The position numbers were made by a program, and so were the translations under genes. The notes under the pieces are model-generated. The model was given only the letters and a program-made list of their open reading frames with translations, was not told the origin of the DNA and did not search any database. Of a stretch of DNA of 32,000 nt, positions 1 through 32,000 are shown one piece after another. Numbering within the stretch: position 1 is the first letter of the stretch; every line of letters starts with the position of its first letter. Source of the DNA: Acaryochloris marina MBIC11017 (lineage in GTDB: Bacteria > Cyanobacteriota > Cyanobacteriia > Thermosynechococcales > Thermosynechococcaceae); the NCBI RefSeq assembly GCF_000018105.1, contig NC_009925.1:1620001-1652000 (forward strand). The letters are read 5' to 3'.

Positions 1-193
1 AAATAGAGCGATCATGCTCGACTTCACCATCAACAACTTTGCCAACACACGTAATACAAGATCCAGACCGACAAGAGGCGGGAAGTTCTAGGCCTTCTAA
101 CTCCGCTGCATCGTAAATATACTCATCCGCTGGGACACAAATAGTATTCTCTTCTCCAGTGGTTTCATCTCGAAACGTGACATCGTAAATCAT
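1..193 (-). CDS. plant-type [2Fe-2S] ferredoxin, N-terminal part only (runs off the window edge)
   Basis: The reverse complement from the ATG at 193-191 reads [63 protein letters not shown]. The CRSGSCxxC cluster-ligand motif and overall pattern are typical of PetF-like ferredoxins. The ORF is too short for the supplied ORF track. Confidence 0.8.
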
Positions 194-585
194 TGCTAGT
201 GCTTATCTCCGCATTAAAATGAATAAGTGCTCTTATTTGGGGAAGACACCACCTCCCCCCTGCCCTGAAGATCGGTAGAAGGCAGGCAACATCTATCAAT
301 TACTTATTAATTATTCATAAATCTTTACAAATATCCTCAGGAAAAATACTGAACGCCGGAGACTGGAAGAATAGCAGCCTATTGATTGGCTTTGGTATGG
401 CGGCAATTTGGACGATCCTTGGCTGTTATTCTTCGCTATCGAGGTGACTCAACATCGGACTGAGCCATTCCCGCGGATTCCCATCGCTGAATTGATGGGG
501 AAGAAGTGAACAGAAACCCTGGATTTCGTGTAAGTTTAGGGTAAGTATTTATGCGTCCATCCACACTCAGGGTAAATTTCTTCTT

Positions 586-1041
586 ATGCCACTGCTTGCG
601 ACCGGGAAAAAATTCATTCGCACCATTGAACAATCGGGCGCCGTTGGCATTTATGTTCCGTCTGAAGGCGGATTTGAAGGTCGCTACAAGCGCCGACTCC
701 GGGCAACAGGGTATCTGACATTATTTGTATCAGCCCCAGGCATGGGAGATTTAGCCTCTTACTTCACCGATGTCCATGGGGTGCGCCCTCCTCATTTAGG
801 CAAAAATCAAATTCGCACTTATTTCTTGCCTCCTTTTGTGACGTACCAATTAGAGAATTTGCCGCCCCAAGCCAAGGGCTTAGCCCTATGGCTTTATGAT
901 GGGAAGCGGTTAGCAAAGCAAGAGCTGGCTTATCTAAGCGCCATTACAGCCTCGGAGCCTCGATTAAAAGTGGTGGTTGAGTTAGGCGGTGCCCGGAGCT
1001 TTGAATGGCAGCCCCTCTCCGATATTGTCGCTGCGGCTTAG
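586..1041 (+). CDS. ndhN: NAD(P)H-quinone oxidoreductase (NDH-1) subunit N
   Basis: The 151-aa ORF starts MPLLATGKKFIRTIEQSGAVGIYVPSEGGFEGRYKRRLRATGY, which matches the conserved cyanobacterial NdhN N-terminus as I remember it. The size is right. Confidence 0.85.
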   Translation: MPLLATGKKFIRTIEQSGAVGIYVPSEGGFEGRYKRRLRATGYLTLFVSAPGMGDLASYFTDVHGVRPPHLGKNQIRTYFLPPFVTYQLENLPPQAKGLALWLYDGKRLAKQELAYLSAITASEPRLKVVVELGGARSFEWQPLSDIVAAA

Positions 1042-1119
1042 ATACCTGAATATCCTGACTCCCTTAAGACAAGGCAAAATGTTAACCCAGGGCTAATCAA
1101 TTCAGATTAGGCTGTTAGA

Positions 1120-2256
1120 GTGATTGATTTTGCCTTTCCTCTCCAGTCCCTCCCTCAAGGCAACTGGTTCAAGTTAATTTGTGGAGCCAGTTATCAGCAT
1201 TTGCCCGCTGTCCGTAACCTGGTGTTGGCCTATACTCTGGCAGGAGCCGATTGTATTGATGTCGCGGCTGATCCAGCTGTCATTGCTGTCGCGGAAGATG
1301 CGATCGCAACCGCGCTTCAGCTTTCCCTCACCCATCCTCGTCCCCTGTTGATGGTGAGCCTCAATGCGGGTGAGGATCCGCATTTTCGCAAAGCGACCCT
1401 CCAGCCTGAACAATGTCCTGCTTACTGTCCTCAACCCTGTGTGCAGGTTTGTCCTGCAGATGCGATCGCATTTCCTAGTCCCGGCGTCATGAGCGATCGA
1501 TGTTATGGCTGTGGCCGCTGCTTACCCGTTTGCCCCATTGAGCAAATCGCCACGGTGTCCCACACCGCTAAACCCGACATCGTCGGCCCCTTTATTCAGG
1601 CTGGTGTTGTGCAAGCCTTGGAAATTCACACCCAAGTGGGGCATTTGGCCGAGTTTGAGCAGTTATGGCACACTCTCAAGCCCTTTGTGCCCCATTTACA
1701 GGTCTTAGCAGTGAGCTGTCCTGATAGCGAGGGTCTCCTGGATTATCTGGCGAGTCTCTACCAACTCATGGAGCCGTTACCCTGTCCTCTCATCTGGCAG
1801 ACCGATGGCCGACCCATGAGTGGAGACATTGGAGACGGCACCACCCGAGCAACGGTTCTCTTGGCTGAAAAAGTTTTAAAAGCACAATTACCCGGTTATG
1901 TCCAACTGGCTGGCGGCACAAATCGGCATACTATTGCTAAACTCAAAGCCAAAGGGTTACTGCATCCTCGGTTGATGAGTTCATCCATGACCATTCATGC
2001 ATCCTATATCGCGGGTGTCGCCTACGGCAGTTTTGCCCGAAACCTCCTCGCCCCCCTTCAAACCAAATTGGAAACCTTATCAACCCATCAGATCGAACAT
2101 CATGCTCAATTACTACAAGAGGCCGTCTCTCTAGCCTCTTCATTGGTGGCCCAGCTCAAACCTGGTTTGAATCAACCTCAGACTAGGAGCACACTCGGCC
2201 AAGATTTACCGCTAGTCCCATCGATGAGCCGGGGGAGCTCATCTCGGATCTGCTAG
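1120..2256 (+). CDS. ldpA: LdpA-like iron-sulfur protein (light-dependent period, circadian input)
   Basis: GTG start. The N-terminus carries FKLICGASYQHLPAVRNL, followed by two Cys clusters (CPAYCPQPCVQVCP and CYGCGRCLPVCP) typical of LdpA. Its position next to ndhN is as in other cyanobacteria. Confidence 0.75.
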   Translation: MIDFAFPLQSLPQGNWFKLICGASYQHLPAVRNLVLAYTLAGADCIDVAADPAVIAVAEDAIATALQLSLTHPRPLLMVSLNAGEDPHFRKATLQPEQCPAYCPQPCVQVCPADAIAFPSPGVMSDRCYGCGRCLPVCPIEQIATVSHTAKPDIVGPFIQAGVVQALEIHTQVGHLAEFEQLWHTLKPFVPHLQVLAVSCPDSEGLLDYLASLYQLMEPLPCPLIWQTDGRPMSGDIGDGTTRATVLLAEKVLKAQLPGYVQLAGGTNRHTIAKLKAKGLLHPRLMSSSMTIHASYIAGVAYGSFARNLLAPLQTKLETLSTHQIEHHAQLLQEAVSLASSLVAQLKPGLNQPQTRSTLGQDLPLVPSMSRGSSSRIC

Positions 2257-2296
2257 CTCACGGCTAGCCCTTTGTTATTTCATTTACTGCAAATTC

Positions 2297-4030
2297 ATGG
2301 TTGAACAAGCATCAGGAGAAAACCAGCAAATCACCGATAATCTTGAACAATTGCTCGATATTTTGCCCGAGACATTGCGATCTCACCTGCAACACCATCC
2401 CCAACGCAGTGTGATGATTGAAGTGGTGATGGATCTGGGGCGCCAACCGGAAGCTCGCTTCCCTGGTCAAGCCGAATATTTATCCACAGAACCCATTAGT
2501 CGAGATGATTTAGACTACTGCATCCAGCGGGTCAGCCACTTCAGTGGCGATAACCGGGCCGGTATTGAGCGGACCCTGCATCGGATTAGCGCCATGCGCA
2601 ACCGCCAAGGGGAGATTATTGGTCTCACCTGCCGCGTCGGTCGGGCGGTGTTAGGCACCACCGAAATTATTCGTGACTTGGTGGAAAGTGGTCGTTCCAT
2701 TCTGATGCTGGGGCGGCCTGGCGTCGGTAAAACCACCGCCCTGCGGGAAATTGCCCGGGTTCTAGCCGATGATCTCCTCAAGCGGGTCGTGATTATTGAC
2801 ACCTCCAACGAGATTGCTGGGGATGGCGATATTCCTCACCCCGCCATTGGTCGGGCTCGGCGGATGCAGGTGGCCCGTCCCGAGCTGCAACATCAGGTGA
2901 TGATTGAGGCGGTAGAGAACCACACCCCAGAAGTGATCGTGATTGATGAAATTGGCACTGAACTGGAAGCGGCAGCGGCCCGCACCATTGCCGAACGGGG
3001 GGTGCAGCTGATCGGTACTGCCCACGGCAACCGGATTGAAAACCTGCTGAAAAACCCAACCTTGTCTGACCTGGTCGGGGGTATTCAGTCCGTCACCCTC
3101 GGAGATGATGAAGCCCGTCGCCGAGGTAGCCAGAAAAGTGTGCTGGAACGGAAGGCTCCTCCGACCTTCGATATTGCCGTCGAAATGCTAGAGCGGTCCC
3201 GATGGATTGTCCATGAAGAGGTAGCCAACACGATTGACAACCTCCTGCGCGGTCGGATGCCGAATCCTCAAGTCCGGACGGTCAGCGAGAGCGGCAAGGT
3301 CACTATTACCCATGAACTATCGACCACGCCTATCCCTGAGCCGACGCCCATTGAGTCTGCTCCCAGTGGCTGGCGATCCTCAGGTCGGATGAAACCCGTC
3401 CCGAATCAGGTGGCCCCAGCTAAAACAGATTTCAATGAGTTTCAAACGCTACTGGATGCTTCCTTGCAGCAGCAAGATCAGTATGGCAATACCCTCCATT
3501 TTGCTGCTGGCCCCAATGGCGAGGATCTGCCCCTCCATGTCTATCCCTATGCCGTGAGTCGGTCTCAACTCGATCAGGTGATTACCACCCTGAATCTGCC
3601 AATTGTGCTGACCAAGGATATGGATCATGCAGATGTGATATTTGCCTTGCGATCGCACCTTAAGCATCATTCCAAATTGCGCAATCTAGCCAAAACCCGC
3701 CATGTTCCCATCCACACCGTTAAGTCGAGCACTATTCCTCAAATTGCCAGAGGTTTACGCCGACTAGTGAATATGGATGATCCAGGTACCCCAGAACTGG
3801 TGGATCTCAAGCTATTTTCCGGCAGTAATGATGACGATGAGATCGAAGCTCTGGAAGAAGCCAGGTTGGCGGTTGAACAAATCGTTATTCCCAAAAAGCA
3901 GCCAGTGGAGTTACTTCCCCGATCTGCGAGCATTCGCAAAATGCAGCATGAATTGATTGAGCATTACCGTTTACAGTCTCGTAGTTTTGGTGAAGATCCG
4001 AACCGCCGACTACGGATTTATCCAGCTTAG
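2297..4030 (+). CDS. ycf45: R3H-domain / SpoIIIAA-like AAA ATPase (ycf45 family)
   Basis: Walker A is GRPGVGKTT and Walker B is VIVIDEIGT. The C-terminal stretch SRSFGEDPNRRLRIYP has an R3H-like single-strand nucleic-acid-binding signature. The ORF is 577 aa. Confidence 0.7.
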   Translation: MVEQASGENQQITDNLEQLLDILPETLRSHLQHHPQRSVMIEVVMDLGRQPEARFPGQAEYLSTEPISRDDLDYCIQRVSHFSGDNRAGIERTLHRISAMRNRQGEIIGLTCRVGRAVLGTTEIIRDLVESGRSILMLGRPGVGKTTALREIARVLADDLLKRVVIIDTSNEIAGDGDIPHPAIGRARRMQVARPELQHQVMIEAVENHTPEVIVIDEIGTELEAAAARTIAERGVQLIGTAHGNRIENLLKNPTLSDLVGGIQSVTLGDDEARRRGSQKSVLERKAPPTFDIAVEMLERSRWIVHEEVANTIDNLLRGRMPNPQVRTVSESGKVTITHELSTTPIPEPTPIESAPSGWRSSGRMKPVPNQVAPAKTDFNEFQTLLDASLQQQDQYGNTLHFAAGPNGEDLPLHVYPYAVSRSQLDQVITTLNLPIVLTKDMDHADVIFALRSHLKHHSKLRNLAKTRHVPIHTVKSSTIPQIARGLRRLVNMDDPGTPELVDLKLFSGSNDDDEIEALEEARLAVEQIVIPKKQPVELLPRSASIRKMQHELIEHYRLQSRSFGEDPNRRLRIYPA

Positions 4031-4122
4031 TTCAGGTGGCATTTACACAGATCCAAAAACGAATGGGATAGCCCCCCACTTCGGGTAAGATTCTCTGGCA
4101 AGGGTTACTCGGGATTGGCTTT

Positions 4123-4773
4123 ATGTACCTATTTTTAGATACCGCAGATATCAAGGCCTGGGATTTTTGGTTGAGTAAGGGCTTATTCTATGGCGTTACA
4201 ACCAACCCGACCTTATTGGAGAGAGCCCATATTCCTTGCACCCTTGACCAACTCCAAGGGCTAGCCACAGCTGCCTTTCAAAGAGGTGCTCAAGAAATTC
4301 ATTTACAGACCTGGGGGGCTGAAGTTGAAGATTTAGTTCGTCGGGGAACTGCGATCGCAGCTATTGATTCCCGCGTAGTCGTCAAAGTACCTATAACGTT
4401 GACAGGCACAGAAGCTGCAGCCCAATTAATCCAACAAGGAATACGGGTAACTTTAACTGGAGTTTATGCAGTTCACCAGGCATTGATTTCTGCCGCCTTG
4501 AAGGCTGACTATGCCGCCCCTTACTTAGGACGCATGACAGATCTGGGACAAGACGGTAGGCAAGGTATCATTTCGATGCAAAGAGGTCTGACCGGAGTCA
4601 AGAGTTCAACCAAGATTTTAGTTGCCAGTATTCGCAGCATTGAAGACATTACTGCTCTTACTCAACAATCCCTCGATACGTTTACGGTATCACCTGCGAT
4701 CGCAGAACAACTCTTCCAAGTCGATGCAACCATAGATGCAGCGTTAGCCTTTGAAAAAGCAGCACAAGGCTAA
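4123..4773 (+). CDS. fructose-6-phosphate aldolase / short transaldolase (TalC/FSA family)
   Basis: The 216-aa ORF carries LDTAD, GVTTNPTL, VVVKVPIT (Schiff-base Lys context) and YAAPYLGRMTD, the pattern of class 3B transaldolase/FSA enzymes. Confidence 0.8.
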   Translation: MYLFLDTADIKAWDFWLSKGLFYGVTTNPTLLERAHIPCTLDQLQGLATAAFQRGAQEIHLQTWGAEVEDLVRRGTAIAAIDSRVVVKVPITLTGTEAAAQLIQQGIRVTLTGVYAVHQALISAALKADYAAPYLGRMTDLGQDGRQGIISMQRGLTGVKSSTKILVASIRSIEDITALTQQSLDTFTVSPAIAEQLFQVDATIDAALAFEKAAQG

Positions 4774-7700
4774 TGGGATTCAATGCCTAATGCTTCTGCA
4801 GTAATCGGCAGCTTGACAATAAAAGTTGTGCCTTGATCTGCAATACTCTCAAAATCGATCGTCCCCCGATGCAGCTCGACGGACTTTTTAACAATTGCGA
4901 GACCTAGTCCTGTACCTTGAATTTGTCCAACATTTGTAGCGCGATGAAATGATTCAAACAGATGCTGCTGATCAGCTTCAGGAATCCCAATTCCTTGATC
5001 TTTTATGAAAAAGGTTGCTTCTTCTTCATTTACATTGACCTGAAATCGAACACTAGTACTTTCAGGAGAATATTTAATGGCATTGGACAATAAGTTACTG
5101 AGGATTTGTCTCAAAATTTTCTCGTCTGAATAGACCTCATGTTGATTCCAAAAAAATTCAAACTCAATCTGTTGATCGCGTTTAGTATTGAGCTGAAATT
5201 CTTCGACAAGACTACTGCAGAAAACTTCAAGGTTAATTAGTTTAGGATTAAACTCAACTTTATTGACATCAGCTTTACTCAAAACTAAGACATCATCTAG
5301 AAGTCCAGTCATATGCTTAACATTCTTTTGGATACGATCTAGATAAGTATGTTGCTTATTAGTATCCCACCCTTGTCCATAATGCTTGATTAACTCTGTT
5401 GTCCCTAAAATAGCTGTTAAAGGTGTTCGGAATTCATGGGAAGTCATCGAGATAAAGCGAGATTTCAATTCATTAATTTCTCGCTCAGCTTGTTCTCTAG
5501 CTTGAGATTGCTGTAAATCTTCATATAAATAGGCATTCTCAAGGGAAATAGCAGCTTGGGCACAAAGAATTCTAATGGTCTCGAGATGATTTTCCTTAAA
5601 GGCATCGTATACTAAATCATTCTCTAAATATACAATCCCTATTAATTTGCCTTGACTAATGATAGGCATTCCTAGTAAAGACTTTGGAAGATTAAAGTAT
5701 ATTTCCAAATTATAGTTTTCTTTATGCTCCTCTCTTGTGTCATTAATAACGACATTTTCTTTAGTCCTAAAGATATAGTTTAAAATGCTATGAGGGATAT
5801 CATTCCTATTCTTAATCAATTCTGTTTTGATTTTAACGATAGGTGAACTATTCATTGAAGCCGTTGCCTCTATATATAAATTTTCATCTCTATATAATAT
5901 TAAATAAGCTTGAGTTGCGCCAGCCAATTCAATGAGATACTCCAAGATTTTATTTAATAGTTTATCTCGTATAATTTCCTCGGAAATTGCCTGAGAAGTT
6001 TCTATGACAGTTCTTAAATCAATATTCCCCAGAGTTTCTGAAGATGATAGTTTTACGTTGTTTCCATCTTTCTGATATGAAGTAAAAATTTGCTTAAATT
6101 CCTCACTAATATTTGAATATCTATATTTGATATCTTCAATTTTTGATAACGCACCCCAATTAAAATAGGCATAACAAGATTCCTTGAAATATAAAGCAGA
6201 AATCTTAAAATTCTTATTGCTGAAATAAAATTCAGCTGCTAATTCATTGGCAAGAGCTTCCTCTTGTAAGAAAAGATTAGATTTTGAAGATTCGATAGCT
6301 TTATCGTAATATTTAGAAGAAGAACTAAAATTATTTATAACTCTATAATACTCAGCTTTAATCAGAAAATACTTATTGCTAAAATTCTCAGGGCAAGCTT
6401 TAGCCCATTTTTTAAATCTATGAATAATGCGATTAACTATAATTAAATACTTGCGACGGACAATAATTTTTTGCGTACTACACAAAGCCAATAAAGTTAA
6501 ACAATAGTAAAAATAATAAATTGCTATGTAAATTATTCCGTTTACACCATCAATATGATCATTCAGAAGATTAGATAAATGCAAAGCCTCATCAAATTTT
6601 TTATAGTAAAAAGATAAAATCATCTTTGCCAAATAAAAAGGAAAAATTATTAAATCGTTTGATGAATGAAGAATGTCAGAGCTTTGCTCTTCTTCATTAA
6701 AAAAACTACCTTCAAGTAAGCTCACATCTAGTTTAGTATCTACATAATTCTCAGATACTTGTGCCCAAATGCTTAAATGGGTACACTGAAAGTATTGCTT
6801 ATAACTCGACAAAATATCGATATACTTAAAATTCTCGTCAATAACTTCGGAAAGAGGTTTCCCGCTAAAAAAAGATAAAATGCAATAAAAAGCAGAGCAA
6901 TGACCTAGATTTTCAACATCACCAATTTCTAACGCGTAATTAGAAGCATTAGATAGATGGGTTAATAAACTTCTAATTTGATACTTCCATGGTTTATTAA
7001 AAGCATAGCCTACTAAATAAATAGCTGGTTTTATCTCATAGCTAGAAAACTTTTCAAGCAACTGCAATGATAAATCGCTATAACTACAACATTTTTCTAT
7101 ATCATTAAAAACAACATTATAAATTGTTCCATAACTATTATAAGCAAAGCCAGAAACTGGAGAATTACCATAGGATATAGATAGATTTACCATTTTTAAT
7201 ATAGCTAATGGAAAAAGATTAGGCCTAGCAACAAAAGCTGCGGGTACAACAGTCATAAGTACCCGCATTGCAGCAAGACTTTTTTCATCACTCATCACTG
7301 GTAACTCTGTTAAGCTCTCTATTGTAAGATTTCGATGTGATATTTTTGCTCTTAATACATTAAATAGTAGCTCTATTTTGTTAGGGTTATTCGGAAGTTT
7401 TACATTTAAAAGATTTAATGCTTCAATTGCTTTATCTATTGATTGCAAAGGTTGATTCTGAGTAAAACAGAAAGCAATTTGCAACTCATAGACAGAAATT
7501 TTAATCGACAAAGATTTTGCATTATGAATTAATTTTATAGCTAATGAATCAGCTTGATTTCTTTCTGAGCTTATATATAAGCACTCTAAAAGTGAAAGAT
7601 ATAATTCTGTACTAGAGTTATTAAAATTTTCTAAGCAATATTTTTTTGATAATACTGATGCTGTTTTATAATATTCACAAGCTGATTCATAAGCTGCTGC

Positions 7701-9985
7701 TAATTTAGATTTATTACCTGCTATAAAATTTAATTCAGCAAGCTCATTTTTCTTAATTAAATCATCAACAAGATGAATTCCTTTATTGAAATGCTTTATA
7801 ATTTCAAATAGCTTTTTATCAAAAGCTGAATCTCTGTATTTTCTCAACAAAAAATCTCCAATCAATAAATGCAGAGAGCTTTTTTCAGACTCAGGTATAC
7901 TGAGATAAATAGCTTGTTGAATATAATCATGTACAAATCTAAAATATATATTAAAATGAGGTTTAATGTCATCTTCAAGAAGTAAGTTAGACTCATAAGA
8001 ATCTTGTGTAGAGACAATCAATCCAGAATCAATAGCAGCGAACATAGTCTCTGTTAATTCTGATTTAGTCTTATGGCTAATACCCGCAAGAGTAATCAGA
8101 TCAAACTGACTACCTATACATGAACAATATTGAATTAAATCTTGTGTTTGTTTAGGTAATTTCTGTATATTCCTAGATAGTAGTTCTAAAACACTAAAGT
8201 CCGTAATACTACTTTTCAATATTCGTTCTATATTCCAATTCCATTTTTCTACAGCATAATCAAAATATATATACTTATCTTGATATAAAGTTTTTAATAG
8301 CTGAATAAGAAAAAACGGATTACCACCAGACTTTTGAAATATAAGGTTTGCTAAAAAATCAATATATTCAAGGTCGCAATTAAGAGTATCTGCGACAAGA
8401 TCTTTTGCAGAAGATAAAGATAATGGCTGCAATTCAATACTATGATTAATAAGATCTTTCTTATTTAAATCACTCAGTACTCTATTGAAAGGGTGTAATT
8501 TACTTATTTCAACATGACGGTACGCTAGTATAAATAAAATATACTTACTCTGCTTACTATTAGCTAGGCTAGTAAGCAACTCTAGAGAAGCAAAATCAGC
8601 CCACTGCAAATCATCCAAGAATAAAACTATAGGATGCTTCTTGCTACCAAAAGATTGTATAAATGTCTCTAGTGTCTGAATAAATATGGCTTGTGATTCT
8701 GGAATAACTTGTCTAATCTCAATCTGATCAATTTGTAAGACTATATTAAGTTCAGGAATAATATTAACTAATAGATTAATATTCTTTCCTAAAGAACTGA
8801 TAAATCTTTCTCTCCAGTAATTTATATCATTACTATTACTTCGCAATATTTTTCTAATAGCAATAGTCAAGCCTTGAACAAAGCCATAATAAGGAATATT
8901 CTTATGGCTTTGTTCAAATTTACCGCTAATTTCTATACCACAATGATCTGAATTACTTTTATTGATACTCTTTATAAGAGATGTTTTACCAACGCCAGCA
9001 TTTCCTTTCACAAGGATTATTCTTTTTTGACCAATAAAAGTACTTTTAAAGGCATTATTTAGGAGCTTAATTTCATTTTCTCTGCCATATAATTTATTAG
9101 GGATACTAAATTGACTAATAGCTATACTTTGTCTCGTTTTAAGAATAAAATCAGTATTATTAATAGATAAGTTTTTTACACATTGCTCTAGATCTACTAA
9201 TAGTTCTAATGCATTCTGATATCTGTCCTCAGCATTTTTCTGTAATAACCTCATAATTATTTGAGAAATCTGTTCAGGGATAAAATCATAAATATTGTGA
9301 GGAGTATCAGGAATAACAGATAAGTGCATATGAATAACCTCAGAGACTTTATGAGAATAAAATGGTAATCGACCAGTTAAAATCTCATAAAAAGTAATTC
9401 CTAATGAATATAAGTCAGTGCGATAATCAATTGTTCGATCTATTCTTCCAGTTTGTTCAGGAGATAAATAAAGTGGAGTCCCATTAATAATCTCTTCATC
9501 ATCAATACTTATTTTCTCTTGCGTATTTTCTGCGGCTATACTAAAGTCGGTCAACTTAACTTCATTAGTTTTTGGATTATAAATAATATTCGAAGGATTA
9601 ATATCTTTATGAATAATACCTTGCAAATGAACTTCATTTAAAGTTTTAGAAATCTGGCAAGCTATCTCCAAAAAAGTCCTTATATTTACGCGATTTTTAG
9701 ATATATATTCCTTCAGTGTACATCCTTCAAAATACTCTTTTATAAACGCATAATTATTGTTGTTTGCTATAAAAGAGTGTGCTTGTATAACTCCATTTGA
9801 ATTTAATTTATTAGTGATTTCAAATTCATTTTTAAGGCTAGAAATATCAGAAAATGATGGATATTTTTCACTTAGTCTCTTGGCAATAAATAATTTACCA
9901 CTAGAGGTATTTTTACTATATAAATAGTAATATTTTCTTTAGAGTAAAGTATTCTTTGAAACTCAAAGTTATTTATTTCAATCAC
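4770..9985 (-). pseudogene. HstK-type multidomain sensor: Ser/Thr kinase, AAA_16/STAND-like P-loop ATPase, helical repeats, GAF and His kinase (HisKA+HATPase). The N-terminus is split by an apparent 1-nt frameshift.
   Basis: The long frame 4770-9938 carries HKDINPSN, TDFS and GTPLYLSPEQ (kinase subdomains VI-VIII). It also has the P-loop GNAGVGKTS (about 8979-9005) and Walker B LFLDDLQWAD. The H-box is SHEFRTPL, with the His codon at 5436-5438. The N-box is LSNAIKYS and the G-boxes are DQGIGI and GTGLGL. Kinase subdomains I-II (VIEINNFEFQRILYSKENITIYIVK) sit in another frame upstream, from a GTG near 9985. The exact start is uncertain. Confidence 0.7.
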
Positions 9986-10299
9986 TTTTAAATCCTCTAT
10001 CAGAATCTTCCTAAAATTATGATTATTTTTAAAAAAATTATTTGTTTTTATATAAACACCATTGTGATAGATGGCGATCGAGTTTTTCTTATAAATTGTA
10101 GTGAAATCATATTATTATTTTATTGTATATTAAGACCAGAAAATGCTAATATTTGCATTAAAAAAGTTGCTTAAGGTATTTTTATTAGAATTAAAAATAC
10201 TAGCTAATATTCTAGCAAATTAAGTTTTTTATTTATCTATCTCAACCCCGAATGAATAGCAGATTTCAACATGGCTTGAAAGATACTTCGAAATATTGA

Positions 10300-10992
10300 A
10301 AACCTTAACGATTAAGGTATGCCCTAGACCTCACAGGACGTTTTGCCATGAAATGATTCAAACGATGCCAAGCGCAACTAGAAGCGCGAAACGATTGTTG
10401 GTCGTGCATCAAAAAAGAGTGGATATGCTTAACCTATAGGAAGTTGAGTTGTCCTTTTCACTAATGCAATGCCTTCTATGTTGTTATCCTAGGACCCAAA
10501 CAAGGCAAGATCAATAAAAGCAGATAACACTATTGTTGCTTGAACTTTTTAAAATACCCTCAGTGAGACCTTAGCAACCCTCGATTATCGTAATAAGATT
10601 CCAGGTGCTTCCTTAAACCTTGCTAGAGGGATTAGTCAGCGAGGGTTGTCTCGTATTACAGGTTAAGCTTTTAGGCCCTGGGTGAGCGTGGTCTGTTCTA
10701 TTGGCCATAAAACCCAAAAGAAACACAACCAAGAAGTGCAGGATGTTGTGACTGGCGGCACTAATACTGATGAGTTATGGCCCTTGGATATAAAAAGCAA
10801 AAGCACGTTTAATCGTAGGAGTTGCGTATAGGCAACTGTTGGGTAACACTGAGTCTTGCTAAAGATAATGGTTTGATGCACAGGGGTAGCGTTAGTAAAT
10901 ATACCAACGAGCTAACTCAAGCGTTGATTGAGAATACTGAAGGCAAAACTGCCTGTCGTTAAGAACACCACATCTTGGGCTTTTGGGGCTTA
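10300..10992 (+). mobile_element. degraded transposase-gene remnant (possibly IS1-like), cut at its 3' side by the IS5-family insertion
   Basis: One frame over about 10628-10830 reads GISQRGLSRITG*AFRPWVSVVCSIGHKTQKKHNQEVQDVVTGGTNTDELWPLDIKSKSTFNRRSCV*. An HTH-like segment followed by a DELW motif resembles transposases I remember, but in-frame stops are present. The family call is weak. Confidence 0.3.
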
Positions 10993-11009
10993 GAGGCTGT
11001 TTGAGAAGT
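10993..11009. repeat. left terminal inverted repeat of the IS5-family element
   Basis: GAGGCTGTTTGAGAAGT is the exact reverse complement of 11874-11890. Confidence 0.85.
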
Positions 11010-11071
11010 GAGTAAAGCTCTCAAGGTACTAATCTGTCAATACACAAACATTGGACAGGACTTTGAGAGCA

Positions 11072-11872
11072 ATGCCTACAGCATATGATAGCGACCTCAC
11101 CACCCTCCAATGGGAATTACTTGAACCTTTGATTCCTGCTGCTAAACCTGGAGGTAGACCTCGCACCACTGATATGCGCAGTGTTCTCAATGCCATTTTG
11201 TATCTCGTGGTTACGGGTTGTCAATGGAGACAGCTACCTCATGATTTTCCCTGTTGGTCAACGGTCTATAGCTATTTTCGAAGGTGGCGTGATGATGGGA
11301 CTTGGGTCCACATCAATGAACATCTACGCATGCAAGAGCGGGTGAGTGAAGACCGTCATCCGAGTCCCCGTGCTGCTATCTGTGATGCTCAATCAGTCAA
11401 AGTTGGTAATCCTCGGTGTCACTCGATTGGGTTTGATGGTGGAAAACAGATTAAGGGGCGTAAACGTCATGTGCTCGTTGATACTTTAGGACTGGTTCTG
11501 ATGGTGATAGTCACTGCTGCCAATATCTCTGACCAACGAGGGGCCAAAATACTGTTTTGGAAAGCTCGACGCCAAGGTGCGAGTTTGTCCCGTCTAGTTC
11601 GGATATGGGCCGATGCTGGCTATCAAGGACAAGCTTTTATGAAGTGGGTAATGGACCGTTTTCAATATGTCTTGGAAGTGATCAAACGCTCAGATAATCT
11701 AGCGGGGTTTCAGGTTATTCCCAAACGATGGATTGTAGAACGGACGTTTGGGTGGTTACTGTGGTCTCGACGTCTTAATAAAGATTATGAGGTGCTGACC
11801 AGAACAGCTGAAGCGCTCGTATATGTAGCGATGATTCGACTCATGGTTCGAAGGCTGACTGAAGAAGCTTGA
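11072..11872 (+). CDS. IS5-family DDE transposase (DUF4096-type HTH plus DDE_Tnp_1-like core)
   Basis: From the ATG at 11072 the ORF reads MPTAYDSDLTTLQWELLEPLIPAAKPGGRPRTTDMRSVLNAILYLVVTGCQWRQLP. The DDE candidates are ICDAQSVK, IWADAGYQG and VERTFGWL. The supplied ORF begins 7 codons earlier at a TTG. Confidence 0.85.
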   Translation: MPTAYDSDLTTLQWELLEPLIPAAKPGGRPRTTDMRSVLNAILYLVVTGCQWRQLPHDFPCWSTVYSYFRRWRDDGTWVHINEHLRMQERVSEDRHPSPRAAICDAQSVKVGNPRCHSIGFDGGKQIKGRKRHVLVDTLGLVLMVIVTAANISDQRGAKILFWKARRQGASLSRLVRIWADAGYQGQAFMKWVMDRFQYVLEVIKRSDNLAGFQVIPKRWIVERTFGWLLWSRRLNKDYEVLTRTAEALVYVAMIRLMVRRLTEEA

Positions 11873-11873
11873 A

Positions 11874-11890
11874 ACTTCTCAAACAGCCTC
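11874..11890. repeat. right terminal inverted repeat of the IS5-family element
   Basis: ACTTCTCAAACAGCCTC is the exact reverse complement of 10993-11009. Confidence 0.85.
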
Positions 11891-12713
11891 TTAGGAGAGA
11901 TTGGCACTTAAAACATAAATATCCTTTTTTCAAGGAGTGTTGGTTTGACGATAGGACGAAACGGCTAGATGCTCTGCTTGCTGAGTCGTCAGAGAGCTAG
12001 CTCACCCAAGGCATTTTTCAGTTGTTGGTTGTGGTCTGAAGCCATACCAGTCACTTTGTGGAAAAAGAATGACCGAATTCTGAGTTGACATAAGTCTGAA
12101 TTTGCTGACGTTCAGTCATCTCAACCCCTTCCAGCGTCTACAAGCTTGCTGTGTCGCTTTCCTCATAAAGTAATTGTGAAGATGGGTGTCCTAGTTTTTG
12201 AGTTGAACTGCTGTTTGGGAATGGATGGAGACTGTTAGGCAACACATGTATCCTGAACTTTTTCACATCAATCTGCAAAGGTGACATATTCCATAATCCA
12301 CAGATAACTTCTGTATTTTCAGTGCAGAATCGTTAAGCCTTCACTTGGAAGAAAGAAAGTATATCCCTTATGGCACCATGTTAGAAAAATTCAAAGCTCT
12401 AGATTTGCGAATCTAAAACTTTTTTGGTGTCAATCTTTTTAATGATATAGATAAAAATCTTACTGATAAGAGAAAATTTTTGATTTCATATAGCAATCAA
12501 CTAAATATCACCCCCTAATATTTAGAGATTGAGTATTTTGTAGCAATTAATACGAATTTACTAGCATTAATATGCTTTTTAAGCAAAAAAATACATATTT
12601 CTTAACATATATATTATTTTTATCAGTATATATGCGGATATGTGTCGATATAGATATACGTGAATTAGGTGAATTTGCGGATGATAGCTAATAGTAAAAC
12701 ACATAAATTATTT

Positions 12714-12751
12714 CTTATAGAAAACATATACTATCATATGTTTTCTATAAG
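12714..12751 (+). promoter_or_regulatory. perfect 16-bp-arm inverted repeat (operator or leader hairpin) upstream of the 893-aa gene
   Basis: CTTATAGAAAACATAT (12714-12729), then the loop ACTATC, then ATATGTTTTCTATAAG (12736-12751), followed by CTAATTTTTC. It lies 83-120 bp upstream of the ATG at 12834. Confidence 0.45.
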
Positions 12752-12760
12752 CTAATTTTT

Positions 12761-12776
12761 CTATCAATATTGATAG
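12761..12776 (+). promoter_or_regulatory. 16-bp perfect palindrome, candidate operator
   Basis: CTATCAATATTGATAG is self-complementary. It lies 58-73 bp upstream of the ATG at 12834. The CTATC half-site also occurs in the loop of the neighbouring hairpin. Confidence 0.4.
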
Positions 12777-12833
12777 TTTCCTAAAACTAAATCAGTCAGA
12801 TAATCTGCAATATCAAAATAACTGAGAGATTTC

Positions 12834-15515
12834 ATGAAAGAGATTCTTGAGCTAATTGAAAATAATCGTTCAAATTTTAGTGAATTAAACTTATTCCGTT
12901 TCTTACGTAATCAAAGTATTAATCCAGTTAAAAGACTAGCATTTGCTCCATGTATATCTCCTTTTGTGATGAGCTTTGGAGATTTAAATAAGTATGTACT
13001 GCAGCAGCATCCTACCTCAGACAAAATACAAGAAATTATTAATCAACACACTGCAGAAGAACATAATCATTGGAATTGGTTTTTAGAAGATATTCAGGCT
13101 TTAGGTTATGATTTTAATATAAATTTCAATAGTACTTTAAAGTTTCTTTGGAGTGAAGAAACAAAATCAGCACGCTGGATCTCATATCAGTTATATCGAT
13201 TTATTTATGATGCTGATTCTATTCAGAAACTTGTTGTTCTTGAAGCTATGGAAGCAACTTCTAGTGTTTTCTTCTCAGAAATAAGTAAAGTTGCAGAAGA
13301 ATTATATAAAACTAAAAGTATTAAGTGTAGATATTTTGGAGAACATCATCTAAAGGCTGAAGAGAGTCATAGTGCTTTTATGCCTGAAACTGATGATTAT
13401 ATAAATAAAATATTTATTCCACAAAAAAGAAAAGAAGAGCTAGCGACTATTGTCAATCAGATTTTTAATCTTTTTTCTGATTTAACAGAATCTTTCTTTC
13501 AATATGCTATAAAATATCAAGATAATTCTTTTCCTCTAAACTCATATTGTTCACAGAGCTATGACTATGAGTATATAATTATTGGTGCTGGACCAGCTGG
13601 ATTGCAATTAGGCTATTTTTTAGAAAATTCTAACCGAGACTATACTATTCTAGAATCCGGAGACTCCCCTGGTACTTTCTTTAAAGATTATCCCAGGCAT
13701 AGAAAACTAATTTCAATTAATAAAAGAAACACTGGCTATAGTGATCCAGAAATCAATCTTCGGTGGGATTGGAATTCACTTCTTACTCAAGATTATTCCA
13801 AGAATTTCACAGATTATAGCAAAAAATACTTCCCTTCAGCTGATAATTTAGTTGAATATTTCAACGATTATGCCAAAGAATTCTCGTTGAATATTAAGTA
13901 TGGAGTGACAGTTGAGAAAATATCCAAAAATCAAGGCTTTGTTCTATTGGATTCTTATGGTAATACTTACTCTTGCAAATACTTAGTTATTGCTACTGGA
14001 TGTCCTAAGTTATATATTCCAGAAATCAGTGGTATTGAACTAGCTGAGAAATATACTGATGTATCAGTTAATCCAGAGGATTTTGAAAATCAGCGAGTTT
14101 TGATTATTGGCAAAGGTAATTCTGCCTTTGAGACAGCCGATAATTTGATTGATACAGCTGTTACTATACATATTTGTAGTCCAAGTCCAGTAACTATGGC
14201 ATGGAAGACAAAGTATGTGGGCCATTTGCGAGCTGTAAACAATAATTTCCTCGACACATATCAACTTAAATCACAGAATGCCATCCTTGATGCTGAAATT
14301 CTGGGTATTAGGAAGAATAGAAATGAATATGTTGTGAATGTCAAATATTCTCATGCGAATGGAGAAAGTGAAGAGCTAGTTTATGATCGAATCATTCTTT
14401 GTACAGGTTTCCGTTTTGATGATTCAATCTTTGATGTAACATGTAAGCCAGCTCTAACAATTAATAATCGTTATCCAGCTCAGACTAGTGAATGGGAATC
14501 AACTAACATTCAAGATCTCTACTTTGCTGGCATTTTGATGCACATGAGAGATTTTAAGAAGAAACAGTCTGGTTTTATTCATGGTTTTCGCTATAACATC
14601 CGTACACTCCATCGAATATTTGAACACAAGCACCACCATGCACCTCTGCCATCTCGTAAAATTCCTCTATCTCCACAAGCAATAACAGATTTTATTATCG
14701 ATCGCGTCAACACCAGTTCCAGCTTATGGCAGCAAACGGACTTCATGTGCGACTTAATTACGGTTTCTGATGATAGTCAAGAAGTTCAATATTTTGACGA
14801 ATTAACCAAAGATTACATTCATGAGGGTTACCTAGGTAGACATGAACACTACTATACAGTTTCCCTAGAGTTTGGCCAGAATGTTGCTGATATTACAGAT
14901 CCATTTGCTATTGATCGAGTCCATAAAGAGGATGCTTTTAATTCTTCTCAAAGTGAGTTCATCCATCCTGTTATTCGTCGATTTCACAAAAATACACTCA
15001 TAGCAGAACATCATGTTATCGAAGATTTAGCGAGTGAATGGAAAGAAGACGTTCATATCCAACCGCTGTTGAAATTTATGACTGAGCAACTAACACACTC
15101 TCAAGGCATCGGAGCACATCTCCTTGAAGCGGGACTGCTAACTTCAGAACAGCTAGAAGTAGCCTTAGAAGACCAAGAAAGGCAAGCAACCGCTCGTTTA
15201 GGTGAGGTTATTCAAAAGCGCGGTTGGGTGAAAGAGCGGACCATCCAGTTCTTACTCAACCAAGTCAACAACACGCTAGTCGATCATCCTGCGTTAAACG
15301 CCTGTACTCAGCTGGGGAACAATCTAGTTGAAGCAGGATTACTAACCTCAGCACAAGTTGATGAAGCCATACAAGAGCAGAAAATCTCTAACAAGCGATT
15401 AGGAGAAATTCTAGTGAATCATGGCTGGGTCAATTCACAAACCATTGAATACATGATGAAACATCTCTCCAAAGCAAATGCTACAGCTCAACCAGAAGTT
15501 GCTGTGATGAACTAA
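12834..15515 (+). CDS. three-module fusion: heme-oxygenase-like diiron oxidase domain, FAD/NAD(P)-dependent (FMO/FOXRED2-like) oxidoreductase, and two MshEN/T2SSE_N-type units
   Basis: The ORF has 893 codons. The N-terminal domain carries AEEHNHW, VLEAMEATS and GEHHLKAEESHS. The flavoenzyme part carries GAGPAG (13584-13601), VIATG, GKGNSA (14109-14126), LCTGF and SGFIHGFRYN. The C-terminal units read IGAHLLEAGLLTSEQLEVALEDQ / RLGEVIQKRGWV and LGNNLVEAGLLTSAQVDEAIQEQ / RLGEILVNHGWV. A terminator hairpin follows the stop. Confidence 0.7.
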   Translation: MKEILELIENNRSNFSELNLFRFLRNQSINPVKRLAFAPCISPFVMSFGDLNKYVLQQHPTSDKIQEIINQHTAEEHNHWNWFLEDIQALGYDFNINFNSTLKFLWSEETKSARWISYQLYRFIYDADSIQKLVVLEAMEATSSVFFSEISKVAEELYKTKSIKCRYFGEHHLKAEESHSAFMPETDDYINKIFIPQKRKEELATIVNQIFNLFSDLTESFFQYAIKYQDNSFPLNSYCSQSYDYEYIIIGAGPAGLQLGYFLENSNRDYTILESGDSPGTFFKDYPRHRKLISINKRNTGYSDPEINLRWDWNSLLTQDYSKNFTDYSKKYFPSADNLVEYFNDYAKEFSLNIKYGVTVEKISKNQGFVLLDSYGNTYSCKYLVIATGCPKLYIPEISGIELAEKYTDVSVNPEDFENQRVLIIGKGNSAFETADNLIDTAVTIHICSPSPVTMAWKTKYVGHLRAVNNNFLDTYQLKSQNAILDAEILGIRKNRNEYVVNVKYSHANGESEELVYDRIILCTGFRFDDSIFDVTCKPALTINNRYPAQTSEWESTNIQDLYFAGILMHMRDFKKKQSGFIHGFRYNIRTLHRIFEHKHHHAPLPSRKIPLSPQAITDFIIDRVNTSSSLWQQTDFMCDLITVSDDSQEVQYFDELTKDYIHEGYLGRHEHYYTVSLEFGQNVADITDPFAIDRVHKEDAFNSSQSEFIHPVIRRFHKNTLIAEHHVIEDLASEWKEDVHIQPLLKFMTEQLTHSQGIGAHLLEAGLLTSEQLEVALEDQERQATARLGEVIQKRGWVKERTIQFLLNQVNNTLVDHPALNACTQLGNNLVEAGLLTSAQVDEAIQEQKISNKRLGEILVNHGWVNSQTIEYMMKHLSKANATAQPEVAVMN

Positions 15516-15545
15516 GTTAATTCGTTCTTTCTTTGGAATAATGAC

Positions 15546-15580
15546 CTCTCCTCCATATGTCTGTGGAGGAGAGTTTTTTT
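15546..15580 (+). terminator. Rho-independent terminator of the 893-aa gene
   Basis: The stem is perfect over 10 bp: CTCTCCTCCA (15546-15555) pairs with TGGAGGAGAG (15564-15573). The loop is 8 nt, followed by T7 (15574-15580). It lies 31 nt after the stop codon. Confidence 0.75.
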
Positions 15581-15647
15581 GTAGTTGAGTCCCTATTACC
15601 AACTCAAGCAAAGACAAAATACTCATCATCAAGTGTAGGAATTATTG

Positions 15648-17672
15648 TCAGGATTTGAGGTAGGTATAGCTTCTGAGACTACGCTCATAATTTTTGAGGA
15701 GCAGCTGGGCTTCTGGTAATGTGATGTGCTGTTCTTGCAATGCCACCTCAGACTGTTTGCGAATTTCTTCTATCAGATCATCGGCGTCATATTGGACATA
15801 TTCCAGCACCTCGGTAATTGTGTCCCCCTTAACCACATGGGCAATGTGATACCCCATCGGAGTCAAATCAATATGGACGACATTGGTATCGCCAAATAAA
15901 TTATGCAGATTACCCATGACTTCTTGATAGGCACCGTTCAGAAACATCCCCAAATAATAGGGTTCGTTGGGCTTTAAGGTATGTAGCTCCAGAATAGGTT
16001 TGGTATCACGAGAATAGATAAATTGATCGATTTTGCCATCACTATCGCAGGTGAGATCGACGAGGGTTCCCCTTTGGGTGGGTTCTTCTTCTAAGCGGTG
16101 AATCGGCATAATCGGGAACAGCTGATCAATGGCCCAGGTATCAGGGGCAGATTGAAACACCGACAGATTCGTGTAATAAAGCGACGCCATTCGGCGTTCA
16201 AGATCTTCTAAGTCGACAGCCACATCATCGTCTTTTCGTGCGATCGCAAGTATTCTCTGACAACAGGCCCCACAGAGTCGCTCGACCCTAGCCCGCCCTT
16301 CCAGGCTCAGATAGCCAAACCCAAACAGGCTAACCGCTTCTTCCTTGAACTGGAGAGCATCATGATAGGCTTCTTGATAGTTCTCGGTATCAATAGTTTG
16401 ATAGGTTTCCCAGAGATTCCGAATAATCAGATGTTCGTCGGCCTGAGCGGGTTCTGGGGTGAGGTTGAGGGTGTCGCTACTGCCCAGTACATTCATAATC
16501 AGGACAGACTGGTGAGAAGCAATCGCCCGTCCACTTTCACTCACTAGGGTAGGCACAGGGATATCTGCTTCCGCGCAAGCTTCCTTCACCTCAGCCACGA
16601 CATCATTGGCGTAATTCTGCATATTGTAGTTTTTAGACGCCGCCGAGTTACTTTTAGACCCGTCGTAATCAACCCCCAAGCCACCACCCACATCTAAGAA
16701 CTTCATATTGGCCCCCAATCGGGCCAGCTCTACATAGATTTGACTGGCTTCTCGCAGGGCATCTTTGATGACGCTAATGGCTGAGATTTGAGAACCAATA
16801 TGGAAATGAAGCAGCTGCAAAGAGTTCAGTAGATTCGCGGCCCGCAGATGCTCGACAGCGGCTACAACTTCTGGAATGTTGAGGCCAAATTTAGCGCGGT
16901 CCCCCGCACTCGTCCCCCATCGGCCAATCCCTTTGGCGCTGAGCTTGGCACGAACACCCAAAATCGGCTGAATCTGGAGCCGACGGCTAGCTTCGATCAC
17001 CAGCTCCACTTCTTCGAGTTGTTCAATCACAATAATCGCCTGATGGCCCAAACGCTGGGCCAGCATAGCGGTTTCGACATATTCCAAATCTTTATAGCCA
17101 TTGCAGATCAGCAACGCACCAGAGGTTTTGAGGGAGGCAATGGCAATCAGTAATTCTGGTTTGGAACCCGCCTCTAATCCAAACTGGTGGGGCTGCCCAA
17201 AACGGACCAAGTCTTCTACAAGATGACGCTGTTGATTACATTTAACGGGAAAAACGCCTCGGTAGCGGCCGGGATAGCTGTAGCGTGCGATCGCTTTGGC
17301 GAAACAAGCGTTTAATCGCTCAATTCGATCCGCCAAAATGTCTGAAAATCGGATCAGCAAAGGGGCATGGATATCTCGCTGCTGCAGGGACTGGACCAGC
17401 TCATAGAGGTCTAAAGAGCCCCCTCGATCAGCCTTGGGCGATACGGTTACATGGCCCGCTGCATTAACGGAAAAATAGGGTTCTCCCCAGCCCCGAATGC
17501 GGTAGAGCTTTTCGCTTTCCTCAATCGACCATGCCGCATCTGTCTGTTCAGGGTTTGGGTCTGATGTCAGCGGTCGTTCTCGCATCGGCGCTGAATGACC
17601 ATTCTCCAACTCTGCCGCTAGAGTTTGGGAAATTTTGGTAGCCCTATCTTCACGGTTTCGACCGTTTTCCAT
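15648..17672 (-). CDS. speA: biosynthetic arginine decarboxylase
   Basis: The ORF is 674 aa. It carries WSIEESEKLYRIRGWGEPYFSVNAAGHVTV, FPVKCNQQ (PLP Lys context), and DVGGGLGVDYDGS, the canonical SpeA motifs. Confidence 0.9.
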   Translation of the reverse strand: MENGRNREDRATKISQTLAAELENGHSAPMRERPLTSDPNPEQTDAAWSIEESEKLYRIRGWGEPYFSVNAAGHVTVSPKADRGGSLDLYELVQSLQQRDIHAPLLIRFSDILADRIERLNACFAKAIARYSYPGRYRGVFPVKCNQQRHLVEDLVRFGQPHQFGLEAGSKPELLIAIASLKTSGALLICNGYKDLEYVETAMLAQRLGHQAIIVIEQLEEVELVIEASRRLQIQPILGVRAKLSAKGIGRWGTSAGDRAKFGLNIPEVVAAVEHLRAANLLNSLQLLHFHIGSQISAISVIKDALREASQIYVELARLGANMKFLDVGGGLGVDYDGSKSNSAASKNYNMQNYANDVVAEVKEACAEADIPVPTLVSESGRAIASHQSVLIMNVLGSSDTLNLTPEPAQADEHLIIRNLWETYQTIDTENYQEAYHDALQFKEEAVSLFGFGYLSLEGRARVERLCGACCQRILAIARKDDDVAVDLEDLERRMASLYYTNLSVFQSAPDTWAIDQLFPIMPIHRLEEEPTQRGTLVDLTCDSDGKIDQFIYSRDTKPILELHTLKPNEPYYLGMFLNGAYQEVMGNLHNLFGDTNVVHIDLTPMGYHIAHVVKGDTITEVLEYVQYDADDLIEEIRKQSEVALQEQHITLPEAQLLLKNYERSLRSYTYLKS

Positions 17673-17709
17673 GCTTTTTGCCTATGCGCGACCCGACACT
17701 TCAGACATC

Positions 17710-17949
17710 TTAGCTGAGTTTCAGGGCGCAGGCAGGCACATCATCCCAGGACTCCACAGTTCTCAACCGGGCCACCCATCCGGCTTGCTTTTGATGCTCC
17801 GTCAAATTGTCTTGAAAAGAGGTGTGACAGTCTTGGGCATGTTGGGCATCGCAACAGGCAATACAGGCATACATTAATCCAGCCGGATCGAGCTGTTCAT
17901 TTACCCAAATCGTCTTTGATTGGCTCATATCATCCGCCGTCAAATCCAT
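17710..17949 (-). CDS. hypothetical small Cys-rich protein
   Basis: The ORF is taken from the ATG at 17949 (MDLTADDMSQSKTIWVNEQ...CIACCDAQHAQDCH...). The longer TTG-type start at 17976 would overlap the psaC terminator hairpin. I recognise no family. Confidence 0.35.
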   Translation of the reverse strand: MDLTADDMSQSKTIWVNEQLDPAGLMYACIACCDAQHAQDCHTSFQDNLTEHQKQAGWVARLRTVESWDDVPACALKLS

Positions 17950-17964
17950 AGCTAAAACACGAAA

Positions 17965-17986
17965 AGAGGAAGCCAAGGCTCCCTCT
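17965..17986 (-). terminator. probable Rho-independent terminator downstream of psaC
   Basis: AGAGGAAGCC (17965-17974) pairs with GGCTCCCTCT (17977-17986) at 9 of 10 positions. On the minus strand it is followed by TTTCGTGTTTT. It lies about 58 nt after the psaC stop. Confidence 0.5.
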
Positions 17987-18043
17987 TTTTAAAAATGCAA
18001 CACAGCAAAATTGACTCAAGATTTACGATGAAAGCGAAGACGC

Positions 18044-18322
<279 letters not shown>

Positions 18323-18487
18323 TTAGCGCCGGGTGCTTTTCAAAGACAACTGTATAGTCAAGGATCCTATAACGTGTTTTAGTTTACAGCAGCGCATTTG
18401 CCACTTCGACAAAAATGAGAGGAAACTTCAAACAATGTTACTTAATAGAAGCCTCTCAAAGCCTGATATCTAGACTCTTTTAATCAT

Positions 18488-19192
18488 TTAAGGTTGGCGA
18501 ATAAAGACCTGTGTAAAGAAATATTCCTCCCCCTGGCGGATAACGCCTACCCCCGTTTCTGTGACTTCCGCCCGTAGCATATTCCGTCGATGGCCAGGGC
18601 TATCCCACCATCCCATAATCGCCTGGGCCACTGGATCTGGCGCATTTTCATTCAAAGCCAAATTTTCGGCCACCAGATTGAACCGAACCCCGGCATTCAA
18701 TAAGCGTTCCAATGCCGTATTGCCTTGGGGATCAGCATGGCTAAAGAAGTTGTTGGCTGCCATATTTTGGCTATGTCTGCGAGCCACTTTAGCAACATCT
18801 CCATTCCACTGGAGGGGCTGTAGACCATAGGACTGGCGAATATCATTCACTTCTGTATAAATCAGCTGGGATAAATTGCTTTGAGCAACAGCTGTTGAAT
18901 CGCGCCTCGTTTTCTGAGAAGGAATCGGCTCAGGCGCTTCTAAGACAGGTTCTGGGGCAGGACGAGGGACTGACTTTCGCCGTCGGGGCTGTCGACGAAT
19001 GGTCGGCGTTTGTCGGGGCGTTTTACATTCAAAAGGGACCGGAAACGGCAATTTAATGGGGAGAGCGATACACCCCACCAATAACCAAGACAATGACTTT
19101 TGAGCACCTAGCCGGGTGCGTTGTCCCTTGTTCCCAACCTCATCCTGTTCCAACGCCGTCAACGACACCCGAGATAAGCTGGACTTAGCCAT
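18488..19192 (-). CDS. CAP/SCP (YkwD-like) domain protein with an N-terminal hydrophobic anchor
   Basis: The C-terminal domain carries LQWNGDVAKVARRHSQNMAANNFFSHADPQGN and GWWDSPGHRRNML, the CAP-domain signature. The Pro/Arg-rich linker is preceded by SLSWLLVGCIALPI. The start is taken at the ATG at 19192, because the track start at 19237 is a TTG. Confidence 0.65.
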   Translation of the reverse strand: MAKSSLSRVSLTALEQDEVGNKGQRTRLGAQKSLSWLLVGCIALPIKLPFPVPFECKTPRQTPTIRRQPRRRKSVPRPAPEPVLEAPEPIPSQKTRRDSTAVAQSNLSQLIYTEVNDIRQSYGLQPLQWNGDVAKVARRHSQNMAANNFFSHADPQGNTALERLLNAGVRFNLVAENLALNENAPDPVAQAIMGWWDSPGHRRNMLRAEVTETGVGVIRQGEEYFFTQVFIRQP

Positions 19193-19277
19193 AGGAATGG
19201 GTCGCGCACGTAATGAATTGGGAATTATTTTACCCAATAAACCGTGAACCCACCTGAGATATTGCTGAGTATTACGC

Positions 19278-22200
19278 TTAGGCAGACGTCAACATCTTTT
19301 CCGTCGCCCCTTCGCTGACTTCTGCCCGCTCTGCCTCTGAAGGGGGAACCACCTGCCAGAACTGCAGCAGATATTCTGACCAGTGATCTAAGATGTCTTG
19401 ACCTTTGGGACTACCTGTATGGTCTACATGGGTTTGGATTAAAGCCTTTAACTGTTGGGCACCCGCTTCCGTATTGACTCGCTGAATTTGAACAATCTCT
19501 GGGTTGACCTTAGTGGGAAAACTGCCATCTTCATCTAAGAAGTAGGCCAGTCCGCCTGTCATACCCGCACCCACATTACGCCCTGTCTCTCCAAGGACAA
19601 CCACGACACCACCCGTCATATATTCACAGCAGTGATCGCCTGCCCCTTCAATCACGGCTTGACCTTGGGAATTGCGCACGGCAAATCGTTCGCCCGCTTT
19701 ACCGTTGGCGTAGAGGGTGCCTCCGGTGGCGCCATAGAGACAGGTGTTACCAATAATCACGTTGTCCGCCGCAGCATAGGTGGCTTCTGGTGAAGGTTTG
19801 ATGGTAATTTCACCGCCATGCATGCCCTTGCCCACATAGTCATTGGCTTCTCCCACTAGGTTGAGGATCATGTTAGGTAAGGTAAAGGCCCCAAAGCTTT
19901 GGCCCGCACTGCCTTCAAAGGTGAGGTTAAGTTGCCCGGTAAATCCGGTATTGCCGTATTGTTTTGAGATCGCACCCGCAATCCGCGCCCCCACACTTCG
20001 ATCTGTATTCACAACCCTCACGGTTTTGGCCACAGTCGTTTGATTTTGAATCGCCTCCTGAATCTCAGCATTCTGAAGCAACTCATCATCTAAGACCGGA
20101 CCATTGCTATGAACTGGGCCATGATCCAACCAGCTCCGATCCGTGCGGGTGTCGGGAAGGTGGGTCAGACAATCGAGATTAAGCTGCGAGGTTTTGGTGA
20201 GTTGAGCATCCTCTCGCACCTGCAACAGATCGGCTCGACCAATCACTTCATTGAGGGAGTGATATCCCAGGTGAGCCAGCAGAGAGCGCACTTCTTCGGC
20301 AATAAAGTAGAAAAAGTTAACCACATGCTCGGGGATACCCGTAAATCGCTGGCGCAGCTTTTCTTGCTGGGTGGCAACCCCTACGGGACAGTTATTGGTA
20401 TGGCAGATGCGGGCCATAATACAGCCTTCAGCAATCATGGCAATGGAGCCAAAGCCGTATTCCTCAGCCCCCATTAGGGCCGCCATCAGCACGTCCCATC
20501 CGGTTTTTAGGCCACCATCGGCCCGGAGAATAACGCGATCTCGCAGTTGATTCACCATCAAAGCTCGATGCACTTCCGTTAGCCCCAGTTCCCAGGGGCT
20601 GCCTGCATGTTTAATCGAACTCAAAGGGGAGGCTCCGGTGCCACCATCATGACCAGAAATTTGAATCACATCGGCATTGGCTTTCGCCACTCCAGCGGCA
20701 ATTGTGCCAATACCAATTTCTGCCACTAGTTTGACAGAGACTTTGGCTTGGGGATTGATCTGATGCAGATCGAAAATCAGCTGAGCCAGATCTTCAATGG
20801 AGTAAATATCGTGGTGAGGTGGAGGAGAAATCAGCGTAACTCCAGGCTTGGAGCGGCGCAGCATGGCAATATAGGGGCTGACTTTTTTACCTGGCAACTG
20901 TCCCCCTTCACCAGGTTTTGCGCCTTGGGCCAACTTAATTTCAATTTGCTGAGCATTCATCAGGTATTCCGGGGTGACCCCAAACCGTCCCGATGCCACC
21001 TGTTTAATCCCGGAGCTAGCCGTATCGCCATTGCGAAGTCCTTGTAAATGGGGCAGTACGGCCGACTTACCGTTGGCATCTACATCAGAGAGCACCTTAA
21101 ACCGCACCGTATCCTCGCCGCCTTCGCCAGAATTGGATTTGGCTCCCATTCGGTTCATGGCAATCGCCAAGACTTCATGGGCTTCCCGAGACAAGGCCCC
21201 TAGGGACATGCCGCCTGTGCAGAAACGCTTGACGATGGCTTCCACCGACTCCACTTCCGTAAGGGGTATGGCGGTGCGATCGCTCTTAAAATCCAGTAAA
21301 TCCCGTAGGGCCGTCACGGGCCGACTCAGGAGCTGCTGCTTATAAACCTGGTAGTGGTCATGGTCTTTATCAGCCACGGCTTTATGCAAGGCCTTGGACA
21401 TATCCGGGTTGTTCATATGGTATTCACCCCCCGGACGAAACTGGATAAAGCCAAAGTTTTCTAGCTTTTTCAGATCCAATTCGGGGAAGGCTTTCTGGTG
21501 AAAAGCCATCGTCTCTTGAGCCAGTTCAGCAATGGTCAGTCCTCCCACCCGAGAGGTGGTGCCTGCGAACCCCAGCTCTAGAAGTTCTGGGCCAATGCCA
21601 ATGCCCTCAAAAATCTGAGCGCCCTGATAGCTAGAAATCAGGGAAATCCCCATCTTAGAGAGAATCTTGAGTAAGCCTGCTTCCACGGCTTTGCGATAGT
21701 TACTTTGGGCACCGCCAATGGTCATGGCTGGAATTTTGCCCCGCGTCATCAGCTTTTGGGTGCGCTCATCGGACCACCAGTGACGCACGGATTCTAGGGC
21801 CAAGTAGGGACAAATAGCCGCTGCCCCAAACCCAATCAAACAGGCAAAGTGATGGGTACTCCAGCACTGAGCCGTTTCCACAACCAGTGAAGCCTGCAGG
21901 CGAATTTCTTGTTTGACCAAATGCTGGTGGATGGCCCCCACCGCTAGCAATGGCGGGATATAGCTATAGTCGGCATTGAGCCAGGTGGTCTCTCCCGTGG
22001 GCGTCTGGCGATCGCTAATCACTAATATCTGCTGCCCCGATTGGACGGCAGCGGTGGCCTGTTTACAGAGGGACTGGACGGCAGTGGCTAAGCCTTCTGG
22101 GCCATTACTGAGGGGGAATAAGGTGGAGAGGGTTTGCACCCCAAAGTCTGAGCCTCGAATCGCCCCCAGCTCTGTTTCATTGATCACCGGAGAATTGAGC

Positions 22201-23909
22201 TTAATCAAGCGGGCGGCTTCTGGATCATGGTCTAGCAAATTGCGGCGACGCCCCAGCAGCGTCACCAGAGACATCACCAGTTTTTCCCGTAGGGGGTCAA
22301 TGGCAGGGTTAGTGACTTGGGCAAAGCGCTGCTTAAAGTAGTCGTAGAGCACATGGGGCCGGGACGACAAAATCGACAGGGGAATATCATCCCCCATACA
22401 GAAGGTGGGTTCCTTGCCATCCTTGGCCATGGCCTGCACCACCATTTCCACATCTTCGAGGGAAAAACCATAGGCCATCTGCTGCTGAAAGCAGGTCTGA
22501 GGCTCGGACTGGGGGCCCTCAGGAAAAGGCTGTTCTGTCAGGGGTTGACGGTGCGATCGCAACCAGTCTCCATAGGGATGTTCGGCGGCAATTTGAGCCT
22601 TAATCTCCCAATTGGTTTGCACCTGGTGGGTGGCTAAATCCACCGCAATCATATGTCCCGGTCCTAAACGTCCTTTGGTGACAATCTCGGATTCTGGAAT
22701 CGGAATCGCTCCCGCTTCAGAGGAAACGTAAACGGTGCCATCCTGGGTGGTACAGTAGCGAGCGGGCCGCAATCCATTGCGATCTAAGGCGGCTCCCACC
22801 ACTTTGCCATCGCTAAAGGCCAATAGAGCTGGACCATCCCAGGCTTCCTGAAGGCCACTATAGTACTCATAGAAATCAACGATTTCCGGGTGATCTGCCA
22901 GGGCAGGCTGGTTACGATAGGCTTCTGGCACCAGCATCATCAGCGCTTCCTGGGGGCTGCGCCCGGACTGTACCAGTAGCTCCAAAGTTTTATCTAAATT
23001 GGCTGAATCGCTGGCATTCGGATTGACCAGGGGACGCAACTCTTCAAAACGGTCTTGCCAATGGGGGTGACTCAGGGCCGATTGCCGAGCCGCCATCCAT
23101 TTGATATTGCCGAGCAACGTATTAATTTCGCCGTTGTGGCCCAAAAAACGCATGGGCTGAGCCAGGGGCCACTTCGGTAAGGTATTGGTGCTAAATCGAC
23201 GATGGTAAATGGCGAAGGAACTCAGATAGTCGGGGTTTTGCAAATCCTCATAGAAGGCTCCCAAGATTTCGGAGCGCACCATCCCTTTATAAATAATGGT
23301 GCGATGGGACAGAGAACAGAAGTAAAACTCGGGTGCCCAGTCTGCCCCTGTTTCAGATACGGCTTTTTCGATCTGCTTACGGACTAAATAGAGCTGACGT
23401 TCTAGTTCATCCCCTCTTAGGTTGGGCGAGGCTAGAAAGACTTGCTCAATGTCAGGCTGGTTGGCTCGGGCTTGTTCTCCCAACAGGTCGGGCTTGATGG
23501 GTACAGGTCGCCATCCGAGGACCTGGAATTGGGCTGAGATCGCAACTTCTTCCACAATCTGTTTACATTGGGCCAATGCCTCTGCATCCGTGGGCAAGAA
23601 CACCATCCCAACCCCCACCTGTTCTGCATCTGGTAGGGACTGATCTTGGGTAGACCACCATTGCTGAAAGAGCTGCCAAGGAACGGCCGTTAGAATTCCG
23701 GCTCCATCCCCCGAATCTCGGTCGGCACTACATCCACCCCGATGCTCCAGACAGGTCAGCCCGGTTAAGGCTTGCTGAATCAGATCATGATTGGCTTGGG
23801 GACTAGCAATAAATCCCACCCCACAGGCATCCCGTTCCTCTACGAGCCAAGGCTGCCCAGGAAAAATGGAAGCGGAGGAGGAATTAAGCGCATTCATGGT
23901 GTGAGTCAT
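19278..23909 (-). CDS. glsF: ferredoxin-dependent glutamate synthase (Fd-GOGAT)
   Basis: The ORF is 1543 aa. The N-terminal amidotransferase nucleophile context is [11 protein letters not shown]. The ORF has the FMN/3Fe-4S central domain and the C-terminal GXGXG beta-helix ([11 protein letters not shown]). There is no separate small subunit, consistent with the Fd-dependent type. Confidence 0.93.
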
Positions 23910-24368
23910 GATCGGGTTCAGAATATAGGGGTGAAAAAATGGCTGCGCTATCTCAAGATGCAGCCCAAAAAGTTCAGCGGATCGCCTTCAATCCCAGTAG
24001 TGCACAAAGCAATCGGGAGAAAATGTATCTTATGTAACCAAAGGATAATCCGCCTAACGCAGATGTATCGGATAATGCCGGAATCCTTGGAATACTTAAG
24101 GTTCCCTCTCTACAGTCAATGAAGGCAGGTGTCTGTGAAGAAGGAGAGGGGCAATCAGATGTTGTGCTCTGCGTATTAAATCTTAACGCAAAACATCCCG
24201 AATCTACCGTTGCCTTTGCCAGCCTCATCTAAAGGGCTCTTGTACATTTCAGGATAATTTTTGGTCTTTCAGAATTAATGTCAAATAACAATTCGGGGAA
24301 CTGAGTTGGGACTGGTTATATTCGATGTGCCAGAGCAACCACAAAACGGACTGCAGTTCATCCATGCG

Positions 24369-25106
24369 TTATCTGCCATTTGGGTCGGTGTAATCAGGTG
24401 CAATATGGCGAATGTAGTCAAGTTCTAATTCCAGCATCGGTATTTTTTCGTTCAGCTTGAACCAAATCACGTTTTCGATCCAAAACCGATATATAAATTC
24501 GTCAAAAGATTTGGCTGCGATTGAAGTCGATTCCATACAGTTCTGAACTAATTTTGGAGAAGCCTCAAAGTCAATTGAGTCTAGAAACGGTTCATCATAA
24601 TCAGCCGAAGAAGAAATAACGAAATGTGGTGCATTCGTTGGGAGATAGATATACCAACAGACGCAAACTTGCTGATCATTTAAAAATCTAAGAATGAAGT
24701 CTCCTTGCCGAAAGGGACTTTCAATAATTCTTTCTGGTAAGTCAAAGTAACAAGCTGTGCAAGAAGGAATACGCTCTTGAAATTCAAATGACCGAGCCAA
24801 AGTGAGAAATGTACTAGGCAATTCGATCCCAAGGGAAATAGCCTCCCTTTCTATTGTTTTTAGTTGCCTAGCGTATTCGTATTTCGCTTTCTCATCTAAG
24901 CGATAATCCTCCATCTCTGCGTCAATAGTTGGATGGAGTGGAGGTAGCCAAGCGCAGTCTGGAGCAAGTTTAGGAATCGGAGGCAGCAGATCATAGGCAG
25001 ACGATGAGTACGTTGGTTTTGTTGGACGAATGTCGCCCAGGCCAAAGGTAACCCAGTCATATTCAAATAGCGATTCAGCTCTCATACTGCTGACATCCCG
25101 AATCAT
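24369..25106 (-). CDS. hypothetical protein, SMI1/KNR4 (SUKH)-like immunity-protein flavour
   Basis: The ORF is 245 aa. Its central block LPSTFLTLARSFEFQERIPSCTACYFDLPERIIESPFRQGDFILRFLNDQQVCVCWYIYL resembles SUKH-type proteins from memory only. GC is lower than in its neighbours. Confidence 0.4.
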   Translation of the reverse strand: MIRDVSSMRAESLFEYDWVTFGLGDIRPTKPTYSSSAYDLLPPIPKLAPDCAWLPPLHPTIDAEMEDYRLDEKAKYEYARQLKTIEREAISLGIELPSTFLTLARSFEFQERIPSCTACYFDLPERIIESPFRQGDFILRFLNDQQVCVCWYIYLPTNAPHFVISSSADYDEPFLDSIDFEASPKLVQNCMESTSIAAKSFDEFIYRFWIENVIWFKLNEKIPMLELELDYIRHIAPDYTDPNGR

Positions 25107-25141
25107 TTCCCCTAGTCATTTATTCCCGTTGAACTGGAGTT

Positions 25142-25654
25142 TCACACCTTCTTAAGACCATACATAAACTCTCCAGCAATCAGAGAACCTTGAGCAGACT
25201 TGAACTCTGTCTTATATCGAACAGGAAAGAGACTTGTTGATGTACCTATGACTGATTGGAGCTGTTCTGCTGTTCGCTGATTCTCTAGTTCAAAAAGTGG
25301 GTTTCGGCTAAAAATAAACTCTTCTTCTCGGTAAAAGAGGGTTAAACAGAATGCGTCCTCATTCATAATAAAACCCTTAAGCTCTAAGCCATTATTGGTT
25401 GTAATGGTTGCTCGGATGAAGATTCTCATACGGTCTGGGAAAGGGTTGTACTCAAGTAACGTGTACACGCAGTGTTCATTTCCAGGCGAATTTTTTTCCA
25501 ATAAATGAAGCACTTTTTCTCGATCCAGTCCCCAGCGCTCCAAGTCTGCAATTTCCTCCCAGTCATAATGTTCTGACCATACCGGGTAATCATCAAAGTC
25601 TTGCTCCGAGAGTTGACTTTGAGGAAGTACTCGAAACTTAGCTATGTTTGACAT
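25142..25654 (-). CDS. hypothetical protein (possible immunity-like orphan)
   Basis: The ORF is about 170 aa from MSNIAKFRVLPQ. The start is moved to the second ATG to avoid overlapping the divergent gene. I recognise no catalytic motif. Confidence 0.35.
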   Translation of the reverse strand: MSNIAKFRVLPQSQLSEQDFDDYPVWSEHYDWEEIADLERWGLDREKVLHLLEKNSPGNEHCVYTLLEYNPFPDRMRIFIRATITTNNGLELKGFIMNEDAFCLTLFYREEEFIFSRNPLFELENQRTAEQLQSVIGTSTSLFPVRYKTEFKSAQGSLIAGEFMYGLKKV

Positions 25655-25677
25655 GCCTGCTTGCAACATTAACTCTT

Positions 25678-26421
25678 ATGCCGCCCATCTTGGCTTATAA
25701 CGAAAGCTCTCTGCCTGCTCCATCCTTAGGCGAACGGTTACAGCTTGCAGCTGAACAGCATCTCGCTTTAGAGATTGCCAACCACGGCAACTTAGATCTG
25801 GCCCCTTATCTTAAAAGAAATATCCCGATCGCAGCCGTCCAAGCCTATGCCATGCATGACGTTCATCCTCTCCATACAAATGCCCGGCATCGGCAGCAAG
25901 CCCTTCATCATGTCTACCAGACATTGGAAGTTGCAGCTCAACTCCAAGCCCCCCGAATCGTGACCGTTTGTGGATTTGGCACTGCTGTGGTTGATTCCCC
26001 CTTTGAGCACTGCTTAGACTTTTTCAGTCGTTGTGCCGCTCAAGCCAAAACCCTCGGCATCAAAATTATGATTGAGCCATTAAGTCCGCGACGGTGTACA
26101 GCGATGACCGAACCCTACCGAATCGGTCAGCTCGTGGAAACCTTAGCAGAACCCGAGGTATTCACCACTCTGCTGGATACCGGACATCTCCTGGATAGTG
26201 GCTACGACCTGGAAGCCTTCTTATCCAACTGGCCTTTTCCCACAGAAGAGCTTCAACTGAAAGGCCCCAATTCAAGCCCGCCTAATTTCTCCTTGGGACA
26301 ATGGCTAAGGCAACTGCCGTTTCAACCTGCTGTCTTATGTGTGGAGCACCGCCAACCTATTACACTCTCTGGTTTTAATCAGTTGATCTCAGCAATACGC
26401 TTGGTGTTTTCCCCTCAATAA
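25678..26421 (+). CDS. xylose-isomerase-like TIM-barrel protein (sugar phosphate isomerase/epimerase family)
   Basis: Motifs typical of the AP_endonuc_2 fold are PRIVTVCGFG, IKIMIEPLSP and LLDTGHL. The start is taken at the internal ATG (MPPILAYNE). Confidence 0.5.
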   Translation: MPPILAYNESSLPAPSLGERLQLAAEQHLALEIANHGNLDLAPYLKRNIPIAAVQAYAMHDVHPLHTNARHRQQALHHVYQTLEVAAQLQAPRIVTVCGFGTAVVDSPFEHCLDFFSRCAAQAKTLGIKIMIEPLSPRRCTAMTEPYRIGQLVETLAEPEVFTTLLDTGHLLDSGYDLEAFLSNWPFPTEELQLKGPNSSPPNFSLGQWLRQLPFQPAVLCVEHRQPITLSGFNQLISAIRLVFSPQ

Positions 26422-27218
26422 CGACTGACTTTACAAGCCCAATCATCTTGAAAAATCAGCGGTAACCCATCCTGAAAGACAAGCAGTTCACCGGGTTGGA
26501 TGGTAGTCCAGGTTTCGTTATCCGTTAGACAAGTGGTGGCGATAATGGCGACGCGATCGCAAGGTGTTGCCAACTCCTGAAAATCAACCGTCAAATCTTC
26601 ATCAATTAGGTGTGCTGCCGCAAAGGGAGACTGACGAACGATATAGCAAAGTTTGGTGGAACAGTGCACAAACAGGTGTTTTCCATCTGAGAGCAAATAG
26701 TTGAAAATCCCATGACTGGCAATGGCCTGGGTCATCTCTTGCAGCACAGGGAACAGCTCCTCCATGGGCGGTTGTTGCTGGGGAAATTTATCTCTGAGCT
26801 GATTCATAATCAAGCAGAAGGCTCGTTCACTATCCGTTTGGCCCACGGAGCGATAGGTGCCTAAACTTCCAGATTTCAGAGTGGGTAGGTCCCCATTATG
26901 AGCAAATACCCAATGTCGCCCCCACAGTTCCCGCGTAAAAGGATGACAATTTTCTAAGCCCACTGGACCAATGGTGGCTTTGCGAATATGAGCGACAACA
27001 TTGGTGGACTTAATCGGGTATTCCCGAATCAGTTTTGCAATGGCAGAGGTGGCAGAAGGCTTGTCATCTAGAAAAACTCGACAGGCTGCTCCTTCAAAAA
27101 AGGCAATTCCCCACCCATCTTTATGATCGTCCGTTTTGCCACCTCGGGCGCAGAACCCTTCAAAGGAGAAACAAATATCCGTTGGCCCATTACAGTTCAT
27201 CCCCAATAACTGACACAT
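26415..27218 (-). CDS. class II (Ntn) glutamine amidotransferase, YafJ-like
   Basis: From the ATG at 27218 the ORF reads MCQLLGMNCN, with Cys2 as nucleophile. It also carries DGWGIAFF, NCHPF and FAHNG, the GATase_4/6 signature. Confidence 0.75.
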   Translation of the reverse strand: MCQLLGMNCNGPTDICFSFEGFCARGGKTDDHKDGWGIAFFEGAACRVFLDDKPSATSAIAKLIREYPIKSTNVVAHIRKATIGPVGLENCHPFTRELWGRHWVFAHNGDLPTLKSGSLGTYRSVGQTDSERAFCLIMNQLRDKFPQQQPPMEELFPVLQEMTQAIASHGIFNYLLSDGKHLFVHCSTKLCYIVRQSPFAAAHLIDEDLTVDFQELATPCDRVAIIATTCLTDNETWTTIQPGELLVFQDGLPLIFQDDWACKVSRY

Positions 27219-27387
27219 GAGCGATCGCAAGCAGTTCTACGCCGTCGATTGTAGGTGGAAAGGGAAAGAGGCCGCAACAAAATACCATGCCAATTCCCAC
27301 AATCTTGCGCGCAAGAAATTGAGCGTTTGCACCTATCTAATGGAGGTGTCCTGTACTGTGTTGAGTATTCGGCAGGTAGAGAGCATC

Positions 27388-27462
27388 ATGCTTTACGACA
27401 CCATTGGGAAAAGCTACGCCCAAACCAGACAGAGTGATCCACGCATAGTAATAAAGCTGTGA
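27388..27462 (+). pseudogene. 24-codon stub of a class I SAM-dependent methyltransferase
   Basis: MLYDTIGKSYAQTRQSDPRIVIKL* matches the characteristic N-terminus (MYDxIGxxYxxxRxxDPRI) of a methyltransferase family as I remember it. It then stops, and no SAM-binding motif follows. Confidence 0.4.
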
Positions 27463-28943
27463 AAAATTTTAGAGCCTTTTCAGGCTTCTCCTGGTTTTCT
27501 CACCAGCCAATTCCAATGAACTGAATGAGTGAGCAAAATCGATTAATTTAATCGCTAATCGGTAGCCGTTTTTGACTCACCTACTCAATCTGTTCTATTA
27601 TTTTCCTCGATCTTTCTTCAGTAAGTTGTCGAAATTGGGGTAGAAATGAGGTTTTTATGAGGCAGAGTGTCTAATAACTCGTTATTTCGATTTATTATCT
27701 GACAAATAGCATATAATCCACTGAAATAGGGTGTTATGGGACAGGTGGTATCTAATATTATTTATGGGTGTGTTATGCGATAGTCTGACGTATAACATAG
27801 TTAGCTCTCCTGTCTTATCGATAAATTCATAATTTGCAGTCATCTAGAAGTAGCCAGCTCATCTTCTTTTGGCTGAAGTTTGAACACACTTTTAACCAAA
27901 CGTAACAACAAGACAACACAAAAGAGCACAAAAAAGCATTTTTATTGCGATCCTTTGTTTTTAGACTTTAATTCAGTTACCTCTTCAGGCGTTTCACTGG
28001 CGTTTGGAGTTGCTATAGCAATCCTACGTGAATCGTGAGAGGGAGGATCAAGCCAGACAAGGATTCTGTTGCACTCTGTTCTCACAAACGGAATCAGATT
28101 GCTATATGGCTATACTTTGAGAGTGCTTTTGGCTATTTTTGGGATGTATTTATGGCTTTCAGTTTCTATACTTCATGGTTCCAGTCTAACCAAGCAATAC
28201 AGCGAGATGTTCATTGCAGCCTAGAGTTTGAGTTTTTGCAATTATTGCTTACACCTCTGATTGCGTTCCGTTAGACGACTCTATCTTTTGTACTCCCCAT
28301 ATTACTCTTCTAGTGATGGCTAGAAAGCTTGTAGCGTTAGGTCGCGATTGCTCTTGAGTTATCTGTAATTTAGTTATTGGGGAACCAAAATGGCTAGTTG
28401 CTGCAGAAGCAGATTAGTCATAGAGATATACGATGTTGTCAGCAAAAGTAAACACTTGACTATGAGCAGTATAGGAGCTACGTCCAATCATCCTGCAAGC
28501 CTTGCCTGACATGAATTGCAGCCAAAGAGTGAGAAGCCTCTCATACTCTGACTGAGCAAGAGTTCTAGTTAACTTTTCATACAGTCTCTCAGTCTGATTG
28601 TTAATGTTGTTCTGTTTTTGGGGGGCATTTCTAAAGTAAATCCTAAACTAAACTAAACACCTTCAGGCAAAGGTTTTGGGGCATGAATGACAACCCTAAG
28701 CATGCTTAACGATGAAAATAGATAGTTCAATTACTCAGTAAAGATTCCAGGATGTCTTTACCTTTACTTTAGAAACAACCTCTTATCTATTTGTTTAATG
28801 AGGTTCTTGAACTATGTTCCCAAAATTTGAATGTGTCAGGACATACCGCAATTTTTTAAATCAAAGTATTGAAGTGACTGGTAAACCATCTGAGAGTTCA
28901 CTATTTATTTTCAGAAAGTCTCATCTAAGGTCCTATTTAAACT

Positions 28944-30737
28944 ATGAACAAGCGCAGTTTTTCGATTACTAATAAAGCTTCTGTCTCTTTATCTTCAATT
29001 TTAGATAGTCAGCGTCAACATCAAAGACCTACACCAGCGGCCAGATCGACTGGCTTTTTGAGTGATGCTGAAACACCAACATTACCTCAGGATATTGTGG
29101 CGGTCAGTATTAAGGTTAGTGATAAAACAGCCTTTGATGCTAGTTACCCAACATTAGCGCCAGAAGAACAGCTTGTTCCTATTGGGGATGAATTCTACTC
29201 AGGTAAATTAAGTGTCTCCCACCTCCAAGGATTACTTAGTCATGCGAATGTAGAGCGCATCGAAACCAAAAAGACTCATAGTCTGACTTTGGATAGAGCC
29301 TCTACGGATATTGAGCTGTTAACAGCGGGAGGAAGTCGATCTATTCCCCAGACAGGAAAAGATGTTTTGGTGGGAATCGTAGATTCGGGATTCGATCTGT
29401 CTCATCCTATGTTCCGAGACGTTAGTGGTAATCTCCGAGTCGTGGCCTTATTGGATCAGACCAATGGTAATCAAGAATACAATACAAGCCAGTTGCAAAC
29501 GCAATGGGGGGCCGGTGGCTCTAGACCTGGCGAAGATAAGGATGGCCATGGTACTCATGTTGCATCTATCGCTGGAGGGAGTAAGTTAGACCAATATGAG
29601 GGAATCGCGCCTGATGCTAAATTCTTGCTGGTTAAAACAGATTTTACCAATGTGGATTTAGCCGTATCTTGGATTTACGATCAAGCAGATGGCAATCCAT
29701 GTGTCGTCAATCTCAGCCTTGGGTATCATTTCGGCGCACATGATGGAACGAGTAATGAAGAACGTTTGTACGATACCTTGGTCGGTCCTGGAAAAATCTT
29801 GGTTGTGTCCGCCGGGAATGAGCGGAATGACTCGATTCATCTGAATGGCATGTTTGTCCCCAACCAATTGGAAGAAGTTGTCTTTGATATTTTGCCTCGC
29901 AATTCCGCCGGCGTTCCTCCCTTTGTGGCTACGACTTTCTGGTATCCGGATAATGATGACTACGAACTAGATTTAATCACACCATCTGGTCAGGCACTTC
30001 CAACCCCGACTCTGGGTAATACGGATAGCTATAGCGCTGGAAATCTGAGTATAGAGATTAGCCGAACAGCTTACACCATCAGCGATCTAACACAAATTCA
30101 GATCTCTATTAGCTTTAGTAACTTTAGTATTCCTCCTGGTAGCTTGCAGAATTGGCGTTTTCGTATTCGTTGTGTGTCGGCAACTACAGGCAGATTTGAT
30201 GCCTGGTTTCATAATTCAGGCTTTGCACGATTCCGATCTCATCCTTTAGTACAGGCTCAAGGGACTATTGGTATCGCCGCAACTGCCCGTGGTTGTATCG
30301 CTGTTGCTAGCCATGTTTCCAAGAATAGTTGGGATAGTGATGATGGTCCGCAACAAGATCTTATGGCAGTGATGGGTCGCTCTAGTAGTTTTAGTAGTCT
30401 GGGTCCCACTCGCGATGGACGATTGAAACCTGAAATTTCTGCTCCGGGCCAATATATTACTGCGGCACTGGCTGAGAACTCAGACTTATCAGATGTTAGT
30501 GTCCGAGCTGATGAGACCAATAGTTTGCTGACGATTGAAGGCACAAGCATGTCAGCTCCAGTTGTGACTGGAGCAATTGCATTGATGCTGCAAAAAAATC
30601 CTAGTCTAACGCCGGAACAAGTGAAAGAGATTTTGAAAGAGTCTGCTAAAAAAGATGCACATACGCAAGATACAGCTTGGACGCCTGCCTACGGTTATGG
30701 AAAGTTGGACATTGCCGCAGCAGTAAGCAGAGTTTAA
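28944..30737 (+). CDS. S8 family (subtilisin-like) serine peptidase, no signal peptide, with a large insert between the Asn and Ser motifs
   Basis: The catalytic residues are Asp in VGIVDSGFD (aa 147), His in DGHGTHVASIAGG (aa 202), Asn in VVSAGNE (aa 291) and Ser in IEGTSMSAPVVTG (aa 535). The N-terminal 30 aa are polar (MNKRSFSITNKASVSLSSILDSQRQHQRP). Confidence 0.85.
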   Translation: MNKRSFSITNKASVSLSSILDSQRQHQRPTPAARSTGFLSDAETPTLPQDIVAVSIKVSDKTAFDASYPTLAPEEQLVPIGDEFYSGKLSVSHLQGLLSHANVERIETKKTHSLTLDRASTDIELLTAGGSRSIPQTGKDVLVGIVDSGFDLSHPMFRDVSGNLRVVALLDQTNGNQEYNTSQLQTQWGAGGSRPGEDKDGHGTHVASIAGGSKLDQYEGIAPDAKFLLVKTDFTNVDLAVSWIYDQADGNPCVVNLSLGYHFGAHDGTSNEERLYDTLVGPGKILVVSAGNERNDSIHLNGMFVPNQLEEVVFDILPRNSAGVPPFVATTFWYPDNDDYELDLITPSGQALPTPTLGNTDSYSAGNLSIEISRTAYTISDLTQIQISISFSNFSIPPGSLQNWRFRIRCVSATTGRFDAWFHNSGFARFRSHPLVQAQGTIGIAATARGCIAVASHVSKNSWDSDDGPQQDLMAVMGRSSSFSSLGPTRDGRLKPEISAPGQYITAALAENSDLSDVSVRADETNSLLTIEGTSMSAPVVTGAIALMLQKNPSLTPEQVKEILKESAKKDAHTQDTAWTPAYGYGKLDIAAAVSRV

Positions 30738-30763
30738 TCCCAACATAATCTCCCCAAGAGAAT

Positions 30764-31030
30764 TTATTTAACATCTTTTTGGGGAGCTTGATACATTTGA
30801 TGAGCTTGCTTGATCTCGACTATCGCGAGATCTTCTAATGCCTTCACAGCTTCAGGATTTATTTCGGCCGAAATAAATCCTGAAGCAGGGATTTTTAAAT
30901 TTTCTGCGCCAGATTGCTGTAACTTATTGACTATTTCTTCTTGGGTATGTTCACCACGCGGCGAAATCAGTGCAGGAAGCTTACATGATGATGTATTAGA
31001 TGGAGAAGTATGGGCAGGTTGTAACCACAT
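30764..31030 (-). CDS. small protein resembling a subtilase propeptide (inhibitor I9-like)
   Basis: The ORF is 88 aa. GFISAEINPEAVKALEDLAIVEIKQAHQM parallels EFYSGKLSVSHLQGLLSHANVERIETKKTH in the N-terminal region of the adjacent S8 peptidase. It also fits the I9 pattern gFsa.l....l..L...p.V..vE. Confidence 0.4.
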   Translation of the reverse strand: MWLQPAHTSPSNTSSCKLPALISPRGEHTQEEIVNKLQQSGAENLKIPASGFISAEINPEAVKALEDLAIVEIKQAHQMYQAPQKDVK

Positions 31031-31048
31031 GGGCTAAAGATTTAGACT

Positions 31049-31323
31049 TTACCTCTTAATACTAGCCTCTTGCTGATGAGTTGTTGTGACCTCACTAACA
31101 AAGCTGAGTGCCACATGATACCAAAGTAAATAAGCTGTCATTTGTGGGTTGCCCCCAGGGAGAGGTGGGGCGGATAAATCGGCTACATAGATTATTTTCA
31201 CTTCCCTAGTCTCTTTTGGTGTCGTTTCGCCTAATTCAACCGCTTTGCCAAAAACCCCCCGATAAATGTTGCTTGCTTAATGTGATTATGTCGATAATAG
31301 AACTCTTGCACAATTCGTTTCAT
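31049..31323 (-). pseudogene. small ORF of unknown function split by a frameshift at a G6T5 homopolymer
   Basis: From the ATG at 31323 one frame reads MKRIVQEFYYRHNHIKQATFIGGFLAKRLN*. A second overlapping frame continues IYRGVFGKAVELGETTPKETREVKIIYVADLSAPPLPGGNPQMTAYLLWYHVALSFVSEVTTTHQQEASIKR*. The two join across 31250-31260. Confidence 0.3.
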
Positions 31324-31396
31324 GATGCTGTTACTCACTTAATTTCTGTCGCGATCTGACTTGAATTTTTAGTCCTCTACCATATCGGTAACTGGA

Positions 31397-31627
31397 TTAT
31401 GGAAGAGGTCTAATGATGTAGACGATACCATAGGGAAATCTTCTCAGGAACAACGGCGTATCTGCCTATCGAGTACTTTCTAAGCTCTTGGATTCTGAAC
31501 GACTCGCTGGACAGTCGCATCTACTGCTTCACAAAACTCTCGCCCTAGCTCAGAACGGTTAACCTCATAGAAGTTGGCGGCAGCTTCAACTTCAAGAAGC
31601 TGGAGTAAGAAAACGATATTTCTTCAA
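31397..31627 (-). pseudogene. decayed ParE/RelE-family toxin gene
   Basis: The fragments are LKKYRFLTPA, then LLEVEAAANFYEVNRSELGREFCEAVDATVQRVVQNPRA*KVLDRQIRR, then LRRFPYGIVYII. They lie in different frames with an in-frame TAG. The start overlaps the antitoxin stop (TTGA). Confidence 0.6.
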
Positions 31628-31837
31628 CGAGATAACTTTCCTTTCAGTTCTGAAAGGACACATTCACCATCCACAGCCTCAATTTCACCACGCTGGTAGG
31701 AATTTAAGCGATCGTTCGATCTTTCAGCCATGCCTGTAATGAGCTGGATAAAGGCTCTGCCACAGCGTATCAATTAGCTGCGATCTCTCGAATGGTGAAA
31801 GCTTCAGAGCTGCTTCCCTGAGGAGAACGCTATCCAT
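31624..31837 (-). pseudogene. frameshifted addiction-module antitoxin (TIGR02574-like)
   Basis: The N-terminal fragment MDSVLLREAALKLSPFERSQLIDTLWQSLYPAHYRHG* is in one frame. The C-terminal fragment (FIQLITG)MAERSNDRLNSYQRGEIEAVDGECVLSELKGKLSR* is in the +1 frame. Together they match the usual single antitoxin. Confidence 0.55.
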
Positions 31838-32000
31838 AGATTCCTACGCCCCTATTCGTTTTGGTTTATTGAATCAATGACATCTTCGCTACCCCACATT
31901 ACAGCGATCGCCCTCTTCACCAAACGCGATCTCATGGAAATTTGAAGATATCAGCACATTAGTAAAGCAGATTCCTAGATCTTCAGCCAAGCGAACAAGT

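Follow-up and report, generated by a model that had tools for sequence, protein, structure and literature searches.

A resident and polymorphic sensor kinase/oxidase cassette between tal and speA in Acaryochloris marina

Introduction

The agr specificity groups of Staphylococcus form a pherotype system akin to comQXPA of Bacillus subtilis, and O-antigen and capsule loci are low-GC hypervariable cassettes between conserved genes. In comQXPA, strains that are ~99% identical in their housekeeping genes are polymorphic in the signal-synthesis genes and in the sensor-encoding 5′ part of the histidine kinase (HK) gene, and the catalytic part of the kinase is conserved (PMC6334282, PMC4408185). Diversifying STAND systems have been described in multicellular bacteria (PMC7159879).

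Heme-oxygenase-like diiron oxidases (HDOs) act in the skt cluster (SktA/SktB/SktC) of Nostoc punctiforme NIES-2108 and in the aetokthonotoxin pathway. SktA yields skatole, cyanide and CO2, and AetD yields a nitrile (PMC11611611, PMC10654658, PMC11869266). The ligands of AetD are D76, H79, E140, H172, E176 and H179, and its Trp contacts are F44, F48 and Y167 (PMC11611611, PMC10654658).

Here we describe a locus of Acaryochloris marina MBIC11017 that resembles several of these systems. The window is the whole stretch of 32,000 nt that was analyzed (NC_009925.1, positions 1,620,001 to 1,652,000), and all coordinates refer to it. A preliminary description had read 4770-15515 as a horizontally acquired, AT-rich island carrying two large genes.

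Results

The locus is bounded by conserved genes: on the left by tal/fsa (4123..4773, plus strand; Pfam TAL_FSA), which is 90–97% identical to its relatives at the amino acid level, and on the right by speA, encoding arginine decarboxylase (15648..17672, minus strand; Pfam), which is 91–99% identical. Between them lie a kinase gene on the minus strand (4770-9985 in its corrected extent; Pfam) and, transcribed divergently from it, a fusion gene encoding an 893-aa protein on the plus strand. Pfam returns the gene content of the preliminary description, apart from corrections to the kinase, the insertion sequence (IS), its neighboring "debris", and the MshEN region.

In the full-length kinase from locus L001, the Pfam domain order is Pkinase, AAA_16, TPR-like (TPR_CHK1), GAF, HisKA, and HATPase_c. 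The first four of these (AAA_16 being the STAND domain) form a hypervariable sensor (aa 1-1477; 5556..9985, minus strand; Pfam), and HisKA + HATPase_c form the C-terminal shoulder (last 261 aa; 4770..5555, minus strand; Pfam). The catalytic motifs read from translations are, from the N-lobe on, the beta3 Lys (FIAK), HKDINPSN, DFS, and SPE, followed by Walker A (GNAGVGKTS), Walker B (LFLDDLQWAD), and the H-box (SHEFRTPL). The Gly-rich loop is a degenerate one, a trait shared with homologues. The kinase is a cytoplasmic protein. The window copy of the gene is interrupted at 9909-9913, where a T-run has lost 1 nt; the same sequence assembled independently reads T6 there and has an uninterrupted ORF of 1738 aa. 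With this frameshift in the kinase and an IS in the promoter region, the window copy may be inactive. Homologues of the kinase carry the NCBI name [quoted passage not shown], a cyanobacterial type with the same architecture (Pkinase-AAA_16-TPR-GAF-HisKA-HATPase_c), which we take to be the HstK-type dual kinases. The orthologue group of the window kinase differs from these in being tied specifically to HDO clusters, and its sensor part is hyperpolymorphic in Acaryochloris; neither feature was found described for such kinases in the literature searched.

The fusion gene opens with a hypervariable domain of the AetD/SktA HDO type (aa 1-242; 12834..13559, plus strand), homologous to SktA and AetD. 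Residues 1-227 align without gaps to AetD (8ji2; phmmer: E = 1.6e-43), and Pfam Haem_oxygenas_2 gives only a sub-threshold match. The domain has the full 3-His/3-carboxylate set (E76, H79, E140, H172, E176, and H179) and the Trp contacts F44, F48, and Y167; at T142 and F214 it agrees with SktA (PMC13108848), and at M139 with AetD. Pocket residues 41, 139, 146, and 221 vary by allele class. The metal ligands and most pocket residues are kept in all alleles, so that the products may be identical. The domain is followed by a two-dinucleotide-binding flavoprotein (Pyr_redox_3, YpdA/FMO-like; 13560..15125, plus strand; Pfam) with an additional C-terminal domain of ~170 aa; the AF2 model of the flavoprotein has a pLDDT of 82.9, and its best Foldseek matches are 3d1c, Bdr/YpdA, and SMFMO. 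Between alleles, the flavoprotein is moderately variable (61–93% identity) and mosaic. In contrast to the skt cluster, the locus has neither a PF04820 halogenase (SktB type) nor a PF00743 FMO (SktC type), and its HDO is fused to the YpdA/FMO-like flavoprotein and two GSPII units; of such domains Pfam finds Pyr_redox_3 alone in the enzyme, and no halogenase fold occurred for the enzyme among the best 50 Foldseek matches listed.

These two tandem GSPII/MshEN-like units form the conserved right shoulder (15126..15515, plus strand; phmmer: PilF 6f8l, E = 4.2e-10; MshE 5htl, E = 2.6e-5). The 24-residue c-di-GMP motif matches them in neither its strict nor its relaxed form: the hydrophobic core pattern is retained in three of the four half-sites, each unit has G or Q in place of the first Arg in its first half-motif and a missing or displaced final Gln in its second, and the unit-1 spacer has six residues. 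The MshEN homology proposed earlier stands, but the second-messenger gating attached to it is unproven because the motif is incomplete.

The divergent intergenic region (9986..12833) has native AT-rich spacers (GC 0.22–0.25) and no nucleotide homology to other alleles. It measures only 0.8–1.8 kb in relatives, and in the window it holds a strain-specific insert of ~2.1 kb at 10251-12350. An IS5-family element lies here (10989..11894 including its TTA target duplication, plus strand; Pfam DUF4096 + DDE_Tnp_1), whose transposase occupies 11051-11872 and whose 21-nt inverted repeats show 95% complementarity, with TTA on either side; it is a later, strain-specific insertion. The intact IS and the AT-rich spacers had been recognized before, but the adjoining "IS debris" (10251-10988 and 11895-12350; GC 0.42) contains no ORF, and no homologue of it was detected, so that its origin from an IS is unproven.

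The composition of the interval is as atypical as first reported. GC is 0.256–0.344 in every 500-nt bin across 5001-10500 and 0.26–0.38 across 12501-15000, against 0.45–0.59 in the backbone; over the full 4770-15515 it is 0.337 (0.312 without the IS-bearing centre, 10251-12350), against 0.483 in the remainder of the window. The kinase sensor has a GC3 of 0.20 and the HDO domain one of 0.17, compared with 0.51–0.56 in ldpA, the R3H ATPase gene, speA, and gltS. The earlier hand counts of GC (12/60 at 6301-6360, 14/60 at 7501-7560, 12/60 at 13081-13140, and 31/60 at 21001-21060) are all exact. The same description had counted at least 13 backbone copies of the HIP1 octamer and none at 4704-16239; an exact search for GCGATCGC gives 13 copies in the window (0.17 in shuffles) and none in that 11.5-kb gap, where 7.3 are expected at backbone density (Poisson P(0) = 6.6e-4). 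In related Acaryochloris loci the cassette likewise has a GC of 0.27–0.38 and nearly lacks HIP1, and in other cyanobacteria this cluster is mildly rich in AT and poor in HIP1 (tally: 37 sites in 131 kb vs. 248 sites in 313 kb).

The kinase gene adjoins tal, in convergent orientation, in all nine related Acaryochloris loci examined, among them L007 (IP29b_bin.137), L008, L009 (A. marina, CP064923), L011 (IP29b_bin.148), L090 (a CCMEE 5410-type contig), L092, L096, and L097; it also adjoins tal in the strain's own contigs. The comparison sequences are mostly Logan or metagenome contigs without strain identity. The HDO-flavoprotein gene is present wherever the contig reaches that far (five loci), and speA lies beyond it in four of these (L008, L009, L090, and L092), L011 having a different right flank. 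The stops of tal and the kinase overlap by 4 nt, an overlap kept in L007, L008, L009, L090, L096, and L097. Over its outer 0.8 kb, the kinase gene is 96–99% identical to that of a close relative, so that there is no insertion junction of the AT-rich tract at 4770. No tRNA was found, no integrase was found by Pfam, the sole recombinase being the transposase of the internal IS, and no direct repeat was found bounding the AT-rich interval. The interval is a resident copy of a two-gene module, not an insertion.

Sequence comparison indicates that the core of the locus (~5560-13560), made up of the 1477-aa sensor portion, the divergent promoter region, and the HDO domain, is a polymorphic cassette, being 36–46% identical between strains whose flanks are 96–100% identical. 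Between the window and L090, identity is 94% in ldpA, 99% in R3H, 97% in tal, 96% in the HK part, and 99% in speA, whereas it is 38–52% in the sensor and 41% in the HDO domain. The kinase shoulder, 96–97% identical to that of L090 with dS of 0.07 and a nucleotide identity of 96–99% up to ~5500, is by these measures conserved and follows backbone history. The breakpoint is abrupt at ~5500-5666, and nucleotide homology to relatives is back at ~13561. Sensors that are 36–46% identical among alleles are joined to HK domains at least 96% identical; the most divergent segment is the STAND/TPR middle (33–40%), and the HDO domain is 37–47% identical to other alleles. Three alleles occur in one species (L096, L097, and L009), with R3H at 99–100%, tal at 97–98%, HK at 96–97%, and the sensor at just 38–39%. 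Among 13 pairs with HK identity of at least 95%, the sensor is 38–66% identical, and among pairs with MshEN identity of at least 95%, the HDO domain is 40–49% identical.

Sensor divergence was significantly and positively correlated with HDO divergence (Mantel test on 10 contig-matched pairs: r = 0.88, P = 2e-4), as was HK divergence with MshEN divergence (r = 0.74, P = 6e-4), but there was no significant correlation between sensor and HK (Mantel: r = −0.11), and neither sensor nor HDO divergence tracks its own conserved shoulder. Crossovers are confined to the closest stretches that are conserved, namely the HK domain on one side and the flavoprotein on the other, so that whatever lies between is passed on as a unit; the sensor and the HDO can therefore be inherited together without any selection, and physical linkage alone could give r = 0.88. 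Flanking dS is 0.03–0.24 and the core is saturated (pS ~0.7), with dN/dS of 0.06–0.3 (0.06–0.15 where unsaturated), which points to old alleles under purifying selection and not to ongoing positive selection. The allele class of the window recurs in the distant background L007 (tal 82%, sensor 67%), and close backgrounds hold other classes, of which at least five occur at this locus and seven in the set of 22 clade sequences. All 22 kinases are 1738–1759 aa long (1738–1744 aa in 21) and all 22 enzymes 886–896 aa, with motifs intact. A copy in another context, L093, is decaying (split flavoprotein, HDO H179Y).

The HDO, the flavoprotein, and the Pkinase-AAA_16-GAF-HisK protein are neighbors in 20 of 25 cyanobacterial loci whose contexts otherwise differ, and the trio is conserved across cyanobacterial orders; they are likewise neighbors in Nostoc sp. 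C052. This co-occurrence supports the suggestion that the two genes form a single module. The same kind of giant kinase is adjacent to L094, a Nostoc cluster with the skt layout, and the skt paper makes no mention of a kinase.

Discussion

Among described systems, comQXPA is matched in its pattern of variation: the oxidase domain and kinase sensor are 36–46% identical, the HK domain is 96–98% identical, and the variable parts are co-inherited. Two marks of a pherotype locus, synthase/sensor polymorphism with a conserved kinase domain and co-variation of sensor and HDO, are found here. The locus differs from comQXPA in having no peptide pheromone and no membrane receptor; the signal would be made by a diiron oxidase-flavoprotein fusion, its sensor is a cytoplasmic STAND/GAF protein, and its divergence is far deeper (saturated dS, compared with 65–70% nucleotide identity in comQ). 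It would share with O-antigen and capsule loci a fixed chromosomal site, replacement of alleles by recombination within the conserved flanks, lasting low GC, and deep within-species divergence, but it holds a signalling kinase and an oxidative enzyme, no surface-polysaccharide genes, and breakpoints that lie inside genes, at domain boundaries.

We are quite confident that the locus holds anciently diverged allelic cassettes at a fixed site, exchanged between strains. The exchange proceeds by homologous recombination within the conserved shoulders, which on the left are the His-kinase catalytic domain and tal, and on the right the flavoprotein, the GSPII units, and speA. Lateral movement of DNA does take place, as had been supposed, but by allelic replacement of a resident cassette through homologous recombination, not by insertion. 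The low GC and lack of HIP1 would reflect a long separate history of the cassettes, which, being too divergent for internal recombination, would be out of reach of the genome-wide processes by which GC and HIP1 are maintained at a high level. The shoulders, though following backbone history, are AT-enriched too (GC3 0.29 in HisKA + HATPase_c, 0.40 in tal), so that separate ancestry alone is insufficient to explain the composition.

That an island of ~10.7 kb came recently from a low-GC donor and settled between tal and speA, with both genes as cargo, is highly improbable. The locus does share with classical genomic islands a strongly atypical composition, a missing host iterated palindrome (HIP1), and an IS in its centre, but every relative has it at this site, and it ends on either side in ordinary conserved parts of genes, one of them the near-identical outer 0.8 kb of the kinase gene that leaves no junction at 4770. 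In nine related loci tal has the same genes next to it, with speA beyond them in four and with the same composition; the 4-nt stop overlap is kept, neither an integrase nor a tRNA nor a bounding repeat was found, and the IS inserted later, in this strain, with its own TTA duplication. Synteny in relatives refutes the island view, and it is the very outcome that the preliminary description had named as counting against it. A fusion of an AT-rich contaminant to a cyanobacterial backbone during assembly or binning has practically no chance of being the explanation; nothing specific favors it, although short-read contigs end at the IS, and independent Logan assemblies from several runs give both junctions at 100% identity, with the same arrangement in a complete NCBI chromosome.

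A function in conflict or defence, with the STAND-TPR sensor diversifying against phage or grazer factors and the activated enzyme releasing toxic cyanide or skatole, is unlikely. It would suit an architecture in which a STAND NTPase (AAA_16) precedes a TPR-like region (TPR_CHK1) and the STAND/TPR middle as the most divergent segment, and there are precedents in cyanide release by SktA-type enzymes (PMC11869266) and in diversifying STAND systems (PMC7159879). However, PADLOC matches are limited to the generic protein-kinase domain, the enzyme has none, other defence genes were not found nearby, the saturated synonymous sites with dN/dS of 0.06–0.3 indicate old alleles under purifying selection, and no reason is offered why an effector oxidase domain should vary as much as the sensor. 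We consider it quite unlikely that the polymorphism is functionless, a neutral by-product of a weakly expressed, dispensable locus drifting AT-rich while old haplotypes are shuffled by chance. Block inheritance does follow mechanically from the distribution of homology, the window copy carries a frameshift and an IS, the L093 copy is decaying, and other cyanobacteria too have a mildly AT-rich cluster with few HIP1 sites. Against this, kinase and enzyme lengths are uniform with motifs intact in all 22, dN/dS is well under 1, the trio is conserved across cyanobacterial orders, and at least five saturated haplotypes are hard to keep in one species without balancing selection or repeated import. 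The best overall explanation, which we regard as reasonably probable, is a resident, swapped sensor/oxidase cassette; that it has a matched metabolite-sensor function is less likely than not.

What that function might be can be proposed only tentatively: by analogy with SktA and AetD, the cassette could encode a pathway for a Trp-derived indole metabolite with a dedicated, allele-matched sensor kinase. The fused enzyme would oxidize tryptophan or ring-modified tryptophan at its diiron site, the fused flavoprotein would modify the substrate or the product, and the divergent kinase would be the dedicated sensor/regulator of the pathway, signalling via the conserved His-kinase part. Given the joint inheritance of sensor and oxidase alleles, a matched metabolite-sensor specificity probably varies between strains, in a way that would parallel comQXP or agr pherotypes. 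More doubtful is the idea that the cassettes are "chemotypes", in which each diiron oxidase variant would make its own slightly different, tryptophan-derived, membrane-permeant indole and the matched kinase would sense only that compound. If so, the locus would be a small-molecule kin-recognition or quorum system under frequency-dependent selection, and the giant Pkinase-STAND-GAF-His-kinases beside SktA-type clusters across the cyanobacteria would be receptors for the products of those clusters.

Gene content of the tal-speA interval

Pfam searches place two large genes between tal (4123-4773, plus strand) and speA (15648-17672, minus strand): a Pkinase-AAA_16-TPR_CHK1-GAF-HisKA-HATPase_c kinase gene on the minus strand, convergent on tal, and a plus-strand gene (12834-15515) whose 893-aa product has a Pyr_redox_3 core. 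As read in the window, the kinase ORF begins within the kinase domain, and the absent N-terminus is found in a different frame. A contig from Logan run SRR29694082, 99.98% identical to the window, has T6 in place of the T5 of the homopolymer at 9909-9913 and carries an intact kinase ORF of 1738 aa; the true gene is therefore 4770-9985, and the 1-nt frameshift reflects a sequencing error or else a genuine null allele (one further difference between the two is a substitution at 2732). The stop codons of tal and the kinase overlap by 4 nt (4770-4773), an arrangement shared by six related loci but not by L092, which is more distant. Beyond the window's left edge, at ~7 kb from tal (1814-2959 of L001, a Logan contig of the same sequence), lies a response regulator of PatA type (PatA_N + Response_reg), a candidate partner for the kinase; one is also present on the left flank in the related loci L090, L092, L096, and L097.

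Between the two genes, an IS (10989-11894) with 21-nt inverted repeats, a TTA duplication, and an IS5-family transposase (11051-11872, Pfam) interrupts a 1.2-kb stretch with GC 0.42 (10251-10988 and 11895-12350). These segments, putatively IS debris, contain no ORF in six frames, have no Rfam match, and show no blastn or tblastx similarity to any fetched locus; the stretch is missing from relatives, whose intergenic regions are shorter. No Rfam family (gathering threshold) and no tRNA (ARAGORN) was found in the whole window.

An AT-rich but resident locus

The preliminary description had read 4770-15515 as an acquired island, AT-rich and free of HIP1 sites, carrying sensor and effector genes. 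The compositional observation is confirmed. Over 5001-10500, all 500-nt bins have GC of 0.256-0.344, and over 12501-15000 they have 0.26-0.38, backbone bins being at 0.45-0.59; the low-GC tract has sharp boundaries. Overall, 4770-15515 has GC 0.337 vs. 0.483 in the remainder of the window (0.312 with the central insert removed), and the four hand counts of GC in 60-nt lines made earlier were all exact on recount. The bias peaks at third codon positions: GC3 is 0.20 for the kinase sensor and 0.17 for the HDO domain (the AetD/SktA-type heme-oxygenase-like diiron oxidase part of the 893-aa protein), compared with 0.40 for tal and 0.51-0.56 for most backbone genes. The window contains 13 HIP1 sites (0.17 in shuffles), and none of these falls from 4704 to 16239, where 7.3 are expected at backbone density (P(0) = 6.6e-4). 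Two more lower-GC patches are present, at 24001-25500 (0.42), where two ORFs (24369-25106 and 25142-25669) match no Pfam family, and at 27501-29000 (0.35-0.41), upstream of a subtilase gene (28944-30737).

The reading as an acquired island is rejected. We recovered the neighborhoods in relatives through exact-protein and homologue look-ups. The order ldpA, R3H-ATPase, tal, kinase (opposite strand), HDO-flavoprotein gene, and speA (opposite strand) is found in L009 (A. marina CP064923), L090 (a CCMEE 5410-type contig), L008, and the more distant L092. L011 (Acaryochloris sp. IP29b_bin.148) shares the run from tal through the kinase to the HDO-flavoprotein gene and has a different right flank, and in L007, L096, and L097 the tal-kinase junction alone was seen. 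Across these eight loci the kinase and HDO-flavoprotein genes have GC of 0.27-0.38 vs. ~0.51 in their flanks, and they are HIP1-free, bar one site in L090. The same two genes thus occupy the same locus with the same composition in related genomes, the outcome that the preliminary description itself had set as evidence against a recent gain. A scan of genome contigs gave no outgroup with an empty tal-speA site among the matches listed. In L093 and L014, more distant relatives in which the module sits in other genomic contexts, it is again AT-rich and HIP1-free. In other cyanobacterial orders (L010-L065), the HDO/flavoprotein/kinase cluster has GC ~2-6 points under its flanks, and HIP1 is ~2.8-fold depleted (37 sites in 131 kb vs. 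248 sites in 313 kb of flank, by our own tally).

Divergence of the core within conserved flanks

Between the window and L090, amino acid identity is 94% for ldpA, 99% for the R3H ATPase, 97% for tal, 99% for speA, and 96% for the HisKA/HATPase (HK) part of the kinase. In the remainder of the kinase it is 42% (Pkinase), 38% (STAND), 39% (middle), and 52% (GAF), and in the enzyme it is 41% for the HDO, 52-67% for the flavoprotein, and 80% for the GSPII units. Nucleotide identity is 96-99% up to ~5500 and then falls to 40-50%, the level of unrelated AT-rich sequence; homology returns at 13561, and identity exceeds 93% again only past 15750. The left breakpoint lies ~30 aa upstream of HisKA, and the right breakpoint is the HDO/flavoprotein junction.

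The same pattern is visible in L096, L097, and L009, where R3H (99-100%), tal (97-98%), and HK (96-97%) are nearly identical, yet the sensors are 38-39% identical. Among the 22 kinases of the clade, 13 pairs have HK identity of at least 95% but sensor identity of 38-66%, and single-linkage clustering at 60% yields seven sensor classes. The enzyme parallels the kinase, pairs with GSPII identity of at least 95% having HDO identity of 40-49%. Since within-clade identity drops as low as 36%, matching identity to other orders (39-41%), these distances are saturated.

Age, selection, and linkage

Synonymous divergence between the window and L090 is low in the flanks (dS = 0.13-0.24) and in the HK domain (0.07), whereas the core has reached synonymous saturation (pS = 0.70-0.83); between L008 and L009, flank dS is 0.03-0.11 and the core is equally saturated. 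For allele pairs close enough for measurement, dN/dS is 0.06-0.15. Lengths are near-constant, with 1738-1744 aa in 21 of the 22 kinases and 886-896 aa in the enzymes. These values mark the alleles as old and functional, neither fast-evolving nor decaying.

In ten contig-matched gene pairs, the identity of the HDO rose with that of the sensor (r = 0.88, Mantel P = 2e-4), and GSPII identity with HK identity (r = 0.74, P = 6e-4), but sensor and HK (r = -0.11) and HDO and GSPII (r = -0.24) were unrelated. Furthermore, the window's allele class reappears in the distant background of L007 (tal 82%, sensor 67%), while close backgrounds hold other classes. The core thus forms a single cassette, which moves laterally between strains by recombination in the conserved shoulders. 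Such block inheritance is mechanical because crossovers require homology, and linkage on its own is no proof of co-adaptation. The AT-richness of the cassette could plausibly stem from its recombinational isolation, but the conserved shoulders are likewise AT-enriched, which counts against isolation as the full account.

The HDO-flavoprotein-GSPII enzyme

Residues 1-227 of the enzyme match AetD without gaps (E = 1.6e-43). When compared with published ligand and pocket residues of AetD and SktA (PMC11611611, PMC10654658, PMC13108848), the HDO keeps the full set of six metal ligands as well as F44, F48, and Y167, which contact Trp, with T142 and F214 as reported for SktA and M139 as in AetD. Pocket positions 41, 139, 146, and 221 vary by allele class; depending on the class, position 146, at which AetD has one jaw of its indole clamp, holds F, A, L, or S.

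The flavoprotein part carries both Rossmann motifs, and its AF2 model (pLDDT 82.9) resembles 3d1c, YpdA/Bdr, SMFMO, and N-hydroxylases rather than halogenases; a further ~170-aa domain at its C-terminal end gave no match when the model was used in a fold search. Being YpdA/FMO-like, it is neither a PF04820 halogenase nor a PF00743 FMO, which rules out SktB and SktC. A WDW sequence (W311-D-W313) was considered as the halogenase WxWxI(P) motif and rejected, its spacing from GxGxxG being wrong and no halogenase being among the best fold-search matches. Homologues of the flavoprotein core (residues ~245-755; 50-56% identity; L033-L089) are widespread beyond cyanobacteria without HDO or kinase (Acidobacteriota, Actinomycetota, Pseudomonadota, Planctomycetota, Bacteroidota, and Chloroflexota). 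This core family is highly conserved, and no name among the returned homologues indicates an assigned function.

The C-terminus consists of two GSPII/MshEN-like units that fit neither the strict nor the relaxed published c-di-GMP motif (PMC5013675), so second-messenger gating of the enzyme is unproven. The units also match PF14332 weakly (E = 2.2e-5), a family that the Pfam scan calls DUF4388 and precomputed gene tables call PatA_N.

Association of kinase and oxidase across cyanobacteria

Among the matches listed, 25 cyanobacterial loci contain the flavoprotein, and the HDO is present in 24 of them and a Pkinase-AAA_16-GAF-HisK protein within a few kb in 20; the next commonest neighbor family reaches only 7/25. 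These counts support the earlier proposal of a sensor plus effector module. In L094 (Nostoc sp. C052, CP040272.1; 10001-19876), the HDO is followed by a PF04820 Trp halogenase and a PF00743 FMO, the layout of the published skt cluster, and a convergent 1872-aa Pkinase-AAA_16-GAF-HATPase gene lies directly downstream. The published cluster comprises three genes, and the paper makes no mention of a kinase. We relied on L094 for this layout because SktA of N. punctiforme NIES-2108 was not among the matches listed in the profile search and cluster look-up. As the kinase accompanies the skt-type layout as well, HDO and kinase are the constant partners, and the tailoring flavoenzymes vary.

The copy of the module in L093 (ENA ERZ25070786; 6273-9171), where the context differs, looks degraded: the flavoprotein is divided between two ORFs (308 and 273 aa), and the HDO, which is encoded separately, carries Tyr at position 179, a metal ligand elsewhere. 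Some kinase homologues, among the P0181, P0235, P0240, P0047, P0069, and P0309 entries, end in GGDEF-EAL instead of HisKA/HATPase. The longest contigs of two of these (8846 and 13474 nt) equal in size that of a flavoprotein homologue, and 13474 nt is also the size of an HDO homologue's, which suggests a c-di-GMP output in some versions of the module.

Interpretation

The locus is best explained as a resident, polymorphic biosynthesis and sensor module whose variable core is kept as several ancient cassettes swapped between strains. The enzyme would generate a Trp-derived indole product and the kinase would sense it, with recognition that may be allele-specific. Its closest parallel is comQXP, a pherotype locus where conservation of comQ, comX, and the 5' portion of comP is poor between near-identical strains (PMC6334282, PMC4408185). 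Diversification through defense or an arms race is possible; PADLOC, however, gave it no specific support, returning only generic kinase models (PD-T4-6, Stk2, and mad6) over kinase residues 20-317 and no match on the enzyme. A neutral origin of the polymorphism is possible as well. Its alleles, 36-46% identical over 1477 aa and an enzyme domain, are swapped as a unit inside an otherwise single species, which makes the cassette a candidate case of balancing selection, or of strain recognition, in a phototroph.

A strongly AT-rich stretch that lacks HIP1 in a cyanobacterium is not necessarily a recent insertion; it can also be a polymorphic cassette that has long persisted at one fixed site. 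The hypervariable cassette and the tie of SktA-type oxidases to giant kinases make the locus of greater interest than first proposed, and the HDO-flavoprotein-GSPII fusion offers natural-product enzymology a compact, one-polypeptide target. A large cyanobacterial family of obscure function, the Ser/Thr-kinase/STAND/His-kinase proteins, gains a concrete conserved genomic partner in AetD/SktA-type diiron oxidase clusters, and what these giant kinases sense becomes a directly testable question.

Follow-up and report, generated by a model that had tools for sequence, protein, structure and literature searches.

AM1_1657 of Acaryochloris marina, a predicted fusion of an AetD/SktA-family diiron oxidase domain, a flavoenzyme and tandem MshEN_N-like units

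AM1_1657 of Acaryochloris marina MBIC11017 (ABW26678.1 / WP_012162197.1) encodes an 893-aa oxidase-flavoenzyme-(MshEN_N)2 fusion, and homology, predicted fold and ligand pattern assign its N-terminal residues 1-232 to the AetD/SktA family of heme-oxygenase-like diiron oxidases. We consider the whole protein to be best explained as a self-contained, regulated three-module oxidase, an explanation to which we give an even chance. A first-pass annotation of this DNA had described the combination of modules as undescribed, which was incorrect: AM1_1657 already appears in the list of Wang et al. 2016 as "UNK-TrxB-MshEN_N" with predicted c-di-GMP binding, and fused oxidase-flavoenzyme proteins make up at least 43 clusters, in cyanobacteria. 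What is new here is the sequence-based identity of the "UNK" domain as an AetD/SktA-family diiron oxidase. The literature searched makes no mention of the AM1_1657-type flavoenzyme family, and flavoenzyme-fused heme-oxygenase-like diiron oxidases are not mentioned in a 2026 review (PMC13108848). Outside the fusions, the oxidase and flavoenzyme are encoded by adjoining separate genes, and the MshEN tail can be carried by a lone oxidase, a lone flavoenzyme, or the fused protein.

The gene and its N-terminal oxidase domain

The AM1_1657 gene occupies 12834..15515 (+ strand) of the window, the whole 32,000-nt stretch of DNA analyzed. The reading frame begins with ATG, is preceded shortly 5' by in-frame stops, and is beyond chance expectation because it extends for 893 codons in DNA of about 33% GC. 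It is uninterrupted, as originally read, and its translation matches AM1_1657 exactly. Because the identical protein is found on 14 contigs, the 6.5-Mb A. marina chromosome among them, and the oxidase-flavoenzyme-MshEN_N architecture is present in other complete genomes, the ORF is real and not an assembly chimera.

The oxidase domain is encoded by 12834..13529 (+ strand). Residues 1-229 match AetD at E 1.5e-42 (phmmer), and the domain is 43% identical to SktA (BLASTP, E 6e-76) and 33% identical to AetD. An AF2 model of residues 1-230 has pLDDT values mostly above 90, and Foldseek comparison with the AetD crystal structures 8ji7, 8tww, and 8twt returns TM scores of 0.89-0.92 with rmsd of 1.7-2.0 Å, in agreement with the seven-helix heme-oxygenase-like fold. 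The heme-oxygenase-like diiron domain proposed for this region is thus upheld by both homology and predicted fold, and the motifs cited for it, AEEHNHW (74), VLEAMEATS (135), and GEHHLKAEESHS (169), lie where they were claimed to be. The candidate metal ligands E76, H79, E140, H172, E176, and H179 are kept across the family alignment and in all alleles, and these six proposed positions coincide exactly with those defined experimentally in AetD (D76/H79/E140/H172/E176/H179; PMC10654658). Residues F44, F48, and Y167, which hold tryptophan by its amino-acid end and its indole ring (PMC11611611, PMC10654658), are invariant in AetD, SktA, AM1_1657, and five other alleles. Further pocket residues of AM1_1657 are T142 and F214, which are SktA-like, and M139, which is AetD-like; the indole-clamp residue at position 146 varies with allele class. 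A Pfam match to Haem_oxygenas_2 (PF14518) had also been expected, and here the protein fell short, scoring 17.7 bits against a gathering threshold of 28.9. This model does not capture the AetD clade, and AetD-like neighbors are likewise without a Pfam match.

Enzymes of this family cleave tryptophan to small indoles and cyanide, the latter a known by-product of SktA (PMC11611611, PMC11869266). By analogy with AetD and SktA, the diiron domain of AM1_1657 would bind L-tryptophan via its amine and carboxylate on Fe1. This tryptophan is presumably not halogenated, because no halogenase is present and F214 replaces S214 of AetD. The domain would then activate O2 to a peroxo-diferric species and break or rearrange the alanyl side chain, with the probable products being a small indole compound (skatole-like or nitrile/aldehyde-like) and one-carbon by-products such as cyanide and CO2. 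Near-identical active sites in AetD and SktA give different products, and the sequence therefore does not reveal what AM1_1657 makes.

The flavoenzyme and the MshEN_N tail

The second module begins with a two-Rossmann FAD/NAD(P)H core at residues 245-575 (13566..14558, + strand), to which Pyr_redox_3 (PF13738) aligns over residues 248-566 at E 2.7e-50 (171.8 bits; cutoff, 30). The motifs GAGPAG (251), ATG (387), GKGNSA (426), LCTGF (522), and HGFRY (583) were confirmed at their reported positions, and with both dinucleotide motifs present the earlier reading of a two-dinucleotide-fold flavoenzyme stands. Alignments and the structural model delimit a family-specific C-terminal alpha/beta extension at residues 576-752 (14559..15089, + strand; model pLDDT 79), which carries the invariant motifs LWQQT, DPFA..R.HK, HP..R, and EHH.IED.A.EW.E..H..PL. 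Searches of the PDB with this extension found no fold match (best E 0.46) and no sequence match.

The more specific label of flavin monooxygenase is not established, as the enzyme is equally near to NADPH-dependent reductases (YpdA/Bdr, TrxR-like FNR) and is not of the SktC type. Profile searches against the PDB match the type II FMOs 4usq and 4a9w at E about 1e-14, and 4usr too; by fold, the core is matched by YpdA/Bdr (TM 0.77), 3d1c (0.74), and 4a9w (0.72) in Foldseek. The only match to the FMO signature pattern, FAGILMHMRDF at 564, lies past the second Rossmann fold at the C-terminal FAD motif. Two other identities were considered and rejected. The "TrxB" label implies a thioredoxin reductase, but residues 240-752 contain no CxxC or CxxxxC, and the conserved C523, C537, and C639 are far apart. 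SktC is not an ortholog either, as the two proteins align at 22% identity and only along about 200 residues at the N-terminus.

Stand-alone flavoenzymes 60-67% identical to this module over its full length are encoded directly downstream of an AetD-like gene at every such locus examined (L001, L020, L049, L055, L062, L079, L086, L087, and L088). Fused to the oxidase or immediately 3' of it, the flavoenzyme is by gene order and homology its obligatory genetic partner. The chemistry does not universally require it, because the AetD and SktA clusters lack an AM1_1657-type flavoenzyme and both enzymes function without it. The flavoenzyme is much better conserved than the oxidase, and its conservation is independent of oxidase allele class.

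We favor a role in which the flavoenzyme would pass NAD(P)H electrons via FAD to the diferric cluster, making the enzyme self-sufficient, and we regard this as the least secure step of the proposed mechanism. Fe(II) with ascorbate was supplied in the SktA assays, and either of these has been proposed to restore the diferrous center of AetD (PMC11611611, PMC11869266). The leaning toward a reductase rests partly on Foldseek, where the best structural matches are NADPH-dependent reductases; conservation apart from oxidase allele class and co-occurrence with an SktC-like FMO are also cited for it. On the other side, profile comparison places type II FMOs, a group of true monooxygenases, closest among solved structures, and the conserved extra domain resembles a separate substrate site.

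Tailoring oxygenation of the indole product by the flavoenzyme is nearly as likely as electron delivery. In a full two-step pathway, the flavoenzyme would be an NAD(P)H/O2 monooxygenase that acts on the indole product (skatole to oxindole or a hydroxy derivative, or indole to indoxyl) or pre-oxidizes the amino acid, and the fusion would channel a volatile or toxic intermediate; we hold this to be a serious candidate with somewhat less than an even chance. It is consistent with the type II FMO relatives and the Pyr_redox_3 match, together with weaker Pfam matches to Lys_Orn_oxgnase and FMO-like models, and the extra domain, about 180 aa long, has invariant polar residues that might line a substrate pocket. 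The skt cluster also pairs its oxidase with a flavin monooxygenase, the proposed skatole epoxidizer; however, homology to SktC is confined to the dinucleotide fold, and SktC-like FMO genes occur alongside the AM1_1657-type flavoenzyme in L049, L062, and L086, suggesting that the two are not interchangeable. Identity among the flavoenzymes also stays at 62-93% across changes of oxidase pocket and allele class, which would be odd for an enzyme fitted to the oxidase product. In addition, the FMO signature FxGxxxHxxxY/F is absent between the two dinucleotide motifs, and the class B FMO model PF00743 scores 18 bits, under its cutoff of 22.

The tandem MshEN-type tail proposed for the C-terminus was recovered as two units scoring above the cutoff of 38 bits for NF053729 (NCBIfam "c-di-GMP_motif, MshE-related"), against which the MshE control scores 86.7 bits. 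Unit 1 (residues 757-811; 15102..15266, + strand; 44.0 bits) comprises motif I at 758-781 (GIGAHLLEAGLLTSEQLEVALEDQ), a 6-residue spacer, and motif II at 788-811 (RLGEVIQKRGWVKERTIQFLLNQV). Unit 2 (residues 825-878; 15306..15467, + strand; 62.1 bits) aligns to V. cholerae MshE 8-63 and comprises motif I at 826-849 (QLGNNLVEAGLLTSAQVDEAIQEQ), a 5-residue spacer, and motif II at 855-878 (RLGEILVNHGWVNSQTIEYMMKHL). Helices are predicted at 759-765, 771-783, 789-795, and 801-811 in unit 1 and at 823-833, 839-851, 856-862, and 868-878 in unit 2 (model pLDDT 65-85). The supplement of Wang et al. 2016 prints the region of unit 1 as AM1_1657 750-829.

The proposal that c-di-GMP gates the enzyme fared less clearly: the curated model is passed, but gating is a prediction only, with none of the four half-motifs passing either the strict or the relaxed patterns of Wang et al. 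The deviations are at position 1 (G758/Q826, not Arg), position 24 (V811/L878, not Gln), and position 7 (Q794), and unit 1 deviates further in its 6-residue spacer. All Gly positions and most hydrophobic positions are kept in both units. Across the family, motif II never ends in Gln and motif I is frequently without Arg. We predict that the two units, each with four predicted helices, would bind c-di-GMP, more probably at micromolar than at nanomolar affinity, and that the tail would couple enzyme output to the cellular c-di-GMP level.

The units may instead be MshEN_N-derived bundles that have moved past c-di-GMP binding to dimerization, docking (e.g., to the neighboring kinase), or another ligand. 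This is a tentative reading of appreciable weight, for which the failed half-motifs and the family-wide missing Gln and Arg would argue, as would the score of unit 1 so near its cutoff. At the equivalent Arg/Gln positions, Ser for the motif I Arg abolishes binding in PilF GSPII-A, where H/R for Gln had to be reverted, and in XpsE a group of changes, R38G and Q61V among them, went with loss of binding. Against this, the conserved core includes the Gly residues G11 and G40 that are critical for binding, and both units exceed the curated cutoff. A single Gln-to-Ala change costs only about 10-fold (about 12-fold for Q61A) and the R1M-bearing MshEN_N of a CheA retains binding at 2.6 µM, these affinities all having been measured on domains other than the cyanobacterial "GWV...T" variant. 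The authors who defined the domain also predicted binding by AM1_1657.

The adjoining dual kinase and the variable cassette

AM1_1657 had been taken for a stand-alone unit with its own leader and terminator, and this was only partly correct. An AT-rich palindrome with perfect 16-bp arms (12714..12751, no strand) does lie 83 nt 5' of the ATG, but it is allele-specific, its sequence differing between alleles rather than being conserved. An intrinsic-terminator-like hairpin and T-run (15546..15583, + strand) starts 30 nt past the stop codon; the hairpin proper spans 15546-15573 with a 12-bp stem containing 6 GC, and T7 follows directly. As claimed, no classical biosynthetic genes were found near AM1_1657. 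What that description missed is an adjoining, conserved giant Ser/Thr-His dual kinase (4770..9985, - strand), which is divergently oriented relative to AM1_1657 and has Ser/Thr kinase, AAA_16, helical/TPR, GAF, HisKA, and HATPase_c regions. In MBIC11017, the 5' end of the kinase gene is frameshifted in an A-run near 9905-9915, such that the listed ORF is 4770..9671 and a putative GTG lies near 9985. Between the kinase and enzyme genes, in MBIC11017 only, sits an IS4/IS5-family insertion sequence (10990..11897, + strand; transposase 11051..11872) with terminal inverted repeats of about 18-20 bp; it is absent from this intergenic region in L003, L089-L091, and L093.

Of 91 loci with an AetD-like gene, 63 have a giant dual kinase gene next to it, without exception on the other strand; arrangements differ, and the genera include Acaryochloris, Microcoleus, Nostoc, Scytonema, and Lusitaniella, among others. 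The survey of filamentous nitrogen-fixing strains by Zhang et al. 2007 counted 38 such kinases. From this association, we infer that AM1_1657 would work with its divergently encoded kinase. Comparison of seven Acaryochloris genomes, representing about three allele classes, shows the kinase sensor and oxidase domain to be 37-89% and 38-89% identical, respectively, versus 83-100% for the flanks. This hyper-divergent cassette is low in GC and lies between near-identical flanks, and its edges are module edges, with the kinase transmitter (83-94%) and the flavoenzyme and MshEN parts (70-85%) conserved. Sensor and oxidase co-vary (r 0.96, exact Mantel p 0.003) and their divergence is discordant with the genome backbone; because the two variable segments abut each other, the co-variation could be simple physical linkage. 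The combination of modules and the rapid co-divergence of AM1_1657 with the kinase suggest a regulated maker of a signal or toxin rather than an enzyme of ordinary metabolism.

One such possibility is a signal-receptor cassette in the manner of the comQXP or agr pherotype loci, in which the oxidase, alone or with the flavoenzyme, makes a strain-type-specific small molecule that is sensed by the variable AAA/helical/GAF region of the kinase through co-diversified alleles. The recurrent kinase adjacency in many genera, the co-variation out of step with the backbone, the coincidence of cassette and module boundaries, and the tracking of allele class by residue 146 would all fit. We nevertheless find this unlikely: contiguous segments can be co-inherited without functional coupling, the allele classes sampled are few, kinases of this class have no established ligand, and the MBIC11017 locus carries both the kinase frameshift and the insertion sequence in the common intergenic region. 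Less probable again is the fuller proposal that each Acaryochloris allele class makes its own tryptophan-derived molecule (indole and/or cyanide), gated by c-di-GMP and sensed by its cognate kinase. If this were true, the cassette would be a pherotype-like system for cell-cell or self-recognition in cyanobacteria, and the hundreds of orphan AetD-like oxidases encoded next to such kinases would gain a first physiological role.

The same locus could also be read as an anti-phage or abortive-infection islet, with a STAND-like kinase/ATPase sensor triggering an effector that depletes tryptophan or releases cyanide. A hyper-variable, low-GC stretch flanked by conserved housekeeping genes, a kinase with AAA_16 and a long helical sensor region, and the cyanide by-product of SktA are in keeping with this. 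However, PADLOC returned no match for the fusion and only generic Ser/Thr-kinase-domain matches (residues 1-275) for the kinase, no further defense genes were found in the window, and the chromosomal position is fixed rather than that of a mobile defense island, making a defense role highly improbable.

Comparison with known systems

AetD, the aetokthonotoxin nitrile synthase of Aetokthonos hydrillicola (8JI2-8JI7, 8TWN/8TWT/8TWW), shares its family and fold with AM1_1657 over 230 residues, including ligand positions 76/79/140/172/176/179, the anchors F44, F48, and Y167, and M139. The two differ at E76 (D76 in AetD), T142 (A142), F146 (I146), and F214, where AetD has the bromine-contacting S214. 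AetD is a free-standing protein of 239 aa encoded in a halogenase/P450/tryptophanase cluster, whereas the AM1_1657 oxidase is the N-terminal module of an 893-aa fusion. The closest characterized relative is SktA, the skatole and cyanide synthase of the sktABC cluster of Nostoc punctiforme NIES-2108, which has T142 and F214 in common with AM1_1657. The sktA gene resembles AM1_1657 in having both a flavoenzyme partner and, on the other strand, an accompanying giant dual kinase gene. Unlike in the skt cluster, the SktB halogenase is absent here, the flavoenzyme is of another family and is fused, and MshEN units have been added.

With the type II FMOs (SMFMO 4A9W, 4USQ/4USR, and 3D1C) and YpdA/Bdr (7A7B), the flavoenzyme shares the two-dinucleotide-domain architecture, the GxGxxG and GxGxxA motifs, and Pyr_redox_3, at TM 0.72-0.77 over 330 residues and under 21% identity. 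Unlike these enzymes, it possesses an extra conserved C-terminal domain of about 180 residues and is always genetically coupled to an AetD-like oxidase.

The tail shares a 53-residue, two-motif module, predicted in AM1_1657 to contain four helices, with V. cholerae MshE (5HTL) and T. thermophilus PilF GSPII-B/C, and there is precedent both for tandem (MshEN_N)2 forms and for enzyme fusions, E. coli NfrB being an MshEN-controlled enzyme. Unlike the MshE type, motif II of AM1_1657 is the cyanobacterial "RLGxxLxxxGWVxxxTIEY(L/M)Mx(K/H)V" variant, which is without the terminal Gln. In these comparators the module is joined to a secretion ATPase or glycosyltransferase; in AM1_1657 it is joined to an oxidase-flavoenzyme, where its binding is only predicted. 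SznF offers a multi-domain precedent in the superfamily, with a cupin as second catalytic domain covalently attached to its heme-oxygenase-like diiron domain (PMC13108848). It differs in being an N-oxygenase with a 3-His/4-carboxylate site, whereas AM1_1657 appears to combine an AetD-type 3-His/3-carboxylate site with a flavoenzyme and receptor modules.

The oxidase module of AM1_1657

The fusion gene AM1_1657 occupies positions 12834..15515 (+) as one ATG-initiated frame of 893 codons, exactly as the first-pass annotation had drawn it, and the motifs read there from the sequence all lie at the residues assigned to them. An exact-sequence look-up returned the protein as ABW26678.1 / WP_012162197.1, encoded on the 6.5-Mb chromosome of A. 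marina MBIC11017; an assembly chimera or a pseudogene was rejected. Its annotation is only "FAD-dependent pyridine nucleotide-disulphide oxidoreductase" or "NAD(P)-binding domain-containing protein". The architecture "UNK - TrxB - MshEN_N" is listed for Acaryochloris marina AM1_1657 (ABW26678) in Supplementary Table 4 of Wang et al. 2016 (PMC5013675), with Acaryochloris and Pseudanabaena as its sources; the same work prints residues 750-829 of the protein and groups it under "predicted c-di-GMP binding". The searchable literature holds nothing on AM1_1657 or its neighbors beyond this entry, and fused forms are not mentioned in the AetD papers, the SktA papers, or the 2026 superfamily review. 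The initial view that the combination of domains was undescribed was thus overstated, as the architecture was catalogued in 2016 and belongs to a sizeable family, while the domain interpretation was largely right and is now sharper. The new element is that the "UNK" domain is an oxidase of the type represented by AetD (the nitrile synthase of Aetokthonos hydrillicola) and SktA (the skatole synthase of Nostoc punctiforme NIES-2108).

The Haem_oxygenas_2 match anticipated for the N-terminal module falls below the Pfam threshold (17.7 vs 28.9 bits), and a search of solved structures matched residues 1-232 over their full length to AetD (E 1.5e-42). The ligands proposed from the sequence (E76, H79, E140, H172, E176, and H179) were rightly chosen, since they map one-to-one onto the published ligands of AetD, in which Fe1 is held by H79, H172, and E176 and Fe2 by D76, E140, E176, and H179 (PMC10654658). 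E137, which had been flagged with them, is not a ligand in AetD, although it is invariant across the family. In the AlphaFold model of AM1_1657 (mean pLDDT 84, exceeding 90 over most of the oxidase domain), this domain superposes on the AetD crystal structures with a TM-score of 0.89-0.92 and an rmsd of 1.7-2.0 Å. The residues that hold the substrate in AetD, where F44 and F48 stack the indole and Y167 bonds the carboxylate, are invariant.

The domain is 43% identical to SktA, the only other characterized member, which turns (5-bromo)tryptophan into skatole, cyanide, and CO2 (PMC11869266); a skatole odor has been reported for SktA. The 2026 review lists second-sphere differences between the two enzymes at M139, A142, and S214 of AetD and T139, T142, and F214 of SktA; AM1_1657 carries M139, T142, and F214. 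The presence of F214 and the lack of a halogenase gene argue for an unhalogenated substrate; the product cannot be predicted from sequence. By analogy with its relatives, the oxidase module would bind tryptophan on Fe1 and use O2 to cleave or rearrange the side chain, so that a small indole compound would be formed along with one-carbon by-products.

The flavoenzyme and its pairing with the oxidase

Among the 120 best homologs of AM1_1657, the complete arrangement of oxidase, flavoenzyme, and two MshEN units forms about 27 clusters of ~890 aa in Acaryochloris and relatives. Sixteen clusters of ~830 aa carry one MshEN unit (e.g., Pseudanabaena PCC 6802), one fused cluster carries none, and a few combine the flavoenzyme with one or two units. 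Many others are flavoenzymes that stand alone (525-545 aa) and yet retain 60-67% identity. Oxidase and flavoenzyme are a conserved functional pair, because in all cases examined an AetD-like gene (~240 aa) lies directly upstream of the stand-alone flavoenzyme; the fusion serves as the "Rosetta stone" for this pairing. Such loci occur in Nostoc NIES-3756, Rivularia, Calothrix, Lusitaniella, Cyanocohniella, Aliinostoc, Scytonema, a Spirulinaceae MAG, and Nostoc PCC 7524. At 50% identity the AetD-like family falls into 609 clusters; the species-level genome set contains 325 of its loci, and the 80 of these that were retrieved are essentially all cyanobacterial.

The modules of the fused proteins differ from AM1_1657 to unequal degrees. 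The homolog P0006 is 79% identical in the oxidase and 61% in the flavoenzyme, P0002 is 40% and 81% identical in the same modules, and P0008 is 97% and 92% identical in the MshEN units, 68% in the flavoenzyme, and 47% in the oxidase. Discordance of this kind across P0002-P0009 implies recombination at module boundaries in the fused family. Monophyly of the fused oxidase domains was not borne out, as a neighbor-joining tree mixes fused and stand-alone forms; the tree is crude and its topology is not relied on. The interspersion and the discordant identities together suggest module shuffling.

Other arrangements were also seen: tandem proteins of ~500-535 aa with two oxidase domains, and proteins of ~390-608 aa with a C-terminal oxidase domain behind an unidentified N-terminal part (P0256, P0277, P0290, P0292, P0299, P0303, P0304, P0326, P0341, P0344; P0234, P0269, P0238). 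A complete Microcoleus genome (L021, 1559-10818) has a giant kinase and, divergently, a 247-aa AetD-like oxidase with a 545-aa Trp_halogenase-family protein; a flavoenzyme of either type is absent from this minimal version, and ~20 sibling loci are alike. In the Spirulinaceae MAG (L087, 1-6578), two tandem AetD-like paralogs precede the flavoenzyme, and the genes directly upstream, for a CHASE2-guanylate/adenylate cyclase and for a cNMP-binding mechanosensitive channel, provide a further second-messenger setting.

The flavoenzyme module (residues 245-752) matches Pyr_redox_3 (E 2.7e-50) and has the GAGPAG (FAD) and GKGNSA (NAD(P)H) motifs. Its relatives of solved structure are remote: by profile they are the small type II FMOs 4usq and 4a9w (E ~1e-14), and by fold (Foldseek) YpdA/Bdr (TM 0.77), 3d1c (0.74), and SMFMO (0.72). 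The database label of a thioredoxin reductase-type disulfide reductase is wrong because the module has no CxxC. SktC, the flavin monooxygenase of the skt cluster, is not its counterpart either: the two are 22% identical, over the N-terminus only, and belong to different families, and SktC-like genes occur together with an AM1_1657-type flavoenzyme in three loci. Residues 576-752 (14559-15089) add a strongly conserved alpha/beta domain in which many His, Glu, and Asp residues are invariant, with motifs including HP..R and EHH.IED.A.EW.E..H..PL. Neither Foldseek nor sequence search found a relative of this extension among solved structures, and it may represent a new kind of metal- or substrate-binding site.

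We infer that the flavoenzyme is the redox partner of the oxidase, and we lean slightly toward a role in which it would supply electrons to the diferric cluster. We do so because in vitro work on the oxidase relatives relied on ascorbate or Fe(II) to restore the diferrous center, because the best fold matches of the flavoenzyme are reductases, because it behaves as a conserved chassis insensitive to the oxidase allele, and because in some loci it coexists with a separate tailoring FMO. Almost as likely is that the flavoenzyme is itself a monooxygenase that tailors the oxidase product, a reading for which its relatedness to type II FMOs and the additional conserved domain speak; the FMO signature is absent from its canonical place in the module.

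The MshEN tail

The curated NCBIfam model "c-di-GMP_motif, MshE-related" matches the tail (residues 757-878) twice. Scored separately, units 1 and 2 reach 44.0 and 62.1 bits against a cutoff of 38, with 86.7 for the V. cholerae MshE control. When the published MshEN_N definition of two 24-residue motifs and a 5-residue spacer was applied, all four half-motifs failed both the strict and the relaxed pattern: the Arg position of motif I is G758 in unit 1 and Q826 in unit 2, the Gln position at the end of motif II is V811 and L878, respectively, and unit 1 has a 6-residue spacer. The deviation is a family trait: across 80 units taken from 58 relatives, the Gly and hydrophobic positions are all kept and motif II always reads RLGxxLxxxGWVxxxTIEY(L/M)Mx(K/H)V. 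The same motif II variant occurs in Cyanothece cce_1044, and the supplement of Wang et al. 2016 (PMC5013675) contains about 12 A. marina MBIC11017 proteins with this same cyanobacterial variant, GW(V/I/L)xxxT (AM1_0779, 1361, 1845, 2351, 4892, 4963, 6001, 6196, H0057, and others).

In the non-cyanobacterial MshEN domains that have been measured, G11L abolishes binding, G40I costs 72-fold, and Q32A or Q61A costs only ~10-fold; G760 and G790 are the counterparts of G11 and G40 in AM1_1657. A CheA-linked module retains binding at 2.6 µM despite R1M, and Ser at the Arg position abolishes binding by PilF GSPII-A. On this evidence we consider it somewhat likelier that the AM1_1657 tail binds c-di-GMP, probably at micromolar affinity, than that it does not. 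Stand-alone oxidases of 306-405 aa can carry MshEN units as well. The occurrence of the tail on each partner alone and on their fusion is good comparative evidence that it regulates the oxidase-flavoenzyme system, and enzyme activity could in this way be tied to c-di-GMP. No c-di-GMP turnover genes were found in the window.

A hyper-variable cassette and its kinase

Upstream of AM1_1657 and divergent from it is a 1633-aa frame (4770..9671, -) encoding a dual kinase with Ser/Thr kinase, AAA_16, helical, GAF, HisKA, and HATPase regions. In 63 of 91 loci, drawn from many cyanobacterial genera, a homolog of this kinase is encoded no more than 8-9 kb from the AetD-like gene, always on the opposite strand, either divergent upstream (27 loci, as in Acaryochloris, Microcoleus, and Scytonema) or convergent downstream (36 loci, as in Nostoc, where it follows sktC). 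The published skt cluster is also adjoined by such a kinase, which the main text of the paper describing that cluster appears not to mention. Zhang et al. 2007 (PMC2176072) surveyed filamentous nitrogen-fixing strains and found 38 such kinases in them, and on this basis we roughly estimate the likelihood of chance adjacency at a few per cent.

Seven Acaryochloris genomes were compared (the window and L003, L089, L090, L091, L092, and L093), and the six others carry the gene in an identical slot, with the order LdpA, AAA/PTPase, TAL, kinase (-), fusion (+), SpeA (-). The flanking proteins are 83-100% identical, and the low-GC cassette between them (~5500-13530), consisting of the kinase sensor, intergenic DNA, and the oxidase domain, is 37-89% identical. 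Within it the sensor ranges from 37 to 89% and the oxidase domain from 38 to 89%; sliding windows place the kinase transmitter (HisKA and HATPase) at 83-94%, and the flavoenzyme and MshEN parts are 70-85% identical between alleles, such that the cassette edges are module edges. GC falls as divergence rises along the locus, with values of 30% in the kinase, 29% in the oxidase, 36% in the flavoenzyme, 45% in the MshEN tail, 50% in SpeA, and ~50% in the flanks. Sensor and oxidase identities are tightly correlated (r 0.96, exact Mantel p 0.003) and discordant with the genome backbone. The window and L090 are 97% identical in TAL and 41% in both sensor and oxidase; L089 and L093 are 83% identical in TAL and 89% in both. 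The L093 kinase grouped with that of L089, as had been predicted before its sequence was retrieved. All alleles keep the metal ligands and tryptophan anchors, and pocket residues 139 and 146 vary by allele class.

The low GC had suggested a recently acquired horizontal island, a reading excluded by the same slot and the same GC dip in seven genomes; the fusion gene instead sits in a locus that has long been hyper-variable. Since the variable segments of sensor and oxidase are contiguous, their co-inheritance can be explained by physical linkage. A second, milder divergence hotspot is the gene for a CAP/cysteine-rich secretory protein (18488-19237, -), 76% identical to its counterpart in A. marina CP064923, with its neighbors SpeA and GltB at 94-96%. 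Two adjacent frames at 24369-25106 and 25142-25669 (-), of 245 and 175 aa, have no Pfam match.

In MBIC11017 the 5' end of the kinase (~9900-9990, -) is frameshifted, with the first ~28 codons (putative GTG near 9985) in another frame and the shift in an A-run at 9905-9915; alleles in other genomes are uninterrupted at 1738-1740 aa. The gene may be a pseudogene or undergo slippage-prone phase variation, or the shift may stem from an error in sequencing. Between kinase and fusion gene lies an IS4/IS5-family insertion sequence (~10990-11897; DDE transposase 11051..11872; terminal inverted repeats TTAGAGGCTGTTTGAGAAGT / TAAGAGGCTGTTTGAGAAGT), which the other genomes lack at this intergenic position. 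Given this insertion in the shared intergenic region and the 5' frameshift, the putative regulatory link between kinase and enzyme may be defective in MBIC11017, unless the frameshift arose in sequencing.

The terminator proposed after AM1_1657 is convincing and the upstream palindrome is real. The palindrome is not a conserved operator, as the upstream 300 nt cannot be aligned between alleles (51% column identity). Every allele carries AT-rich inverted repeats of its own, an observation of little weight in such AT-rich DNA. Promoter-like matches are no more frequent than in shuffles, and Rfam gave no match at E ≤ 1 to a riboswitch or other known RNA, whether in the 960-nt leader or in the rest of 9500-15800. 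A defense system was rejected, PADLOC being negative apart from generic kinase-domain matches.

In conclusion, the "UNK" domain of the 2016 architecture is now filled in, and two findings are new, namely the association with the kinase and the co-diverging cassette. The predicted c-di-GMP receptor tail moves between partners and, if it binds, would give rare direct second-messenger control of a small-molecule oxidase. The locus offers three experimental handles on AetD-related homologs (the flavoenzyme pairing, the tail, and the kinase), all testable with one recombinant protein, and the source organism is cultivable and sequenced. Co-divergence of sensor kinase and oxidase in close strains points to signaling or antagonism, not housekeeping; the cassette pattern, while not our main conclusion, resembles by analogy polymorphic signal-receptor loci such as comQXP. 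AetD converts tryptophan to a nitrile and SktA converts it to skatole and cyanide, each as one small diiron enzyme, and their authors describe the function of all other AetD-related homologs as unknown. The fusion and the strictly conserved gene pair name a previously unnoticed partner flavoenzyme, which may be the missing physiological electron donor of the AetD/SktA class.
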